Part shown: piece after piece, positions 1 through 64,000 of the stretch | Layout: each line of letters begins with the position of its first letter | How positions within the stretch are numbered: the first letter of the stretch is position 1 | Origin: Nitrospira sp. | GTDB lineage: Bacteria; Nitrospirota; Nitrospiria; Nitrospirales; Nitrospiraceae | Reading direction: 5' to 3' | NCBI GenBank assembly: GCA_015903945.1 | Contig: JABMDL010000007.1 | Coordinates: 11,653-75,652, forward strand | Length of the DNA stretch: 64,000 nt | The notes under the pieces: model-generated | Database searches by the model: none | Told to the model about the DNA's origin: nothing | What the model saw: the letters and a program-made list of their open reading frames with translations, nothing else | Translations under genes and position numbers: made by a program

Positions 1-1075
1 TTCGCTTCATCAGCGATAACACTTGGAGGGCGGAAATGAGTCCGTCTCCCGTCGTGTTGTGGTCGAGGAAAATAAAATGGCCCGATTGCTCCCCGCCGAA
101 GTTATATCCGTCGGCTTGCATCCGTTCCAGCAAATATCGGTCACCCACCGGCGTTCGGACCAGCTTGATGCCCGCCTTCGCCATGGATAATTCCAGACCG
201 AAATTGCTCATCACGGTCCCTACCAGTGTCTGCTTGGCCAGTAGCCCATTGCGGTAGAGGTCGAGCCCCAAGGCCGCCATGATGTGGTCGCCGTCGACAA
301 TTGTCCCCTGCTCGCAGACGAAGATCGCCCGGTCCGCGTCGCCGTCTAGCGCAATCCCGAGATCGGCTTGATGTTGGAGTACGGCGTTCTGCAGCTTTTC
401 GGGATGGACGGCTCCACAGCCAGCGTTGATGTTCATGCCGTCCGGATTGTTGCCGATGACCTCGATCTTGGCGCCCAGCTCTCTGAGAATCGCCGGTGCC
501 ACTTTATAGGCGGCACCGTTGGCGCAATCGATGACGAGCTTCATCCCTTGAAAATCTAGGTCCCGAGGCAGTGACCGTTTTGTGAACTCGATGTACCGGC
601 CATCCGCATCGTCGATCCGATAGGCCTTTCCAATCAGGTCCGCAGTCGGCCGGAGATGGCTGATTTCGTTCGACACGATTAACTGTTCGATCCGGGCCTC
701 AACGTCGTCGGGCAACTTGAATCCATCACTCGAAAAAAACTTGATCCCATTGTCTTGATAAGGGTTGTGCGAAGCCGAAATCACCACGCCGGCGTCGGCC
801 CGAAGGCTACGCGTCAAGAACGCAATGGCCGGCGTCGGCATCGGCCCGACCAGCAGTACATCGACGCCCATGGAGCAGATTCCTGAGGTCAAGGCGGACT
901 CCAACATATAGCCAGACACACGCGTGTCTTTGCCGATGACGATCTGATGCCGTCCGGCCCGCCGCATGAAAATATGTGCGGCGGCCCGTCCCAGTTGCAT
1001 GGCCATCTCGCTGGTCATCGGATCGAGATTAGCCACGCCGCGGATTCCGTCCGTTCCAAAAAGTTTACGCATCAT
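1..1075 (-). CDS. glmM: Phosphoglucosamine mutase (runs off the window start)
   Basis: Hand translation of the minus strand gives [16 protein letters not shown], the phosphoserine motif [17 protein letters not shown] and the metal loop [12 protein letters not shown]. The start overlaps the folP stop. Absent from the ORF track because it is open-ended. Confidence 0.95.
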
Positions 1076-1988
1076 GCTCCTGTCTGCTTTGCGGTAGAGA
1101 GGCTCGCACGGCGGCCGCCACTTTGACGACATCCGCCATCATCGCCACATCATGAACTCGAAGAATCGCGGCTCCACGATCGACCGCAAGCGCGACTGCC
1201 GCAGCTGTTCCCCACTCCCGATGCTCGACAGGCCGGTCAAGCAGCTGACCGATGAATGCTTTGCGAGAAAGACCCACAAGCACGGGACAACCCATATTGG
1301 TCAGATCGGAAAGCCGATTCAAGAGTTTGAGATTGTGTTCGAGTAGCTTACCAAAACCGATACCTGGATCAAGGATGATGTGAGTCTTTGAAATTCCCGC
1401 CTCCCCAGCCGCCTGCATCCGCTCATGAAAAAAGGATGCGACTTCCTTGACCACATCGCCATACTGCGGCGCTTGCTGCATCGTCGGAGGAGTCCCTCGA
1501 ATATGCATCAGCACGACAGCTGCACCGGATCGGGCCACGACTGAGGCCATCTCCTGGTCCCACCGAAGCGCGCTGACATCGTTGATAATACAGGCTCCCA
1601 CGTTCAGAGCCGCCTGTGCCACGGCTGCTTTACTCGTATCTACTGAAATCGGAACCGTCACCCGATGGGCCACTTCAGCGACGACAGGAATCAGCCGAGC
1701 CAGTTCCTCCTCCTGGCTGACAGGATAAGCACCAGGCCTGGTCGATTCAGCCCCGACGTCGAGAATATCCGCCCCTTGATCAACCAGTTCAAGTGCACGG
1801 GCAACGGCCTGTTCAGGAAGATTGTACCGCCCCCCATCGTAGAATGAATCCGGCGTGACATTCACAATCCCCATGACCAGCGGCCGGCTGTATCTGATTT
1901 CTCTACCGCCGGCGAGGAACCAATCTTTACGAGCAGGCCTCTCCACCGCTGCTCCATCAACTGTTTCCCCTGCCTCTACTGATTCCAT
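1065..1988 (-). CDS. folP: Dihydropteroate synthase
   Basis: [31 protein letters not shown] and SRKAF motifs; ftsH-folP-glmM synteny. Confidence 0.95.
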
Positions 1989-2113
1989 AGATCACACGGC
2001 ACCACACCGTCGCAGGCACGGCGCAGATCATACCCATATCAATGGATTGGTATCGGAATTCCTGTCACGCAACGGTTCCTTTGCCCGAGGGAACCGTTGC
2101 GTAATGAATCGTT

Positions 2114-3925
2114 TCAGACGGGAACCGTCTGAGAGGAGGACTGCATGAGAATTTGATCGATCTCCGGCGCGTCCAACACTTCTTTTTCGAGCAGGGCTTC
2201 GGCCAACGCCTTCAAGCTAGCCATCTGCTCCGTCAGGACACGCTTCGCGCGTTCATAGTTCTCAGTAACAAAACGTTTGATTTCCAGATCGATCTCCAAC
2301 GCCACTTGATCACTGACATCCCGTTTGGCTGAAAAGTCGCGGCCCAGAAACACGGCATCCTCTTTCTGCCCAAACGTCAGGGGGCCCAGCTTTTCGCTCA
2401 TGCCCCATTCGCACACCATCTTCCGTGCCAGATCGGTCGCGCGCTCCAAATCGTTGCCTGCGCCGGTGGTGATATGTTTGAACACCAGTTCCTCCGCCAC
2501 CCGGCCACCCATAAGAATCGCCAACGTATTGTACAAGAACTCTTTCGAGTAATTATGCCGGTCGTCGGTCGGCAACTGCATGGTCAACCCCAATGCTCTG
2601 CCTCTGGGAATGATCGTGACCTTATGGACAGGATCGGTGCCTGGCAGCATCTTCGCCATCAAGGCATGGCCGGCTTCATGATACGCCGTGATGCGTTTTT
2701 CCTCATCGGTCAGAATCATGCTCTTTCGTTCCGCACCCATCATGACCTTATCTTTGGCCATCTCAAAATCGATGTTCTCAACTTCCTTCTTGTTTTGACG
2801 AGCAGCCCATAGCGCCGCTTCATTGACGAGATTCTCAAGATCAGCACCGGAAAACCCTGGGGTCCCTCGGGCAATCTTTTCCAACTCTACATTCGCTGCG
2901 ATGGGAACCTTTTTCGTGTGGACTTTCAGGATCTCAGAACGGCCTTTGAGGTCTGGCCGATTCACGACAACCTGTCGATCGAAGCGGCCCGGCCGAAGCA
3001 ACGCAGGATCAAGCACATCGGGACGATTGGTGGCGGCGACCAAAATTACTCCTTCGGTCGTGTCAAATCCGTCCATTTCAACCAGCAATTGATTGAGGGT
3101 TTGTTCCCGTTCATCATGCCCGCCACCGAGCCCGGCGCCACGCAGGCGACCTACCGCATCAATCTCATCGATGAAAATGATACAGGGGGCATGCTTTTTC
3201 CCTTGTTCAAAGAGATCACGTACTCGTGAAGCCCCCACGCCGACAAACATCTCAACGAAATCGGACCCACTGATACTGAAGAAGGGGACACCCGCCTCCC
3301 CGGCAATCGCTTTGGCGAGCAAAGTCTTGCCAGTTCCAGGGGGGCCAACGACCAGCACACCCTTGGGGATACGTCCGCCAAGCTTCTGGAACTTCCTCGG
3401 GTCCTTCAAGAACTCGATAATCTCAAGGACCTCTTCTTTTGCCTCATCAACGCCGGCAACATCGGAGAATGTGACTTTCTTTCGTTCTTCCGTCAGCATC
3501 CGAGCACGACTCTTACCAAACGAGAGCGCCTTGTTCCCTCCGATCTGCATCTGGCGCATGAGGAAGAACCAGAGGCCAAGGAAAAGAATAAACGGTCCCC
3601 ACGTGACAAGGAACGTGATATACCACGGACTTTCGTCGGGTGGCTTGACTTCGATTTGAACGTCCTTTTCGCGAAGCATTTTCACCATATCCGGATAGTC
3701 CGCCGCGTACGTGCGGATACGCGTCTTGTCCTTCAAGACCCCGCTGATATGGTTACCTTTGATGATGACTTTCTCGAAGTCGCCCTTATCGAGTTTCGCC
3801 ATGAAGTCGCTGAAAATGACTTCTTCTTCCGGTGCATGGGTCGGAACGCTGAACAGATTAAACAGCAGAATCATGAACAAGCCGACCACGACCCAGAAAA
3901 GCAAGTTCTTGACCCTGGAATTCAT
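2114..3925 (-). CDS. ftsH: ATP-dependent zinc metalloprotease FtsH
   Basis: Two N-terminal TM segments, Walker [32 protein letters not shown] and HEAGH zinc motif. Confidence 0.98.
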
Positions 3926-4059
3926 CCGGATCTCCTTCTCGTACTAACGTGAACCGAATGGAACAGATCCTATTTAGAAACCCTGGTGATGTTAACACAG
4001 CCACGTTTAGGTTGACAACCACGCTCCGTTATCTTGCTTGGTTTCTTGCATTCACGCTC

Positions 4060-4602
4060 TTACTCATCCTGAAGATCCTTCTGATCGAGCACCGCCAGGT
4101 AGGGAAGGTTTCGATATTTCTGCCGATAGTCAAGCCCGTATCCCACGATGTATTGGTTGGGCACGGTGAATCCAACGTATTCGACATGCACGTTGACGAC
4201 ACGGCGCTCCTGCTTGGCCAAGAGCGCGCAGACATTGATACTCCTCGGCTTTTTCCTTGCCAGTGTCTTCAGCAGATGTTGCGCGGTCATACCCGAATCC
4301 ACGATATCCTCGACCAGCAACACGTCTTTGCCCTTAATCTCCTCGGTCAACTCGGTCACCACCTTGACCTTACCGGAACTTTTGGTCCGTGATCCATAAC
4401 TGGCGACTACGATAAAATCGACCCGAACCGGAATTCGAATCGCCCGGGCCAAATCGGCATAAAAAGCATACGCGCCTTTTAAGACACCGACGAGGACCAG
4501 ATCATGGCCGGCATAATCAGCGCTGATCTGACGGCCCAGCTCCCGAATGCGGGTCCGCATCTGCTCCTGCGTCACGATCGGCTTTCCAAACATACGATCC
4601 AT
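4060..4602 (-). CDS. hpt: Hypoxanthine phosphoribosyltransferase
   Basis: VLLVEDIVDSG PRPP motif and VGYGLDY; tilS-hpt-ftsH synteny. Confidence 0.95.
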   Translation of the reverse strand: MDRMFGKPIVTQEQMRTRIRELGRQISADYAGHDLVLVGVLKGAYAFYADLARAIRIPVRVDFIVVASYGSRTKSSGKVKVVTELTEEIKGKDVLLVEDIVDSGMTAQHLLKTLARKKPRSINVCALLAKQERRVVNVHVEYVGFTVPNQYIVGYGLDYRQKYRNLPYLAVLDQKDLQDE

Positions 4603-4606
4603 TCCG

Positions 4607-6073
4607 CTAACTCTCCTTCTCTGCCCGCGCTGGATGCACTGCCAAAGTCATATATCGTTTCGTATCCGGCGCCACCAGCCACCGTTCGTCTTGCCGATAG
4701 CCAACCACCCACACAATCCCCTCTGGAGCGACAACCAGGGGGATCCGTTTTCGGTCGGCACGGGATAGCTTTAGATCCATAAAAAAATCCTGGATTTTTT
4801 TTGATCGTCCTTTCATGCCGTGTGGGCAGAACCGATCTCCGGCCTGCCAGGCCCGGACCACGAACGGTTGAGAGATCCGGTCGGCATCGATCACAATGCG
4901 GTCCTTCGTTAGAACCATTGAAGCAATCTGTTGCCGCGTCACCTCTTGTACCTGAATCTGCTGTCCCGTTCCAGCCCATGTCATACTTCCCGGTACGGCA
5001 ATACTGGTAGGGCGTGGCTGGCAGTGAAGAGATCGTTCCGCATTGTTAAATTGAACGAACCGGACGGAGTCTTTTCCCACAGCGACCCAGCCGGACGGGA
5101 TTGCAACCTCGGAGACGACATTCTGTCTTGCGACAGCCCGGAGCACCAGCTCAACAGTGTCCCGCCTCGGCGATCGGCGCTGCGACTCCCCTCGCCGTAA
5201 CAACTCCCTCACGATGCGCCGCTGCACAGCAACGGGAACCTGATGCAAGAACGACCTGTCAATCGCCCACCCACCTTCAGGAAGCGGTCTGACCCAGGGA
5301 TGGCACAGCGCCTGAACGTGCCCCCCAAGATACCGGTCGTCGTCTCGACAGAGATCGGCCAGCCGACAGAGAGCATCCACGGCCGATGGCACCAGCCGCT
5401 GTAAAATCGGGATCACGTCCTGTCTGATTTTGTTCCGGAGATAGATCGGTTTGTCATTGCTGGAGTCCTGCCGAAACAGCACTCCTTCACGGGAGAGATA
5501 GGCAAGGATCTGGTCTCGTCTCGTCTCGTACAATGGCCGGACGACGATGCCATCTCGACATGCAGGCATACCGGAGAGACCGGTCAGTCCTGCTCCTCGA
5601 AGCATCCAGAGAAGAACCGTCTCCGCTTGATCGTTGGCCGTATGCCCGACTGCGATTCGATCCGCCCCACACTGTTGTGCGATTTGGTTCATTGCACGAT
5701 ACCGCAGGTCACGAGCCGCTGCTTGCAGCGACAGACCGCGCACACGCCTGCGCACATCGAGCCGCATTGTCAGGAAGGGAAGATTTAATCGCCTGCACAT
5801 CGTTTCGACGAACGCTTGGTCGGCATCGGATTCCTCCCCGCGCAGTCCATAATTGAAATGCACCACCGTCAAGGTGAGGCGCCAGGACAGGCGGAGTCGA
5901 TGCAGGAGAGACAACAACGCGATCGAATCTGGCCCTCCCGACACAGCAATGAGCACATGCTGTCCACGATCAAACAGGCCACGCGATCGAATGGTCTGCA
6001 CCACCCGATGAAGCAGGGCGGGCCAGGTTTTCCGACGACCCTTTTGAACTACTACTGGCGCCGTAGCCGTCAT
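4607..6073 (-). CDS. tilS: tRNA(Ile)-lysidine synthetase
   Basis: PP-loop AVSGGPDS, GHTANDQAET, RNKIR and C-terminal TilS domain (KKIQDFFMD..RKRIPL). Confidence 0.95.
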   Translation of the reverse strand: MTATAPVVVQKGRRKTWPALLHRVVQTIRSRGLFDRGQHVLIAVSGGPDSIALLSLLHRLRLSWRLTLTVVHFNYGLRGEESDADQAFVETMCRRLNLPFLTMRLDVRRRVRGLSLQAAARDLRYRAMNQIAQQCGADRIAVGHTANDQAETVLLWMLRGAGLTGLSGMPACRDGIVVRPLYETRRDQILAYLSREGVLFRQDSSNDKPIYLRNKIRQDVIPILQRLVPSAVDALCRLADLCRDDDRYLGGHVQALCHPWVRPLPEGGWAIDRSFLHQVPVAVQRRIVRELLRRGESQRRSPRRDTVELVLRAVARQNVVSEVAIPSGWVAVGKDSVRFVQFNNAERSLHCQPRPTSIAVPGSMTWAGTGQQIQVQEVTRQQIASMVLTKDRIVIDADRISQPFVVRAWQAGDRFCPHGMKGRSKKIQDFFMDLKLSRADRKRIPLVVAPEGIVWVVGYRQDERWLVAPDTKRYMTLAVHPARAEKES

Positions 6074-7017
6074 CGCTCTCCCATCACTTCGTGACAGTTT
6101 CGCAACATCGTTCGAGCCGTCTCCACATCACACGCGATCTGGCGGCCCAACGCTTCGGTTCCCGCAAACTGCATGTCGCCGCGAACCGACTCGACAAACT
6201 CGACGGTGATCCGCTGGCCGTAGAGGTTCTGCGATTCATCCAACAGATGCACCTCCAGTAATCGCACTCCCGCATCGAACGTCGGCCTCGTTCCAATATA
6301 AGAGACGGAATTGTACCGCCGCTGGTTCCAGGTCGTCATCGTCGCATACACCCCATCGGACGGTACCACGCGATCGGGCGGCAACGGGAGATTGGCCGTC
6401 CGCCATCCCAGCTCCTGTCCTCTCTGAGCGCCGGGAGACACCTCTCCGGTGACCGCGTACCGTCGCCCGAGCAGAAGCGCCGCCTGCTTGACATCCCCAG
6501 CTTGAATGAGCTGCCGGATTCGTGTGGAACTCACGATGCCCCCATGAGCCGTCACCGGTGCCACCGGATGAACGGCAAAGCCGTGCCGGCTCCCCAACGT
6601 GACAAGATCCGCAATCTTTCCCGCCCGCTTGTGCCCGAACACAAAATGCTGTCCGACAAAAATCTCTTTCAGTCTGAGCGCCTGACACAACACCTGTTGG
6701 CTAAATGCCTCCGGCGACAAGGCGGCAAAGGCCCGATCGAATTCCAAGAACACAACCTCATCGATCCCCGCATCGCGGAATCGGTCAAGTTTCTCCTCTG
6801 GACTGGTCAGGAACCGAAGATCAACCTGAGGCGCCAAGATCTTCACTGGATGCGGGTCGAACGTGAGCGCCAACGCAGTGCCCTGAGCCTTGCGCGCGGT
6901 TTCGACTACCGTTTGCAAGAGAGCGCGATGCCCGATGTGATGCCCGTCGAAATTACCGATCGTCGCAACAGGATAGGGCCGAACCGCCTCGCCCTGATAT
7001 CCGCGAGTCACTTTCAT
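6070..7017 (-). CDS. ribF: Bifunctional riboflavin kinase / FAD synthetase
   Basis: GNFDGHHIGH, VSSTRIR, GWRTANL and LEVHL motifs. Start placed at MKVTRG (7017), not the ORF-track start 7080 that overlaps hemB. Confidence 0.93.
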   Translation of the reverse strand: MKVTRGYQGEAVRPYPVATIGNFDGHHIGHRALLQTVVETARKAQGTALALTFDPHPVKILAPQVDLRFLTSPEEKLDRFRDAGIDEVVFLEFDRAFAALSPEAFSQQVLCQALRLKEIFVGQHFVFGHKRAGKIADLVTLGSRHGFAVHPVAPVTAHGGIVSSTRIRQLIQAGDVKQAALLLGRRYAVTGEVSPGAQRGQELGWRTANLPLPPDRVVPSDGVYATMTTWNQRRYNSVSYIGTRPTFDAGVRLLEVHLLDESQNLYGQRITVEFVESVRGDMQFAGTEALGRQIACDVETARTMLRNCHEVMGER

Positions 7018-7024
7018 TTGATGG

Positions 7025-7996
7025 TCAATGCAGGAGTCGTGCAGCGTCCTTGGCGAAATAGGTGAGAATGATATCGGCACCCGCCCGCTTGATCGCCAAC
7101 AGTGACTCCATCATCGCGCGCGATTCGTCGAGCCAGCCGGCAGTGGCGGCAGCCTTGATCATGCTGTATTCACCGCTCACTTGATAGGCGGCAACAGGCA
7201 GCAGCGTCCGTTGCCGAGCCGCTGCAATGATGTCCAAATACGGCAACGCCGGCTTAACCATGACAATGTCGGCGCCCTCCTCGATGTCGAGATCGATCTC
7301 ACGGAGCGCCTCCCGCCCATTTGCCGGGTCCATCTGGTAAGACCGCCGATCACCGAACTGAGGACTGGAGTACGCGGCATCGCGAAACGGCGCATAGAAA
7401 CAGGAGGAAAACTTCGCCGCATAGGCCATGATCGGCAGATCGGGAAACCCGGCCTGATCCAGCTCGCTTCGAATGGCGGCCACCCGGCCGTCCATCATAT
7501 CTGAAGGCGCGACCATGTCGGCTCCGGCTGCGGCATGGGTGCGCGCCATGGTTCTCAGGCAAGCCAGCGTTTCGTCATTGAGAATTCTTCCGTCCTTGAC
7601 GATTCCGCAATGCCCGTGACTGGTGTACTCATCGATACAGACATCGGTGATGACGATCAGCCCCGGGACATATTCTTTGACCGCTTTGACTGCCCTCTGC
7701 ACGATGCCGTTCGGATCCAAACCAGCGCTGCCTCGCTCGTCCTTTTGCGCCGGAATGCCGAATAAGATGATCGCCGGTATTCCCAGCGTATGGATTTCGC
7801 CAGCCTCCTTGATCAGCAGATCGATCGACAATCTGAACTGCCCCGGCATCGACCCGATTTCCTCGCGCCGGTTTTTCCCCTCGACGACGAAAAGCGGCGC
7901 GATAAAATCCGCCGGCGACAGCGTCGTTTCACGGACCATCCGCCGTAACGCTTCCTGTTGCCGAAGCCGACGGAGTCGCTGAATTGGAAACGCCAT
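7025..7996 (-). CDS. hemB: Porphobilinogen synthase (ALA dehydratase)
   Basis: RLRRLR N-terminus, [28 protein letters not shown] and AYQVSGEY. Confidence 0.97.
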
Positions 7997-8002
7997 ACCG
8001 CC

Positions 8003-8398
8003 CTACTTCTTCCTTGGAAGATTCGTCAGGAATACGACAAGATCGCGGACAGAAATGACTCCGACCAGCTTGCCATCTCGGGTGACACCGAGATGGCGCA
8101 GATGGGATCGGGCCATCAAATCATTGGCATCCAGCAATGTCTTGCTTTCTTCAATAGTGACGATCGGCGCGGACATGATCTGCTCCACCGTGGTCTTGGT
8201 CGCCTCCAATCCGGCAGCGACCACCCGCCGCATCATATCCGTGTCGGTCAAAATGCCGATGATGTCCCGACCGTTGGTCACGAATAAACTCCCAATCCCC
8301 TTATCGCGCATCACACGAGCTGCGGTCTGCGCGTCCGTATCCCTCTGTACCGTCACGAACTTCTCTCGCGGAATCATGAATGACTTCACCGGAACCAT
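8003..8398 (-). CDS. CBS-domain protein
   Basis: Tandem CBS pair (IGSLFV..IIGILTDTD; LRHLGV..LVGVISVRD) inside the heme operon. Confidence 0.85.
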   Translation of the reverse strand: MVPVKSFMIPREKFVTVQRDTDAQTAARVMRDKGIGSLFVTNGRDIIGILTDTDMMRRVVAAGLEATKTTVEQIMSAPIVTIEESKTLLDANDLMARSHLRHLGVTRDGKLVGVISVRDLVVFLTNLPRKK

Positions 8399-8455
8399 GT
8401 CATGCCCCTCCTTTTGCGGAACGTAGATTCTCTCTCGGCCTACGGCCTGTCCGTG

Positions 8456-10018
8456 TTACCGATGACCCGCCGCGACATGGTCGCGGCTCCCATAATGCCG
8501 GACGATCGCGTCGACCAGCGCCGGGATTGTATTTTCTCCCGGCATGATCGAGACCGTCAAACCATATTCTCCTGCGGTCTGCGCCGTGACCGGCCCGATG
8601 CAGGCCACCGCAACGGATTGCAGAAGCAGTCGGGCCTCCTCCACACCACCGAGCATCCCGATAAAGTTCCGGACCGTGGATGAACTCGTAAACGTCACGG
8701 CATGGATCTGCCGCTCGATCAGTTGCTGACGCCATCCCTCTGCCTCCGCATCAGGGACGATCGTCCGGTAGACCGCAACCACATCGACCTGGGCACCGCG
8801 GGCGCGGAGTTCGTCCGGCAACAATTCCCGCGCCACCTCGGCGCGGGGAATGAGGATACGGGCAGAAGCTACATCCTGCGTGCCCACCGCCGCCAGTAGC
8901 CCCTCGGCCTGATAGTCCGCAGGCACAATATCAGCCCGCACACCAAACTTTTCAAGCTCCAGGGCCGTACGCGGCCCGATACAGCAGATCCGCTTCCCGG
9001 CCAACGCACGAGAGTCCAATCCATTGGTCCCGAGCCTGGTCATGAATTTGCCCACGCCGTTGACACTGGTGAAAATCACCCATCCGTACGTGCTAATGGT
9101 GCGGATCGCCCGATCGACGGGAGCCCAATCAACCGGAGGGACAATCTGGATGGTCGGCGCTTCGACCGGTTCAGCCCCGTACGAGGCCAGCCGCTCCGCC
9201 AATTCCACAGCCTGTTCTTTCGCCCGCGTCATCAAGATGCGTTTACCAAACAACGCCCGTTGCTCGAACCAGTTCAGGTGAGGTCTGAGCCCCACCACAT
9301 CGCCTACAACAATCACTGTCGGCGGCTCCATCTTGGCGGCTTCGGCCTTCTCAACGATATCGGTGAGCGTCCCCACCACGGTCTGCTGTGTGGCCCTGGT
9401 CCCCCACCGAATGATCGCCGCCGGCGTGGTGGAAGGCCGCCCTTCCGCCGTCAAATTGGCAACGATGGACGGAAGATTCTTCATCCCCATGAGAAACACC
9501 AGTGTTCCATGGCTCGTGGCGAGCCTTGGCCATTCCACTCCTGTGGACGGTTTGTCCGGATCTTCGTGCCCTGTCACGAATGTGACTGTCGAGGCCATGG
9601 TCCGATGGGTTACGGGAATACCGGCATACGCCGGGGCCGCGATTGCCGCGGTCACGCCTGGGACGACCTCGAACTCGATACCGGCCGATGCCAGCGCTTC
9701 CGCCTCTTCGCCGCCCCGTCCGAACACAAAGGGATCGCCGCCCTTTAATCGAACGACCGTCTTTCCTTCCCGCGCCCGCTCGATCAACAACCGGTTGATT
9801 TCCTCCTGTGCAGGGTACTTCCCTCTGCCACGCCGCCCAATATACAGACGCTCTGCCTGATCGGATGCATGGGCCAGCAGTGCGGGATTGGCAAGATAGT
9901 CGTAGAGAACCACCTCCGCCTGCTCAAGACATTCCTTCCCGCGAAGGGTCAGCAGCTTAGGCTCACCCGGACCAGCCCCAACCAAATAGACCTTGCCCAT
10001 CGATTGTCGATGCCTCAT
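8456..10018 (-). CDS. cobA: Fused uroporphyrinogen-III C-methyltransferase / uroporphyrinogen-III synthase (CobA-HemD)
   Basis: VYLVGAGPG, RLKGGDPFVFGRGGEE, then a HemD domain (ILMTRAKEQA; FTSVNGV; TFTSSSTV). Alternative start at 10000. Confidence 0.93.
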   Translation of the reverse strand: MRHRQSMGKVYLVGAGPGEPKLLTLRGKECLEQAEVVLYDYLANPALLAHASDQAERLYIGRRGRGKYPAQEEINRLLIERAREGKTVVRLKGGDPFVFGRGGEEAEALASAGIEFEVVPGVTAAIAAPAYAGIPVTHRTMASTVTFVTGHEDPDKPSTGVEWPRLATSHGTLVFLMGMKNLPSIVANLTAEGRPSTTPAAIIRWGTRATQQTVVGTLTDIVEKAEAAKMEPPTVIVVGDVVGLRPHLNWFEQRALFGKRILMTRAKEQAVELAERLASYGAEPVEAPTIQIVPPVDWAPVDRAIRTISTYGWVIFTSVNGVGKFMTRLGTNGLDSRALAGKRICCIGPRTALELEKFGVRADIVPADYQAEGLLAAVGTQDVASARILIPRAEVARELLPDELRARGAQVDVVAVYRTIVPDAEAEGWRQQLIERQIHAVTFTSSSTVRNFIGMLGGVEEARLLLQSVAVACIGPVTAQTAGEYGLTVSIMPGENTIPALVDAIVRHYGSRDHVAAGHR

Positions 10019-10971
10019 CAGACCCTTCCGTAAATTTCGCGAAGAATCTTGTCGCCGCCTCGAGCCAACAACCGTTCAGCCAACTGGACACCCAACGCAT
10101 GGGCCTCTCCGCTCTTTCCCCGGATCTCATCACGAATGATGGTCTTGCCATCGACGCTTGCCACAAGACCGTCCAAGGTCAACTGCCCATCGGACAGGGT
10201 TGCATGGGCGGCAATCGGTACTTGGCATCCACCTTCCAGTCTATACAAGAAGGCCCGTTCCGCCGTCACCGCCGTCCCAGTCGTCTGATCATTGAGACGA
10301 TCAAGGATCGACCGCACGAAGTGGTCTTCGCCACGCCCTTCGATGCCCAAGGCTCCTTGGCCGATCGCAGGTAAGCTGACGACCGGATCGAGGTATTCGG
10401 TAATCTCCTGAGCCCAGGCCAACCGATGCAACCCGGCGGCGGCCAGCACGATGGCGTCGAACTGCCCCTCCTTGAGCTTTCGCAGCCGGGTATCCAAATT
10501 ACCCCGCAACATGTCGATGCAGAGATCAGGACGGGCGTTTAGGAGCTGCGCTTGCCGGCGCAGACTTGCCGTGCCGATCCGTGCTCCCTGCGGCAAATCC
10601 ATGAACCGGCGCCCATCCCGGCTGATCAATGCATCGCGCGCGTCTTCGCGGGGCGGTACGCAGAGAATCTCCAACCCGTCCGGCAATTGTGCCGGAAGGT
10701 CCTTCATGCTGTGGACGGCCAGATCAATCTCGCCGGCCAGCAGCGCCTCTTCGATTTCTTTAACGAACAGCCCCTTCCCGCCGATTTTTGCCAAGGGCAC
10801 ATCGACGATCTTGTCACCGGAGGTCTGAATCTTGCGCAACATCACCTGAACGTCGGGCGCCACCTCATGCAGGCGAGCCTGAAACCACTGGCTCTGCTGT
10901 AATGCCAACTTGCTTCCCCTGGTTCCCAAAATCAGGGTCGCGCGCGGGCCATTGGGCAAAGACACGGGCAC
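10018..10971 (-). CDS. hemC: Hydroxymethylbilane synthase
   Basis: LGTRGSKLALQQ, GGKGLFVKE, AVHSMKD and GGCQVPI. Confidence 0.97.
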   Translation of the reverse strand: MPVSLPNGPRATLILGTRGSKLALQQSQWFQARLHEVAPDVQVMLRKIQTSGDKIVDVPLAKIGGKGLFVKEIEEALLAGEIDLAVHSMKDLPAQLPDGLEILCVPPREDARDALISRDGRRFMDLPQGARIGTASLRRQAQLLNARPDLCIDMLRGNLDTRLRKLKEGQFDAIVLAAAGLHRLAWAQEITEYLDPVVSLPAIGQGALGIEGRGEDHFVRSILDRLNDQTTGTAVTAERAFLYRLEGGCQVPIAAHATLSDGQLTLDGLVASVDGKTIIRDEIRGKSGEAHALGVQLAERLLARGGDKILREIYGRV

Positions 10972-10998
10972 ATCCTTTCCGACTATACCGGGCGAAAA

Positions 10999-12384
10999 TC
11001 ACCGACCGCGTTTACGCAGCGGCGATTCCTGCTCTTCGTGCTCGGACTCCTCGGAGACCGGATCGAGATACTTGGCCTGATCAACGCATCGTCCGGCTTC
11101 TGGACCTTCCCCCGAGGACTGGTCGAGATGAAAAAATCGGCGGGCTGCTTCGACAAATGCCGGCCCGTTCGACGAGTTGACTTCGCTTTTGAGCGTAACC
11201 ATCGTTCGATGAATCAATTTATTGACGATCGATGATGCCAGGTTTTCAACCAATTCCTTGTCCTGTTGGGAAAGGTGGCCGAGGCGGCCGAGCGCTTTAT
11301 CGACTTCCGCCCGCTTGATGTCATCGACACGGTTCCGCAAGGCTACGATCGTGGGGGTCACCTCGAGCGATTTCATCCATTCGATGATCGCCCCGACCTC
11401 TTCCACCACCATCCGCTCCGCCTTTTCCGCTTCCTGCAACCGCTCCGCGCGGTTTTGTTCCACACGATGCGTCAGATCGTCGATATCGAACAAGAAGGCG
11501 TTGTCCACATGCCGCACGGCTGGATCGATGTTCCGCGGCACCGAGATGTCGATCAAGAACATGGGGCGATTACCGCGTTTCTCGACCGCACGTTCCACAT
11601 CTTCCGCCCCGACGATATAGTGCGCGGCCCCTGTGGAAACGAGCACGATGTCCGCCGAGGCCATCTCGCTCTTGAACTGCTCAAATGGCACTGGGGTCCC
11701 ACCGAACTTGGCGGCCAGATCGACCGCATGCTGTGGGGTCCTCGTCGTAATGCGCACGTGCTGGACACCCTGCGCGATCAAGTGCCGTGCCGCGAGTTTT
11801 GCCATTTCACCGGCACCGACCAACAGGACGGTCTTCTCCTCCAGATTCGAAAAGATTTTCTTGGCCAGCTCCACGGCGGCGTAGCTCACGGACACAGCTG
11901 TTTCAGCGATCTTCGTCTCCGTCCGTACCCGCTTGGCCACCGAGATAGCTTTTTTGACCACTTTGTTCATGATCACGCCGGTCGTCTTGTGCCCCAGCGC
12001 CACCTCGAACGCGTCCTTCAATTGTCCAAGAATCTGCGACTCGCCGACGATCATCGAATCGAGGCTGGCGGCCACGCGGAACAAATGGGCGATCGCCCGA
12101 TCGCCGGTGTGCCAATAGAGATGCGGCGTGAGTTGCTCGGAGGACAGCGACAGATGCGTATCGGCCAGAAATTCTTGGATCCGTCCGTACCCGGCTTCGA
12201 CATCGTCAACGACGGAATACACTTCCACGCGATTGCAGGTGGAGAGCAACACCCCTTCCCTGATGCCGGGATAGGTGCAGAGTCTGCCGAGCGCCTCTCC
12301 CAAACGGCTCTCCGGGACGGCCAGCTTCTCGCGAATCTCGACCGGCGCCGTTTTATGGCTCAACCCAACGACAATCAGGTGCAT
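10999..12384 (-). CDS. hemA: Glutamyl-tRNA reductase
   Basis: VGLSHKTAPVEIRE, LSTCNRVE, SLDSMIVGESQILGQ and IDISVPRNIDP. Confidence 0.97.
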   Translation of the reverse strand: MHLIVVGLSHKTAPVEIREKLAVPESRLGEALGRLCTYPGIREGVLLSTCNRVEVYSVVDDVEAGYGRIQEFLADTHLSLSSEQLTPHLYWHTGDRAIAHLFRVAASLDSMIVGESQILGQLKDAFEVALGHKTTGVIMNKVVKKAISVAKRVRTETKIAETAVSVSYAAVELAKKIFSNLEEKTVLLVGAGEMAKLAARHLIAQGVQHVRITTRTPQHAVDLAAKFGGTPVPFEQFKSEMASADIVLVSTGAAHYIVGAEDVERAVEKRGNRPMFLIDISVPRNIDPAVRHVDNAFLFDIDDLTHRVEQNRAERLQEAEKAERMVVEEVGAIIEWMKSLEVTPTIVALRNRVDDIKRAEVDKALGRLGHLSQQDKELVENLASSIVNKLIHRTMVTLKSEVNSSNGPAFVEAARRFFHLDQSSGEGPEAGRCVDQAKYLDPVSEESEHEEQESPLRKRGR

Positions 12385-12385
12385 A

Positions 12386-13207
12386 TTACGACAGAACTCC
12401 GCGGTCTTTGAGCAGGACGCCGATCAAGGTCAGAATGACGCAGGCGAAGCCGACCACCGTCAAATAGGCGGCCCGTTTGGCCCGCCAGCCAACCGTCAAC
12501 CGTCCCAACAGCACGACAAAATAGAACAGCCACGTGATCAGCGCCCCCGTCTGTTCGGGATTCCAGCTGACGTACGATCCCTGTGCGAACTCAGCGGAGA
12601 TCGCGCCCGTCACAATCCCCAACGTCAGCAGAGGAAATCCCAACACGATGGATTGCTGATTGAGGTGATCGAGAAAGTCGAGCGCCGGCAACTTGCTGTA
12701 CAGCACGTTGAATCGTTTCGACTTGAGCAACCGTTCCTGAATCAGGTACATCACTCCGGCGACAAACGCGACGGTAAACCCAACGGTTCCCAGCATGCTG
12801 AGCGTGACGTGGAACCACAGGGTCTTGAATACCGGCTGCAGGGTGGGTACCGTCTCAGGCAATGCCGCGGCCGACACCAGGGAGACGAGGGCCAAGGGAA
12901 CCATGAACGAGCCCAACACGTGAATACGGTGGCGAAACTCGACCACCAGGAAGACAAGAATGATCATCCAGGAAAAAAAGGACAAAGCTTCGTAGAAACT
13001 CGGTTGCGCCGGGGGAGCGGCTCCGGCCATTCGCACCGCCAGGGCGATTGTGTGAGCCACAAATCCACCGGCTGTGATTCCCAAGGATACTTTCGAAAGG
13101 GCTTCGGAACGCCGCAGCAGATAAGCGAGAAACGACACGGTGGCCGCAAAATACAGGGCCATCGTAATGATAAAACAGACGGCTGCCATCGGGAAGATCC
13201 CTGCCAC
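12386..13207 (-). CDS. ccsA: CcsA/HemX-like heme-handling membrane protein
   Basis: About 8 TM segments, conserved His (WFHVTLS) and a degenerate WWD-like segment SWNPEQTGALITW; first gene of the heme operon. Confidence 0.75.
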   Translation of the reverse strand: MAGIFPMAAVCFIITMALYFAATVSFLAYLLRRSEALSKVSLGITAGGFVAHTIALAVRMAGAAPPAQPSFYEALSFFSWMIILVFLVVEFRHRIHVLGSFMVPLALVSLVSAAALPETVPTLQPVFKTLWFHVTLSMLGTVGFTVAFVAGVMYLIQERLLKSKRFNVLYSKLPALDFLDHLNQQSIVLGFPLLTLGIVTGAISAEFAQGSYVSWNPEQTGALITWLFYFVVLLGRLTVGWRAKRAAYLTVVGFACVILTLIGVLLKDRGVLS

Positions 13208-13242
13208 GGTTAAAGAACTAAGACCGATAGGATAAACAATAA

Positions 13243-13272
13243 ATTATATAGATGCGACAAGAACGGAGTCAA
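13243..13272 (-). promoter_or_regulatory. Sigma70-type promoter of the ccsA-hem operon
   Basis: Minus strand TTGACT (13272-13267), 18-nt spacer, TATAAT (13248-13243), 36 nt upstream of the ccsA start. Confidence 0.6.
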
Positions 13273-14076
13273 CAAACCACCGGTGGATCAGGGGCTTTGA
13301 CGGGCCCACCGGTCAAGACAGGGATTCTTTCGCTTGTCGGGGTGCCAATCGGACATGTCGACGATCTGACCCTCCGTGCTCTCCGAACACTTGCCGAAGC
13401 CGACGTGATCGCCTCGGAAAACCCGTCGGCCACACAAGGCCTGCTGGCCCATCATGGATTGACCGCCAATATTACGAGTTACGGCCCTTCGAATATCATA
13501 CAAAAAGTCGCGGTGCTCATTCATCGGTTGCGTCAGGGCGATCACATTGCCTTGGTGTCGGACACGGGATCTCCGGTGGTGGCCGATCCAGGCTCACTGC
13601 TCGTGGAGTCCGCCCACGCTCACGGAATCCGAGTTGTCTCGGTTCCCGGCCCTTCAGCCCTGACAGCGGCTGTCGCAGCCGCGGGAATCCCTTCCAGCTC
13701 ATGGTTTTTTGAAGGCCAGCTGCCGAAAGCGAAATCCGGCCTCCGCCGTCGACTGCAGATTCGACTCCAAGACAAGACTCCCACCGTTGCGTTCTGCTCA
13801 GCAAAATCCCTTGGTTTCGCCCTGCGCATGATAGCGGCCATCGCCCCTCGACGGCGGATCGCGCTCGTCTGTAACCTCACCAAGCCGGACGAGCGGGTCA
13901 TTCAGGGAACGGCGGAGCATGTTCTACAGCAGTTGGACGACGCTGTGACCGCTCAGGACATCACCCTCATTGTGAAAGGAGGAGGATCGGGGACTCGGAG
14001 TAAGACAGGACCTGCTAAGCGAAAGAACAGGCAAGGAAATGGTCAGTTTTCTTCTCGGCGGATCAGAACGCGGTAG
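13252..14076 (+). CDS. rsmI: 16S rRNA (cytidine1402-2'-O)-methyltransferase
   Basis: LVGVPIGHVDDLTLRA, ALVSDTGSPVVADPG, VPGPSA, FEGQLP and CNLTKPDE. True start may lie downstream. Confidence 0.85.
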   Translation: MRQERSQQTTGGSGALTGPPVKTGILSLVGVPIGHVDDLTLRALRTLAEADVIASENPSATQGLLAHHGLTANITSYGPSNIIQKVAVLIHRLRQGDHIALVSDTGSPVVADPGSLLVESAHAHGIRVVSVPGPSALTAAVAAAGIPSSSWFFEGQLPKAKSGLRRRLQIRLQDKTPTVAFCSAKSLGFALRMIAAIAPRRRIALVCNLTKPDERVIQGTAEHVLQQLDDAVTAQDITLIVKGGGSGTRSKTGPAKRKNRQGNGQFSSRRIRTR

Positions 14077-14306
14077 GCCTGTTCAAGGCGCTCTTGAGCC
14101 AAGACCGTGTGCCCTTCGTTTTCAACACTGCGGGGAACGTTCCGAATGGGATCCCCCTCGTCCAACAACACGGACAGCACCTGGCCTTCTTCCATGGTTT
14201 CAAGCTTGAGCTTTGTTTTGACAAAGTTGTAGGGACAAATTACCCCTCGAAGGTCCAGCTCCGCATCGGAAGTAAGAGCTGACTGCTCGTGCCCTTGCTC
14301 ATTCAT
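14043..14306 (-). CDS. TusA/SirA-family sulfur carrier protein
   Basis: LDLRGVICPYNF and DEGDPIRNVP motifs; start placed at MNEQ (14306). Its 3' end overlaps that of rsmI. Confidence 0.85.
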   Translation of the reverse strand: MNEQGHEQSALTSDAELDLRGVICPYNFVKTKLKLETMEEGQVLSVLLDEGDPIRNVPRSVENEGHTVLAQERLEQAYRVLIRREEN

Positions 14307-14355
14307 GGATCGATCCTCAAGCTCGCGTAGATGCAACCGACTACGCTGTATATGC

Positions 14356-14382
14356 AAAAAGGGGGCAGCCGAAGCCGCCCCC
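14356..14382 (-). terminator. Rho-independent terminator
   Basis: Minus strand GGGGGCGGC-TTCG-GCTGCCCCC-TTTTT, 30 nt after the 14412-15173 gene. Confidence 0.85.
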
Positions 14383-14411
14383 ATGTGAAAACAGGTTTCG
14401 GAACGATGTGC

Positions 14412-15173
14412 TTATTGTGCGCCCTTGACAAGGTTTGGCTTATTGACATCTGAACCATAGTCCGACTTGGTCTGTGCCTGGTATCCCCACCCCGGCTGCG
14501 GCTCGCAGTTCCAGCACGGAGCGGAACCCGTATACTCGCCGATGGTCGTATCGATCGCGCCCGAGATCTTCCCCGGCAATACCGCTCCAGGAATCCCACC
14601 GGTCACGCCGCCGCCATTGACGCGTAGCGCACGATCATTGTACGGATCCGGACGCTGGCCAAGTCCGCCAAATCCCTTTCGCGTCGCCACGACGTTTGTT
14701 ACGGAAACTTCCAGAACAATCTTCCTGCCGACTCCATATGGCTGGTCCTTGCTGGTTTCTTCCTCCACTTGGACCGTGACTTCATCCCCGACATTGAGTT
14801 CTCGAATCGCCTGCATATTCGACCGATCCGACAAATACAAGGGGATGACCGTGCGGGCACCGTAGCCCGCCTTGCCTTCCTGCCCCTCATCCTGCATGCG
14901 GCCGGCTCCACCGGTCTCGATCATCAGCTTCCGCTGGGGCAAATCGAGCGCGAAGACACGACCCATCACGGTCTCAGGCTGGGACAGGCGGTCGAGAAAC
15001 GTATTCCGATCGAACGCCTGAACGCGATTTGCGTTGCCGGACACGTCGCCGACACCGGTCCCGACACCGAGGGACGATCCGCCAGATGATTGCTGCAGGC
15101 GCTCTTGCGCTGCTGCAACGCTCACAGAGCCGACAAAAAGAACTGTGGCTCCCAGTGCCAACACCTTATGCAT
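14412..15173 (-). CDS. Exported hypothetical protein with C-terminal CWNC motif
   Basis: 253-aa ORF with Sec signal peptide (MHKVLALGATVLFVGSVSVAAA), AAGGAGG RBS and its own terminator. Confidence 0.75.
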   Translation of the reverse strand: MHKVLALGATVLFVGSVSVAAAQERLQQSSGGSSLGVGTGVGDVSGNANRVQAFDRNTFLDRLSQPETVMGRVFALDLPQRKLMIETGGAGRMQDEGQEGKAGYGARTVIPLYLSDRSNMQAIRELNVGDEVTVQVEEETSKDQPYGVGRKIVLEVSVTNVVATRKGFGGLGQRPDPYNDRALRVNGGGVTGGIPGAVLPGKISGAIDTTIGEYTGSAPCWNCEPQPGWGYQAQTKSDYGSDVNKPNLVKGAQ

Positions 15174-15398
15174 GTGCTGCCTCCTTGTGAGTTAGAAGAT
15201 GACGCGCTGGTAAGATATAAAACAAAGTACAAGTGCAAAGACGACTATCTGCATTGCGTGCATATCCAAATGCGTCGGTGCTCGGAATTGAAACGTTTCA
15301 AGAACTTAGGACAACCGCCGCATCCTGTCAAGAGGCCTCGCCTTGTCGATACTGCACAGGACGCACGCCTCATTTACATCTACATCTTCAGTTTCGCC

Positions 15399-15485
15399 TG
15401 GTGCCCAGAGGGAGGGTCGAACTCCCACTCTCTTGCGAGAACCGGATTTTGAGTCCGGCGCGTCTGCCAGTTCCGCCATCCGGGC
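15399..15485 (-). tRNA. tRNA-Leu (anticodon CAA)
   Basis: GCCCGGA/TCTGGGC acceptor stem, anticodon arm CCGGA-CT-CAA-AA-TCCGG, long variable arm, GTTCGA T-loop and encoded CCA; 87 nt. Confidence 0.97.
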
Positions 15486-15578
15486 GTACTGCATACCGAC
15501 GTGCTGTAGTGCGCCTTTCTAGCATGCCTCCTGCTGAGGGTCAATCGGCATCGCCTCTTTTCTTCGAACAGACCGGTC

Positions 15579-15587
15579 TGATAGAAT
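15579..15587 (+). promoter_or_regulatory. Extended -10 promoter for yggX
   Basis: TG-A-TAGAAT about 54 nt upstream of the start codon, followed by an AAGGAG RBS. Confidence 0.45.
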
Positions 15588-15640
15588 GCGCCGGTGGTTG
15601 AACGTCTTCGTAACAACACGAGCAAAGGAGTAGCGCGGAC

Positions 15641-15922
15641 ATGGCGGAAGTGGCATGTGTGACCTGCGGACAAACGGGAGAAGCCATTACCGCTCCCCTA
15701 TTTCTCGGCAAGCTCGAAGCGGAGGTGAAAGCCAAGGTGTGCACGGGCTGCTGGAAGAAGTGGGAAGGGATGCGCGTCATGGTCATCAATGAGTACCAAG
15801 TCAATCTTGGAGACGAAAGCGGGCGCGATCTGGTCCGCAAGCAAATGAAGGCCTTCTTGAAATTGGGCGAACAGGCTGACTCCTCCAAAATCGCTGAGAA
15901 CTATCGCCCGCCGAGCGCCTGA
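15641..15922 (+). CDS. yggX: Fe(II)-trafficking / oxidative damage protection protein (YggX family)
   Basis: VCTGCWKKWEGMRVMVINEYQVNL..QMKAFL matches the YggX pattern; 93 aa. Confidence 0.8.
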   Translation: MAEVACVTCGQTGEAITAPLFLGKLEAEVKAKVCTGCWKKWEGMRVMVINEYQVNLGDESGRDLVRKQMKAFLKLGEQADSSKIAENYRPPSA

Positions 15923-16098
15923 CCCGACGAATCACAGCATGTCACATCCCTGAGCCGTATCCTTCCTGAAAAGATTTTCCCTGTGTTGTCGCCGGGTTCG
16001 TTGACATGACGAATTCGGAAGTGATACATAATAGTGTTTTCGTTGTCTCGCTTTTGCCTTATTTAAGGGTAAGAGGAGCATAGAGGATTCCATTCGAT

Positions 16099-16554
16099 AT
16101 GATTACGCAGATGCAAGTGAAGGGGTTGATGTTTGACCCCTATAATAACGCGTACATCGTAATCTTGAGAGATGAGGACCAGTCGGAGATGTTGCCCATT
16201 TGGGTCGGCAAATCGGAAGCCAGTTCAATCAGCCTGGCTCTGGAGAGCGTCGCGCCTCCCCGCCCCATGACACATGACTTTATGAAGGCCTACCTCGATG
16301 CTATCAACGCCAAAGTCATCAGTGTCGTCATTACCGACTTGAATGAGAACACCTACTACGCCAAGATCCATTTAACCTATGAAGACTCCGAATATACCGT
16401 GGATTCCAGGCCCAGCGATGCGATCGCCCTCGCACTCCGATCACAGGCCCCCATCTTTGCGAATGAATCGGTCATCCGGAAGCAAACTTCTGAAGAGCTC
16501 GATCAATGGCTTGAAAACTTGAAACCTGAAGACTTTGGGAAATTGGACTCCTGA
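16099..16554 (+). CDS. Bifunctional nuclease family protein (DUF151/BFN), copy 1
   Basis: LPIWVGKSEA, RPMTHD, YYAKIHL and DSRPSDAIALALR. Confidence 0.9.
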   Translation: MITQMQVKGLMFDPYNNAYIVILRDEDQSEMLPIWVGKSEASSISLALESVAPPRPMTHDFMKAYLDAINAKVISVVITDLNENTYYAKIHLTYEDSEYTVDSRPSDAIALALRSQAPIFANESVIRKQTSEELDQWLENLKPEDFGKLDS

Positions 16555-16565
16555 CCCCATACACC

Positions 16566-17054
16566 ATGCCGGAACATACATCGCATACTGCCGGGACGCT
16601 GATCAGACTGACCGTCGATCGGGTCGTTGAAGATTCGAATACCGATACGAGGATTCTCGTATTGTCGCGCATTGACGGCGGAACCGAACTGTTCACGGTC
16701 TGGGTCGGGGCAGCAGAAGGTGAATCGATCCGGCGGGCTTTGGACACGTCGGTCACGCCACGGCCCATGAGCCACGATCTGATCAAGAGTTTCGGAGAAC
16801 ACTTCGGAGTGAAAACCGAGCGAGTGGTCTTAACGGATGTGAAGAGCAGTACCTACTTCGCGACCGTCTATCTTGAAAGCAATGGAGTGACACGAACCAT
16901 TGATGCCAGGCCCAGTGACGCGATTGCGTTGGCACTCCGCTGCCAGGCACCGATTTATGTCACTCAGGATGTCTGGAAACGGCGCAGCGGGCAGAATCTG
17001 GATGCCTGGCTGTCGAAACTTGACACGAAGAATATCGGAACCCAAGAAGTGTAG
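16566..17054 (+). CDS. Bifunctional nuclease family protein (DUF151/BFN), copy 2
   Basis: VWVGAAEG, RPMSHD, YFATVYL and DARPSDAIALALR. Confidence 0.88.
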   Translation: MPEHTSHTAGTLIRLTVDRVVEDSNTDTRILVLSRIDGGTELFTVWVGAAEGESIRRALDTSVTPRPMSHDLIKSFGEHFGVKTERVVLTDVKSSTYFATVYLESNGVTRTIDARPSDAIALALRCQAPIYVTQDVWKRRSGQNLDAWLSKLDTKNIGTQEV

Positions 17055-17095
17055 GCTTCATTCAATTCATTCTTGCGAGAGGTGGAGACTGTTCC

Positions 17096-17521
17096 ATGAC
17101 GTATCTCGAAAAACCAGCCGACGTGAAAGAAACCTGGCACCTGGTGAATGCCGAGGGAAAGACACTGGGACGCCTGGCAGCGCGTGTTGCCGGTATCCTA
17201 CGGGGTAAACACCGCCCAACGTTCACACCAAACGTAGACATGGGTGATCATGTGGTCGTCGTCAATGCAGAAAAAATTCAGCTGACCGGCAGCAAGATGG
17301 AGACCAAGCTCTACCGGCACCACACCGGCTATCCCGGCGGCCTCAAAACCAGCTCGGCGGAACATCTGTTCCGAAAAGATCCCACGGAATTGCTGACGCG
17401 GGCAATCGAAGGCATGCTCCCCAAAAATCCGCTTGGTAACGGCATGGCCAAAAAGTTGCGGGTATACACCGGCCCCAACCATCCGCACCAGGCACAAAAG
17501 CCGGAACCGATTTCTCTCTAG
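17096..17521 (+). CDS. rplM: 50S ribosomal protein L13
   Basis: LGRLAARVA, GKHRPTFTPNVDMGD, HHTGYPGG and GMLPKN. Confidence 0.98.
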   Translation: MTYLEKPADVKETWHLVNAEGKTLGRLAARVAGILRGKHRPTFTPNVDMGDHVVVVNAEKIQLTGSKMETKLYRHHTGYPGGLKTSSAEHLFRKDPTELLTRAIEGMLPKNPLGNGMAKKLRVYTGPNHPHQAQKPEPISL

Positions 17522-17555
17522 GTATCAGACGTTGGACGTAAGGAGGCGCATCGAA

Positions 17556-17948
17556 ATGGCAACAGCCACACAGTACGCAACAGGTCGAAGAAAATGCGCG
17601 GTGGCCCGGGCTTGGGTCACCGGAACTGCGGGTGAGATTACTATTAATGACAAGCCTCTGGAGAAGGTCTTCCCTCGCCTCACCCTCAGGCAAATCATCC
17701 AGCTCCCGCTCGAAATGGCCGGGCTCATGGGGAAGTATTCGATCAGTGCCACCGTCCACGGCGGTGGACCGACCGGCCAGGCCGGCGCACTCCGGCATGC
17801 CATTGCGCGGGCCCTCGTGACTATGACGCCTTCCGTGCGGCCTCCCCTCAAGAAAGAGGGGCTGCTCACAAGAGACTCTCGCGTCAAAGAACGAAAGAAG
17901 TACGGACAGAAGGGCGCCCGCAAGCGCTTCCAGTACTCGAAACGGTAA
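17556..17948 (+). CDS. rpsI: 30S ribosomal protein S9
   Basis: ATGRRKCAVARA, GGGPTGQAGALRH and KERKKYG..ARKRFQYSKR; start at 17556 after an AGGAGG RBS. Confidence 0.98.
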   Translation: MATATQYATGRRKCAVARAWVTGTAGEITINDKPLEKVFPRLTLRQIIQLPLEMAGLMGKYSISATVHGGGPTGQAGALRHAIARALVTMTPSVRPPLKKEGLLTRDSRVKERKKYGQKGARKRFQYSKR

Positions 17949-17970
17949 GGGTTCACAGGAGTCGACAGAA

Positions 17971-18002
17971 GAAAAGGGAAGGCTCCTCGCCTTCCCTTTT
18001 TC
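17971..18002 (+). terminator. Rho-independent terminator after rpsI
   Basis: AAAAGGGAAGGC-TCCTC-GCCTTCCCTTTT(T), a stem with a T tract. Confidence 0.85.
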
Positions 18003-18052
18003 ATGTCCGATTGCAGAGGTCTTCGAGCCTTCACACACACGCAGGTCACGCC

Positions 18053-19099
18053 ATGACCAAGAAGTTTCGCATTGCCATTGCCGGTGCCAGTGGATACGCC
18101 GGAGCCGAACTCGTCAGGCTCGCCGCCGCCCATCCTTATTACGAAATCACAGCGGTGACCTCTGAGAAATCCGCCGGTCAGTCGGTCGCATCCGTCTTCC
18201 CTAGCTTGACAGGCATTGTCGAACACCGATTCGAAGCCCTGGCCCCTGAAGCGTTGACCGAACGAGCGGACGCAATTTTTCTGGCGCTTCCCCACACGAA
18301 GTCGCAAGACCCGGTCGCCACCTGCCTCAAAGCCGGCAAGCTGGTGGTCGACCTGAGCGCCGATTATCGGCTCAAGGATGCCACGACCTACGAGACCTGG
18401 TACAAGACCCCGCATCTCCATCCGCACTTGCTACGGGAAGCGGTCTATGGATTGCCGGAATTGCACCGGGACGCGATCGCCCAAGCAACGCTCGTCGCGT
18501 CACCCGGGTGTTATCCGACCGCGGCCATCTTGCAGCTAGCCCCGTTGATTGCCAAACGTTTAGTCCAGCTGGATACTATCGTGATCGACGCAAAATCCGG
18601 AATCTCCGGAGCGGGACGGAGTCCGGCCCTCCCCTATCATTTTCCGGAAGCCCATGAGTCGTTGGAACCGTACAAGATCGGACAGCATCGCCATATTCCA
18701 GAAATCGAGCAGGAGCTTTCACACGTAACCGGGTGCGCCGTCACAGTCACCTTTACGCCTCACCTGGTGCCGATGAATCGTGGCATCTTGAGCACGGCCT
18801 ACTGCAAACTCCTGCAGCAGGTGCCGCTCGTTGATCTGCGGGCACTCTACAAGGATTTCTATAAGAGCGAGCGGTTCGTCCGTCTCTACGAAGACATTGT
18901 GCCCAACCCGCGGTACATCAAAGGCTCTAACTTTTGCGATGTCGGAGTCTACGCTGACCCTCGGGCCGGATGGGTCGTGACGGTCGCCGCCGTTGACAAT
19001 CTCGTCAAAGGTGCGGCTGGCCAAGCCATCCAAGCTATGAATCTGATGATGGGCATTCCAGAAGAGAGCGGACTGACCATGCCAAGCAGCTATCCGTAA
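18053..19099 (+). CDS. argC: N-acetyl-gamma-glutamyl-phosphate reductase
   Basis: IAGASGYAG, DLSADYRL, ASPGCYPT, DAKSGISGAG and DNLVKGAAGQA; start MTKK at 18053. Confidence 0.97.
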   Translation: MTKKFRIAIAGASGYAGAELVRLAAAHPYYEITAVTSEKSAGQSVASVFPSLTGIVEHRFEALAPEALTERADAIFLALPHTKSQDPVATCLKAGKLVVDLSADYRLKDATTYETWYKTPHLHPHLLREAVYGLPELHRDAIAQATLVASPGCYPTAAILQLAPLIAKRLVQLDTIVIDAKSGISGAGRSPALPYHFPEAHESLEPYKIGQHRHIPEIEQELSHVTGCAVTVTFTPHLVPMNRGILSTAYCKLLQQVPLVDLRALYKDFYKSERFVRLYEDIVPNPRYIKGSNFCDVGVYADPRAGWVVTVAAVDNLVKGAAGQAIQAMNLMMGIPEESGLTMPSSYP

Positions 19100-19148
19100 C
19101 GACTCGACTGAGTCCGACCACGTCACCGTACACACCAGCCGACACAAC

Positions 19149-20360
19149 ATGATGAAACAGGATCAAACAGCCGGCGTCACCGCGCCCCTCGGCTTTCAAG
19201 CAGCCGGTATCCACTGCGGGATTAAGAAACCAGGAATTCCCGATCTGGCACTGGTCGTATCGGATGTCACGGGCCCTATCGCCGGGGTCTTCACCAAAAA
19301 TCGCGTGGCTGCCGCGCCGGTCCTACTCGACCGGATCCACCTCCGCCGGCATCAGGGGCGGGCGATTCTCGTCAACAGCGGAAACGCCAACGCCTGCACC
19401 GGCGCACGAGGGCTCGCCGCGGCAAAGACGATGGCCACTGCCGTCGCCCAGCGCCTCTCCATTCCTGTGCATCAGGTCTTCGTGGGATCGACCGGCGTCA
19501 TCGGCCGAGTGTTGCCCATCGATCGCATCGAGGCTGGCCTCCCAACCTTGATCGCCAGGCTGAGCCGTCGAGGCGGACCACAGGCTGCCCAGGCGATTCT
19601 TACCACCGATCTCCGTCCCAAAACTGTCGTCATTCGCGGAACGATCGGCGGCCGGACGGTGACGATCGGCGGCATGGCCAAAGGCTCCGGCATGATCCAT
19701 CCCAACATGGCTACCATGCTGGCCTACCTCACGACCGATGCCGCGATTGCACCTGCAGCCCTTCAATCAGCACTGAGGAGCGCTGTCGACCATTCGTTCA
19801 ACTGCATCACCGTGGACGGCGACACCAGCACCAATGATACCGTCCTCTGTCTTGCCAACGGGCTGGCCAAGAATGCTCCGATTCGGAAAGAGACTCCGCA
19901 TTATCAACGATTCGTGCGACTGTTGACTGAAGCGGCAGAACAGCTCGCCTTGTCTATTTGCCGCGATGGCGAAGGTGTGACAAAAGTCGTGAAGGTTGCG
20001 GTGGCGGGAGCCGCGACGGTCTCGGCCGCGAAGCGGGTCGCTTCCACGATCGCGACATCCAATCTTGTGAAAACCGCATTGTTTGGCGAAGATGCCAATT
20101 GGGGACGCGTCATGGGCGCGATCGGCCGGTCTGGCGTCCCGATCAATCCCGAGAAAGTGACGGTGCGCTTCGGCGGCGTCATCATGGTCAAACAAGGCAT
20201 CGGCGTGGGACTCGCCGCTGAACGGAAGATCACCCAGGTCTTCAAACAAAAGGAGTTTACGATCTCCGTTCACTTGGGGCAGGGCCATGCCCACGCGCAT
20301 ATGTGGACCACCGACCTCTCCTATGACTATGTCCGCATCAACGCAAGCTATCGATCTTAG
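19149..20360 (+). CDS. argJ: Bifunctional ornithine acetyltransferase / N-acetylglutamate synthase
   Basis: NSGNANACTG, AKGSGMIHPNMATML, DGDTSTNDT and ANWGRV. Confidence 0.97.
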   Translation: MMKQDQTAGVTAPLGFQAAGIHCGIKKPGIPDLALVVSDVTGPIAGVFTKNRVAAAPVLLDRIHLRRHQGRAILVNSGNANACTGARGLAAAKTMATAVAQRLSIPVHQVFVGSTGVIGRVLPIDRIEAGLPTLIARLSRRGGPQAAQAILTTDLRPKTVVIRGTIGGRTVTIGGMAKGSGMIHPNMATMLAYLTTDAAIAPAALQSALRSAVDHSFNCITVDGDTSTNDTVLCLANGLAKNAPIRKETPHYQRFVRLLTEAAEQLALSICRDGEGVTKVVKVAVAGAATVSAAKRVASTIATSNLVKTALFGEDANWGRVMGAIGRSGVPINPEKVTVRFGGVIMVKQGIGVGLAAERKITQVFKQKEFTISVHLGQGHAHAHMWTTDLSYDYVRINASYRS

Positions 20361-20381
20361 GGAAGAATCTGATCCGGCAAC

Positions 20382-20410
20382 TTGAAAAGCGACCATGACT
20401 GTGATAGCGT
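20382..20410 (+). promoter_or_regulatory. Sigma70-type promoter of rpsB-tsf-pyrH-frr
   Basis: TTGAAA, 17-nt spacer, TAGCGT with an extended -10 TG. Confidence 0.5.
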
Positions 20411-20583
20411 GCGCGGTCGGTTGACGATCGGACAGTGAAGGCCATCCTATTCCGCCCATCGGCGGATGGGAAATTATTCAAATCCAACATCGGCGTGAAC
20501 ACACGCCGCCTGGCTTGAGAATAAGGGGCGTGACGCCCCTCACCCCTTGTGGTGCTCTGCAAGCCTTGAAGGGAGGTGAAGGC

Positions 20584-21357
20584 ATGGGAGTCGTAGCGAT
20601 CAAGGAATTACTGGAAGCCGGCGTGCACTTCGGGCACCAGACGAACCGCTGGAATCCAAAAATGAAGAAGTTCCTATTCGGCGAACGCAACGGCATTTAC
20701 ATCATCGATCTGCAGCAAACCCTGACCCGCATGGAGCAGGCCTATGCCTTCGTCCGAGATACAGTGGCGGCCGGAGACTCCATCCTGTTCGTCGGCACCA
20801 AGCGCCAGGCTGCGGAGATCCTTGAAGAGGAAGCGAAGCGGGCGAATATGTTCTTTGTCAATCAGCGGTGGCTCGGCGGCATGTTGACCAACTTTCAAAC
20901 GATCCGCCGCAGCATCGACAAAATGAAAAAGATGGAAGCCACGTTGCTGAACCCCAGCGAGCATGGCCTTAAGAAAAAGGAAATCCTTCTGATGCAGAAG
21001 GACATCGCCAAGCTTCAAAAGTATCTGTCGGGCATCAAGAACATGCGGAGCCTGCCGGGTGCCGTGTTCATCCTGGACACCCGTATAGAGAAAATTGCCG
21101 TACAAGAGGCGACCAGGCTGGATATTCCTGTGATCGCCATCCTAGACAGCAATTGCGACCCCGATCATATCACGCACCCGATCCCAGGGAACGACGACGC
21201 GATCCGATCGATCAAATTGATTACGTCCAAGATTGCGGACGCGTGCATCGAAGGCGCGCACCTCAAGACACAGCGTGAAGAAGCGGAATTTCAGGCGTCT
21301 CCCGCAGCCAATGACAAGAAACCGGCCGCTCGTATGGAAAGTGTCCCGGCAACCTAA
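20584..21357 (+). CDS. rpsB: 30S ribosomal protein S2
   Basis: [29 protein letters not shown] and [11 protein letters not shown]; start at 20584 after GGAGGTG. Confidence 0.98.
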
Positions 21358-21418
21358 ATTCGATCATCGGACGGCAGTGAACGATTCCATTACATCAGAC
21401 GTCGAAGGATAACGGACC

Positions 21419-22015
21419 ATGGCAGGATCAAGTCAGCTTGTAAAAGAACTTCGTGAAAAGACCGGCGCCGGCATTCTGGATTGCCAAAAGGCCCTCACCG
21501 AGAACGGGAACGACATCGAGAAGGCCATCGACTATCTCCGGCAAAAAGGTCTCGCGGCGGCGGCAAAAAAGTCCGGGCGCGAGACGAACCAGGGGCTTGT
21601 TCACTCCTATATCCACATGGGAGGCAAGATCGGCGTCCTTATCGAAGTCAATTGCGAAACGGATTTTGTTGCGCGCAATGAGGAGTTCAAATCGTTTGTC
21701 AACGACCTCGCGTTACAGGTGGCGGCGGCCAAGCCGACCTACGTGAAGCGGGAAGATATCGCCAAAGAGGTCCAGGACAAGGAGCGCGCGATCTACGAAG
21801 CGCAGGCCAAAGAAATGGGCAAGCCCCCTGCCGCTTGGCCGAAGATCGTGGAGGGCAAACTCGAAAAGTTCTACCAGGAAAACTGCCTGCTGGAACAATC
21901 CTTCATCAAGGACCCGGCCGTCATCATCAAGGACCTGTTGTCCCAAAAAATAGCCAAGATCGGCGAGAACATGAACATCCGCCGGTTTACCCGCTACCAA
22001 CTGGGCGAAGCATGA
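21419..22015 (+). CDS. tsf: Elongation factor Ts (short 198-aa type)
   Basis: [15 protein letters not shown] and [12 protein letters not shown]. Confidence 0.97.
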
Positions 22016-22737
22016 CCACTGCCAAATACCGGCGCCTCCTTCTGAAAGTGAGCGGGGAGATGTTGGCCGGTGAGCAGGGCTACGGCATCCAACCCTCCAT
22101 CCTCGAAGGCCTGGCGGCTGAAATAGCCTCCGTCGTTGCACTCGATGTTCAAGTGGCCGTCGTCATCGGCGGTGGGAATATCTTCCGAGGAATTGCTGCC
22201 AGTGCGTCCGGCATGGAGCGGGCGTCTGCCGACTACATGGGCATGCTGGCCACTGTGCTCAATGCCTTGGCACTCCAAAATGCCCTCGAACGGATCGGCA
22301 TCAACACGCGTGTACAATCCGCCATTGAAATGCGCCAATTGGCGGAAGGATACATCCGCCGGAGAGCCATTCGCCATCTGGAAAAAAACCGCGTAGTGAT
22401 CTTCGCCGGGGGCACGGGTAACCCGTACTTCTCAACCGACACAGCCGCTGTGCTCCGTGCTATGGAGATCGGCGCGCAAGTCATCATGAAAGGCACGAAG
22501 GTGGACGGCATCTACGACGCCGATCCCATGAAACATCCTGGCGCCACGAAATACACCGACATTCCCTTCATGGCCATCTTGAATCAAAACCTCAAGGTGA
22601 TGGATTCGACGGCGATCAGCCTCTGCATGGATAACAATCTTCCGCTGATCGTATTCAACCTCAAGATCAAGGGAAACTTCAAGCGAGTGGCGACCGGCGA
22701 ACCGATCGGAACTCTGGTCACCGCCGGCCAACGTTGA
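22012..22737 (+). CDS. pyrH: Uridylate kinase
   Basis: [27 protein letters not shown] and KVMDSTA; ATGA overlap with the tsf stop. Confidence 0.97.
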
Positions 22738-22757
22738 CCTCAACACGGAGTATCGCC

Positions 22758-23321
22758 ATGTCCAACGCAGCCGTGGTTCGGCAAAAGCTCATCACCCACA
22801 TGGAACAGGCAGTGGAGCACCTAAAACGGGACCTCGCCGGCCTCCGCACAGGTCGTGCCTCGGTCGCCCTCCTCGACGGAGTTCGGGTCGACTATTACGG
22901 CACTATGACACCTTTGAAACAGGTCGCCAACGTGTCCACACCTGAAGCGCGATTGATCACCATCCAACCATGGGAGCCCAACCTGATTAAGGAGATCGAG
23001 AAGGCGCTGGCCAATTCCGGATTAGGAGTCACCCCTTCCAACGATGGGAAAATGATCCGCGTCCCGCTCCCGCCGCTGACCGAGGAACGCCGAAAAGAAC
23101 TGACGAAAATCTGCAAGAAGCATGGGGAAGACACCAAAGTGCAGATTCGCGGCTTCCGGCGCGATGCGAACGAAGAGTTGAAGAAACTCCAAAAAGATGC
23201 CAAGCTCACGGAGGACGAGCTGCGGAAGTCCGAACAGGACACCCAAAAGCTCACCGATCAATTCGGACAGAAGATCGACGACGTCATCAAGAAGAAGGAA
23301 CAGGAGATCATGGAAGTCTGA
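22758..23321 (+). CDS. frr: Ribosome recycling factor
   Basis: LRTGRAS, YYGTMTPL and PPLTEERRKEL. Confidence 0.97.
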   Translation: MSNAAVVRQKLITHMEQAVEHLKRDLAGLRTGRASVALLDGVRVDYYGTMTPLKQVANVSTPEARLITIQPWEPNLIKEIEKALANSGLGVTPSNDGKMIRVPLPPLTEERRKELTKICKKHGEDTKVQIRGFRRDANEELKKLQKDAKLTEDELRKSEQDTQKLTDQFGQKIDDVIKKKEQEIMEV

Positions 23322-23349
23322 GGCTCAGGCTTCTCCCCTGTCCCCCGGC

Positions 23350-24483
23350 GTGCTAACCACTTCGACCTTTCTCCCAACCAGTGCCTCAGTTGATCTGACC
23401 GCCCTGGTCCACAACCTGACTCAATTCCGTAAAACGCTCGTTCCCGGCTGCGACATCATGGCCGTCGTGAAAGCGAACGCCTATGGCCATGGCGCCGTCG
23501 AAACGGCCAAAGCGTTGCTACGCCAAGGGGTGTCGCGTATCGCCGTCGTGTCGATCGAAGAAGGGATCACCCTTCGGCAAGCCGGCATCAACGCACCGAT
23601 CGTCATTCTGGGGCCAGTTTTTCCAGAGCAATTCACCGACCTGTTCGCTCATCAACTGACTCCCGTGGTGAGCGATGCCGATACCCTCCCCAAGCTGGCA
23701 CACGCTGCCTCGTCGTTCCACCCCCCCTACCCCATTCATCTCAAGGTGGAAACCGGTATGGGGCGTCTGGGACTCACACTGGATGAACTGGCGAATCTCT
23801 TCGGCTCACAGGGGTTCCCGCGCACGCTGCATTTGGAGGGACTCATGACCCATCTCGCGGACGCCGATGGGTCAGCTACGGATACAACTCAGGAACAACT
23901 GGCTCGCTTTCGCAACGCCATTGGCATCGTCACAGCACGCGGATTCCGAGTCCCGCTGATTCATGCGGCCAATAGCGGCGGTGCGATCCGCTTTCCGGAA
24001 GCGCAATTCTCACTTGTTCGCCCCGGCATCATGCTCTACGGGTATCACACCTTGCCTAAGTCCGTTCCGGTCCCGGATCTGAAACCGGTCCTTTCCTTGC
24101 GAACATCCATCGCTCAACTCCGGACCGTACAACCTGGGCATACAGTCAGCTACAACGGCACCTTCACCGCAAAGCAACCAACCAAAATCGCGGTATTGCC
24201 CGTCGGATATGCGGACGGAGTGAGTCGCCGTCTTTCAAATCGTGGCTGTGTCCTTATCCATGGACAACGCGCCCCGATCGCCGGCCTGGTCTGCATGGAC
24301 ATGATTATGGTCGATGTCACCAAGATCGCCGGAGCAACCATCGGCGACGAAGCCGTCCTCATCGGCTCCCAGGGCGCCGACCGGATTACCGCCGACGACA
24401 TCGCCGAATGGACCGGCACCATCGCCTATGAAGTTCTTTGCACGATCGGACCGCGCATTCCCCGACAGTATCACTCCTCATGA
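23350..24483 (+). CDS. alr: Alanine racemase
   Basis: AVVKANAYGHG PLP-lysine motif, HLKVETGMGRLG, VRPGIMLYG and GLVCMD; probable GTG start at 23350. Confidence 0.95.
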   Translation: MLTTSTFLPTSASVDLTALVHNLTQFRKTLVPGCDIMAVVKANAYGHGAVETAKALLRQGVSRIAVVSIEEGITLRQAGINAPIVILGPVFPEQFTDLFAHQLTPVVSDADTLPKLAHAASSFHPPYPIHLKVETGMGRLGLTLDELANLFGSQGFPRTLHLEGLMTHLADADGSATDTTQEQLARFRNAIGIVTARGFRVPLIHAANSGGAIRFPEAQFSLVRPGIMLYGYHTLPKSVPVPDLKPVLSLRTSIAQLRTVQPGHTVSYNGTFTAKQPTKIAVLPVGYADGVSRRLSNRGCVLIHGQRAPIAGLVCMDMIMVDVTKIAGATIGDEAVLIGSQGADRITADDIAEWTGTIAYEVLCTIGPRIPRQYHSS

Positions 24484-24531
24484 GTTGAGACCGCTGCATC
24501 TCCGTCCATTAAAGGTCAGCGGATCGAACCG

Positions 24532-25170
24532 CTACTGTCTCTCGTAAAACAGTTCCATCGCCGAGGCGATCCCGTGCAAGCGGCCCTTTCGGAACGCCGT
24601 GTCGAGCCGATTGCGGAGCGAACGGACCCCGCCCTCGTCATTCCGCTTTGCGACCCCCTGGGATAACATCATCTCCGTCGCCACTTCGACCAGGCGCTGT
24701 GAGCGCTGCTGCATCTCCTCGGTCACAAACTCATCGACGATCTCAGCCGCGCGCGCCTGGACTATCGGTTCGAGGAATGAATCATACCCCTGCTCGGCGA
24801 TGGTCCGCCCCCGAAGCACCCTCAACTCCGCCTTGATCCGTGACACATTCTGCATGAGAAGGGCAAAGAGTTCCTTGCGCCCTTCGTCGAACAATTTCTG
24901 TTCCATCCGTTCGAGCACAACACCGGGATCGAGGGCTTCGGCACGCGGTTCGTCTCCCCAGGAGAGCCGATCGTAGCTCCGGCGCTTCTCCGCATCGCCG
25001 ATGACTTCGTATGCGGTGTTGATCTCACGGATCTTTTCTTCCGCCTGCGCGCTGCCTGGATTTCGGTCGGGGTGGTGCTGGAAGACGAGCTTCCGGTAGG
25101 CCTTCTTGATCTCCTCATCCGATGCTTCGCGGGAAACACCCAGAAGTTGGTAGTAATCCATCCGCGCCAT
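24532..25170 (-). CDS. DnaJ (J-domain) protein with unrelated helical C-terminus
   Basis: [24 protein letters not shown]-domain, no Gly/Phe or zinc-finger region; start MARMDYY at 25170. Confidence 0.88.
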
Positions 25171-25185
25171 GGGAGGACTATAGCA
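25171..25185 (-). promoter_or_regulatory. Extended -10 promoter, probably leaderless
   Basis: Minus strand TGC-TATAGT-cctccc-ATG; the predicted transcription start coincides with the ATG and there is no SD. Confidence 0.5.
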
Positions 25186-25260
25186 CGTGGGTTTCGAGCG
25201 CTTCACCTTGACACCTGCGGCAAACAACTCTAGCCTGCACCGACCGATGCATCCCCTCAC

Positions 25261-25281
25261 CACTCAGCTCTCAGCACTCAG
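25261..25281 (+). repeat. Intergenic heptamer tandem repeat (x3)
   Basis: CACTCAG-CTCTCAG-CACTCAG between the divergent J-domain and MFS genes. Confidence 0.6.
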
Positions 25282-25320
25282 CCCCCACATTGCACAGCCT
25301 CTTCCAGGTGAGGTCCATCA

Positions 25321-26583
25321 GTGAACGCCCGGTCTTGGCGGGCTAGCGTGACGCCCTACCAGTGGTTAGTGTTGTTTGTGGCCTGGCTGGGATGGGTTTT
25401 CGACGCGATGGATGCGACGATTTACGCGATTGTCCTCCATCCGGCCCTACACGACCTGTTGCACACGAGCAGTGGTCCGCCGACGACCGAACAAATCGGC
25501 TGGTACGGCGGCATCATCTTCTCTATTTTTCTCATCGGCTGGGCAATCGGCGGAATTACGTTCGGCATATTGGCGGATCGATTCGGCCGCGCGAAAGTAC
25601 TGATCGCCACCATCATCATCTATGCCGTGTTCACCGGCGCCGCCGCGTTGACGGAAACCTGGTGGCAACTCGCCTTATCCCGCTTTTTGACTGCTCTGGG
25701 CATCGGTGGTGAATGGGCTGCTGGCGCAGCCATCGTGGCAGAGACCTGGCCGGAGGATAAACGAGCCAAAGCGGCGGGCATTCTCCAATCAGCCTGGGCC
25801 GTAGGATTTTTCTTAGCGGCTACCTTCAATCTCATGTTGAAGGGGTACGGCTGGCGGGTGCTGTTTCTGATCGGCGTGCTTCCGGCCTTTGTCGCATTGC
25901 TCGTGCGCTGGTGGGTCAAGGAACCGGAACGGTGGGCACGAGCCCACGAACAACAGGCACCGCCCCTGTCGGCCATTTTTGAAGGCGACCTTCGCCGCTC
26001 AACCCTGGTCGGCTCCGCGCTGGCCTTTGTCGCCGTCTTCGGTCTCTGGGGTTCAACCAATTGGGCGCCGACCTTGGTGCGCGAAATGCCGGAGATGAAA
26101 GGGCTTGAGAGTGCCCTAACCTCCACCTACGTCAGTTACGCCATCATGGCGCTGAATGCCGGTGCGATTTTCGGCTATCTCGGCTTCGGCCCATTGGCAG
26201 ACCGGTTCGGGCGCCGGCCGGTGTTCGCCTTCATGTGTCTTGGCAGTTTCATCATGCTCCCAGTCACATATCTCGTACCATCCAGCTATAGCGGAGTGTT
26301 GATGCTGTTGCCGATTCTTGGCTTCTTCAACAACGGCATCTTCAGCGGGTTTCCCATTTATCTACCGGAACTTTATCCAACTGCCCTTCGCGCTACCGGA
26401 GCCGGATTTTGTTTCAACGCCGGGCGTCTGTTGGCCTCCGCTTCACCTTTTCTTACTGGGTGGCTGGTAGCGACATTGGGGTCCTTTGGCCGTGCCGCCA
26501 GCACCGTCGCCCTGATCTATCTGCTTGGACTCCTTGTGCTATTGTTCGCTCCGGAGACGAAAGGCCGCCGATTACCTGACTAG
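25321..26583 (+). CDS. MFS transporter
   Basis: 12-TM pattern, motif A GILADRFGRAK, GIGGEWAAG, LADRFGRR and ELYPTALRATG. Confidence 0.92.
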   Translation: MNARSWRASVTPYQWLVLFVAWLGWVFDAMDATIYAIVLHPALHDLLHTSSGPPTTEQIGWYGGIIFSIFLIGWAIGGITFGILADRFGRAKVLIATIIIYAVFTGAAALTETWWQLALSRFLTALGIGGEWAAGAAIVAETWPEDKRAKAAGILQSAWAVGFFLAATFNLMLKGYGWRVLFLIGVLPAFVALLVRWWVKEPERWARAHEQQAPPLSAIFEGDLRRSTLVGSALAFVAVFGLWGSTNWAPTLVREMPEMKGLESALTSTYVSYAIMALNAGAIFGYLGFGPLADRFGRRPVFAFMCLGSFIMLPVTYLVPSSYSGVLMLLPILGFFNNGIFSGFPIYLPELYPTALRATGAGFCFNAGRLLASASPFLTGWLVATLGSFGRAASTVALIYLLGLLVLLFAPETKGRRLPD

Positions 26584-26620
26584 CTATTGACTTAGAACCT
26601 TCCCTGATTATCTAACGAAC

Positions 26621-27310
26621 ATGGAAATGATACACAATCGACGGATGCTCACCCACGATGAACGAAAAGCGGCTGAGGCTGCCTTTGCAGGAAGACCGTT
26701 CAACCCAGCTTGGTCCGAATCCGCCAAGAAGGTGTACGAGGGGTTGATTCACGCCCTGCCGATTTCGCCCGAGGAGCCACTACTGGCACCTCAGACGCAA
26801 TCTGCGCTTGGCGAATCACAGGATGCGGCGAGAGTAGAGCTGTTGCCCAGCGAGTCAGAGTCTAAGATTGAGGGTCCCGCAAAGGCAGACGAGCCGTCAG
26901 AGACACAGACTCAGGGCTCTCTCCCTCAACTGATCACCAATCGCCAGCAAGCCATCCAGGCTGGCATGCTTATCGACGTGACAGAGGATGCAAAACAACT
27001 CGGTTTGACCTTCCCGGTTACTGTCACCAAGCCGCTCTGGGATATCGGGATTGCGCCGATCCCGGAACTGTCTGAACAGGACAAGGCGGAACGGTTACGC
27101 GATGTTCTGATGGCCTTTCGCCTCCGCTTGGCTGGCCAAACAACCCTCTCACCCTTGATTGACTTTCCAGCGATGCTGGCCCTGCCGCCCGGCGGCGTGC
27201 CTCAGCCGGTGCCGTTGTTCGCGCTGATTCAGCCGGACGAACAGAACCGCGCGACGGCAACACTGTTGCTGCCCAACGAAGTCTCGGCCACGATCATGCC
27301 GATCAACTGA
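26621..27310 (+). CDS. Hypothetical protein with C-terminal DUF6573-like domain
   Basis: C-terminal RQQAIQAGMLIDVT..GLTFPVTVTKPLWD..ERLRDVLM resembles the DUF6573 pattern as I recall it; short conserved-looking N-terminal module and acidic linker. Confidence 0.6.
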   Translation: MEMIHNRRMLTHDERKAAEAAFAGRPFNPAWSESAKKVYEGLIHALPISPEEPLLAPQTQSALGESQDAARVELLPSESESKIEGPAKADEPSETQTQGSLPQLITNRQQAIQAGMLIDVTEDAKQLGLTFPVTVTKPLWDIGIAPIPELSEQDKAERLRDVLMAFRLRLAGQTTLSPLIDFPAMLALPPGGVPQPVPLFALIQPDEQNRATATLLLPNEVSATIMPIN

Positions 27311-27317
27311 GTGCGCA

Positions 27318-29960
27318 TCAAGCGGAAAGATTCGCCATACGGTGAACGAGCGCTCGTTCCTCCGTTTCTGTCTTAACCTCTCCGTTGAGTCTCGCATCGA
27401 GTAACCGGTCGAGGATCTGTTTGAACTTCGGTCCAGGTTTCAACCCCATCGCCTTCAGATCGGCGCCGGTCAGAATCGTTCTGACGTGCTGATAGTTCGT
27501 CAGAAACGCCGAGACCTGCCGTTTTACTGAATCGCCTTTGGTCTTGGCCATCAAGCCAAGCAGGGTTTCGTCGGACAGGCCTGACAGTAAGCGGTACGTT
27601 TCGGATGGCTTGAGTGTCAATTTTCCGGTGAGCCGGCGTATGATCCCCTGGGAGCCGGACCGAGCGGACTTAAGGGTGCGTGCTTCCGCCTCGGAGAATG
27701 GAAATCGTTTGAGCACATCCGTCACCGCCCGTCCCGGCAGAACTTCTAAGAATCCCATCATGTAGACCAGCCAGACCTCGATCTTCCGGTCCAGATACAG
27801 CAGACGATACCAATCGACGGCCTGCTCAATTGCACCTAACAGGACTTGCAGCCGGTCGGACCACTTCAACTTCGGATGGATAAACTGGAGCAGATCAAGA
27901 TCCGCCAGCCGCTTGACTGCTTGCTTAGGCTCACGTTCGCTCAGCAGCAACTTGAGTTCTTCCAACAGCCGGTGGCCGGAGAGCCGTTGAAAGAGATTCA
28001 TCTTTACCGCCCCTGCGATAAGCGCTACTGTGTCCTTGCCGAGATGAAAGCCGAAACGGGTTTCAAATCGAATGGCTCGAAACACGCGGGTGGGATCTTC
28101 GACGAAACTCAGTCCGTGCAGGACGCGCACAACCTTGTCGTTTAAGTCCCGCTGGCCGCCGTAGAAATCCAGCACATCGCCAAAGCCCTTGCCATTCAAT
28201 CGAACAGCCAGCGCGTTGATCGTGAAATCTCGCCGGTATAAATCCTTCTTAATAGAGCCTTGCTCCACGGTCGGTAAGGCGGTGGGGTACTCGTAATACT
28301 CCGTCCTCGCGGTGGCGACGTCGAGTTTGAATCCGTCCGGCAGAAGCACGATCGCGGTCCCGAACCGTTCGTGAGTCTTGACGCGCGCGCGCAACATTTC
28401 ACCCAGCTTTCGCGCGAAGGCGATGCCGTCGCCCTCGACCACGAGATCCAGGTCGAGATTGTTGATGCCCAACAGCAGATCTCGCACGCAGCCGCCAACG
28501 ACAAAGAGCGACACTCCGGACCGATCCGCCAATTGCCCGGCTTCTCCTAGCAGCGTGACCAGGTGATGGGGCAAACGGCTCCGTAACAATCCTCTGACGT
28601 TGCGGTGCGGCCCTCCAATCTCAGCCTCGGTCGAGCTCGGGCGCAGGGTTTTCATTCTGGCGCTCTTCAGCACATCGTCGTGCAAGGTCCGCAGCAAATC
28701 CGTTCTGGTAATGACGCCGACAACCTTGGCGTCTTTGATGACCGGGACAAACCGCTGGTTCCGCTCAATCATAGCGATTTCAACGTCGTGGAACGGTGTC
28801 TCCGGCTGCGCCTGGTATGCGTCGGTCTGCATGATCTCCCGCACCGACATTTTGCCGAGCCGATGAAATAACGCCTTTTGAATCAACTCCCGGCTGACCA
28901 GTCCGGCATAGTGGTCCTGCTCATCCAAGATCGGAAACACATTGAGTCCATACGCAGTCATCCGTTGCCCGGCCTCCGTGACAGCTGTATCCGTCTCAAT
29001 CGCTTTCACCGGACGAGTCATGACGTCCTGGGCCAACAGGGTCGGGCGATAGTGGGTGGTCAACAGCCGGACCACTGTCTCTTTGACCTCCGCAAGCGAC
29101 CGCCCTTTCACCGTAGCAGCCGCCGCCACGGCATGGCCCCCGCCTCCGAACTCCCTCGCGATCCACCCGACGTCGATCTCGGGCCTGCGGCTTCTCCCGA
29201 TCACTTCGACTCGATCGTCCATCATTACCGCCACTACGACGGCATCGACTCCCTGCAACTCGGCAAGGATGTGCACCACACCAGCCGCTTCTCCCCGACA
29301 GCGGTCTATCGTGCTGGTGGCCACTAGCACCTTGCGGCCCTCCAGGTAATGGACGTCACTGTGCTCCAAGAAATCGTTCAGCAGCGCGATCGCATCGGGG
29401 TCGAGGGGACGGCGCAGCGTGTCCGTCACCATATTCAGATCCGCGCCGGCGGCGATGAGAAATGCGCCAGCCTCGAAGTCCCGGCTGGTTGTGGAGGCAA
29501 ACGCGAACGATCCGGTTTCTTCATAGAGACCCACGGCCATTATCGTCGCTTCGAATGGCATGACCGGAATCTGTCGTTGTCGGAGTTGCTCGATGAGAAT
29601 AGTCGTGGTCGCCCCGACCTGCTGGATGACGGACTGCGTAGAACGTCCCGCACAGACCGAGTCGGTTTCGATATGGTGATCGAACACAACGACCTCGACG
29701 GACGGATTGTCAAGACAGGCCTTGAGCGCGCCGATCCTGTTTGGCTCTTGAGTATCGACCAGCACCAGTCGGGTGACCTGTGCCAGATCGATGTCCTTCA
29801 GTTTTGTGATAGCGAGGTCGTGAACGGCGAGAAAATTCCGCAGCGTTTCCTGAGCGCCGGCTGGAATAACCAGCTTGGCCTCCGGAAAGAGTTTGCGCGC
29901 CGCAACCATAGAAGCCAGGCCGTCGAAATCCGCATTGCTATGTGTGGCAATGACCTCCAT
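27318..29960 (-). CDS. cca: tRNA nucleotidyltransferase with DHH, DHHA1 and tandem CBS domains (A-adding type architecture)
   Basis: THSNADFDG and VFDHH (DHH), CBS pair, VGGCVRDLLL..DLDL, DLYRRDFTINA and EDPTR. Confidence 0.88.
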   Translation of the reverse strand: MEVIATHSNADFDGLASMVAARKLFPEAKLVIPAGAQETLRNFLAVHDLAITKLKDIDLAQVTRLVLVDTQEPNRIGALKACLDNPSVEVVVFDHHIETDSVCAGRSTQSVIQQVGATTTILIEQLRQRQIPVMPFEATIMAVGLYEETGSFAFASTTSRDFEAGAFLIAAGADLNMVTDTLRRPLDPDAIALLNDFLEHSDVHYLEGRKVLVATSTIDRCRGEAAGVVHILAELQGVDAVVVAVMMDDRVEVIGRSRRPEIDVGWIAREFGGGGHAVAAAATVKGRSLAEVKETVVRLLTTHYRPTLLAQDVMTRPVKAIETDTAVTEAGQRMTAYGLNVFPILDEQDHYAGLVSRELIQKALFHRLGKMSVREIMQTDAYQAQPETPFHDVEIAMIERNQRFVPVIKDAKVVGVITRTDLLRTLHDDVLKSARMKTLRPSSTEAEIGGPHRNVRGLLRSRLPHHLVTLLGEAGQLADRSGVSLFVVGGCVRDLLLGINNLDLDLVVEGDGIAFARKLGEMLRARVKTHERFGTAIVLLPDGFKLDVATARTEYYEYPTALPTVEQGSIKKDLYRRDFTINALAVRLNGKGFGDVLDFYGGQRDLNDKVVRVLHGLSFVEDPTRVFRAIRFETRFGFHLGKDTVALIAGAVKMNLFQRLSGHRLLEELKLLLSEREPKQAVKRLADLDLLQFIHPKLKWSDRLQVLLGAIEQAVDWYRLLYLDRKIEVWLVYMMGFLEVLPGRAVTDVLKRFPFSEAEARTLKSARSGSQGIIRRLTGKLTLKPSETYRLLSGLSDETLLGLMAKTKGDSVKRQVSAFLTNYQHVRTILTGADLKAMGLKPGPKFKQILDRLLDARLNGEVKTETEERALVHRMANLSA

Positions 29961-29975
29961 ACCGGCATTCTAGCA
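29961..29975 (-). promoter_or_regulatory. Extended -10 promoter, probably leaderless
   Basis: Minus strand TGC-TAGAAT-gccggt-ATG; the predicted transcription start coincides with the cca ATG. Confidence 0.5.
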
Positions 29976-30097
29976 GGGTCTTCGCCTTCGAGGAATGCAG
30001 GTGATATCAGCATTCATTGCAACCCTCCAAAACGAATGAGGCGTTCAGGAACCCTGCCCCAAACGCCTCACCCCGACTCCATTCGCCCGGCCAAGAA

Positions 30098-30423
30098 TCA
30101 GCGATGCCGATTGCCTTGCCGGTCGTGTTTCTCGCGCGCAATGTTTCGAGAAGTCCGATCCTGAGCCGCGCTGATCCGAGCCCGTTCCCGTGCAGTGACG
30201 ACTCCGTCAGCCTTTGCCCTATTCTCCATACGATCGATGCGGTTTTGTTGCCGCTCCAGACGCTTGGCCTCTCGCGGATTCAATTGCCCGCTCTCAACTC
30301 CCTGGTCGATCCGCTGTTCTTGATTCATTTGCCGTTGATCGATGACAGGTGTGTCGGCTTGTGCGTATGCAGTTCCCCCGGCTGCCAAAAGTACGCTGCT
30401 CATTGCCAACACTTCTTCATCAT
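30098..30423 (-). CDS. Small exported charged protein (TPVIDQRQ family) whose signal peptide is split by a 1-nt frameshift or preceded by a coupled uORF
   Basis: A GGAGG RBS precedes ATG ATG AAG AAG TGT TGG CAA TGA (30423-30400). The main frame (VLAMSSVLLAAGGTAYAQADTPVIDQRQ..) is offset by 1 nt. Confidence 0.7.
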
Positions 30424-30614
30424 AGGGCCTCCTTAAATCTTGATGTTCTGCTTCCATCTTCGTAGCGGTTGGCAGACCCGGTGTTTCCACATAGCGGCAT
30501 CACTGTTTCCGCACTGTGGCAAATTTAACAGGCAGGTCGGGAATCGTCCATCGTTCGATCAGTTTTCATTGGTGAGACATGAGGGGCAGGTACGGGACGA
30601 ATCACCTGATCCGA

Positions 30615-31559
30615 CTAGTCTCGTCCGTGGCCGGAACGGTCTGGCCGCTCGGAACGCTCCACCCGTTCCGGCTTATCGGGCCGGTCGGCACGTTCCACCT
30701 TGTCGGGACGGTCGATCCGATCCTGACGGTCACTTCCCCCGGACCGGTCTTGTCGATCCGGCCGGTCGCGCCCGGAATCGCTCCGATCGCCACGGCTGCC
30801 TCGATCTCCACGATCGCCACGCTCACCCCGGTCACCGTCTCCGGACCCGCTCCGGTCCTCACGGAACAGCTTGTCGCTGCGTTCACCACGGCTCACCTGT
30901 TCGCGCAGCTGTTGCAGGCTGGCGCGGCCTTCTTCGAAATCCGACCCGCGCCGCTTCACTTCCCGGCCAAGGTCCAGCAGTTCCGAGGCGCGGTAGCCTT
31001 GGCGAATCCCCTCTCCTACCAAGGCGGTCCCTTCCTTGGAAGGAATGCGGCCTTCTTTCATGACCGCCAAACCCTTGGCGCCGGCCGCCAACTCTTCCTG
31101 CGTCGCTTTATGTCGGCCGTCTTGCGACAACCGGCTTAGCTCTCGCACCTCGTCCTTCGTGGCTCCTCGTGCCAAGGCTTCCGCCATCGTCTCCAGCGCG
31201 CGCTGCCGGTTCCCCTCCGTCATGCCACGTGCTTTGGCTTCTTCCAAGACTTCGTGTGCCGCTTCAAGCCGAGAGGTCATCTGCCGCAGCACCGGATCGA
31301 TGCGCTGGGGTTCGACCCCCTTCGCCAGACCTTCCTTCACCTTGTTCAGCAACGATTCGGTGGGAAGCCCCCTCTCTCCGGCCTTGCTGACTTGATCCAG
31401 CAAGGGATTGATCTCGCCCGCCGAGCGGCCTTGCGCTGAGCCGATCCGGTTGACCTCTTCCCGATCGTGAGCGGTGAGGGGTTCGGCTGACGCCGGACCA
31501 GCGGCGACCACCAAGACCCCGCTCAAAACCCACATGGTTAAATCGGTGTGCTTCGTCAT
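30615..31559 (-). CDS. Exported helical protein with C-terminal Asp/Arg-rich repeat tail
   Basis: Signal peptide (MWVLSGVLVVAAGPASA), helical core GLPTESLLNKVKEGLAKGV and a tail of DRP/DRG/ERx triplets. Confidence 0.8.
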   Translation of the reverse strand: MTKHTDLTMWVLSGVLVVAAGPASAEPLTAHDREEVNRIGSAQGRSAGEINPLLDQVSKAGERGLPTESLLNKVKEGLAKGVEPQRIDPVLRQMTSRLEAAHEVLEEAKARGMTEGNRQRALETMAEALARGATKDEVRELSRLSQDGRHKATQEELAAGAKGLAVMKEGRIPSKEGTALVGEGIRQGYRASELLDLGREVKRRGSDFEEGRASLQQLREQVSRGERSDKLFREDRSGSGDGDRGERGDRGDRGSRGDRSDSGRDRPDRQDRSGGSDRQDRIDRPDKVERADRPDKPERVERSERPDRSGHGRD

Positions 31560-31563
31560 TGCT

Positions 31564-31953
31564 CTACCGCACAATCACGACTCCGTTCGTCTGCCCGAAT
31601 CCATCAGTGACAAAATCCTCAGCCAGGGGCGGCGTGACCCACCGAACCCCATCAATCAGATACATGAAGGTGTATTCGCCTTCTTTCAGTGGAACGTCTA
31701 CGGTCCAGAGCGCCGAGCCGTTCACAATTTTCATGGGCGTCGCTCCTTTGGTCCAGCCGTTGAAGGACCCGACGAGAAAGACCTGCTTCGCCCCTGGCGC
31801 GAGCACCGTAAACCGCACACCTCCGGCCGTGGTCTTGGGCACATGCGGTGTGATCACCGGTGATTTGGCACAGGCTCCTAGGCCGCCTGACAGCATGAGC
31901 GCGATAAAGACCGTCCGGCAAAGGCGGCTGGGCCCCTTCAGTCTCATTCCCAT
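31564..31953 (-). CDS. Lipoprotein with glycogen-binding CBM48/AMPK-CBM-like domain
   Basis: Lipobox LGAC; VRFTV..AKQVFLVGSFNGW..WTVDVPLKEGEYTFMYLIDGVRW..DGFGQTNGV. Confidence 0.85.
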   Translation of the reverse strand: MGMRLKGPSRLCRTVFIALMLSGGLGACAKSPVITPHVPKTTAGGVRFTVLAPGAKQVFLVGSFNGWTKGATPMKIVNGSALWTVDVPLKEGEYTFMYLIDGVRWVTPPLAEDFVTDGFGQTNGVVIVR

Positions 31954-32006
31954 GAGCCAGAGAGTACTGAAGCATCAGGCCTGTTGCAAGGAAATCCGAG
32001 TGCACG

Positions 32007-32687
32007 CTAAATCTCCACATCGAGCACCGCATTCTGTGAGCCGAAGCCATCGCCGGTGCCTTCCGCGGCAAGGGGATCGGCGATCCACTGTTTGCCGTCG
32101 ATGACGAACATGTATTCATACCGGCCCGGCCTAAGTGGAAGTGTCACCGTCCACATCCCGCCGTCCGTCCGTTCCAGTTTGGTCTTGGCCGGATTCCATC
32201 CGTTAAAGTCCCCCGCCACCGAAACCGAACGCGCGTCGGGCTGCAAGAGCACCAGGCGGACGAACACGGTCGGCTCCAGCGTGGAGTTGAAGGAGGCCGT
32301 CTGCACCGGCGGAGCCGCCACCGGCACTTCCACGATCCGTTCCGGTCCGAATTGGATTAATCCCGCCACCGCAACCAGGGCAAGGCAGGCCGCCGCCATT
32401 GCCCCGGCAAGGTTCCATTCCAACGTTCGAGGCATCGTGAACAGCGCGCACAGGCGATCCCAGACGCCGGGAGTAACCGGAGCCGTCTGCGCTCTTACCC
32501 GGCGGAGGAACTCAGCTGAAGGAACGATCCTCGGCAACCGCGCCGCTTCCGCGGTTACCAACTCAAGATTGAGCCAGCTCCGGCGCAGCACAGGATCAGC
32601 ATCCACCGCCTTGAGAAACTCCGCCCGCTCCTCCGGCGTCAGCTCACCATCCAAGAATCGTTGCACGAACAGATCCTGATCAGTCAT
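32007..32687 (-). CDS. Membrane anti-sigma factor with periplasmic CBM48/AMPK-CBM-like domain
   Basis: N-terminal anti-sigma helix pair (QRFLDGELTPEERAEF), TM helix LAGAMAAACLALVAVAGLI and C-terminal VSVAGDFNGW..GRYEYMFVIDGKQW..DGFGSQNAV; directly downstream of the ECF sigma. Confidence 0.85.
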   Translation of the reverse strand: MTDQDLFVQRFLDGELTPEERAEFLKAVDADPVLRRSWLNLELVTAEAARLPRIVPSAEFLRRVRAQTAPVTPGVWDRLCALFTMPRTLEWNLAGAMAAACLALVAVAGLIQFGPERIVEVPVAAPPVQTASFNSTLEPTVFVRLVLLQPDARSVSVAGDFNGWNPAKTKLERTDGGMWTVTLPLRPGRYEYMFVIDGKQWIADPLAAEGTGDGFGSQNAVLDVEI

Positions 32688-32710
32688 TGATCCACCCTGC
32701 AGCTTCTGTC

Positions 32711-33292
32711 TTACTTGTTTGGGTCGAGCGCCGCCAGTTCGCGGCTGAGCTGCACTCTCCCCTTGTACACCCGCATTTTTAATGTGTCGCCGCTGACCCC
32801 AAGAATTTCTTCCATCTCCTCATAGCTCAATCCTTCGAGGTGTTTCAGTACGAATGCTTCCCGATACAGAGGCGGTAGCCGCTGAATCGCCTGCTCCAGC
32901 TCCTGAGCGATCTGCTGCTGCGCCAACAAATCTTCCGGCGTTCGCTCTTCCGCAACATGGAGATCGAGCTGGTCGTCTGCATCCACATCGTACTGCCCTT
33001 GCCCCGGCCGTTTGACCCGCAGCCAATCTTTGCACTTGTTGGAGGCGATCCGGTAGAGCCATGTCGAGAACTTCGAATCGGCTCGAAACGTCGGCAGCGC
33101 CTTGAACGCAGCCAGGAACGCCTCTTGAGCCAGGTCTTCCGCTTCAGCCTGGTTGCCGACCATCCGATAGGCCAAGTTGACGATCGTGGATGCATGTCGA
33201 TCGATCAACTGCCCGAATGCCTCCTGATCACGCGCAAGACTGCGCGCCACAAGTTGCGCATCAGTAGGATCGTCAGCCTGGTCCACCGGCAT
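32711..33292 (-). CDS. ECF RNA polymerase sigma factor
   Basis: Region 2 AEDLAQEAFLAAFK..FSTWLYRIASN and region 4 LSYEEMEEILG..TLKMRVYKGR; start MPVDQ at 33292. Confidence 0.93.
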   Translation of the reverse strand: MPVDQADDPTDAQLVARSLARDQEAFGQLIDRHASTIVNLAYRMVGNQAEAEDLAQEAFLAAFKALPTFRADSKFSTWLYRIASNKCKDWLRVKRPGQGQYDVDADDQLDLHVAEERTPEDLLAQQQIAQELEQAIQRLPPLYREAFVLKHLEGLSYEEMEEILGVSGDTLKMRVYKGRVQLSRELAALDPNK

Positions 33293-33355
33293 GGATCTGC
33301 TCCACTTACCCTGGCCCACTACCGATGGACCGTCTGCTTCGGCCTACTTGATTCA

Positions 33356-33384
33356 TTAGACGGATGGCGGGATGGAAGGTAAAC
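33356..33384 (-). promoter_or_regulatory. Putative ECF sigma promoter, copy 1
   Basis: Minus strand GTTTACCTT-N12-CCGTCTAA, 64 nt upstream of the ECF gene; identical arms and spacing at 37333-37361. Confidence 0.7.
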
Positions 33385-33408
33385 AGTCCTAACGGCGCTA
33401 AATAGGGC

Positions 33409-34365
33409 CTAGAATCTGTAGCTGGTGCCCAGCGAAACGACATAGTCCGGTGCGCCGTTTGAAACACCAACCGCCACACCGCCGTTGAACCGCCATTCCG
33501 CTGTAGCTCTGTAGTTGAACGCAAAATAGAAATCTCTGATGTTGACTCGGCCGACACGCGGCGCACGATATTCTTCGAAGTACCCGCTCACCAAGAGATC
33601 CTTCGTGAGATAATAGCCGGCGCCTACGTCATACCAATACTGATCACGCAGCACCAAGCCGTTTGGATTGCCGAGGAAGTTATAGCCTCCATCGAGGAAG
33701 GTAATCCACTTCTGGCCTAGCATTTTAGACAATTCCACCCCATAGCCGTGATCGAATTCACCGGTCCCCAGCCCCAGCTTTTCGTTCGCCGTCGGAAATT
33801 TCATACGGGCCGTGAGGGCAATAAGCGGAACGAAATCCCTTTCCTCGACGGCATAGTACCGTCCCCTCAGAACGATGTCGCCCAGACCGGCGGTCCTCAC
33901 CGTCTGACCGGCTGCGCGTGTGGTCGTTCCGCAAACACGGTCCTTTCCGCTGACATTGGACCCTTTGCCGCTGCAACCGCCGTCGTCAGCCCCTCCGCCG
34001 CCTCCCTGACCGCTGTTTCCTCCATCGTCATCGATCTGAGTCGCGTTTCCACCGACAAGCGTCGCGCGGCCATCGGTGCTGGCCGAGACGAAAGGAATCA
34101 CCAGCGTCACGTCTCCATCCCGAAAGAAACGGCGAAGCGACCATGGCGCATAGACGAACGTGCTGGTGGTGTCTGTGCCGAAATTCCCACTGCTGTAGCT
34201 GGGAGTAAACCCGATTTGCCAATTTTTTTCGGTCGAAGGCCTTTGCTCAGGCCCGATCTTCTCTTTTCCGTCAGCCGCCAGCGCTTGCGTTTGGAGTGTG
34301 GTGATAGACCATAATACAGCACCAATGACGATCCCACAGCGTTTCAAACAGATGTCCATGCTCAT
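33409..34365 (-). CDS. Outer-membrane beta-barrel / transporter-like protein
   Basis: Signal peptide, alternating amphipathic strands, GLGDIVLRGRY, GLGTGEFD and a C-terminal beta-signal ending YRF. Confidence 0.75.
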   Translation of the reverse strand: MSMDICLKRCGIVIGAVLWSITTLQTQALAADGKEKIGPEQRPSTEKNWQIGFTPSYSSGNFGTDTTSTFVYAPWSLRRFFRDGDVTLVIPFVSASTDGRATLVGGNATQIDDDGGNSGQGGGGGADDGGCSGKGSNVSGKDRVCGTTTRAAGQTVRTAGLGDIVLRGRYYAVEERDFVPLIALTARMKFPTANEKLGLGTGEFDHGYGVELSKMLGQKWITFLDGGYNFLGNPNGLVLRDQYWYDVGAGYYLTKDLLVSGYFEEYRAPRVGRVNIRDFYFAFNYRATAEWRFNGGVAVGVSNGAPDYVVSLGTSYRF

Positions 34366-34471
34366 ACTCTCGCTCCTCCTTCGTCTATACCTGATGCGAT
34401 GCGTCCTATGGAACGCAGGGCAAACTTAACGCCGAAAAGACTCCTATTCAACATGTTTGTCTAAGACGGAC

Positions 34472-34511
34472 AGAAGGCAGGATGCCGCCTGTATCAGGCA
34501 TCCTGCCTTCT
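34472..34511. terminator. 15-bp perfect inverted repeat (terminator or mRNA-stabilising hairpin)
   Basis: AGAAGGCAGGATGCC / GGCATCCTGCCTTCT with a 10-nt loop, 30 nt after the 34541-35293 stop. Confidence 0.65.
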
Positions 34512-34540
34512 CAAGTTACCCGCCGGTGAATTGCCGCTTA

Positions 34541-35293
34541 TCAGTTCCGTCCAGATCGTTCCGGTTTGTCCGGTCGCTCAGGCCGATCCGGCCGTTCAGG
34601 ACGATCGGGGCGGTCCGGTCGGTCCGGTCGGTCCGGCCTGTCGGGACGGTCGATTCTTTCCGGCCTGTTCGGTCGGTCCATTTGGACCTCGCGGGCATTC
34701 TCCCGCCCTTCGCGGCCATGTTCTCCGGCGACGCGATCGGCCCGGTCCAGCCCTCTCAGTTCACCGCCGGCATTCGATCGGAGATTTTCGCGGCGATCCT
34801 CACGGCGGTCCATCTGGCGATCCTCCCGCCGATCCTCACGCCGATCGAGCTGACGATCCTCTCTTCGATCTTCCCGTCGGTCAAGTTGCCGATCCTCACG
34901 ACGGTCCTCGCGGCGATCAAGCTGGCGATCTTCGCGCCGATCTTCCTGTCGGTCGAGCCTGCGATCTTCACGCCGGTCCGCCCTTCGATCTTCCTGCCGG
35001 ATGTCATCAGTGACCTGGGCCACGACCGTACGGTCATGGCCATGCCGTCCCCTATGGCCCTGCTCGCCGCCCTCGCGGCCGCTATTCACCGAGCCAGGTC
35101 CACTGTTCATTGAGCCACGTCCGCTATTCAGGGAGCCATGCCCGCTATTGAGCGAACCAGGGCCTCGATTGTCCATACGTACCGGCGGCTCTTCGGCAGG
35201 GCTGCTCATCTGCCCCATCGCAGGTGAGGTCAGCAACGACAGCCCGGCGATCGTCCCCAAGATGATTTCTTTCCAGCTAATACGATTCATCAT
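34541..35293 (-). CDS. Exported low-complexity protein with three repeat blocks
   Basis: Signal peptide, (GSxNSGx)x4, (RREDRREDRQLD)x~6, RGLDRADRVAGEHG and (DRP/ERP)x~12; GAGGAG RBS. Confidence 0.8.
   Translation of the reverse strand: MMNRISWKEIILGTIAGLSLLTSPAMGQMSSPAEEPPVRMDNRGPGSLNSGHGSLNSGRGSMNSGPGSVNSGREGGEQGHRGRHGHDRTVVAQVTDDIRQEDRRADRREDRRLDRQEDRREDRQLDRREDRREDRQLDRREDRREDRQLDRREDRREDRQMDRREDRRENLRSNAGGELRGLDRADRVAGEHGREGRENAREVQMDRPNRPERIDRPDRPDRPDRPDRPDRPERPDRPERPDKPERSGRN
34787..34999 (-). repeat. 36-bp coding tandem repeat (12-aa unit)
   Basis: About 6 units encoding RREDRREDRQLD, with synonymous codon differences between units. Confidence 0.85.
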
Positions 35294-35314
35294 TAATCTC
35301 CTCTTTGTCTTGAA

Positions 35315-35350
35315 GGTGACAGCGAGACCTTATTGTACCTCGCTGTCACC
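35315..35350. terminator. 12-bp perfect inverted repeat between DUF5666 gene and repeat-protein gene
   Basis: GGTGACAGCGAG / CTCGCTGTCACC with a 12-nt loop and no clear T tract. Confidence 0.5.
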
Positions 35351-35361
35351 GATGGGCCTAC

Positions 35362-36833
35362 TTAATCTTCCAACTCCGCCTCTTGCCAAGTCACTGTTGT
35401 ACCGCTCAGCTGCCCCTTAACCTTGACCACAGTCTCATTCTCCCTCACTGTGGCAAAAAAGGCTGCGCGTGTGATTGGAGAGTCATCAGTGCCTTCGAAC
35501 TGAACGCCAGTGGTATTCACAGTGACACCAAGAATCCTGAGGTTCGGATCCGCCTTCACCTGCACTTGGCCTTGGAGAACAACATCGTTATCAGGATCCT
35601 CGACCTTTATACGTGTAGCAATCACGGTGTTGCTCCCACTCAGCCGCCCTCGTACCCGCACATGCAAATTCTCTTGAAGTGGTCCATTATCTATCCTGGG
35701 TTGTTTATTCGTCATAACCGTCACACCTGGCAGTCCCTTGATAGTAAAAGAATCTGGGCCCAGAGCATCAATATCCCCTTCCAAACGCGCACTCTCTTTG
35801 AATTTCACATGTTTCGCGGTTAGGATACTGCCTGACAACCGTCCCTCAACTGACACCTTTGCACCATCAACAATATCGTCAATCGTTCCCTCCCGGAACT
35901 CAGTACTCGCGCTTGTCCGGACTTCCGTCGTTCCAACGAAGAACGTGGCAATTCCGTTTACCACAGATGCCTGTCGTACAAATCCTTCGACCTCAAATTC
36001 GTCCACGTCATTGCCGACACCCCGATTTTCCGGCTCGACTTTTGTCGCAAGCAGGGTGCCTTCAGTCTGTTGATTGGGCCCCGGCGTGAACAGTCCGCCT
36101 TTTACCTCAACGAACAAACCGTTCCAAGCATCGCCATTAGGGCCAGGACTTGGCATATCACTTAGACCAAGTTGTGGTGTGTTCGTGTAGTCCACTATGA
36201 GATTTCCAATTTTGAAGGTCTTCGGCGTAGCGCTATGGTTATGGCCGCTTACATACCCGCGCACCTCTGGTGTGATATTTACCAATTTCTTTTCGATAAA
36301 TGTTGCCTCGATGAGGCCCCCGGGCTGGACGTGACCGTTGACCTCGACATGATCAACCCCCACCTGCAATGTCGCAAGATCGCGATTCGTAATATTGTTG
36401 TCGATAATGGTCGTGCTATCGACAAGCACAGTTTGCCCCATGACTACAAGACTTGATTTGTCTAGAGCCACCGACTGCACCAATCCCTCGACCGCATCCT
36501 TTTGCCGCACTGAGGAGGCCGTATGCTTACTACCAATAAACGACCCATTGACCGTGACCACCATACCCTTCTTAATACCGCAGCTATCGTCCGATCCTTG
36601 AGCAGGCGGACCAATCGTGCATGACGTTTCACCGCTATCGTCCACCTTCACCAGCACATTGTTTGTTTCAAACCTCTTCCCAGTGACAACGTCCCGGAAG
36701 CCGAGGCCGAGCCACTGCCACTGGCTCCACCCGCACTGGCTGAGGCGGATGGCGATCCGTCACTGCACGCGCTCAATAATCCCACGAATCCGACCGCACC
36801 GAGTAGAGTGAACAGAACAGATGAATATCGCAT
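35362..36833 (-). pseudogene. Multi-DUF5666 lipoprotein, frameshifted near 36690
   Basis: The lipoprotein leader MRYSS..LLSAC and Gly/Ser linker ending SGT lie in one frame. VVTGKRFETNN..KKGMVVTVNG and the repeated DUF5666-like domains continue in another frame. Confidence 0.7.
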
Positions 36834-36861
36834 AGCTATACTCCTGTTGTTGAGTTGATGA

Positions 36862-37302
36862 TTAGGATTTCTGGTTTGGACGATCGTCCGGCCGAGCGCT
36901 AGCCGGCTGCGGCGCCTCGCCCAGGACATCCGCCGACCAGCTCACATGCGCGGGGCACCATTGCCAGACACCTAAGGTGATGATTCGCGTGAGCCCGGCG
37001 GGAATACAGGCTGTTCGGTTCATCGTCACCTCGCGGTTGATGACCCTGGTCGATGCCCCGCACCGGTTCAAATAGCGCTCGCCTGAGATCTTGTGCAGAT
37101 CAAAATGGGGGACGATAAAGGCCACGACCGGGACCGGCAGGACCGCAATGGACGAATCGTCCACCCACTCGCCGCCCGAACAATGCCCTTCCACTCCCGC
37201 TGTCCGTTTCACATCGTCACGCACGAGTGATGACGTACAGCCCGATAGCAGCAGCGCCATGGAAAGGATCAGCGCGCCAGTTTTGGTATGGATTCGTTTC
37301 AT
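36862..37302 (-). CDS. Cys-containing lipoprotein of unknown function
   Basis: Lipobox LSGC, GGAGGGG RBS and four further Cys; first gene after ECF promoter copy 2. Confidence 0.75.
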   Translation of the reverse strand: MKRIHTKTGALILSMALLLSGCTSSLVRDDVKRTAGVEGHCSGGEWVDDSSIAVLPVPVVAFIVPHFDLHKISGERYLNRCGASTRVINREVTMNRTACIPAGLTRIITLGVWQWCPAHVSWSADVLGEAPQPASARPDDRPNQKS

Positions 37303-37332
37303 GAGCCCCTCCTTCCAGCCTCGTATGCTGAG

Positions 37333-37361
37333 TTAGACGGAGAGGGCTCTAAAAGGTAAAC
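37333..37361 (-). promoter_or_regulatory. Putative ECF sigma promoter, copy 2
   Basis: Minus strand GTTTACCTT-N12-CCGTCTAA, 31 nt upstream of the 37302 start. Confidence 0.7.
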
Positions 37362-37415
37362 GGGGAAACGAGACCGAAAGAAATGGGGCCGGGAAACGGT
37401 GCGACGGGCAATCTC

Positions 37416-38093
37416 TTAGCGGATATCCTGGAAAAACATGCGGGGCAGGACCGGCAGGCGGTATTCCACGTGCAGAATAATCAACAAGACCCGCACGAAA
37501 CTCCGCCAGACACCCATTTTTAAGAACTTGCGCGCGTCAGTCACTACTGGAGGGCTGAGGAGTAGTGGGTTCGTCACCGTAAGCAGTTTCTCGCAGAAGG
37601 CCACATCTTCCAGGATCGGCTGGTCCGGGAAGCCGCCGAGTGACTCAAAGAATGACCGCCTGACAAACAAAGCCTGGTCCCCATAGACAATTCGACTGCG
37701 TGTACAACGAAAGTTATCCAAGCACGAGATCAGTTTCAGTCGCCAATCGTCGCCAGAAAACTGGTGCAGGAACCCTCCGGCTTGAACCGCATGATCCTCT
37801 TCCATGTTGTTTAATCGAAGCAGCGCCCCACCCGGCAACAGCGTATCGGCATGGAGAAAAAGCAACCACTCGCCGCTTGCCTGTGCTGCGCCAGCATTCA
37901 TCTGCGAGGCGCGGCCTTTTGTCGCCATCATGACGTGGACGCCGGCAAACGAGTAAGCGATATCGACAGTTCGATCGCTGCTGCCACCATCGACAACGAT
38001 CACTTCATACTCACCCGACTGCGTGAACAGCGCGTTGAGGGTGCCGGGCAGGGCCTTCTCTTCATTAAAGACCGGAACGATGACGCTGATCAT
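37416..38093 (-). CDS. GT2 glycosyltransferase (TIGR04283-like, rSAM/selenodomain-associated)
   Basis: ISVIVPVFNEE, VVDGGSSDRT, GRASQMNAGA, LFLHADT, YGDQALFV and EDV. Confidence 0.88.
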   Translation of the reverse strand: MISVIVPVFNEEKALPGTLNALFTQSGEYEVIVVDGGSSDRTVDIAYSFAGVHVMMATKGRASQMNAGAAQASGEWLLFLHADTLLPGGALLRLNNMEEDHAVQAGGFLHQFSGDDWRLKLISCLDNFRCTRSRIVYGDQALFVRRSFFESLGGFPDQPILEDVAFCEKLLTVTNPLLLSPPVVTDARKFLKMGVWRSFVRVLLIILHVEYRLPVLPRMFFQDIR

Positions 38094-38725
38094 GCCGAGC
38101 ACCACACCGGCAAGAACGTCCGCACATCGTGAGCCCACGCCGTGGCATCTTCATCGATACTGTCAAGCAGGTCGCCGAGCGCGAGGACCATGGCGTCGGT
38201 CAAGCCGAGGTATTGCTGCGTCCGTTGCCTGAGATCTTCCTCATCGGTTTTGCCCAGCTTGATCGCGCCCCCGATTTGCCGGCGGCCGAAACCATGGTGC
38301 GCTTCTTCCTGCTTGAGCAGGATGCGGCGAAGCGGTCCGAAGGGTGCGGCCCGTTTGACCAACCCCTGCTCAATCCGGGTGAGGATGGCTTCACCCAAAC
38401 CTTCCAGGACGACTTGCTCGGCAAGGAATGTCTCCATCAGATCGCGCCGAGCCAGCGCATCGTCAATAATCCTGCGATACGCTTCCAGGGCAGGAAGGAA
38501 CGGGACATCACAGAGGTGTTTCGGCGCCAGCCAGACAATGGCCCCCTGAAAGACCCGTGCATGCATCGCTTCTTGTTTGGCCTGGCTCAGAAGAAAATGC
38601 CGCGTCCCAGAATCTTCCGCCAAAGCCGCCTGGGCCTTCGCGCAGTCATGGGCCATCCGCTCGCCGTGCTCCAGAAACGTGAGCAACCGGGCCATTGGAA
38701 CCTTCTCGTCAGGACGCACCAGCAT
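38090..38725 (-). CDS. Ferritin-like di-iron four-helix protein
   Basis: E..QEAMH..E..QEEAH ExxH pattern; start MLVRPDE at 38725. Confidence 0.7.
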   Translation of the reverse strand: MLVRPDEKVPMARLLTFLEHGERMAHDCAKAQAALAEDSGTRHFLLSQAKQEAMHARVFQGAIVWLAPKHLCDVPFLPALEAYRRIIDDALARRDLMETFLAEQVVLEGLGEAILTRIEQGLVKRAAPFGPLRRILLKQEEAHHGFGRRQIGGAIKLGKTDEEDLRQRTQQYLGLTDAMVLALGDLLDSIDEDATAWAHDVRTFLPVWCSA

Positions 38726-39509
38726 GGGCAGTCTCCTTTGGTGGAATTCCGTTGAGGCTCCAATCATAGTCGAGAAATTCGACACGATAGCCGGGCTGCG
38801 CCAGTTCCTTCGCCAATACCGGATCATCGACATACCGCGCCACATACGCCAAGATCGATCCAGCCGCAGCGACAAAATCTTCTTCAAACCAGTCAAAGAT
38901 TTTTGAGACTGAAGCAATTCTCTGCTTCCGGTCGAACCGATTCCGCGTGGGATCGTTGATAAAGGCTCTGGCTGCAACATCGAGCTGGCGATCCAGCTGA
39001 TTCGGTTGGTAGGCCCACGGCTGCAGCTTCGGGCACGATGCGGATGCGCAGACGATGGCAAAATGGATCAACGGCTCTTGAAACTGCTTGATCAGGACCT
39101 GCCGCTCGAGGTCATAGAGATTGATGGTGGCCCCGCCGACCCGATAGGTTTGACCGATGAAGTACCGATAACGTCCCACAGAGGTCATCGGCGAATAGTG
39201 ATCGAGAATGCCCTTGATGGAGAACGCATTGTACGCATTGATCCAAAAGGCCAGCCGTTCATTCCGCGTGGCAAAGGTGTTGGGATCAACTCGGTCTAGC
39301 CGAGCCAGATAGGCGTCCACACGCTCGTCTACTTGAATGGCAGGATAGTCGACGACTCCGTCCTTTACATGCGCCTCCAGGACCTTCTCGAACAGCAGAT
39401 GGGAGAACTCCGATGGAGCAATCGGATTGGCCGGCGTGAATCGAGTGGGGACCGTCGAACAGCCCGTCACCACCACCAACATCCCTATCGCACACCACCG
39501 CGTCATCAT
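38709..39509 (-). CDS. DUF547 domain lipoprotein
   Basis: Lipobox VTGC, LAFWINAYNA, IHFAIVCASASCPKL, SKIFDWFEEDF and YDWSLN. Confidence 0.9.
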   Translation of the reverse strand: MMTRWCAIGMLVVVTGCSTVPTRFTPANPIAPSEFSHLLFEKVLEAHVKDGVVDYPAIQVDERVDAYLARLDRVDPNTFATRNERLAFWINAYNAFSIKGILDHYSPMTSVGRYRYFIGQTYRVGGATINLYDLERQVLIKQFQEPLIHFAIVCASASCPKLQPWAYQPNQLDRQLDVAARAFINDPTRNRFDRKQRIASVSKIFDWFEEDFVAAAGSILAYVARYVDDPVLAKELAQPGYRVEFLDYDWSLNGIPPKETAHAGAS

Positions 39510-39519
39510 CCTTCCCTCG

Positions 39520-40578
39520 TTACCATGAGACTGGCGTCCTCCAGGCTTCGATTGGATGGCGCAGCACCGATCCGATCACCCGGCCATCCACTCGGTTGCA
39601 TGAAGACCGATCAGAACAATCCTGGATGCTCTGTCGATCAAAGCGCGCAAGTATTTCACCGAGAGAGCCTTGAAGCAGATTCCCCGAATGAGATAAAGAT
39701 AAACAGGGCGACACATTGCCCGATGCGTCAATGGCGATGCTATACTGCCCTGCATCACACGGCGCGAGCCGTTCTCCCCGCAACCATGACACCGTATCCT
39801 TGGCATACTGCCGAAGATAGCCTGGGGGAATCTCATCGTTCGCCAGCAGTTGTTCAAAGACCATGCTCGCCTGTCGGCGCTCGTACATCAGAGAGGTATC
39901 GTGCTTCCCATAGAGTCCGACATCCCAATGATAAGCGCCGACCACCGGCAAGAGCCCCCTCTTACGGGCGAACCGGACGACATCACCTACGTCATCCCGA
40001 TTGAGCTCGCTCACGATGCAGATCAGAAACTTCGGCGGACGATACCGGTCGAGCAGGTCAAGACCAGCCAGAACTTGCACCAATTGGTCAGCCCCACGAA
40101 TACGCTCATACTTTGTGCGATCCAGCGTGTCGAGGCTGACCGCCAGTGATACCGAAAGAGCCTCGAACCGTTGGACAACATCAGCCGTCAACCTCGTCCC
40201 ATTGGTAATCACGGTCGCGCGAAATCCAATCTGAACCATATCTTCAAGTATGCAAGGCAAATCACGCCGTAACAGCGGTTCACCTCCTTGCACAAACACA
40301 AGGCGCAGCCCATCCTGATAGAGACCACGGAACACCTTCCGGATCTCGTCACGTGTCATCTCGTAGCGACCTTCGTTCAAGGGTAAGTTGCAGTACCCGC
40401 AATCCGAGTTGCACCGCAGATTGGCCTGAAAGATAGCTAATACTGGCCGACGAGTGAGAAGGTTTTTCACCCCGCCGATCACAGCTTGCCCAAGACTCGG
40501 CCTCTGGTCCGTAGAAAGGGCTGCCCTGCCATGTGAGTTGTGCGAGTACTGCCCTGACCGTTCGATCTGAATTAGCAT
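39520..40578 (-). CDS. Radical SAM enzyme with C-terminal SPASM/twitch-like Cys
   Basis: CNSDCGYC, QGGEPLLR, TNG, SLDTL and CDAG..GNVSPC; start at 40578 (GGAG RBS) or GTG at 40638. Confidence 0.9.
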   Translation of the reverse strand: MLIQIERSGQYSHNSHGRAALSTDQRPSLGQAVIGGVKNLLTRRPVLAIFQANLRCNSDCGYCNLPLNEGRYEMTRDEIRKVFRGLYQDGLRLVFVQGGEPLLRRDLPCILEDMVQIGFRATVITNGTRLTADVVQRFEALSVSLAVSLDTLDRTKYERIRGADQLVQVLAGLDLLDRYRPPKFLICIVSELNRDDVGDVVRFARKRGLLPVVGAYHWDVGLYGKHDTSLMYERRQASMVFEQLLANDEIPPGYLRQYAKDTVSWLRGERLAPCDAGQYSIAIDASGNVSPCLSLSHSGNLLQGSLGEILARFDRQSIQDCSDRSSCNRVDGRVIGSVLRHPIEAWRTPVSW

Positions 40579-40721
40579 CAATTGCTCCGCCAGTGGATCA
40601 TCTTGGGCAGAACTGCACACTGTCCGCCAAATTTTCACCCATTGTCAGACTTGTAAATGCCTCAGTCCCTTTCTCAGTCCATAACACATTGATACCTAAG
40701 GACTACCTGACCTGTTAGGTC

Positions 40722-40737
40722 GGGCATATGCCTTGCT
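40722..40737 (+). promoter_or_regulatory. Sigma54 (-24/-12) promoter
   Basis: GG-CATATGCCTT-GC(T), exact GG-N10-GC spacing with TTGC, 48 nt upstream of the 40785 start. Confidence 0.6.
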
Positions 40738-40784
40738 GAACTCTGTTTATTTGGCACAGGTCATTTACACAGAAGGAGGGCGCA

Positions 40785-41183
40785 ATGAACAAGACTCCCC
40801 ATACCTCTTTGACAATCATGATCGCAGCCCTGGCCATGACCATGATGGCCTCCCCTGCGTCAGCTGACAACTCCAAGAAAACCAAGAAATCCGCTTCTCA
40901 TGCCTCTTCCGCCGTTGCAGCCGAAGCAGTCGGCGACGTCCCGGAGGTCGGCTCCGCTCCCATGGCCGGCCATCATGATCAGAAGCCCGGTCCCGCCTGG
41001 AGAACGATCGGCGGAACCGTCAAGCAGATCAAAGGCGATATGTATACCGTCGAAGACTATGAAGGGAACCAGGTTCAACTCTTCGTCGGCCAGGAGACCA
41101 AGAAAATCCGTGGCAACAAGAAGGTTGGCGACACCGTGCGTGCGGAAGTCACGCGGGGTGGCTACGCGAATTCTATCCAGTAA
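40785..41183 (+). CDS. Exported small beta-barrel (OB-fold-like) hypothetical protein
   Basis: Signal peptide ending ASA, AGGAGG RBS and GTVKQIKGDMYTVEDYEG..KKVGDTVRAEV. Confidence 0.75.
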   Translation: MNKTPHTSLTIMIAALAMTMMASPASADNSKKTKKSASHASSAVAAEAVGDVPEVGSAPMAGHHDQKPGPAWRTIGGTVKQIKGDMYTVEDYEGNQVQLFVGQETKKIRGNKKVGDTVRAEVTRGGYANSIQ

Positions 41184-41233
41184 TCTTCTTGATGAGCCCG
41201 CGCTCCCACTCGGTGTTCCACGGAGGTTTCTTC

Positions 41234-41270
41234 GGAGGGCCGGTCCTGCACAGACTGGCCCTCCTTGTTT
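41234..41270 (+). terminator. Rho-independent terminator
   Basis: GGAGGGCCGGTC-N7-GACTGGCCCTCC-TTGTTT. Confidence 0.7.
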
Positions 41271-41282
41271 GTGCAGACAGGG

Positions 41283-42036
41283 CTACGGCGACTTCTTGAG
41301 AAACACGATGTCTCCGTAATAGGCCGTTACCCGTTCCTTTGTATTATCCGTATCAGTCATAATGGCGACTGGCGACCCCGTTGATCAAGGGCGGCTCTTC
41401 GCTGAACGCGCGCTTATAGTCTTCGTAGATGTTGCGGGACTCGTCGGTCCAGATTCCGAGTTTTTGCGGTCCGCTCTCGACGACCACCATTTTGACAAAA
41501 TCCGTATAGGCGTTGTCGATTATCGCGCCCACCGGCGCCTTCCTCTCCCAGACGTAGTTGATTGCGCCGATAGGAATATCTCCGAACAAGACCCGGCCGG
41601 CCTTATATTTGAGTTTTTTCCCCACACTTACCTTGTCCGGATCGTATTCGAACGTGATATAGAGACGGGCCGAATAGTCGTCGCCGTCCTTGCGGGTGAC
41701 ATCGCTGGTCTTGAGCAGATTGTCGACTTTCCATTGCCACCGGACGATAGGAAATTCTTTGGGGTTGATCTTGACCTCTTTGGTCAGCCCGGAGGCGGAC
41801 GCATCGCTGATCGCTTTCACGACGACATGCTCGCCATGTTTCACGAGTTCATACGTCGTCGACTTCGGAATATTTTTGAAGGTCAAAGGCTTCCAGCCTT
41901 GAGGCAGACCAGACCCAGGCTCGTTTGCAGAAAACCTTCCAACCTCGATCACTGTATCCACTTGAGCCCACACCGGCGTAGACCACGATACGGCTCCCAG
42001 TACCAGGAGCACGCGTATCATAAGACTCTTTCTCAT
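41283..42036 (-). pseudogene. DUF3047 domain exported protein, C-terminus frameshifted by a 7-bp duplication
   Basis: WQWKVD, DDYSARLY and INYVW motifs. GTCGCCA is duplicated at 41363-41376. The conserved tail VAIMTDTDNT..AYYGDIVF (stop at 41283) is out of frame. Confidence 0.8.
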
Positions 42037-42037
42037 C

Positions 42038-43612
42038 TTACCGTCTCATCCAGGAAAAGAGTTTCGTGAGCCAGCTCTTCGTTCCCTGTGAGAAGTGGGC
42101 TTTCCGCCAAAGGTTAACAACTTTCCTGTTCACTTCGGCTTGGGTCGGATAGGGATGGATTGTGCCCGCGAGCGTCTTCGCACCGGCGCCGGTTTTCATG
42201 AGCACCGAGAATTCACTAATCATATCACCGGCATGGACCGCCACGATCGTGGCGCCCACGATCGTGTCCGTCCCCTTCTGAACATGAATTCTGGCGAACC
42301 CGTTGTCCTCCCCATCGAGAATCGCACGATCCACTTCGTCGAGCTTATAGGTGTAAGTTTCAACCTCGATGCCCTTTTCCTTCGCGTCCTTCTCATACAG
42401 TCCGACATGCGCGACCTCCGGCTCCGTGAAGGTACACCAGGGCATCGTCAGCGAATCGACGCTGGCATACGCGAGCCCGAAGGGATGCGGAAATAGCGCG
42501 TTCTGGATCACGATTTGCGCCATCGCATCGGCTGCGTGGGTAAACTTGTATCGCGAGCAGATATCGCCGGCCGCGTAAATCTTGGGGTTCGTCGTCTGCA
42601 ATCTGTGATCCACCTTCACTCCGGCCCTGTCATACTCGACCCCGACGGTCTCCAACCCGAGTCCCTCGACATTCGGGGTCCGACCGACGCCGACCAGGAT
42701 CTCGTCGACCGTCACATCGTACTGCCGGCCGTGCGAATCGACCGTGAGTCGCTTGCCGGATTCCGTCTTCTGAACCTTTACATCCTTCCCACAACAGAGC
42801 AGCGTCACGCCATCGCGCAACATCTGCTGCTCGACAATCTCGGCTGCATCGCGATCTTCATTTGGCATGATCCCGTGTTCTGCTTCGACCAGATAGACCT
42901 GACTTCCGAAGCGCGCAAAAGACTGGGCCAGCTCGCAGCCAATGGGGCCAGCACCCATTACGCCGAAACGCCGGGGCAACTCCGTCAGCGAAAAGACCGT
43001 TTCGTTCGTCAAGTAGCCCGCCTCCAGCAACCCAGGAATGGGAGGCACGGAGGCACGCGCACCGCTGCAGATGGCAGCCCGTGCGAAGGTCAGCGTTCGA
43101 TTGCCAGCCGGTCCTTCGACTTGGATCGTGTCAGACCCGGTAAACCGCCCGCTGCCGATGTAGACGTCCACCCCCAAGTTCTTATACCGATGTGCCGAGT
43201 CGTTGTGGCTGATGCGCGCACGCAATTGTCTCATCCGTGCCATCACGGCCCCGAAATCGTACTTCACCCCGGCAGGAATATGCAGGCCGAATTCTGAAGA
43301 TCTTCGGAGATCGGCCCACGCCCGCGCGGCGCGAATGATACCTTTTGACGGAACACACCCGACATTCAAACAGTCGCCGCCCATGAGATGTTTTTCGATC
43401 AACGCCACCTTGGCCCCCAGACTCGCGGCAATGACCGCCGTAATCAGGCCGGCAGTCCCGGCCCCGATGACGACAATATTGTAGCGGCCGGTTGGTTCAG
43501 GATTGACCCAGTCAGCTGGATGCACATTGGCGACCAATTGCTGGTTATGCTCGTCGTTGGGGAGGATCATCGGCTCGTCGTAGCGGTTCATTCCCGTTGT
43601 CCTCTCCGTCAT
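42038..43612 (-). CDS. Pyridine nucleotide-disulfide oxidoreductase (MerA/LpdA-like, no C-terminal Cys-Cys)
   Basis: VIGAGTAG, GGDCLNVGCVPSK, GAGPIGCE, AAGD and IHPYPT; TGATG coupling to the DedA gene. Confidence 0.88.
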   Translation of the reverse strand: MTERTTGMNRYDEPMILPNDEHNQQLVANVHPADWVNPEPTGRYNIVVIGAGTAGLITAVIAASLGAKVALIEKHLMGGDCLNVGCVPSKGIIRAARAWADLRRSSEFGLHIPAGVKYDFGAVMARMRQLRARISHNDSAHRYKNLGVDVYIGSGRFTGSDTIQVEGPAGNRTLTFARAAICSGARASVPPIPGLLEAGYLTNETVFSLTELPRRFGVMGAGPIGCELAQSFARFGSQVYLVEAEHGIMPNEDRDAAEIVEQQMLRDGVTLLCCGKDVKVQKTESGKRLTVDSHGRQYDVTVDEILVGVGRTPNVEGLGLETVGVEYDRAGVKVDHRLQTTNPKIYAAGDICSRYKFTHAADAMAQIVIQNALFPHPFGLAYASVDSLTMPWCTFTEPEVAHVGLYEKDAKEKGIEVETYTYKLDEVDRAILDGEDNGFARIHVQKGTDTIVGATIVAVHAGDMISEFSVLMKTGAGAKTLAGTIHPYPTQAEVNRKVVNLWRKAHFSQGTKSWLTKLFSWMRR

Positions 43613-44349
43613 CACGCCGGCTTTGCCGTGAACTTCTTGTAGACGATGGGAATCAGGGCGAACAGTCCCAACAACACAAAGGCCCCGATCACGTTGGGCG
43701 ACGCAATCTCTTTCAACGTATTGATAGATCCAAGTTGGCGCCCGGCATAGGCATACACGAAGGATCCCGGAATAATCCCAATCGCCGTGGCCCCCGCATA
43801 GGTTCCCACACTGACGCGCGTAAGCCCGGAGACGAGATTGACCACAAAGAACGGGAAGAGTGGGATTAATCTCAGGGTCAGCAAGTAGCTGAATGCATTC
43901 CTGGTGAAGCCCTCCTGCACCGGCCCGATCCACTTGCCGAACTTCTGTTCGACCCAATCGCGCAGCAGATACCGCGCGGCCAGAAATGCCAGCGTGGCAC
44001 CGGTGGTCGCACCCAGATTCACAAAAAGCGTGCCGAAGATCCCGCCGAACAGGAATCCTCCTGCTAGAGTGAGGATCACTGCCCCCGGAAGCGACAAGCC
44101 GGTGACGATGATATAAACCAGGATGAACAGCCCCACGGATGCTGCATAATTTGTCTCGGTAAACGCCAGTAATTGGTCACGATTCTGCTTCAAGGTGTCC
44201 AGCGCAAGATACTGCCCGAGATTGAAGTACAGAAACGCGGCGATGGCGCCAGCGATCGCCGCTGCAATCACGATCTTTCCGATGCTCGATCTGTCTTCCC
44301 GCGCAGATGCCGACGTGTTATTTCCCATAGTAACCTGTTGGCCTATCAT
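43612..44349 (-). CDS. TVP38/TMEM64 (DedA/VTT) family membrane protein
   Basis: LSLPGAVILTLAGGFLFG, GATLAFLAARY and LRLIPLFPF; GGAGG RBS before 44349. Confidence 0.9.
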   Translation of the reverse strand: MIGQQVTMGNNTSASAREDRSSIGKIVIAAAIAGAIAAFLYFNLGQYLALDTLKQNRDQLLAFTETNYAASVGLFILVYIIVTGLSLPGAVILTLAGGFLFGGIFGTLFVNLGATTGATLAFLAARYLLRDWVEQKFGKWIGPVQEGFTRNAFSYLLTLRLIPLFPFFVVNLVSGLTRVSVGTYAGATAIGIIPGSFVYAYAGRQLGSINTLKEIASPNVIGAFVLLGLFALIPIVYKKFTAKPA

Positions 44350-44591
44350 GGTGCCTCCATCCATAGCTGTCAATGCCACGGCCTCGATCTATGGGTTTGG
44401 TCGCTCGGCATCTGACAATCTTACAGACCTCGTGCCTAAGTCCTACGACGCATGCACCACTGCCCTTCTACGCATTAGGAAAGAACACATTGGAGAGGAA
44501 AACACACACAGGAGATGGAAGTCCGAAGGTGCCCGCAGTTGCGCTTCGGACAGGCTTGGCACGCTGCGTAGAAGGAGTAGGAAGATCCGCC

Positions 44592-44816
44592 CTACGGCCT
44601 GAATGCAGATGCAGCCCCGCTGAGGACCTCGTTGACCTCCTGTGACCAGGCGCGCTGCGATTGACATGCTTTCGAAGACAGGCTGTTCTTCTGAGTCCTG
44701 TCCTGTCGAGACGAACAGGCTTCTTCTTGAACTGCGGCCTGTCTATCGGTTACTGACAGTTCTGGGCCGGCACACCCAAAACCAGCCGCTAGGAGCATGA
44801 AGATGATGACCGTCAT
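44592..44816 (-). CDS. Small putative lipoprotein
   Basis: Hydrophobic leader with GFGC lipobox-like site and GGAG RBS; no family recognised. Confidence 0.4.
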   Translation of the reverse strand: MTVIIFMLLAAGFGCAGPELSVTDRQAAVQEEACSSRQDRTQKNSLSSKACQSQRAWSQEVNEVLSGAASAFRP

Positions 44817-44932
44817 GGAAGACTCCTGAAAGAAGGACATGGTTGCCCGAATCATTTCAACCACCGCTCTCTTCGGTCATTTCTTCGGAGAGCTATACCG
44901 TCCCGAACGGATGAATCACCCTTATCCCAATG

Positions 44933-45487
44933 TCAATTGGGTAAATCGCGATCGATATGGAGACGGCTCACTGCGCGTTCGAATGGATCGATCACTCCAT
45001 CGCTGTTTCGATCAAGTTCTAGAAAATGGTCATGAAGAAGTTCCCCGGCCCGAGGGCGGAGTACGCGTCCCGTTCCACGATCTTGTCCGGGATTGTACCG
45101 CTGAGACTGTTCAAGTAGTCCATAGTGGGCGCGGCCCATGTCGATCTTGGGTCGAGGGTCCATGGGAGCCGCCGTGACTGCAGACAGTGCCCTACCCTTT
45201 AGCCTTTTAGAGCCGGCGGTTTTCGCAGACATTTTCTTGGTTGGCGATGACTGATCCACTTTTATTTCCGCCCCCGTGCCCGACACGGATTTCGATGCCT
45301 TCTTTCTCGTCTGTTTGTGCCCGATAGGAGGACGGAGCTTCTCCGACACAGACGGCTGAATTTTTTGCGATTTTGCCCCGGGCGTCGATTGAGAAACAGA
45401 GGCTGCCCCAGACAACTCTGCACATTCGGCACCTAATAACGCCGTCAGGACACCTACCAGCACTATTCTACAGAGGACTAAATACAC
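44933..45487 (-). CDS. Exported Lys/Ser-rich protein with C-terminal EF-hand-like loop
   Basis: Probable GTG start with AAGGA RBS, hydrophobic leader and FLELDRNSDGVIDPFE (DxNxDGxIxxxE). Confidence 0.6.
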   Translation of the reverse strand: MYLVLCRIVLVGVLTALLGAECAELSGAASVSQSTPGAKSQKIQPSVSEKLRPPIGHKQTRKKASKSVSGTGAEIKVDQSSPTKKMSAKTAGSKRLKGRALSAVTAAPMDPRPKIDMGRAHYGLLEQSQRYNPGQDRGTGRVLRPRAGELLHDHFLELDRNSDGVIDPFERAVSRLHIDRDLPN

Positions 45488-45658
45488 TGCTATCAATTCC
45501 TTATTTTTTGCCGAGCAAGGGACGTTACAAGTGTAGCAGGCCGCCGCACGCTGTATCATATTGATTTTACATGGCTCCTTAAGGTTGTCAGACGCCGATG
45601 CAGAGGATGACTTAAGTTGTTGTTGCCAAGACTACCTCAGCTGCCGTAGTCTGCCCAC

Positions 45659-46315
45659 ATGGAGGCCACAATGGAGGAGATGAGCAGACTGACAAGAACG
45701 AAGGAGCAGTGGGCAAAAGCGCGACGAGGAGGAGAAGAACGCGAAGTGTTTTATGAGGGCGATGACCGACTCCCTCCAGGGCAGCACCTCGTCGAGAATT
45801 TCCCGGTTCTGGATCTAGGGTTCAAGCCGGAGATCTCTTTGAGCGAATGGCAGCTTACCGTCGGTGGATTCGTCACCACCCCCGTAGTCTGGACCTGGGA
45901 ACAATTTCTTGACCAACCCCAATTCAGAGATCGGTCCGATTTTCACTGCGTGACGACCTGGAGCCGTTACGATAACGACTGGGAAGGGATCAGCTTCAAG
46001 CACCTCATTTCCGTCGTACAACCGCTGTCGCTCGCTAAGTTTGTCCTCTTTAGGTCCTACGACGACTACACGACGAATTTGCCGCTTGATGCTTGCAATG
46101 ATGACGATGTCCTGCTCGCCCACAGCTGGAATGGTAAACCCCTCACGCGGGACCACGGCGGACCGGTGCGTGTCATCGTGCCAAAACGCTATGCCTGGAA
46201 GGGCGCCAAGTGGGTCAAAGAAATAACATTCGGCGACCGAGATGAAAAAGGGTTCTGGGAGGTGCGCGGATATTCCAACACGGCCTTGCCCTGGGAAAAC
46301 GATCGGTATGGGTGA
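45659..46315 (+). CDS. Molybdopterin-dependent oxidoreductase (sulfite oxidase/MsrP-like, cytoplasmic)
   Basis: LPPGQ, DFHCVTTWS, HGGPVRVIVPKRYAWKGAKW and GFWEVRGY; alternative start at 45671. Confidence 0.85.
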   Translation: MEATMEEMSRLTRTKEQWAKARRGGEEREVFYEGDDRLPPGQHLVENFPVLDLGFKPEISLSEWQLTVGGFVTTPVVWTWEQFLDQPQFRDRSDFHCVTTWSRYDNDWEGISFKHLISVVQPLSLAKFVLFRSYDDYTTNLPLDACNDDDVLLAHSWNGKPLTRDHGGPVRVIVPKRYAWKGAKWVKEITFGDRDEKGFWEVRGYSNTALPWENDRYG

Positions 46316-46320
46316 GGCTG

Positions 46321-46656
46321 CTATTTCTTGATCCAGCCGCTGGGACCTTCGACGAGATTGCCGGGTCTGGTTTTTTCGATCGCTTTTTCCCCTGCCAAGG
46401 TCTCAACCATGCTCAGGCTTGTCCCATCGCGGCGAGCGATCTCCTGGTAGGCCTGGCGCCGCTTCTGATTGATGTCACTCGCAAGGCCCTGAACCTCGGC
46501 ATTTCCTGCCGCCACAACGCCCAAGTAGCCATTGGACTTCTCACCGACCAGTCCCTTTGCCTTCGCCTCTTCAAGGGTCAGTGCGAGCAGCGGCTGCACA
46601 CCGGCCAAGATTCCCAGGACCGCACTGAGCGCCATCGCTTTCCTCCACATCACCAT
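46321..46656 (-). CDS. ydbL: YdbL (DUF1318) family periplasmic protein
   Basis: LEEAKAKGLVGEKSNGYLG and INQKRRQAY. Confidence 0.9.
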   Translation of the reverse strand: MVMWRKAMALSAVLGILAGVQPLLALTLEEAKAKGLVGEKSNGYLGVVAAGNAEVQGLASDINQKRRQAYQEIARRDGTSLSMVETLAGEKAIEKTRPGNLVEGPSGWIKK

Positions 46657-46667
46657 TTCACATCCTC

Positions 46668-46892
46668 CTAGAATAAGCCGCTGTCATCTGAAAGTACTTT
46701 ATCCAGCTCTTTATCAACCTTAACCCTGATTTCGTGGTCAATTTTTACGTTCAGGTTGATCGTAATCGGCTTATCCGGCGCCGCGACTTCAACTCGTGGC
46801 GTGCAGGCTCCAAGAGCGACCACGATTCCTACTCCTGCCATGCCTACCCAGAGGCCCCACACTCTCTTGCTCTGCGTCATTGATACCCTCAC
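46668..46892 (-). CDS. ynbE: YnbE family lipoprotein
   Basis: LGACTPRVEVAAPDKPITINLNVKIDHEI. Confidence 0.92.
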   Translation of the reverse strand: MRVSMTQSKRVWGLWVGMAGVGIVVALGACTPRVEVAAPDKPITINLNVKIDHEIRVKVDKELDKVLSDDSGLF

Positions 46893-49682
46893 CTATGGTC
46901 GCTTGTGTTTCTTTTCAACTGCCCCCTGAATATCCTCGACTAAGCGCAGACTTTTCAAGAGCGTTGGGATGTGCTCTTGCACCGTAAGATTGAAATTGAT
47001 CGGGGGAATCTTCTTGAGATCGGGGTTTCTTCCCTCCAATCGCGCACTCAGGAACAACGTACCATTTTCACCGTAGTCTACACCAACTCGCAGCACCGTG
47101 TAATGAAAGTTATTGAGCGCCTGCGTCACCAGGTGGAGTTGACTGCTGGTTTCTGAAATGACCTTCGACGATTCCGGCGCCGCTCCATACCGAATAATTC
47201 CGCCAGGAGACAATGCTGTAACCAGGCCGTCTTTAACGGCAAGGCCCGTCTGAGTGATGGACACGGGTACTGTGCCATCCAATGTTCCGGTCCCCTGGAG
47301 GTTTTGATTTTGCTCGACGCTCAAGATTTTGGCAAGATCCAGGTCGCGCAGCGAAACGGTCGCTTGAGCAACAGGATTCGCGAGATCAACTGCCAGACCC
47401 GGACTCGTGACAGTCCCTCCGAACAGATTACAACGAAATTCTTTGATCTCGACGGTCGGCAGACGGTGTGCCAGGGTCCAAGTTCCTTGGAGCGTTGTTG
47501 CCAAATTTGTTATCTCGATCCCGGTCTGGACTGAAGCGATAGAAATCGGAGCCGGCCGCGTGGTCGCGATTGATTCCAGCCCTTGCGCGTGGAGCACCAT
47601 GGTCGAGCTGATACCTCTTGCGCGATATTCGTCATACTGCACAGACAGCTTGTCAGCTGAGATCGTGGCGTCCCCGGAGGTCAACTGAAAGACTTGTGCA
47701 GGAGAGCCCATCCCACCTGACCATGCGGCCTCGAGCGTCGCCGCCATTTGGCCCTCGGTAATCTCAATGGATGCTGGAAGTCCACCCACCAACTTGCTCA
47801 ACCGGCGCTCTGCGCCATCGAATACGACCGGTCCGATTGCCGCCCGTAACATTCCTTGCCCGGCATTCAGTGACTGCTCAATAGTGGCCGCAACCAGTAC
47901 ACCCTGAGCCTGTGTCGCAATCCGAAAATCTGCTTTGACATCCGACTGTGTCGCCGCAAATGTAGCCGTCCAATCAGTTTCCGGAAGTTCCCAGGGAGAT
48001 ACCTCGAGTGATATTGAATGGATCGACGCACTTCCTCGTGTATTCCATGATGTACGAGTGAGTTCTGACTGTTCCAACCTTACCATCCCCTGACCGAGAC
48101 GAACTCGCCGTCCCATCATCTTCATAACCGGTGCACGAATCGCCATTGCAATCGGGCCCGCCGTGCAATGCAGGTCCACCACGTCGCATTGGACGGAGAA
48201 TTGCTCGGCCACCTGCACCGTCATGACCGGAATCGTCCCTGTTGCTCCCTCCACCTGTTTTGCTGTGATCGACGAGGCCGGCAGAAATATCGCCTGAACG
48301 TGTGAACGTACCAGGGACAGCGAGCCTCGTATTCCGGCGACTGCATCTTGCGCGGATAGCGCCGATGTCACTCTCTTCGGCAAGATGCCCTCGACTCGAA
48401 ACGTCCCGGATGCCGATACCAACTCAGCGCCGATCCCTTCAGCACGGCTTGTTTCAAACTCTACGACGAGCGGCCCGGACGCTGTCCCGTAACCGACCTG
48501 CAACGGCCCTTCAACGATCATGCGAATGGGTGAGTCTGACCAATACAATGTCCCCCGCACTGGCTTCGCATTGATAATCCGTATCGGCTGGTCTCCCCGA
48601 TCGAGAACCTTCCTGATCGACTCCGGAATCATCCGCGAATGCACATCGACGGTTGCCACAAGCAAAACCCCAGGGTCCAGTGTCCACGCGATCTGCCCGG
48701 CATTGCCGGAAAAGGCACCCTTGTAGGCCACCGTGACATGCTTCGCAACTCCCTTGAGTGCGGGCAACGTGACCTGCGCTTGAATGGCTCCGGCTAACCG
48801 CGTACGAGGATCATGCCAAAGCGACGTGAGCACCGCGTCAGTTGCGGCAACACCGGACCAGCTGACAGTCACATGCCCGGAGACTTTTCCCAGTTCAGGG
48901 CCGATCGGGACCAGCAACGCGATGAACGGCGCCAGCTCGCGAACATTGACTTCTAGCCGTCCAGTGACTTCAATCTGTGCCCCCTTGGGATTGGCTTGCG
49001 ACTGCCAGGAGACGATTGGCACGGCTTGAAGTCGTTGAGACACCAACATCGCCGACCAGGTACTGGCCGAATGGCCTGCAATGGTCAGCCCATACGAAGC
49101 TGTCTCACTGCCTTGAAAAGACAGCTGCCCTCCGATTTCTCCGTCTCGATACATGAGGGCGCCGGACACATTGACTTTGCGGAGCGGGCCGGTGGCCTGC
49201 TCGCGAAAAATCGTCACACGATCCAACTGCACCTCGTCGAACGGGAGGATCGGCAGGCGGTGCAGGAGGTCTCCAGCCGTCAGCAAACTCCAGGGCGATT
49301 CAACCTCATCGGCACGATCGGCAGACGCCTGCTCTCCTTCAGACGCACCCCTTGGTTGCGTATTCAAAATCTGAAGGGAGACATCAGGGAGCACAATCCG
49401 TCCAACACGTCCTTGCAGTAACTGAGGCAGGCTATAGTTAATGTCGATGTTCGTCAGGGATACCAGCAGCTTTTCCCGGCCCAACTCTTGACGAAAGGAC
49501 ACAACAGGAATCCGCATGCCTCCTAATCCGGGATATCCGAGTTGAACCATGACATGTTCGTACCCATACCGATGGAGTCCGTACGTCAGGAGAGATGACA
49601 CAACCAGCGGCAAGAGCAGATACAACCCGACCAAGACGAGCAGCCCAAGAAAGAGACGGAGTTGATATCGACGGGTAAGCAT
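46893..49682 (-). CDS. ydbH: YdbH family AsmA-like bridge protein
   Basis: N-terminal anchor, long beta-rich body and C-terminal ALNNFHY..LEGRNP..INFNL; synteny with ynbE and ydbL; start MLTRR at 49682. Confidence 0.85.
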   Translation of the reverse strand: MLTRRYQLRLFLGLLVLVGLYLLLPLVVSSLLTYGLHRYGYEHVMVQLGYPGLGGMRIPVVSFRQELGREKLLVSLTNIDINYSLPQLLQGRVGRIVLPDVSLQILNTQPRGASEGEQASADRADEVESPWSLLTAGDLLHRLPILPFDEVQLDRVTIFREQATGPLRKVNVSGALMYRDGEIGGQLSFQGSETASYGLTIAGHSASTWSAMLVSQRLQAVPIVSWQSQANPKGAQIEVTGRLEVNVRELAPFIALLVPIGPELGKVSGHVTVSWSGVAATDAVLTSLWHDPRTRLAGAIQAQVTLPALKGVAKHVTVAYKGAFSGNAGQIAWTLDPGVLLVATVDVHSRMIPESIRKVLDRGDQPIRIINAKPVRGTLYWSDSPIRMIVEGPLQVGYGTASGPLVVEFETSRAEGIGAELVSASGTFRVEGILPKRVTSALSAQDAVAGIRGSLSLVRSHVQAIFLPASSITAKQVEGATGTIPVMTVQVAEQFSVQCDVVDLHCTAGPIAMAIRAPVMKMMGRRVRLGQGMVRLEQSELTRTSWNTRGSASIHSISLEVSPWELPETDWTATFAATQSDVKADFRIATQAQGVLVAATIEQSLNAGQGMLRAAIGPVVFDGAERRLSKLVGGLPASIEITEGQMAATLEAAWSGGMGSPAQVFQLTSGDATISADKLSVQYDEYRARGISSTMVLHAQGLESIATTRPAPISIASVQTGIEITNLATTLQGTWTLAHRLPTVEIKEFRCNLFGGTVTSPGLAVDLANPVAQATVSLRDLDLAKILSVEQNQNLQGTGTLDGTVPVSITQTGLAVKDGLVTALSPGGIIRYGAAPESSKVISETSSQLHLVTQALNNFHYTVLRVGVDYGENGTLFLSARLEGRNPDLKKIPPINFNLTVQEHIPTLLKSLRLVEDIQGAVEKKHKRP

Positions 49683-49840
49683 GTCGAGGTTCACACACCA
49701 ACCGGCAGCTCGTTTTTCTGCTGGCGGCGGATGCCGGTTCCAGCTACCATATCGAAAGGACCGCCGGTCTATATGGATAATCGCCACCATACCCTGCTTA
49801 CACCACGTGAATCCACCCATAATCGGCCAGGGCTTCAACG

Positions 49841-50947
49841 ATGAAGGACCATCGCATCGCCGAGGTGACATTCTGGCCGATCGACATTCCCTTGACGGAC
49901 CCGTTTGTGGTGGCCACCGGGGCCCGTGTGGTTGCCGAAAATGTCTTTGTGCGAATTACCTTACAGAGCGGCGTTTGCGGATTTGGGGAAGCGGCACCTT
50001 TTCCCGAAGTGGGTGGCGAAGACCGTCCGTCCTGTATAGACACGCTTACCCTACTGGCGAAACGACTGGTCGGGCACTCGATCCAGAACTACCGCCAGAT
50101 GGCCCAGCAGATGGCCGATCAGGCCCCGGAACAGCCGGCCGCACGCTGTGCCATGGAAACTGCTCTCCTCGATGCCTACTGCCATGCCGCCGACATCCCG
50201 ATATGGCAGTTCTGGGGCGGAGCCGACGTGCGTCCACGGGAAACCGATATCACGATTCCCATCGGGACTGCGGATGACACCCTGGCTCTGGCACGTCACT
50301 GGTATCAGAAGGGATTTCGCCTGTTCAAGATGAAGGTCGGCAAGGATGTGGACGAGGATATCCGCCGCGTGGAAGCCGTCCACAACACCCTACCCGACGT
50401 GGCATTCATTGGCGACGGCAATCAAGGTTTCTCGCGCGAAGAATGCCTCGCCTTTGTCGACGGGATACGGCGTTTCGGTGGGAAACTCCTGCTGCTGGAG
50501 CAGCCGGTGGAGCGGGACGATCTGGAGAGCCTGGCCCACATTCGACGGACCACCGGTATTCCCGTAGCAGCCGATGAATCGGTGCGTTCTCTCGCTGATG
50601 CGCGTACCGTCGTGGGCCAGCAGGCCGCGGACTATATCAATATCAAAATTATGAAAACCGGCGTGCTCGAAGCCGCGGAAATCGCCTCCTTCACGTTGAA
50701 ATCCGGGCTCAAGCTCATGATCGGCGGCATGATCGAATCACGCCTTGCCATGGGCTGTTCCTTCGGTCTGGTCCTTGGGATCAAGGGATTCGAGGTCTTG
50801 GACTTGGATACGCCACTGCTCCTAGCGACTGATCCTGTGATGGAGGGTTATCGATATACCGGATCACAGCTTCAGCCTTGGGCAACTGCAGGGTTGGGAC
50901 TTGCTGTGAACGCCCCGTCTTATGGACAGACTACCATCGGTGCCTAG
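49841..50947 (+). CDS. Dipeptide (L-Ala-D/L-Glu) epimerase, enolase superfamily
   Basis: FKMKVG, DGNQG, EQP, ADES, NIKIMK and GGMIES..DLD. Confidence 0.88.
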   Translation: MKDHRIAEVTFWPIDIPLTDPFVVATGARVVAENVFVRITLQSGVCGFGEAAPFPEVGGEDRPSCIDTLTLLAKRLVGHSIQNYRQMAQQMADQAPEQPAARCAMETALLDAYCHAADIPIWQFWGGADVRPRETDITIPIGTADDTLALARHWYQKGFRLFKMKVGKDVDEDIRRVEAVHNTLPDVAFIGDGNQGFSREECLAFVDGIRRFGGKLLLLEQPVERDDLESLAHIRRTTGIPVAADESVRSLADARTVVGQQAADYINIKIMKTGVLEAAEIASFTLKSGLKLMIGGMIESRLAMGCSFGLVLGIKGFEVLDLDTPLLLATDPVMEGYRYTGSQLQPWATAGLGLAVNAPSYGQTTIGA

Positions 50948-50960
50948 ATACTGTGTGGCA

Positions 50961-51536
50961 TTATTTCAAGCAGAAGTTATTATCCAGCAAGCCGTCTTCT
51001 GCAACGGTGGCCTCGCCGCCTGATCGACAATTACCTTTGGATTGATTTCCCCCTGCTTCGATTGTCGGCCCGCCAACTCCTTGATCTCCAATAGGCACTC
51101 TGTTGCTGCCTAATTGTCCTCCAGCCAGGAGAACGAGTGCCGCTGGATCAGCTTTGGTTATGCTCATCTGTCCATCTTTACTCAGAGTCAAGACCATTGC
51201 CAACTGCGTTCCTGAATCAACGAGCGGGAGCGCTGTCGCATGAAAGGCCTTTCCGCCATGATCCAATTGGATGCCAACCTTGTAATATTTGAGCGATGCG
51301 GGGAACGGAAGCCCGAGGGCCTTGAGATCGTCCGTATAGACTCCATGGTTTGCGTGATACACGGCTTCCAGCCGACTGATTTCCGCCAGCACCACTTCCG
51401 CCTCAACTGACTGCGCTTTCGCCAAGGCATGCCGATGGAACACGATCGCCATCGATGTCAGCACGGCCAGGATGGCCAAGACAACCAGCATTTCAATCAG
51501 CGTAAAGCCTGAGTCATTCGTCAGACGAGTGGTCAT
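50961..51536 (-). CDS. Type IV pilin-like protein
   Basis: Prepilin motif GFTLIEMLVVLAIL and a C-terminal Cys pair. Confidence 0.85.
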   Translation of the reverse strand: MTTRLTNDSGFTLIEMLVVLAILAVLTSMAIVFHRHALAKAQSVEAEVVLAEISRLEAVYHANHGVYTDDLKALGLPFPASLKYYKVGIQLDHGGKAFHATALPLVDSGTQLAMVLTLSKDGQMSITKADPAALVLLAGGQLGSNRVPIGDQGVGGPTIEAGGNQSKGNCRSGGEATVAEDGLLDNNFCLK

Positions 51537-52156
51537 TGCCTCTTTGCCCGCGATTCCCCCAAAGGTGTGTATCTAAATCGTTGAACAACTTGATCGATAT
51601 GATCGATAGCTTGCCGCACTTCGACCGGAATCGGTGATCCCACCTGATCTACCTTGGACAGCCCCGTATGGATCACGTGGGTGTCGTGGTGAATGGACGC
51701 CATCGCGTGCTCGATATTCTCGGCGGCCTGATTGGCGCATTCAGCCAGTTCATCCAATCGATCGCTTTGGCGAAACCTCATTCTCCATCGCAGATCACCC
51801 CGTGCCCAGTGCTGCATACTCTCTTCAAGCCGATACAGTGGGCCTGCGACTCGTCGCGTCATGATGAGACTAAATATGACCGAACCGAAAAAGAGGATGG
51901 GCACAGCCACCCATACCGTTTCACTCAGCATCAACATCTCATCGGCAGCGGCTTGACGTTCCTCTAATGAACCGCCGCCGTACAGTGCCAAGAGCGGTTT
52001 GAGATGGGCCCCATAGAAAGCCAATGTGAAGAACAGAGCCGAATAGAGGAAGAGTAGCAACCCGATCCAGGCCACATACCCTTTTTGGATTCGATGGAAA
52101 AAAAATCCCTCGCGGTGATCAGTAAGCGCTGGGGTGATTAACGGAGCCGTCTGCAT
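51533..52156 (-). CDS. Two-TM HAMP-domain membrane protein
   Basis: Two TM helices then TRRVAGPLYRL..GDLRWRMRFRQSDRLDELA (HAMP); stop overlaps the pilin start. Confidence 0.75.
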   Translation of the reverse strand: MQTAPLITPALTDHREGFFFHRIQKGYVAWIGLLLFLYSALFFTLAFYGAHLKPLLALYGGGSLEERQAAADEMLMLSETVWVAVPILFFGSVIFSLIMTRRVAGPLYRLEESMQHWARGDLRWRMRFRQSDRLDELAECANQAAENIEHAMASIHHDTHVIHTGLSKVDQVGSPIPVEVRQAIDHIDQVVQRFRYTPLGESRAKRQ

Positions 52157-52292
52157 ACGCCCTCCCATTCATCACGATTAGTGACGTCCTGTTCATCTGA
52201 GCAGCATGTCAATACTCCGAGCGTATCACCGGGATCAGCACTTACCAACTAATTGGGGGATTTAGAGAGGCGCCCGGCAGATCCGACAGAGC

Positions 52293-55200
52293 TTATCTCG
52301 TCTCCTGAGGAACAGGCTCGGACGGCGAGGCGGTTCGAGGAACGTCGCTTTTTTCTTCGCTTTCGTCAGGGGTGACGAGATCCAGTGGCAGTGACAACGT
52401 ATTCGTCAGCACATCGACCGCCAACTGAGCCAATCCTGAGACACCGGATGCAAAGGATCGCACCGGCATGTACGTGACTTCGGGATCCTCCACGGCGCCC
52501 TTGACGGCGAATATCGCTGTCGCCAACCCCTTGCGCTCGCCAGCCAGAATGCGGCCGAACAGCGGAATGGTTTTTAGAAACTTCGAATAGGACCCGAACG
52601 GGCTGACGGCCGCCACAAGATCCAGTTGATCGGTCGGCAAGTCATAGTTGCCGGCAGCCGTGATCTTCAAGATCGGACTGTCGATGATCACGTTCTCGGT
52701 TTGAAACAAACCGTTCTGGATCGCAAACGTCCCGGAAATCCGGTTGTAGGGCAGCCCCTCCTTCTCAAGATCGACTTTCCCTTGCAGCACCGCGGGAAGA
52801 TTGAGCAGACTGATGATCTTCCACACCGCCCGCTCGTTGGATTTGGGGATGCGCCCGTGTTCCAACAACACCTCGGCTTTTCCGTTCAGCGAGGGATAAA
52901 CCCCATGCGGATTGCGCCCGTGACCGCGAATGGAACCGACTAACCGCATGTCACCGGTGGCACCGCGCACTTGAGTATTGGTCAGCCGCAACAGCTCCTC
53001 GACCGGCACACCCGTCGCGCGGAATGACAGCTCCACATCCGCTGGTTCTTTCCGTGGCAGTCGGGCTACCAGCCGTCCGGCAACTTGGCCACGAGCCGTT
53101 TCAGCGGAAATGCGATCGATGTCAAAGACACCGTCCTGCATCGTCACACGGGCCGACAAGGAGCCGAACTTAAGGTGTTTGTAATGACTGCGCGCGGCCG
53201 TGGCCGATAGCTCTACCTGGCCGGCCTCCGCTAAGGTTTCGAGAAATTCCCGCATAGGCGACCGGTCCCCTTTGGGAATCAGCAAACTCAGGTCCATCTG
53301 GTTCGACTCGATCTTTCCAGTGATGATCGGTCTGGCCGTCCAATTTCTGACAGACCCCTCGAACGCCACGTCGCTGTCTCGTATCCTGCACGCTAGCCGT
53401 TTGACTTCAGCGCCATTACGCACCAATTTCACACGAGCGTAAATGTCTTGAAGAGGGCCCTCCACTCCTCCCGCCGTCATCAAACCGTTGGTGAGCGCCA
53501 GCCACCCTGTAATACGCCAGGTGCTCCAGTCCCTCTCCTTCCCCTTCATGTCGAGTGAAATTTCGAGATTGCCGGCTTCAAGCCCACCTTTAGAAATCCA
53601 TTCTGGCAATCTCGAGAGCGAGACGACGCCGGTCGCCGCCGATGCATCGATACTGAAGCGTTCGCCGATCAGCACGTGCCCCTTGACGGGAATTCTCAGC
53701 GAGGGCAGGACCACTTCTAGGCGGTTCATCATCACTCCACCACTCTTGGCGGCATCGCCCTCGAATTCGAGAGCAGCCGGCGCGCCTGCGGGCTTTTCGC
53801 CAAGCCCCGGCACGATCAGCTTGGCCTCGTCGAGTACCACCAACCCGCGAAGATGTGGTGTCGCCATCAAGCCGGACAGTGTGACGTCCGCACTCACCGT
53901 TCCTTCGAATGTGCCCGGGGCGATCGCGGGCAGCGACGCCAGCCGTGCCATCGGTATGGCCCCTCCGCGCACGTGCACGTCGAAGTTTTGAAACAGGCTC
54001 GCCTCATCGCCGGTCAATGTTCCTTCTACCTGCATCTCGGCATCTCCGAGATGGCCGGTCACATGCTCAAATCGTGTTGAGCCGTTTGCGAGAATGAACC
54101 GGCCTTGCAGACCCGTCAACCGTTCCGGTAACGCCGTATGGCTGAGGCTGACGGATTGCGCCACGATCGTTCCACCGGCAAAGGTGACTCCACCGGGTTG
54201 ATTTAATGGTCCGACCAGCCGGAACGTCGGCTGCGCCGTGCCCTCTACGTCGCGGACGCCGGCCAGTACCCGTGTCAGTTGTTCGATCTTCATCGTCCTG
54301 GCAAGGAAGTCCAGCAAATGGGACCCGGCCATGGTTCCCGTGATTTCCAGTTCGAGCCACGGGCCTGCCTCAAGAAACGACACAACGGCCTTGCCCTCCG
54401 TCAGGTGAATCGCGCCATACTCTCCCGTCACGCCAGTGATACGGATACGCCCCGGCTCCACAAACACGGAGGCGGCCAGATCTTTCGCGGCGACACGGTC
54501 TTGGCCGATTAAGCCCTGTGCCTCCTGAATACGAAACTCTCCGCTGGTCGACAGTGGCACACCGGCCGCCGGCGACCCCGTCAGAGTCGCATTGATTATT
54601 TGCACCTTGCCGTCAATCTGCCGATCAACCATCAAGGTCTGAATTTGTGGGTTGATCCACTCCAGGGGTATCGTCTGCAACAATTGTGGCAACGTCACCA
54701 GCGAGCTGCTGATTGTGACGGCAAACGTCGGTTGCGGCGTCATGAGACCGGCCAGGCTGGCTTTTCCCGTCAAGGTCATCTCGTTCAGCCGTGCCGAGAG
54801 ATCGGACAGCACCAGGTCATACCCGGCCACCCCAGGCATCACTCGTACCGCGCCTTGGAGATTCACCAGACCTTGCAGACGATCCGGAATCGGGCGAGCA
54901 CCGAAAAAATCCGCCGCGGCGCGCAGGTCCAAATTGGAGGCGTCGAGACGGCCATCGAACTGAAACAATGGGGCCGTCTCGTGGGGCGCGTTACCGGTGA
55001 GCGACACCGGCTTTTCCGCTTGTTTGATCACGCCGTCCAAGGAGACCGCCGACACACCGGCAGCACTCGGATGAACAGCCGAGAGATGGAGGTCAGCTGT
55101 CCCACGATTCGGCCGAACCAGCAATTTTGCGTCAACCCGCTCAAGGGGGAGCGAACGTACGCCATCCGTTCTGGAGGCATCAATCACCGTGACAGTGCCA

Positions 55201-55667
55201 TTGACAAGCGTCACCTCCCGAATCATAAATATTCTGGTCATTGCTTCCAGCGTGTGCCGGCCGGTGTTCTCGTCCTCCTTTAACCCTTCCGGGAGGTTCC
55301 AAGAACCCGCCTCATTGCGTCGAAGCGTGAGGGTCGGCTCCTCAATCAGCAACCGCTTGCCCACGAGTTGCTTGCGAAAGAGCGGCAACAGCCGCACGAC
55401 GAGATCAACCCGCTTGGCGGACAAGAACACCTGATCTGAATTGGGATCGTGAATCGTGACCTGGGAGAGTTCGACGCGCAGACGGGGAAGGATCACGAAT
55501 TTGACACGATGCACATCGAGTTTTCTGCCGAGGCTTTCCTCCAGCTGTTGCAGGACAAATTCCTTGAGATAGTCCACACCGGTCAACTGCTGGGAGAATG
55601 ACAGAAACGCAACAGCGGATACGACCAGAACGAGGATAAGGACAAGACCACGGCGCAATGCTGACAC
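52293..55667 (-). CDS. AsmA-like protein (AsmA N-terminus, DUF3971/AsmA_2 C-terminus)
   Basis: 1124 aa, N-terminal anchor, beta-taco-like repeats and C-terminal GLPYNRISGTF..GNYDLPTDQLDL..IFAVKGAVEDPEV. Confidence 0.8.
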   Translation of the reverse strand: MSALRRGLVLILVLVVSAVAFLSFSQQLTGVDYLKEFVLQQLEESLGRKLDVHRVKFVILPRLRVELSQVTIHDPNSDQVFLSAKRVDLVVRLLPLFRKQLVGKRLLIEEPTLTLRRNEAGSWNLPEGLKEDENTGRHTLEAMTRIFMIREVTLVNGTVTVIDASRTDGVRSLPLERVDAKLLVRPNRGTADLHLSAVHPSAAGVSAVSLDGVIKQAEKPVSLTGNAPHETAPLFQFDGRLDASNLDLRAAADFFGARPIPDRLQGLVNLQGAVRVMPGVAGYDLVLSDLSARLNEMTLTGKASLAGLMTPQPTFAVTISSSLVTLPQLLQTIPLEWINPQIQTLMVDRQIDGKVQIINATLTGSPAAGVPLSTSGEFRIQEAQGLIGQDRVAAKDLAASVFVEPGRIRITGVTGEYGAIHLTEGKAVVSFLEAGPWLELEITGTMAGSHLLDFLARTMKIEQLTRVLAGVRDVEGTAQPTFRLVGPLNQPGGVTFAGGTIVAQSVSLSHTALPERLTGLQGRFILANGSTRFEHVTGHLGDAEMQVEGTLTGDEASLFQNFDVHVRGGAIPMARLASLPAIAPGTFEGTVSADVTLSGLMATPHLRGLVVLDEAKLIVPGLGEKPAGAPAALEFEGDAAKSGGVMMNRLEVVLPSLRIPVKGHVLIGERFSIDASAATGVVSLSRLPEWISKGGLEAGNLEISLDMKGKERDWSTWRITGWLALTNGLMTAGGVEGPLQDIYARVKLVRNGAEVKRLACRIRDSDVAFEGSVRNWTARPIITGKIESNQMDLSLLIPKGDRSPMREFLETLAEAGQVELSATAARSHYKHLKFGSLSARVTMQDGVFDIDRISAETARGQVAGRLVARLPRKEPADVELSFRATGVPVEELLRLTNTQVRGATGDMRLVGSIRGHGRNPHGVYPSLNGKAEVLLEHGRIPKSNERAVWKIISLLNLPAVLQGKVDLEKEGLPYNRISGTFAIQNGLFQTENVIIDSPILKITAAGNYDLPTDQLDLVAAVSPFGSYSKFLKTIPLFGRILAGERKGLATAIFAVKGAVEDPEVTYMPVRSFASGVSGLAQLAVDVLTNTLSLPLDLVTPDESEEKSDVPRTASPSEPVPQETR

Positions 55668-55900
55668 GCTATCCCCTTGAAAATACGTATAGGTTCGTGG
55701 GCATCTTACAGAAAGAATGGAGTGAAAGCTAGAAACTCTGGGGGCAAGCCTTCAATTCGCGGTGAGAAAACATCGTGCTGAACCAGCACATCTACCAAAG
55801 GCTCTCCCTGCGATCACATGGTTTCGGCCTTTGAGAACTGAATATCCCTGATCCGGCCTCCCTAGTTGACAGTCGATGGGCTCTGAGGCTACACGTCTCT

Positions 55901-57547
55901 ATGGCTATTCATCCGCTTGCCGGTAGACCTCCCCTGCCTTCCATGCTCGTCGATATCCCTGTACTCTTGGCCGCGTATCTGTCCGAGAAACCGGACTCCG
56001 CCATTCGAGAACAGCGCGTGGCCTTTGGAACATCCGGCCACCGAGGGTCATCCTTCAAGAAAAGCTTTAATGAGCCGCATATTCTAGCTGTTACTCAAGC
56101 GATTTGTGACTACCGCTCCAGTCAGGATACGACTGGCCCGCTGTTCCTGGGCTGCGATACCCATGCGCTCTCGAGACCGGCATTTCAGACAGCCCTCGAA
56201 GTCCTATCCGCCAATCACGTCGAGGTCATGATCGACAACGACGGGGGCTATACCCCAACGCCGGTCATTTCCCACGCGATCCTCTCTCACAATCGTGACC
56301 GCACCTCCGGCTTGGCCGACGGCATCGTCATTACCCCATCACATAACCCGCCGGAAGACGGAGGCATCAAATACAATCCGCCGCAGGGTGGCCCGGCAGA
56401 TACCGCAGTCACGAAGTGGATCGAAGATCGGGCCAACGGCTTACTGGCGAAGGAGCTTGCCGGCGTGCACCGCGTGTCCACTGAAGCCGCCAGACGTGCA
56501 CGCACCATCCATCGACACGATTACATGACTGCCTATGTCGGCGACCTCGGCAACGTCATCGATATGGATGTGATTCGATCCGCCAAACTGAAATTAGGCA
56601 TCGACCCGCTCGGCGGCTCCGGCATCGCCTACTGGGTGCCGATCGCGGAACGCTATGGACTGAATATTGAGATGGTCAATCCGGCCGTCGATCCCACCTT
56701 CCGCTTCATGCCGTTAGACTGGGACGGAAGAATCCGGATGGATTGTTCCTCCCCCTTTGCCATGGCGAATCTGATCGCCATGAAGGACCGTTTCGACGTG
56801 GCCTTCGGTAACGACGCGGACAACGACCGGCATGGCATCGTCACTCGGTCAGGGTTGATGAATCCCAATCATTACCTCGCCGTCTCGATCGCCTATCTTT
56901 TCGCCAATCGTCCCAGCTGGAACGCCAATGCCGGTATCGGTAAGACATTAGTGAGCAGCAGCCTCATCGACCGGGTCGCGGCCAAGCTCAAACGAACGCT
57001 CGTCGAAGTACCAGTCGGGTTCAAGTGGTTTGTGAGCGGCTTGCTCAATGGCTCGCTCGGTTTTGGCGGTGAAGAAAGTGCGGGGGCCTCGTTTCTGCGC
57101 CGTGACGGCACGGTCTGGTCCACCGATAAGGACGGCATCATCATGAACCTGCTTGCTGCCGAGATGATGGCTAAAACCGGGAAAGACCCGGCCCAACTCT
57201 ACCGTGAACTGACCGGCGAACTGGGAGAACCAGTCTACGAACGGATCGACGCCCCCGCCACGCCAAAGCAGAAGACCATTCTCTCACAATTGTCCCCCGA
57301 TCAGGTCAGAGCCTCAGCCTTGGCTGGCGACAAGATCACAGCCATGCTGACGATCGCTCCCGGTAACGGGGCAGCCATTGGAGGACTCAAGGTGGTCACC
57401 ACACAAGGCTGGTTCGCCGCCCGACCGTCCGGCACAGAGGATGTGTACAAGTTGTATGCCGAGAGCTTCCGCGGAAGGGAACATTTGAAGAGGATACAGG
57501 AAGAAGCACAGGCCCTCATCACCAATGCATTCACCTCCTCAGCATAA
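55901..57547 (+). CDS. pgm: Phosphoglucomutase (alpha-D-glucose-1,6-bisphosphate-dependent)
   Basis: [31 protein letters not shown] and [15 protein letters not shown]. Confidence 0.96.
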
Positions 57548-57560
57548 GTTTCATCACGTC

Positions 57561-58352
57561 ATGAGCAACCACACGGTGCGCTGGCCTCTGCCAACGCACG
57601 ACTATTGGTCCACGCCGTTCGCGGAATCGTTACTTCAGCATTTGGACCTGAGACCGGGCTTGCGGATACTCGATGTCGCCTCTGGCCATGGTATCCCCGC
57701 TTTCTATCTGGCTGAACATATTGGCCCGAGTGGAGAAGTGTTCGCGGTGGATGTCAGTGCCGGCCAGGTCGCTCGCGCAAGGGCAATTCAAGGTTCACAA
57801 TTACCCTGGCTCCGGTTTGAGTGTATGGACATGCGCTTTCTGCCGTCTAACTTAGCAACGTTTGATCGGATCACGGGCAATCTCTCTGTCATGTTCTTTC
57901 GGCCCAATCGGTTTGAGACAGCCCGTGGACTCGTCGAACGACTTCACCCGGGCGGCCAGCTTGTTTTGACCTTTCCGTCCTATGGCACATTCGATTCACT
58001 ATGGCAGGTGGTAGATCGAGTGATGATCCAGCAGAGGCGGATCATCGAGCGAGAACGCTTTCAGACCTATTTGAATGAGCGACCGTCGGCGCAGGAGGGA
58101 CGAGGTTGGCTTGAGAAACTTGATCTTGAACGGGTCGAGGCTATCGAGTATCCGCTCGAAGTCGCGACTGGACCAGGCCATGAATTTCTCCACCACCCGC
58201 TCCTTCGTAGAGGATTTCTCGATGACGTGTTCGAATGTTTCGAAGACCAGTCCCTTGCCGAGCGATTCATGACCGACATCGCTCACGACATTACCCCATT
58301 CACCCCGCTGATCGCCCATCGCTGTGTGCTCTCAGGATGGAAAAAGATGTGA
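57561..58352 (+). CDS. Class I SAM-dependent methyltransferase
   Basis: ILDVASGHG motif I, AVDVS and FDRIT. Confidence 0.85.
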   Translation: MSNHTVRWPLPTHDYWSTPFAESLLQHLDLRPGLRILDVASGHGIPAFYLAEHIGPSGEVFAVDVSAGQVARARAIQGSQLPWLRFECMDMRFLPSNLATFDRITGNLSVMFFRPNRFETARGLVERLHPGGQLVLTFPSYGTFDSLWQVVDRVMIQQRRIIERERFQTYLNERPSAQEGRGWLEKLDLERVEAIEYPLEVATGPGHEFLHHPLLRRGFLDDVFECFEDQSLAERFMTDIAHDITPFTPLIAHRCVLSGWKKM

Positions 58353-58421
58353 CATTCAGCTCAAGACAGCGATTCAGCATGACAGATGCGAGGGCGAGCA
58401 CTGCGGATGCTTGATGGATGC

Positions 58422-59087
58422 TCACGGACTAATGGCAACCCTCCGGAAGACTTCCGCATAAGCACCGGCCGGAGCGGCTGCTTTGGGATCGGCGAACACG
58501 GCGCGCCAGCGGTTCAACCCCAACACGCCTTCCCCATAGGGGATCGTCGCCACCTGACTTTGATGTTCCGCGATCGCGAGCAGCTTCTTTGCCACAACGG
58601 AATCGATGTACTCAAGCCGGTCCCAGGTTGCCAACGGTCCCCAGACTTCATACGCCCACAGGCCGGCGGGCGGGACGATACCTGACTCCAGGATGCTTTC
58701 CCGCGCCAATTTTCCGGCCAACCGATGGGCCGGATGCCGATCCGCTTCTTCATCCAATGTATACACCTCAGCCGGCTGCAACTGCACGAGCAGCTCAATC
58801 AATTTCCTTTTAACTGCCTGGGTATCAATCTCCTCGGTGGCATCGGGCTGATCGCTGAAGAGAACGTCATGCACTCCCAACGTCCGTGCAGCCCGCAGAG
58901 CCTCTCTTCGTCTCACCGTCGCCATCTCTCGCTCAGTCCAGCCGAAGGGATTCGAGGCGCGACCACCGTCGGTCAGAATCAGGGAGGTCAGTACGGCCTG
59001 GGACTCGACTAATTTCACAGCGGTTCCGCCCATCCCGATTTCCATATCGTCTGGATGAGCGCCGACAATGAGAATATGGCGGCTCAT
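58422..59087 (-). CDS. PIG-L/LmbE family deacetylase
   Basis: VGAHPDDMEIG, RRREA, DRHPAH and KLLAIAEHQSQ. Confidence 0.85.
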   Translation of the reverse strand: MSRHILIVGAHPDDMEIGMGGTAVKLVESQAVLTSLILTDGGRASNPFGWTEREMATVRRREALRAARTLGVHDVLFSDQPDATEEIDTQAVKRKLIELLVQLQPAEVYTLDEEADRHPAHRLAGKLARESILESGIVPPAGLWAYEVWGPLATWDRLEYIDSVVAKKLLAIAEHQSQVATIPYGEGVLGLNRWRAVFADPKAAAPAGAYAEVFRRVAISP

Positions 59088-59096
59088 AACCGTGTC

Positions 59097-60089
59097 CTAT
59101 ACTTTCTTCTTGGACACCTGTCGCTCCGCATGATACGAGCTGCGAACAAGCGGGCCCGATTCGACATGGGCAAAACCCATCGCAAGGCCTTCTTCCTTCA
59201 GCGACTGAAAGTCAGAGGGATCATAGAATCGGGCCACAGGGAGATGCGCTCTGGTCGGCTGAAGATACTGGCCTATGGTGATGATGTCGCAGTTCACGTT
59301 CCGAAGATCCCCCATGACCTCACGGGCCTCGTCCAGCGTCTCTCCCATACCCAAGATCAAACCCGACTTGGTCGTCATCCCCTGATCTTTCGCTCGGTGT
59401 AGCAACTCGATCGACCGCTGATACTTGCCCTGCGGCCTGATCGACGGAAATAGCCGGGAAACTGTTTCGATGTTGTGATTCAGAATCTCCGGTTTCTCCA
59501 CACACACCATCGCCAGCGCTTCCTCACTGCCTTCAAAATCGGGAATCAAGACTTCGATCGTGCAGCCCGGGCTGAGCCGTCTGGTCTGCCGGATCGTTTC
59601 TGCGAACACCCCCGCCCCGCCGTCCGGCAATTCATCGCGATTGACCGAGGTAATGACGGCATGATACAGCCCGAGCGCCTGCACCGCTTCGGCCACCCGC
59701 ATCGGCTCCTCGTGATCCACAGCGAGCGGGCGGCCCGTTTCCACCGAGCAATAATGGCACCGTCTGGTACAGATATCGCCCAGGATCAAAAACGTGGCCG
59801 TACGGGCGTTCCAACATTCCCAGCGATTTGGACAGCGCGCTTCTTCGCAGATGGTATGGAGATTGAGCCGTTCCATCGTCTGCTTGATGTCCAGATAGTC
59901 CGGACCGGTTGTGGCTTCGACTTTGAACCAGGATGGGAGGCGGGGACGGACGATGGGAGATGAAGAGCTGACGGCTGATAGCTCGCCTCGCTGGGAGGGC
60001 GAAGCGGGCTGATGGCTGACAGTGGGAAAAGAACCGGAGGAGCCCAATGCCGAAGAGGATCGGAGATCGCTGAGGGGGATAAAGCTCAT
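59097..60089 (-). CDS. lipA: Lipoyl synthase
   Basis: CEEARCPNRWEC, CTRRCHYC, NHNIETV and GPLVRSSYHA. Confidence 0.96.
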   Translation of the reverse strand: MSFIPLSDLRSSSALGSSGSFPTVSHQPASPSQRGELSAVSSSSPIVRPRLPSWFKVEATTGPDYLDIKQTMERLNLHTICEEARCPNRWECWNARTATFLILGDICTRRCHYCSVETGRPLAVDHEEPMRVAEAVQALGLYHAVITSVNRDELPDGGAGVFAETIRQTRRLSPGCTIEVLIPDFEGSEEALAMVCVEKPEILNHNIETVSRLFPSIRPQGKYQRSIELLHRAKDQGMTTKSGLILGMGETLDEAREVMGDLRNVNCDIITIGQYLQPTRAHLPVARFYDPSDFQSLKEEGLAMGFAHVESGPLVRSSYHAERQVSKKKV

Positions 60090-60460
60090 GAGGGGCTCTT
60101 CCTGTGCGGACCCTGACGGCACCAGTTGAGCATTCTAGCCAGGAAGCCGGTCGGCTCCGGCTCGGCTTCCGACGGATCGGGGTATTCCACCCAGAGTTCC
60201 TGCGAGCCAAGATACACACCGTTGCTAAAGCTCTTCTGCGTCTTGAGTTGCCGATAGCCCCGGCTCTGCAAGATCTGGATCATGGCCAGCAACGCGGCAT
60301 CCTGAGTCTGGAACAGCTCTGTCACCACACGGACCGTTTCATATCGCAGCAGCGCCCGGTAGCTCTCCCCCGCCCGTTCGAACTTGACCGGCCGGCTGAA
60401 TCCCCTGACTCGATCATCAAGTCCGGCCAGCTGATGCCTATCACACCCCTCTGGGCTCAT
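60086..60460 (-). CDS. Hypothetical protein
   Basis: 124-aa ORF with ATGA overlap onto lipA; tightly packed in the operon. Confidence 0.65.
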   Translation of the reverse strand: MSPEGCDRHQLAGLDDRVRGFSRPVKFERAGESYRALLRYETVRVVTELFQTQDAALLAMIQILQSRGYRQLKTQKSFSNGVYLGSQELWVEYPDPSEAEPEPTGFLARMLNWCRQGPHRKSPS

Positions 60461-60463
60461 TGG

Positions 60464-60829
60464 TCATGCCAGCGCGCGAAACACCGCCACAAGATCGCTC
60501 AGTGCAATGGTCTTATTGCGGAGCACCGCTCGCTCCGCCTGAATTGCATTGCGCAGCGTCTGGTCCACCGAACCGGACTTCAAACAGGAGGCGCCCAGCG
60601 CCAGAATACGGTCGCACTCTTTGGTGAGTTTCCGTTTTACGACGGGATTGGCGGAAAGAATGTCCAGGAGTTGGCGTCTGGTTTCATCGAGATGCGACTG
60701 AAATTCCTCGTTCGGATTACCCGCGCGGGCGGCTTCCTCCGAACAGCGATCGAGATACAGGGTCAAAAACACGTAGAGGCGCACGAGCGCAGCAGCGAGA
60801 TCGGTTTGATCTTTAGCTGTCATAGCCAT
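60464..60829 (-). CDS. Hypothetical helical protein
   Basis: ORF packed 3 nt from the next gene; start MAMTAK (60829) inferred. Confidence 0.6.
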   Translation of the reverse strand: MAMTAKDQTDLAAALVRLYVFLTLYLDRCSEEAARAGNPNEEFQSHLDETRRQLLDILSANPVVKRKLTKECDRILALGASCLKSGSVDQTLRNAIQAERAVLRNKTIALSDLVAVFRALA

Positions 60830-60949
60830 GTCATGAACCACTGAGAGCTGATAGCCGACAGCACCGGGAAAGATCTTTCGGTGATTCTCCGGCCAATGTT
60901 CCCTCTCAACCATCGGCCATCGGCTATACGCTATCTGTTCCCGTTCAAC

Positions 60950-61258
60950 CTACAGCAGCACCTTCACATCCGATCCCTCAACCTTGACCTGATATACCGC
61001 GACTTTCGCCGAAGGATTCTTGGTGCATTCGCCGGTGGTTACATCGAACTGCCATCCGTGCCAGGGACAGGTGACGATCTTCCCTTCGACTTCTCCCTCA
61101 CAGAGCGGTCCGCCGCGATGGACACAGGTGTTGTCGGTCACATGGAACGTGCCACCCACGTTAAACACAGCCAATGTCTTCCCATTGATCTTGGCCTCGA
61201 GACCGTGGCCAGGCGGCACATCACCCGTTCCCGCCACTCGTACATACTCCGCCATCAC
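60950..61258 (-). CDS. Rieske [2Fe-2S] ferredoxin
   Basis: CVHRGGPL..CPWHGWQF; GGAGG RBS. Confidence 0.93.
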   Translation of the reverse strand: MMAEYVRVAGTGDVPPGHGLEAKINGKTLAVFNVGGTFHVTDNTCVHRGGPLCEGEVEGKIVTCPWHGWQFDVTTGECTKNPSAKVAVYQVKVEGSDVKVLL

Positions 61259-61275
61259 CGCCTCCGTTCACACAA

Positions 61276-62151
61276 TCAGTTACCTGTAAAGGGTTGCTTG
61301 ATCTTCTTCAGCAAACTGTCGATAGATGGGCCGCCTTTCTCAGTTCCGCTCAGCGCGTCCATGACCTTCTTGGCAATCTCTCGGAATGCCGCCGCCTGCG
61401 GCGATGCCGGGTCGGCCACGACGATCGGATGCCCGCTGTCTCCTCCGTCCCTGATGGCCGGATCGATCGGAATACGCCCCAGAAAGGGCACGCCGACCTT
61501 CTCGGCCGCCCGCTCACCGCCGCCGTGCGAAAAAATCTCTGTCCGCTCGCCGCAGTGACCGCAGACAAAATAGCTCATATTTTCGATGATGCCCAGCAGC
61601 GGCACATTCACCTTCTGGAACATGGCCATGCCTTTGCGCACATCGTAGAGCGCGACTTCTTGGGGTGTCGTGACGGTAATCGCACCGGCCAGCGGTACCA
61701 TTTGGGACAAGGACAGTTGCACATCGCCGGTGCCGGGCGGCAGATCGATCAACAGATAATCCAGCTCACCCCACAGCACGTCGCGGAAAAATGCCTGAAG
61801 ATACTGATGAACCATCGGACCGCGCCAGACGAGGGGCGTGTCTTCCGGCACCAGAAAGGCCATAGAGATGAGTTTCACCCCGTAGTTTTCCACCGGGAGA
61901 ATCTTTCCATCTTGCTGTTCCGGCCCCTTGGTGCTCCCCATCATCATCGGAATATTGGGCCCATACAAATCGGCATCCAGGAGCCCGACTTTCACGCCGG
62001 CCAGTGCGAGTGCGCAGGCGAGATTCGCAGCGACGGTCGATTTGCCGACACCACCTTTGCCGCTGCTGACCGCGATCACATGCTTGACGCCCGGAATAAA
62101 ATTGGGGGTCCCTTGCGGCGATTGTCCTCCGTGGGCATGTTCATCTGCCAT
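61276..62151 (-). CDS. apbC: Mrp/NBP35 Fe-S cluster carrier ATPase
   Basis: SGKGGVGKST, DADLYGP, WRGPM, DLPPGTGD and ENMSYFVCGHCG. Confidence 0.92.
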   Translation of the reverse strand: MADEHAHGGQSPQGTPNFIPGVKHVIAVSSGKGGVGKSTVAANLACALALAGVKVGLLDADLYGPNIPMMMGSTKGPEQQDGKILPVENYGVKLISMAFLVPEDTPLVWRGPMVHQYLQAFFRDVLWGELDYLLIDLPPGTGDVQLSLSQMVPLAGAITVTTPQEVALYDVRKGMAMFQKVNVPLLGIIENMSYFVCGHCGERTEIFSHGGGERAAEKVGVPFLGRIPIDPAIRDGGDSGHPIVVADPASPQAAAFREIAKKVMDALSGTEKGGPSIDSLLKKIKQPFTGN

Positions 62152-62253
62152 GACCTACTCCTCCCTGGCTCCCGCGTCACGCATCCGGCCGTGACACTCT
62201 TGTGTTATCGACTGCGTCATCATAAGCGATGCAGGAAGGGAAAGGAAATGGGT

Positions 62254-62284
62254 CGGTCGGGCCAGACTGACGATGGCCCGACCG
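62254..62284. repeat. 11-bp inverted repeat hairpin
   Basis: CGGTCGGGCCA / TGGCCCGACCG with a 9-nt loop. Confidence 0.6.
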
Positions 62285-62335
62285 GGACATCCTGAGCCCG
62301 CATGGTTCGTGAAGGTCGTTGCGAAGTCGACCACG

Positions 62336-62498
62336 CGTATCTCGTGAAGCCTATCTCGTTCTGGAGCAGAGCGTATAGCTGATGGCATATAGCACGTGAT
62401 CGGACCAACGCATTGCTTCGCTTCGATTTGTACTCCGGGCCCGTGCCATAAGCCATACGCCATAGGCTTTTTCCGCCGACTACGCTTCACGAGATACG
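62336..62498. repeat. Composite palindromic intergenic element (MITE/REP-like)
   Basis: 15-bp perfect terminal IR CGTATCTCGTGAAGC / GCTTCACGAGATACG enclosing inverted heptamer triplets (62373-62393 and 62445-62465). Confidence 0.7.
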
Positions 62499-62527
62499 AG
62501 CGACGCAACACTGCAAACTTGTAATCG

Positions 62528-62556
62528 ATGACCGATTACGATGCTCCATGTATACT
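62528..62556 (+). promoter_or_regulatory. Sigma70-type promoter of putA
   Basis: ATGACC, 17-nt spacer, TATACT; GGAG RBS before the ATG at 62595. Confidence 0.45.
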
Positions 62557-62594
62557 GACGTTATTCGAATGGTTCGTTCTTCCCCGGAGCGCCC

Positions 62595-64000
62595 ATGACG
62601 ATTTCGCCTGCTTCGCTCGAACCGGCCGTTCTTCGCATCGGCGAATATCTCGCGCAACTCTCCGCCGGCCATGCACCGACGATCTTCGAGGGACGCTGGT
62701 GGTCCCAATCGGCAATCAATCTGGCGATGAAGGACGACGCCTTCAAGGCGCAGCTGTTTCGTTTCATCGACGTCCTGCCCGTTATCGCCGACAATGAGCG
62801 GGTCGTCTCGCTGGCCGAGGAGTATTTCGGCGAATTGAGCAGCGAGCTATTCGGGCTCCAGTGGGGCTTGAGGGCGATGGCCGCCACAGGCCTGGGCGCA
62901 CGATTAACCGGCAAGTCGATCAGAAACCAGGTCGAGCAGATGGCCAGGACCTTCATCGCCGGAGCCTCGGCCCATGAGGCGCTGCCGGTCCTGGCCAATC
63001 TCTGGAAGGACGGGCGCGCCTGGTCCGTCGATTTATTAGGAGAAGCCACGATCAGCGAACAGGAGGCTGACCGCTATCGCGACCATTGCCTGAACGCGTT
63101 GAGGAATTTGACGCGTGCCGCAGATGCCTGGCCTTCCGTCTCATTGCTCGAACACGATCCGCTGGGACCGCTGCCGCGCGTGCAGTTGTCGCTCAAGATC
63201 TCCGCCCTTTCATCGCAGCTGGACCCGATCGATCCCGAAGGGAGTTATCGGTCTGTGGCATCCCGTCTCCGTCCGTTGGTAGATCAGGCAATGGCCCTGC
63301 GCGTCGGATTAATCTTTGACATGGAACAGGCTGAATTGAAGCCTTTGCTGCTGGAGATCTTCACGCGTCTCTTTGCCGAACCGCTCTATCGCAGCTATCC
63401 CTATGCCGGCCTCGCCCTCCAAGCCTATCATCGGGAAACAGAGCAAGACATTGGCAGACTGATCGCCTGGGCACGAACAAGAAAGGCGCCGATCACCGTT
63501 CGGTTGGTCAAGGGCGCCTATTGGGATGCGGACACAGTCCGGTATCGGCAAGCCGGGTGGCCGGTGCCGCTGTTTGAGCAGAAAGCGGAGACGGACACCA
63601 ACTACGAACGATTGATCCAAGTGCTCTATGACCACGCCGATGTCATTCGTCCCGCCTTCGGGACACACAATTTGAGAACTCTTGCCGTAATCGAGGCTGT
63701 GGCTGACGCACGTGGATTGCCTCCGAATGCGCGGGAATATCAAATGATCTACGGCATGGCCGAACCCTTTCAGCAAGCCATGGTGAAACTCGGCCGCAGA
63801 GTCCGGCTCTATACTCCAGTCGGAGCACTGTTGCCTGGCATGGCCTATTTGGTGCGGCGTCTCCTCGAAAATACGTCGAACGAATCCTTTCTCCGAAAGG
63901 AGTACGTCGAGTCTCAACCCCTGGCACAGCTTCTTGCTCAGCCGGTCACATCCACCCACATCCACCACGTCACGACGAGCAACCGTCAGGTATTTGCTAA
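62595..64000 (+). CDS. putA: Bifunctional proline dehydrogenase / P5C dehydrogenase (runs off the window end)
   Basis: Hand translation gives MTISPAS..FKAQLFRFIDVLP, VDLLGEA, RLVKGAYWD and YLVRRLLENTSNESFLR. Confidence 0.93.
   Translation, partial: MTISPASLEPAVLRIGEYLAQLSAGHAPTIFEGRWWSQSAINLAMKDDAFKAQLFRFIDVLPVIADNERVVSLAEEYFGELSSELFGLQWGLRAMAATGLGARLTGKSIRNQVEQMARTFIAGASAHEALPVLANLWKDGRAWSVDLLGEATISEQEADRYRDHCLNALRNLTRAADAWPSVSLLEHDPLGPLPRVQLSLKISALSSQLDPIDPEGSYRSVASRLRPLVDQAMALRVGLIFDMEQAELKPLLLEIFTRLFAEPLYRSYPYAGLALQAYHRETEQDIGRLIAWARTRKAPITVRLVKGAYWDADTVRYRQAGWPVPLFEQKAETDTNYERLIQVLYDHADVIRPAFGTHNLRTLAVIEAVADARGLPPNAREYQMIYGMAEPFQQAMVKLGRRVRLYTPVGALLPGMAYLVRRLLENTSNESFLRKEYVESQPLAQLLAQPVTSTHIHHVTTSNRQVFA

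Follow-up and report, generated by a model that had tools for sequence, protein, structure and literature searches.

The analyzed region of Nitrospira sp. (assembly accession no. GCA_015903945.1, contig JABMDL010000007.1; a stretch of 64,000 nucleotides, referred to below as the window) contains the Nitrospira form of a widespread, uncharacterized four-part ECF envelope-signaling module, together with a predicted local regulon. The core of the module, composed of genes encoding (i) a sigma factor, (ii) an anti-sigma factor carrying a CBM48 domain, (iii) a second CBM48 protein and (iv) a secreted helical-repeat protein (G8N), is present in at least seven phyla. A literature search identified no paper describing a CBM48 ECF/anti-sigma system, in agreement with an earlier interpretation made from the DNA sequence alone (the sequence-only reading), according to which no characterized regulon of such composition was known. 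The main text of the 2021 ECF classification contains no mention of CBM48, AMPK, glycogen or Nitrospir*.

The ORF listing recovered all nine same-strand genes described in that reading, located on the minus strand at positions 30098–37302 of the window (Table 1). Of 25 genomes of the genus, 15 have this gene order between identical flanking genes, which excludes a chance arrangement of the nine-gene cluster. Two of the genes, g2 and g9 (the last small protein), contain apparent 1-nt frameshifts in the assembly. As had been stated before, no glycoside hydrolase or ABC transporter is encoded here (no Pfam or NCBIfam match in the nine proteins).

Table 1. Coordinates of the genes and predicted regulatory elements of the locus (positions within the window)
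Feature	Position	Strand	Product or type	Details
P1	37333..37361	(-)	Predicted ECF-type promoter ahead of g1	GTTTACC-N15-CGTCTAA; motif scan
g1	36862..37302	(-)	Lipoprotein, 146 aa	Lipobox LSGC; 4 further Cys (5 in all); no Pfam family
g2	35362..36832	(-)	DUF5666-repeat lipoprotein	Lipobox LSAC; Pfam DUF5666 3.7e-31, 108 bits
g3	34541..35293	(-)	Exported repeat protein	GSxNSG x4, RREDRREDRQLD x~6, DRP x~12; 47% R+D+E
Hairpin after g3	34472..34511	(-)		15-bp perfect stem
Candidate g4 promoter	34423..34451	(-)	Sigma-70-like	TTGAAT-N17-TAAGTT; read from sequence
g4	33409..34365	(-)	Outer-membrane beta-barrel protein (Phenol_MetA_deg family)	Pfam 7.2e-8, 33.2 bits vs cut-off 22
P2	33356..33384	(-)	Predicted ECF-type promoter ahead of the sigma gene	GTTTACC-N15-CGTCTAA; motif scan
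g5	32711..33292	(-)	ECF sigma factor	Pfam and NCBIfam profiles; likely start ATG (MPVDQ)
g6	32007..32687	(-)	Anti-sigma factor	Profiles; homologs of equal architecture in other phyla
g7	31564..31953	(-)	Lipoprotein	Lipobox LGAC, +2 Ala; one CBM48 domain on ~15-aa tether
g8 (G8N)	30615..31559	(-)	Secreted helical-repeat protein, fourth core component	Motif GLPxxPLxxKxxEGxAKGV
g9	30098..30423	(-)	Small exported Arg/Gln/Asp-rich repeat protein	Start disrupted by apparent 1-nt frameshift

The ORF of g5 opens at a GTG codon (33319), ahead of its likely start. The encoded protein has just regions sigma2 and sigma4 and scores above the cut-off of the ECF profile (Sigma70_r2, 81 bits; Sigma70_r4_2, 55 bits; TIGR02937, 124 bits vs. 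cut-off of 42.9), which places it in the ECF group (group 4) of the sigma-70 family, as originally proposed. It does not belong to the SigW, RpoE, SigM or SigE equivalogs, since the best 25 NCBIfam models all remained under their cut-offs, including SigW, the best model (146 bits, cut-off 209), and RpoE (TIGR02939; 132 bits, cut-off 236). The nearest solved structure is that of Bacillus subtilis SigW (5wuq; E 9.5e-33).

Directly downstream lies g6, whose product comprises a predicted N-terminal anti-sigma domain, a single TM helix (residues ~88–112), a Pro-rich linker and a periplasmic AMPK-beta-type CBM48 domain (residues ~140–226). The C-terminal part matches CBM48 and AMPK1_CBM above the gathering score (40.2 and 39.9 bits), so the TM helix and extracytoplasmic CBM48 named by the sequence-only reading are well founded, while the N-terminal matches are weak: zf-HC2 (E 0.006; 17 bits vs. 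22) and NF052375 (E 1.5e-6; 28 bits vs. 100). The HxxxCxxC zinc motif is absent from g6 and its Nitrospira homologs; it is present in an Atribacterota homolog with a significant zf-HC2 match (2e-9, 37.8 bits), to which the g6 N-terminus is connected by iterative search. No solved relative of the anti-sigma domain was found by sequence. The position and topology of g6, together with these weak profile matches, suggest that it binds the sigma factor g5.

The adjoining gene, g7, found beside g6 in every locus of the genus that has the system, encodes a lipoprotein made of the same domain, as described earlier: a lipobox is followed by a single CBM48 (CBM48 and AMPK1_CBM above the gathering score, 36.8 and 39.7 bits) with ~42% identity to that of g6. 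In other phyla, the CBM48 of the second protein terminates a beta-rich domain of ~300 aa that is probably located in the outer membrane; the AlphaFold pLDDT of this fused partner is below 50, and the model does not confirm a beta-barrel. In the domain tree, g7 falls outside the Gemmatimonadota fused-partner group.

The best solved relatives of both CBM48 domains are AMPK-beta CBMs, a pullulanase CBM and GlgB. AMPK-beta- and SEX4-type modules belong to the same Pfam families, and residues W100, W133 and L146–N150 of AMPK-beta1 align with the FNxW and GxW tryptophans and the GFGxxN loop of g6 and g7. In contrast to those modules, the domains described here are periplasmic, membrane-tethered and encoded in a signaling operon, Lys126 is replaced, and carbohydrate binding is only putative. 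Comparison of 49 CBM48 domains (26 anti-sigma and 23 partner) showed that the W100 and W133 equivalents are retained in 26/26 and 22/26 anti-sigma domains, and in 22/23 and 21/23 partner domains, respectively. The G147 equivalent is kept, the L146 position is aromatic (Phe/Tyr), and N150 is found in 18/26 anti-sigma domains and 6/23 partner domains, i.e. it is mostly lost in the latter. The K126 position is never occupied by Lys (0/49); it is Met in Nitrospira and Ala, Ser or Met elsewhere. In AMPK-beta1, the K126Q substitution abolishes glycogen binding (PMC6274970). Large proteins contain the same CBM48 subfamily in tandem, with as many as 18 copies. The conserved Trp pair is as compatible with direct glycan binding as with the periplasmic complex proposed below.

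The fourth core gene, g8, encodes a conserved helical-repeat domain of ~180 aa followed by a disordered Arg/Asp-rich tail. The protein matches no Pfam or NCBIfam family, and its fold, modeled by AlphaFold with block means of 93–98 over residues 31–200, has no match among solved structures. G8N is a new protein family, found in 59 of the 251 Nitrospirota genomes and in 88 of the 151 Gemmatimonadota genomes, where 2–5 copies are often present in the latter; in 29 loci, distributed over several phyla, a g8 homolog comes after the gene for the anti-sigma factor. The view that g3, g8 and g9 are three exported Arg/Asp-rich proteins holds as far as composition is concerned (47%, 34% and 31% R+D+E, respectively), but the conserved part of g8 is a helical repeat and only its tail is Arg/Asp-rich. 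The C-terminal (D/E)RP(D/E)R tail of g3 resembles that of g8. In the assembly, the sequence encoding the signal peptide of g9 (MMKK|VLAMSS...) is out of frame, and this gene is variable in the genus, being missing from several orthologous loci.

Examination of 80 loci revealed that the sigma factor, anti-sigma::CBM48 and G8N genes occur together in ~28 of them, in some cases accompanied by a second CBM48 protein. These loci represent Nitrospirota, Gemmatimonadota, Myxococcota, Acidobacteriota, Atribacterota, Spirochaetota and Fibrobacterota. No further neighbor is common to them, and none has a linked gene for a glycoside hydrolase, glucan synthase or sugar transporter. The ECF/anti-sigma system with two extracytoplasmic CBM48s, as proposed by the sequence-only reading, is co-conserved across phyla with respect to g5, g6, the second CBM48 protein and g8, but g1–g4 and g9 occur only in this Nitrospira genus.

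Signal peptides ending in [LVI][ASTG][GA]C, read from the translations, define g1, g2 and g7 as lipoproteins, none of which has Asp at position +2. The g1 product is the expected Cys-rich lipoprotein; its homologs are confined to Nitrospira, and some are labeled YceK-like in JGI records. The family and lipobox assigned to the DUF5666 lipoprotein g2, which has three repeats, are upheld, with one correction: a three-frame comparison with intact orthologs showed that a 1-nt frameshift near 36712 splits the ORF, which also lacks 7 codons present in those orthologs. Orthologs of g3 were found within the genus. The predicted beta-barrel OMP, g4, was likewise recovered; its profile score exceeds the cut-off, and the protein has a signal peptide, a Gly/Asp-rich loop and an aromatic C-terminal residue (...SYRF). 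It is encoded directly upstream of the sigma gene in every locus of the genus that has the system.

A scan of the 2.95-Mb genome with the strict ECF-type motif gave only two matches, P1 and P2, both within the locus. P1 is kept before g1 (or g2) in 13 of 13 related loci that reach these genes. P2 is found as GTT(T/G)AC-N16-CGTCTAA in all but one of 14 related loci; the exception has a degenerate form (GTTTTC-N16-CGTCTCA). The leader behind P2 is constant in length, at about 73 nt. The relaxed motif GTTKAC-N16-CGTCTAA produced 30 matches in 11 of 26 genomes (reversed control, 0): at least two occur in each of the 10 same-genus genomes that have the system, and among the 16 genomes without it, one was positive. 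Eight of ~11 extra matches in relatives are placed 28–46 nt upstream of genes for exported envelope proteins. The motif precedes a gene for a 199-aa beta-barrel protein and g1 paralogs located elsewhere in these genomes, and one genome with no detectable module still has it ahead of a g1 paralog.

The occurrence of this motif at the sigma operon, at the g1-g2-g3 operon and, in relatives, at genes for other envelope proteins suggests an autoregulated envelope regulon. Thus, the system appears to control its own expression and to switch on envelope proteins, as had been suggested. Its predicted output would comprise the system itself, a few lipoproteins, one protein of the outer membrane and periplasmic proteins of high charge. 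The hairpin after g3 (MFE of -36.1 kcal/mol for the 84-nt folded stretch, z -3.9), conserved at this position in relatives, is a probable terminator dividing two operons, missed by a simple terminator scan because of its weak T-run. With regard to the proposed envelope-module induction, g4 seems to have its own sigma-70-like promoter rather than the ECF motif; this candidate, kept in the three closest loci, was not scored by the consensus scan and is therefore tentative. Between g4 and the sigma gene, the simple scan gave no terminator match.

The best explanation of these data, held with slightly better than even confidence, is a four-part ECF envelope-signaling module with a local regulon that senses the state of the envelope; we think that the signal is this state rather than a nutrient glucan. 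In the resting state, g6 would hold the sigma factor at the inner membrane, and its CBM48 could form part of a hypothetical protective periplasmic complex with an outer-membrane-anchored CBM48 and/or G8N, via the conserved two-Trp face. Such contact might be direct, or mediated by a polymeric envelope ligand or by the disordered tails. The complex would be broken by a change in the envelope, exposing the anti-sigma factor to a site-1 cut, after which RseP (encoded in the genome; 340 bits) would cut it within the membrane and the released sigma factor would transcribe from P1 and P2.

It is possible, but rather unlikely, that the anti-sigma CBM48 is itself a direct glycan sensor, binding a periplasmic glycan (alpha-glucan/maltodextrin, the cell's own exopolysaccharide or peptidoglycan strands), and that such binding, for which the lipoprotein CBM48 would compete, either sets off or prevents anti-sigma proteolysis, in parallel to the polysaccharide binding of RsgI. 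A CBM-bearing anti-sigma factor indeed has a precedent in RsgI (PMC10328401, PMC4711584). The above-threshold AMPK1_CBM and CBM_48 matches of g6 and g7, their nearest solved relatives, the retained W100, W133, L146 (as Phe/Tyr), G147 and, in most anti-sigma domains, N150 equivalents, and the tandem arrays of the subfamily, as in polysaccharide binders, all fit this explanation, as does the full-length branching enzyme GlgB encoded in the genome, which indicates synthesis of glycogen-type glucans. However, the Lys residue needed by AMPK-beta1 is never present, N150 is mostly lost in partner domains, the predicted regulon lacks carbohydrate enzymes, and no glucan-handling genes are linked to the module in any phylum. 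To our knowledge, there is no periplasmic alpha-glucan common to all phyla with the module. The alpha-glucan sensing put forward by the sequence-only reading is thus unsupported, and its remark that such a sensor is unexpected in a chemolithoautotroph carries little weight, given the presence of GlgB and the abundance of the module in heterotrophic phyla. Less probable still is a two-sided periplasmic gauge, in which the inner-membrane CBM48 reader on the anti-sigma factor and a paralogous outer-membrane reader (the lipoprotein or the end of a barrel) would grip one envelope polymer by their two-Trp faces, or each other through G8N, so that a lost bridge would report wall damage or altered wall/outer-membrane spacing to the ECF sigma factor. 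As far as we know, peptidoglycan is the sole glycan that all of these diderm phyla share. If true, this gauge would represent an undescribed TonB-independent route of trans-envelope signaling in at least seven phyla.

The loss from g6 of the zinc motif kept by other family members, the separate promoter of g4 and the lack of a detected terminator between g4 and the sigma gene would also suit CBM48s that are mere anchors or spacers (e.g. on the cell wall), with sigma activity set by the sigma-70-type promoter upstream of g4 or by a cytoplasmic signal received by the anti-sigma domain. We regard this as improbable, since the two CBM48 proteins and G8N stay beside the sigma factor across phyla in which the other neighbors are fully replaced, and the surface Trp residues are strongly conserved. 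That the nine genes are neighbors without a common function, as the absence of g1–g4 and g9 from the module in other phyla might imply, is highly improbable and already close to refuted: a shared, otherwise very rare promoter motif ties both operons, and synteny is fixed across the genus.

The favored envelope-sensing module may be compared with several known systems. Its predicted topology is comparable to that of FecI-FecR-FecA, in which the periplasmic part of an inner-membrane anti-sigma factor meets a small periplasmic domain presented by a protein anchored in the outer membrane; the parallel is the CBM48 fused to a beta-rich, probably outer-membrane, domain in other phyla. Unlike the Fec system, it has no FecR domain, TonB-dependent transducer, TonB or iron link, and the outer partner in Nitrospira is a lipoprotein. 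In SigI-RsgI of Clostridium thermocellum, the anti-sigma factor likewise carries an extracytoplasmic carbohydrate-binding-type module and, as proposed for g6, undergoes proteolysis ending with RseP (PMC10328401, PMC6582324, PMC4711584). However, SigI is not an ECF factor, the nine proteins gave no Pfam match to RsgI_N or a SEAL-type autoproteolytic domain (E ≤ 0.1), RsgI systems govern glycoside hydrolases, none of which is linked at the Nitrospira locus, and their hosts are monoderm Firmicutes, whereas the phyla with the CBM48 module are diderm.

The operon logic of sigmaE-RseA-RseB (E. coli rpoE operon) is similar, with the sigma and anti-sigma genes followed by that of a periplasmic partner with a potential protective role toward the anti-sigma factor, and the two systems share an envelope-protein output, predicted in the case of Nitrospira, and the presence of RseP. 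They differ in that g5 falls well below the RpoE equivalog cut-off, no RseA_N, RseA_C, RseB/MucB or FecR domain was found among the nine proteins (Pfam, E ≤ 0.1), and in Nitrospira the partner role falls to a CBM48 lipoprotein and a helical-repeat protein. SigW of B. subtilis is controlled by proteolysis of RsiW. As in g5-g6, its gene is directly followed by that of a single-pass anti-sigma factor, which in SigW-RsiW is removed by regulated intramembrane proteolysis; an autoregulatory promoter with CGT(C/A) in the -10 region and an envelope-type regulon, both predicted in Nitrospira, are also shared. Although SigW is both the nearest solved sigma factor and the best NCBIfam model, g5 scores under its cut-off, the extracytoplasmic part of g6 is a CBM48 in place of the RsiW domain, and the Nitrospira system adds two dedicated partners, the CBM48 lipoprotein and G8N, in a diderm host.

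The ECF locus of this Nitrospira genome encodes a real, conserved and uncharacterised signalling system, a new form of ECF/anti-sigma signalling, of which the part specific to Nitrospira is a predicted regulon with two promoters, made up of lipoproteins and periplasmic proteins rich in charged residues. The locus consists of nine ORFs (g1–g9) arranged head-to-tail on the minus strand at 30098–37302, the products of which were assigned to domain families with Pfam and NCBIfam. The N-terminus of the putative anti-sigma factor g6 gave weak matches to anti-sigma models (zf-HC2, E 0.006; NF052375, E 1.5e-6), and the combined Arg, Asp and Glu content reaches 47% in g3, 34% in g8 and 31% in g9. An Rfam scan of the locus gave no matches.

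Features of the ECF locus and its surroundings (window positions)
Feature	Position	Strand	Description
Upstream cluster	37416-44349		GT2 / radical-SAM / DUF547 genes
P1	37333-37361		GTTTACC-N15-CGTCTAA, before g1
g1		-	small lipoprotein, five Cys
g2		-	DUF5666 repeats
g2, frameshift	36700-36760		1-nt frameshift near 36712; ...SASGT/VVTGKRFET spread over two frames
g3, tail	34541-34680		(D/E)RP(D/E)R repeat
g4	33409-34365	-	outer-membrane protein, Phenol_MetA_deg type
P2	33356-33384		GTTTACC-N15-CGTCTAA, before the sigma gene
Sigma leader	33293-33355		P2 to sigma start
g5	32711-33292	-	ECF sigma; Sigma70_r2 81 bits, r4_2 55 bits, TIGR02937 124 bits (cut-off 42.9)
g6	32007-32687	-	one TM helix; C-terminal AMPK1_CBM/CBM_48 above cut-off
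g7	31564-31953	-	lipoprotein, a single CBM48
g8, tail	30615-30760		(D/E)RP(D/E)R repeat
g9, start	30401-30423		apparent 1-nt frameshift at 30412; start MMKK out of frame with VLAMSS...

This ORF and domain check bore out the nine-gene description given by the sequence-only reading, apart from three corrections. g2 carries DUF5666 repeats as described, but its reading frame is not intact, and it lacks seven codons (FGSIIVN) present in intact orthologues. A signal peptide is encoded for g9, named there as an exported protein, but not in frame with the body. The two apparent 1-nt frameshifts, within 7 kb of each other, may reflect either errors of assembly or genuine decay of the genes. g8, listed as an Arg/Asp-rich protein, does have a charged tail, but its conserved part is a helical domain and not a charged repeat. 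The tails of g3 and g8, otherwise unrelated proteins, contain the same kind of repeat and end in ...ERSGRN and ...DRSGHGRD; they may represent a shared binding or targeting tail.

All named homologues came from Nitrospira. Within the GTDB genus, 15 of 25 genomes have a full-length g6 orthologue, and the other families of the order have none (the source assembly comprises 2.95 Mb in 116 contigs and is 94% complete). In the 14 loci fetched, the order g1-g2-g3-g4-g5-g6-g7-g8(-g9) is kept together with both flanking genes, GT2-like upstream and CBS/poly(A)-polymerase-like downstream, the only variable members being g9 and sometimes g1. Most relatives also keep the GT2 / radical-SAM / DUF547 cluster in synteny with the ECF locus; it lies directly upstream, beyond P1.

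A search of 1.84 billion representative proteins identified full-length relatives of g6 with 36–54% identity. Scanning one genome per species returned 80 loci, about 28 of which contain an ECF sigma gene followed by a gene for an anti-sigma-sized protein ending in CBM48. In 29 loci, iterative searching found a protein homologous to the N-terminal ~200 residues of g8, its gene invariably lying just downstream in the same orientation. These loci belong to Nitrospirota, Gemmatimonadota, Myxococcota, Acidobacteriota, Atribacterota, Spirochaetota and Fibrobacterota, and most also encode a second CBM48 protein (the partner). The co-conservation of the gene set envisaged earlier thus holds across phyla for the sigma factor, the anti-sigma factor, the second CBM48 protein and g8, but not for g1–g4 and g9, homologues of which were absent from the module loci of other phyla; nor do those loci share any neighbours beyond the core. 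With the g8 family as marker, 59 of the 251 Nitrospirota sampled (22 of 97 genera) proved to have the module, as did 88 of the 151 Gemmatimonadota sampled, the latter frequently with several copies each. A 231-aa protein (P0134), in which a Nitrospira-type anti-sigma N-terminus and TM helix are joined to a GlgB-like CBM48, could result from chimeric assembly or from a swap of domains in nature.

The partner is a lipoprotein of ~130 aa in Nitrospirota, and in Gemmatimonadota and Myxococcales a protein of 376–500 aa, composed of a signal peptide, a ~300-aa region matching no Pfam family and a C-terminal CBM48. In an AlphaFold model of a Myxococcales example (11-row alignment), the CBM48 part alone was confident. 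The N-terminal ~320 residues showed long predicted strands with pLDDT below 50; the region is a candidate outer-membrane barrel, which this low-confidence model does not confirm. A relationship of this domain to Nitrospira g4 was rejected (hhalign profile-profile probability 0.1%).

The conserved part of g8 defines a helical-repeat family, G8N, for which there is neither a Pfam model nor a solved fold. Its members consist of a signal peptide, a ~180-aa domain with the motif GLPxxPLxxKxxEGxAKGV and a disordered, lineage-specific tail, Arg/Asp-rich in Nitrospira and Pro/Gly-rich elsewhere. AlphaFold predicted a confident all-helical repeat (means of 10-residue blocks 93–98 over residues 31–200). 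A fold search against the PDB revealed no natural likeness, the top matches being designed helical repeats (best E 0.064).

The sequence shared by P1 and P2, the predicted ECF-type promoters, occurs exactly twice in the source genome. P1 is present in all 13 related loci reaching g1/g2, and P2, in the form GTT(T/G)AC-N16-CGTCTAA, in 13 of the 14 loci examined; in locus L016 it is degenerate (GTTTTC-N16-CGTCTCA). The motif GTTKAC-N16-CGTCTAA and a reversed control were searched for in 26 genomes, with ~0.2 matches per genome expected by chance. The motif gave 30 matches in 11 genomes and the control none in any genome searched. Each of the same-genus genomes carrying the system (10/10) contains 2–4 matches, while only one of the 16 system-less genomes (six of the same genus, ten of other genera) contains any, namely a single match. 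In that genome, a same-genus relative, the promoter precedes a g1 paralogue, though no anti-sigma/CBM48 module is detectable; either the 6% of the assembly that is missing contains the module, or the motif is read by a different sigma factor.

About 11 matches lie outside the cluster, 8 of them 28–46 nt 5' of the start codons of exported proteins. The genes that follow encode a g1 paralogue (four genomes), a 199-aa beta-barrel-like protein (three genomes) and, on other contigs, the DUF5666 lipoprotein. The promoter stands 31–46 nt 5' of the g1 paralogue (L107, L108, L109, L114) and of the 199-aa exported protein (L111, L115, L118); by tblastn, neither a second copy of the Cys-lipoprotein g1 nor the 199-aa protein was found in the source genome. 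Since the motif precedes both the sigma gene and genes for exported proteins, and tracks the presence of the system, the most likely reading is that the sigma factor controls its own gene together with a small envelope regulon, as the sequence-only reading had proposed. A third match to the relaxed motif in the source genome lies outside the window (contig C80:49875-49903), ~540 nt 5' of a PLP-dependent acyltransferase-like (KBL/SPT-type) ORF and a KpsE/Wzz-like polysaccharide-export ORF, both named from their translations. No ORF lies close behind this match, which may be due to chance or have a long leader.

Further signals were found within the cluster. After g3 the sequence forms a hairpin whose stem is a perfect 15 bp (MFE -36.1 kcal/mol over the 84 nt folded, z -3.9), conserved at the same position in relatives, and upstream of g4 stands TTGAAT-N17-TAAGTT, which the closest relatives share. 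A simple terminator/promoter scan scored neither of them; the hairpin was confirmed by folding. The sigma leader does not vary in length (CGTCTAA and ATG lie ~73 nt apart) and its sequence is conserved genus-wide; its consensus fold (-1.3 kcal/mol, one compensatory pair) does not support a structure. Upstream of the Gemmatimonadota sigma genes (L035, L038, L047, L049, L056, L059) a recurrent TGTGAC(G), with GGTTA or CGTC ~16 nt further on, was spotted by eye; it is possibly a phylum-specific version of the autoregulatory promoter.

The analysis establishes the parts of the module, their co-conservation and the common promoter. Since the closest solved sigma factor to g5 is SigW, RseP is present in the source genome and the g6 homologue from Atribacterota carries a genuine zf-HC2 anti-sigma domain, we infer that g6 sequesters g5 and that release occurs through regulated proteolysis. 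As to the signal, the main rival explanation is direct glycan sensing by CBM48, close to one of the options put forward in the sequence-only reading. The solved sequences closest to these domains are AMPK-beta CBMs, a pullulanase CBM and GlgB, and 26 anti-sigma and 23 partner domains were aligned to cyclodextrin-bound AMPK-beta1 (1z0n). The equivalents of W100 (26/26 anti-sigma, 22/23 partner), W133 (22/26, 21/23) and G147 (25/26, 19/23) are largely kept, that of L146 is Phe or Tyr in 24/26 and 18/23, and that of N150 is kept in 18/26 and 6/23. The K126 equivalent is Lys in 0/26 and 0/23, and in AMPK-beta1 K126Q abolishes glycogen binding (mutational data as summarised in PMC6274970). Judging from this alignment, the binding face is under selection and its chemistry is unlike that of glycogen binders. 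Glucan sensing is thus possible, given the conserved two-Trp face, but is not favoured: K126 is never Lys, and no glucan enzymes are linked to the module at any locus examined. The remark that a carbohydrate sensor would be unexpected in a chemolithoautotroph counts for little, since the genome encodes GlgB (948 bits) and alpha-glucans are therefore not foreign to this autotroph.

The favoured model is one of shielding, in which the CBM48 of the anti-sigma factor would be covered by the outer-membrane-tethered CBM48 and/or G8N, and envelope perturbation would remove this shield. The tethers of g6 (~28 residues) and g7 (~15 residues) are short, so a third component or polymer bridging the two proteins is plausible. 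In a tree of CBM48 domains, the anti-sigma and partner labels cluster (0/500 shuffles as low), with a separate clade for the fused partners of Gemmatimonadota; g7 is placed among the anti-sigma type, on a branch of poorly supported position. The same CBM48 subtype occurs in 3–18 tandem copies in very many proteins of the 1.84-billion-protein search, P0121, P0132, P0215 and others having 1,400–6,200 aa and up to 18 matched stretches; together they form a large family of secreted proteins built from repeats, as yet unexplored.

ECF sigma/anti-sigma pairs rank among the main routes by which bacteria transduce signals and, to our knowledge, the signal sensed is not known for most ECF groups. The present module is common: over half of the Gemmatimonadota sampled have it, as do roughly a quarter of the Nitrospirota sampled, and it occurs in five further phyla. 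Through it, a glycogen-binding module of eukaryotic style is displayed in the periplasm on both membranes. Nitrospira is the key nitrite oxidiser in soils and wastewater plants, and there the system seems to govern a compact group of envelope proteins and highly charged periplasmic proteins, with possible consequences for aggregation, matrix formation or tolerance of stress. The simple and very specific promoter makes the regulon directly testable, and sigma factor, anti-sigma factor and promoter could double as an orthogonal regulatory part.

Literature searches for CBM48/AMPK1_CBM with anti-sigma factors, or Nitrospira with ECF and anti-sigma factors, found nothing relevant and no publication describing the module, in agreement with the earlier view that it matches no characterised regulon; the main text of the 2021 ECF classification does not mention CBM48, AMPK, glycogen or Nitrospir*. 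Under the proposed mechanism the module would work like SigW-RsiW and sigmaE-RseA-RseB, but g5 scores below every equivalog cut-off, and Pfam and NCBIfam detected no RseA, RseB or FecR domains in the module proteins of the locus. Its topology is similar to that of FecA-FecR, but without the TonB parts. With RsgI/SigI (PMC10328401, PMC4711584) it shares a CBM-type sensor, but its sigma factor is of the ECF type and its predicted regulon contains no glycoside hydrolases.

Follow-up and report, generated by a model that had tools for sequence, protein, structure and literature searches.

Promoters read by ECF sigma factors usually carry a GGAAC or GAAAC -35 element. The RpoE/AlgU family recognizes GGAACTT-N16-TCnaA, in which the -10 contains GTC followed by an A-rich tail, and the Bacillus subtilis SigW promoter is TGAAAC-N16-CGTA. 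In Neisseria meningitidis, sigma-E (NMB2144) promoters have a -10 reported as CGTCTAAH, which follows a -35 block of about 9 nt (GTMAGBWTT) after a spacer of 12-13 nt (PMC2893595). The same CGTCTAA is contained in the -10 of the Sinorhizobium meliloti SMc01022 promoter, which has been mapped and is RpoE1/RpoE3-dependent (PMC6180224).

Nitrospira, a key group of nitrifiers, are difficult to manipulate genetically, and their transcriptional wiring is almost unstudied. Here, we analyzed a 64,000-nt stretch of a Nitrospira sp. contig (hereafter, the window), in which an earlier note had described a repeated bipartite motif near an ECF sigma gene. A pattern search of the window recovered GTTTACCTT-N12-CCGTCTAA twice without mismatches, on the reverse strand at 37333-37361 (P1) and 33356-33384 (P2). 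The arms and spacing are identical and the spacers are unlike (CCATCCCGCCAT vs TTAGAGCCCTCT), as the note had reported, and the flanks of the two copies are equally unrelated. Both copies are intergenic and point toward the gene downstream. The note had found no other full copy by eye; indeed, no third site appears in the window when up to two mismatches are allowed, and the pair are the sole exact copies in the 2.95 Mb assembly. The chance expectation for the pattern in the window is 0, with matches in 0 of 100 dinucleotide shuffles, while sites with three mismatches show no excess genome-wide (5 vs 10 for a reversed-pattern control). In a PWM scan of the same genome, P2 is the top site at 42.3 bits and P1 scores 36.6 bits; the best site after these two reaches 19.0 bits. 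The two candidate promoters and the features that they precede are as follows.

37333-37361, reverse strand: candidate promoter P1, with -35 GTTTAC at 37356-37361, -10 CGTCTAA at 37333-37339, and a 16-nt spacer
36862-37302, reverse strand: lipoprotein of 146 aa with lipobox LLSGC, first gene of the P1 unit
35362-36657, reverse strand: DUF5666-repeat protein of 431 aa (Pfam PF18914, E = 3.7e-31, three stretches)
34541-35293, reverse strand: exported repeat protein of 250 aa, no family match
33409-34365, reverse strand: outer-membrane beta-barrel protein (OMP) of the Phenol_MetA_deg family (Pfam PF13557, E = 7e-8), last gene of the P1 unit
33356-33384, reverse strand: candidate promoter P2, with -35 GTTTAC at 33379-33384, -10 CGTCTAA at 33356-33362, and a 16-nt spacer
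33293-33349, reverse strand: conserved 5' leader of the sigma mRNA, with covariation of a paired segment
32711-33292, reverse strand: ECF sigma factor of 193 aa from a conserved ATG at 33292 (Sigma70_r2, 4.8e-23; Sigma70_r4_2, 6.4e-15)
32007-32687, reverse strand: anti-sigma factor of 226 aa, with an N-terminal anti-sigma domain, one hydrophobic span, and a C-terminal CBM48/AMPK1_CBM domain
31564-31953, reverse strand: stand-alone second CBM48 protein of 129 aa (CBM_48, 6.4e-10)
30615-31574, reverse strand: 319-aa protein of unknown family that ends the conserved sigma unit, found downstream in both Nitrospira and Vicinamibacteria

P1 lies between a GT2 gene, whose stop is 54 nt upstream, and the lipoprotein ATG, 30 nt downstream; transcription from P1 is predicted to start approximately 5-8 nt downstream of 37333. 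P2 provides a sense-oriented copy upstream of the sigma gene; 24 nt separate it from the OMP stop and 63 nt from the sigma ATG. The 17 arm bases listed in the earlier note are identical here, but only 13 of them (GTTTAC and CGTCTAA) are kept across species, while the extra CTT and the leading C of the arms are specific to this lineage. The functional core of both sites is GTTTAC-N16-CGTCTAA; among 98 distinct sites, the spacer is 16 nt in almost every case and 17 nt in a few. This geometry (a -35 ending in AC, 16 nt, and a CGTC -10) is of the ECF promoter type, in which the bipartite -35/-10 has a fixed spacing of ~16-17 nt and a CGT(C)-type -10. None of the RNA-derived contig ends could be matched to P1 or P2. 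The -35 reads TTTAC, not the usual GGAAC/GAAAC, which counts against an ECF-promoter reading.

The sigma factor contains regions 2 and 4 only and scores 124 bits against the sigma70-ECF profile TIGR02937 (cut-off 42.9 bits). Its open frame extends up to a GTG at 33319, and the conserved start reads ATGCC. The closest solved structures are SigW (5wuq, 1e-32) and AlgU and RpoE (6in7, 8e-29; 1or7, 1e-27). Its best NCBIfam match is SigW NF007223, yet assignment as a SigW equivalog was rejected (146 bits vs a 209-bit cut-off), as was assignment as an RpoE equivalog (132 bits vs 236 bits); by these profile scores, it is a relative, not a member, of the RpoE and SigW families. The main text of the Casas-Pastor 2021 ECF classification mentions neither Nitrospira nor CBM48. 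A putative cognate anti-sigma is encoded beside the sigma gene, and the pair is syntenic in all relatives. The hydrophobic span of the anti-sigma covers about residues 91-113 and its N-terminal domain lacks a zinc motif; CBM_48 is matched at 5.5e-10, while zf-HC2 (0.006) and NF052375 "antisigma" (1.5e-6) both fall below cut-off. The sigma mRNA leader contains a segment, UCGGUA (33320-33325), capable of base-pairing with UGCCGG at 33286-33291, which is the start codon plus 4 nt. Across the alignment of relatives, 96.8% of cells are paired, and 9 cells are changed on both sides; the shuffles gave 2.5, and none of the 500 reached that number of 9.

In the P1 unit, the lipoprotein has four additional invariant cysteines and matched no known family, and its paralogues in eight other genomes have their own copy of the motif. 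The C-terminal ~45 aa of the 250-aa repeat protein resemble the C-terminus of the 319-aa protein at the end of the sigma unit.

The earlier note had taken a lack of conservation upstream of orthologues as grounds for abandoning its proposal; instead, the core is present at both orthologous places in some 45 named Nitrospira species, N. moscoviensis among them. Within a footprint set of 21 same-genus genomes (sigma identity 76-84%), it is kept at the P1 position in 20/20 loci, before the first gene of the unit, and at the P2 position in 21/22. Spacers vary at both positions and upstream flanks diverge, such that the motif persists before orthologues while the surrounding non-coding sequence does not. 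The chance of an exact core within a 150-nt region is 2e-6. The gene on the upstream side of P1 is not the same in every genome, so it is the downstream gene that the motif accompanies. In Vicinamibacteria (Acidobacteriota), where the sigma is about 50-57% identical, a single copy heads an operon of OMP-sigma-anti-sigma-CBM48-p319, and the N. defluvii lineage has a degenerate P2 (GTGTAC-N17-CGTCAGA); in both types of locus, the strong copy heads the sigma-containing operon. Thus, direct autoregulation through P2 is not universal, and in lineages with a degenerate P2 the sigma probably depends largely on P1.

We surveyed 61 related genomes, 22 with the sigma/anti-sigma pair and 39 without, the latter holding only paralogues of 31-38% identity. 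The core was found in 22/22 sigma-positive vs 1/39 sigma-negative genomes, and a reversed-pattern control gave two matches in total across the survey. Part of this co-occurrence is trivial, since P1 and P2 sit within the sigma locus, and only unlinked sites count as independent evidence. Unlinked copies occur in 15/22 sigma-positive vs 1/39 sigma-negative genomes (Fisher p = 3e-8), and for 13 of those in sigma-positive genomes, the gene that begins 32-47 nt downstream encodes either a paralogue of the P1 lipoprotein or a 199-aa OMP_b-brl protein. The scan of this and related genomes proposed in the earlier note shows a motif that tracks the sigma and precedes envelope-protein genes. The one exception is the sigma-negative genome G012 (94% complete), where a lipoprotein paralogue is preceded by a perfect site; either this assembly has missed the sigma locus, or the site can be read by another sigma.

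Altogether, all of the comparative predictions checked here, among them conservation, co-occurrence, and the unlinked copies, favor the proposal of the earlier note, and GTTTAC-N16-CGTCTAA is very likely the cognate promoter of the ECF sigma at 32711-33292. We consider it unlikely that the promoter is of ECF type and read by a different ECF sigma, either a paralogue or one that cross-talks, rather than by the adjacent one. The genome does encode ~15 ORFs with Sigma70_r4_2, and G012, without orthologues of the sigma and anti-sigma, keeps its perfect site. However, the motif lies upstream of this sigma gene and no other in the genome, it accompanies this sigma/anti-sigma pair wherever the pair occurs, a second phylum included, and the unlinked sites track this sigma (15/22 vs 1/39); the G012 assembly is also just 94% complete. 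Conservation alone does not distinguish a promoter from an operator for a DNA-binding repressor or activator, and third-site promoters elsewhere carry an extra upstream inverted repeat (CGTCAAG...CTTGACG), which implies that additional regulators act in the system. The conserved blocks themselves lack symmetry, being neither palindromic nor direct repeats, and hold a fixed spacing of 16 (rarely 17) nt around a spacer of free sequence. They are always oriented toward the downstream gene, with its start codon 30-65 nt away, the -10 block equals a documented ECF -10, and the sigma is the sole regulator gene conserved in the locus, all of which makes an operator very unlikely.

Housekeeping sigma-70 promoters, read as TTTACC-N17-TCTAAT at P2, are extremely unlikely, despite the 4/6 match of TTTACC to TTGACA, the 5/6 match of TCTAAT to TATAAT, the 17-nt spacer, and a T after CGTCTAA that is invariant at P2 (21/21). 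The second hexamer has C at the -11 A that sigma-70 requires, P1 lacks the final T (TCTAAC), and sigma-70 recognition leaves unexplained both the CG that invariably precedes TCTAA and the first G of GTTTAC. Moreover, a sigma-70 promoter scan calls neither P1 nor P2, and the motif is absent from Nitrospira genomes without this ECF sigma. A chance match, or a functionless remnant of a recent local duplication, has nothing in its favor except that short motifs can recur; it is refuted by the shuffles (0/100) and by conservation of both copies in ~45 species, and the unrelated spacers and flanks argue against it as well.

If the motif is the cognate promoter of the adjacent sigma, the anti-sigma, with its cytoplasmic anti-sigma domain, one transmembrane span, and periplasmic CBM48, would hold the sigma and then release it, presumably by proteolysis. 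The freed sigma, with RNA polymerase, would bind GTTTAC via region 4 and bind and melt CGTCTAA via region 2, and transcription would begin a few nucleotides downstream of each copy. P1 would drive the envelope genes (lipoprotein, DUF5666, repeat protein, and OMP), while P2 would drive the sigma, the anti-sigma, the stand-alone CBM48 protein, and the 319-aa protein, giving positive autoregulation plus re-synthesis of the inhibitor. No terminator was detected between the OMP and sigma genes, so transcripts from P1 probably continue into the sigma operon.

The earlier note had called this a two-operon regulon. A copy of the motif does stand before both units, but the two operons are not insulated from each other, given the missing terminator. 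In addition, a weaker site on another contig (C11, 18 bits) is a probable third target; the gene downstream of it has a single homologue, and the site is conserved there too. The regulon is therefore probably not strictly limited to two promoters, and "two-operon" is a slight under-count.

The sequence comparisons indicate that the two sites are very probably promoters of the neighboring stress-type (ECF) sigma, which would switch on its own gene and the adjacent envelope genes; gene control of this kind is well supported here but ordinary among bacteria. Because the circuit is conceptually a textbook autoregulated ECF circuit, its value is practical rather than surprising. The defined promoter (13 invariant bases, 16-nt spacer) and the sigma/anti-sigma pair make the regulon computable in dozens of species. 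The promoter also gives a ready reporter design for finding the signal that the CBM48 anti-sigma may sense, and it ties four families of unknown function (lipoprotein, DUF5666, repeat, and 319-aa) to one envelope response. More tentatively, and with considerable doubt, this could be the complete mini-regulon of an uncharacterized ECF system common to Nitrospirota and Acidobacteriota, in which an anti-sigma with a periplasmic CBM48 of glucan-binding type controls an envelope module (cysteine-rich lipoprotein, DUF5666, mixed-charge repeat protein, and OMP channel) and a leader helix occludes the sigma start codon. If true, it would be a glycan-sensing envelope circuit under transcriptional and translational control, not a generic stress sigma.

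Compared with the described systems, B. subtilis SigW is alike in its 16-nt spacing and CGT-type -10, and differs in its anti-sigma RsiW, its regulon, and its Gram-positive host. Escherichia coli RpoE and Pseudomonas aeruginosa AlgU likewise have a membrane anti-sigma gene immediately after the sigma gene, and they show the positive autoregulation and the outer-membrane/envelope targets that are proposed here. Their -35 is GGAAC, whereas it is TTTAC here; the periplasmic domain of the anti-sigma is RseA/MucA-like in those systems and CBM48 here; and this locus lacks RseB/DegS-type partners and has a tiny regulon. The S. meliloti RpoE1/RpoE3 promoter has the same -10 as here; it differs in its GAAT-type -35 and belongs to an unrelated sigma group with unrelated targets. 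Neisseria sigma-E has the identical -10, a similar promoter layout that matches the 9+12+8 description of the earlier note, and a small ECF regulon that includes the operon of the sigma itself. It differs in its -35, GTMAGBWTT in place of GTTTAC(CTT), and in its anti-sigma, which is small, cytoplasmic, and zinc-type in Neisseria and a membrane protein with periplasmic CBM48 here. Finally, the Neisseria sigma-E targets msrAB, while the genes under the motif in Nitrospira are those of envelope lipoproteins and OMPs.

The pattern GTTTACCTT-N12-CCGTCTAA occurs twice in the window, at 33356-33384 (P2) and 37333-37361 (P1), both times on the minus strand and with 0 mismatches. An earlier note had read the pair as a duplicated ECF-type promoter, the sigma factor's own, that ties a lipoprotein-DUF5666-repeat-OMP unit to a sigma-CBM48 unit. 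The features concerned are, in order of transcription:

37416-38138 (-), GT2 glycosyltransferase, upstream of P1
37333-37361 (-), P1, predicted promoter, between GT2 and the lipoprotein gene
36862-37302 (-), lipoprotein, 146 aa, after P1
35362-36657 (-), DUF5666-repeat protein
34541-35293 (-), 250-aa repeat protein
33409-34365 (-), Phenol_MetA_deg-type outer-membrane barrel (OMP)
33356-33384 (-), P2, predicted promoter, between OMP and sigma
32711-33292 (-), ECF sigma factor with Sigma70_r2 and r4_2 domains, coordinates from the conserved ATG
32007-32687 (-), anti-sigma, 226 aa, one hydrophobic span and a C-terminal CBM48/AMPK1_CBM domain
31564-31953 (-), stand-alone CBM48 protein, 129 aa
30615-31574 (-), 319-aa protein (p319), no known family

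The description of the pair in the earlier note held throughout. Both copies have exact arms, and each is intergenic and points toward the first gene of its unit: 30 nt separate P1 from the lipoprotein ATG, and P2 starts 24 nt past the OMP stop, with 63 nt from its end to the sigma ATG. Spacers and flanks are unrelated between the copies, so they do not stem from a recent duplication. There are no further sites at up to two mismatches in the window, and none of 100 dinucleotide-preserving shuffles contained a match. The claim of no other full copy extends to the whole assembly (2.95 Mb, 116 contigs, 93.7% complete), where these are the only exact copies and sites with three mismatches show no excess over a reversed-pattern control. 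Simple scans found no terminator between OMP and sigma and called no sigma-70-type promoter at P1 or P2.

Some features of the encoded proteins deserve mention. The AlphaFold2 model of the lipoprotein, based on a 17-sequence alignment, has a mean pLDDT of 37, too low to be of use, and an exact-protein look-up of this lipoprotein returned no record. At its C-terminus, over ~45 residues (34541-34680), the 250-aa repeat protein resembles the 319-aa protein (30615-30760, both on the minus strand; 54% identity by tblastn); this likeness is found again in most related loci, so both units have a C-terminal module in common. In another frame, a 155-aa ORF (31652-32119, minus strand) overlaps the 3' part of the anti-sigma gene and the 5' part of the CBM48 gene. 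Sharing DNA with conserved genes would by itself give the apparent level of conservation (30-54%), so this ORF is probably not a gene.

Of 36 reference genomes from the same genus, 21 have an anti-sigma orthologue; among 24 genomes from the order's other families, none does. We fetched ~11 kb around each orthologue; across the compared loci, sigma identity is 76-84% and DUF5666 identity 45-57%. In every locus that reaches far enough upstream, with one exception, [GA]TT[TG]AC-N16-CGTCTAA stands at both orthologous places, immediately ahead of the gene that opens the envelope unit and again between OMP and sigma. For comparison, the exact 13-base core is expected by chance in a given 150-nt region at ~2e-6. 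A motif-anchored alignment shows GTTTAC (-35) and CGTCTAA (-10) to be invariant or almost so, with a T also favored two bases ahead of CGTCTAA, and the 16-nt spacer and upstream flank free to vary. The upstream neighbor of P1 differs by genome (GT2 is present, distant, or absent); the distance from motif to downstream gene is constant. Conservation upstream of orthologues, which the earlier reading called for, is thus seen in the related genomes, with the core at both places and divergent spacers and flanks. The exception is genome G002, where the site reads GTTTTC-N16-CGTCTCA and the sigma frame is apparently broken (in L011, G002:C125, oriented 348-954, matches to q1-142 and q166-200 lie in different frames). 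This combination suggests that promoter and sigma may be decaying jointly, with an assembly error as the alternative.

A one-genome-per-species scan placed the locus in ~45 named Nitrospira records, including N. moscoviensis and Ca. N. defluvii, and most of them have the core at both places. The two N. moscoviensis sites are at L116 2134-2162 and 5323-5351 (CP011801.1, ~954898-954926 and ~958087-958115). The N. defluvii lineage keeps an exact P1 but has a degenerate P2 (GTGTAC/GTTTAC-N17-CGTCAGA, TGTCTCA), a pattern in which the sigma would probably depend largely on read-through from P1. Beyond the genus, in Vicinamibacteria (Acidobacteriota; sigma ~50-57% and anti-sigma 43-51% identical), an OMP-sigma-anti-sigma-CBM48-p319 operon has one copy, GTTTAC-N16/17-CGTCT[AT]A, at its head. 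No such motif was found at the loci of sigma relatives of 33-39% identity in Gemmatimonadota, Atribacterota, and Krumholzibacteria. The motif therefore follows the sigma/anti-sigma family across two phyla and, judged from these loci, the two-promoter layout is a Nitrospira elaboration.

In a set of 61 related genomes, 22/22 with an anti-sigma orthologue contain the exact core GTTTAC-N16-CGTCTAA vs 1/39 without; a reversed-pattern control gave 2 matches in total. Genomes lacking the anti-sigma are without the sigma too: the best sigma matches in them are paralogues of 31-38% identity. Because P1 and P2 sit inside the sigma locus, only unlinked sites are independent evidence. At least one such site is present in 15/22 sigma-positive vs 1/39 sigma-negative genomes (Fisher p=3e-8; p=2e-4 within the genus alone). 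We fetched the context of every unlinked site: eight precede a 129-130-aa paralogue of the P1 lipoprotein by 32-36 nt (seven in sigma-positive genomes, one in genome G012), six lie 47 nt before the gene of a 199-aa OMP_b-brl protein, two are of the P1 type and stand ahead of DUF5666 genes on separate contigs, and three have an ambiguous context. The lipoprotein-paralogue promoters of these other Nitrospira (L056, L057, L058, L061, L063, L066, L068, L071) also have in common an inverted repeat, CGTCAAG-N(~20-27)-CTTGACG, conserved just ahead of the -35 element (5-40 nt upstream of GTTTAC), which suggests that a second regulator acts there.

In the source genome, a PWM built from 98 distinct sites and run over the whole assembly scores P2 at 42.3 bits and P1 at 36.6 bits. 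Neither the lipoprotein paralogue nor the 199-aa OMP is present in this genome, and the motif lies upstream of the window sigma only, out of ~15 ORFs with Sigma70_r4_2. The two-operon regulon proposed earlier stands insofar as P1 and P2 score far above the rest; it needs amending for a probable, weak third target on contig C11 (35446-35474, plus strand; L162 1434-1462). This candidate, GTTGAC-N16-CGTCCAA (18.2 bits), is upstream of the gene for a 131-aa exported protein, 34 nt from its ribosome-binding site. It is put forward because both variants occur at orthologous P2 sites elsewhere and because the sole homologue of the protein (G006, L163) has GTTTAC-N16-CGTCATA ~55 nt before its start. 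An exact core on contig C80 (49875-49903, plus strand; L005/L075 1501-1529; 19.0 bits) lies in a 900-nt gap between a YqgE/AlgH-like and an aminotransferase-like ORF. There is no ORF within 280 nt and no conservation elsewhere, and no Rfam family was matched at E≤0.1 around the site or in window 30000-38500. The match could be due to chance, or the site could serve a small RNA or peptide that is not annotated.

Altogether, conservation, co-occurrence, the PWM scan, and -10 precedent make it very probable that the motif is the promoter of the adjacent ECF sigma, which would autoregulate and control a mini-regulon, as the earlier note had proposed. Four other readings, improbable even when taken together, were weighed against it. 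Recognition by a different ECF sigma would account for G012 (94% complete), where a lipoprotein paralogue is preceded by a perfect site and there is no sigma; this genome is the one observation in its favor and our main loose end. If the blocks were instead an operator for another regulator, the half-sites would have to act without symmetry, and the fixed spacing around a free spacer and the strict polarity also speak against that role. P2 can be read as a sigma-70 promoter, TTTACC-N17-TCTAAT; however, its hexamer carries a C at -11, a position that is essential, there is no final T at P1, and this reading does not explain the invariant CG. Chance, the fourth, is excluded.

Under the favored reading, in which the sigma reads its own promoter, the P2 transcript would carry a leader of ~56 nt. 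The longest sigma ORF begins at GTG 33319, but GGAG-N8-ATGCC is kept in all relatives, and we thus place the start at ATG 33292 (193 aa). The leader is strongly conserved across Nitrospira (leader plus start region, 33286-33349, minus strand). Within it, 33320-33325 can form a 6-bp helix with the start-codon region (33286-33291), and compensatory changes occur in this helix. Pairing holds in 96.8% of cells (21 sequences) vs 19-63% in slid controls, and double-sided changes number 9 cells vs 2.5 in shuffles, of which 0/500 reach 9. Codon 2 at its third base and codon 3 at its first co-vary with the leader. These features suggest that the helix may gate translation of the sigma. A look-up of the N. 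moscoviensis sigma returned one 3.8-kb Logan contig (SRR8285210) that runs unbroken from OMP to p319, a hint of co-transcription should the run be RNA; the DUF5666 protein of N. moscoviensis returned the genome record only. The first bases of the contig (SRR8285210_140, L160 1-23), located between the genes of the repeat protein and OMP, are a perfect palindrome rich in GC, CGGCGTTGCGCGCGCAACGCCG, which may be an internal hairpin/attenuator or a mere assembly break.

We found no paper on ECF regulation in Nitrospira, and nothing relevant to this sigma in the text of the 2021 ECF classification paper. A new, well-delimited autoregulated ECF promoter and mini-regulon would be useful for Nitrospira biology but not surprising. 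The closest solved structures to the sigma are B. subtilis SigW, P. aeruginosa AlgU, E. coli RpoE, and M. tuberculosis SigE; its NCBIfam scores are far under the equivalog cut-offs, and it is therefore a relative rather than a member of these families. The -35 element ends in TAC vs the common AAC, a minor peculiarity. The CGTCTAA -10 element has direct precedent: Neisseria meningitidis sigma-E promoters combine a -35 GTMAGBWTT, a 12-13-nt spacer, and a -10 CGTCTAAH (PMC2893595), and a 5'-mapped RpoE1/RpoE3-dependent promoter of S. meliloti carries CGTCTAA (PMC6180224).
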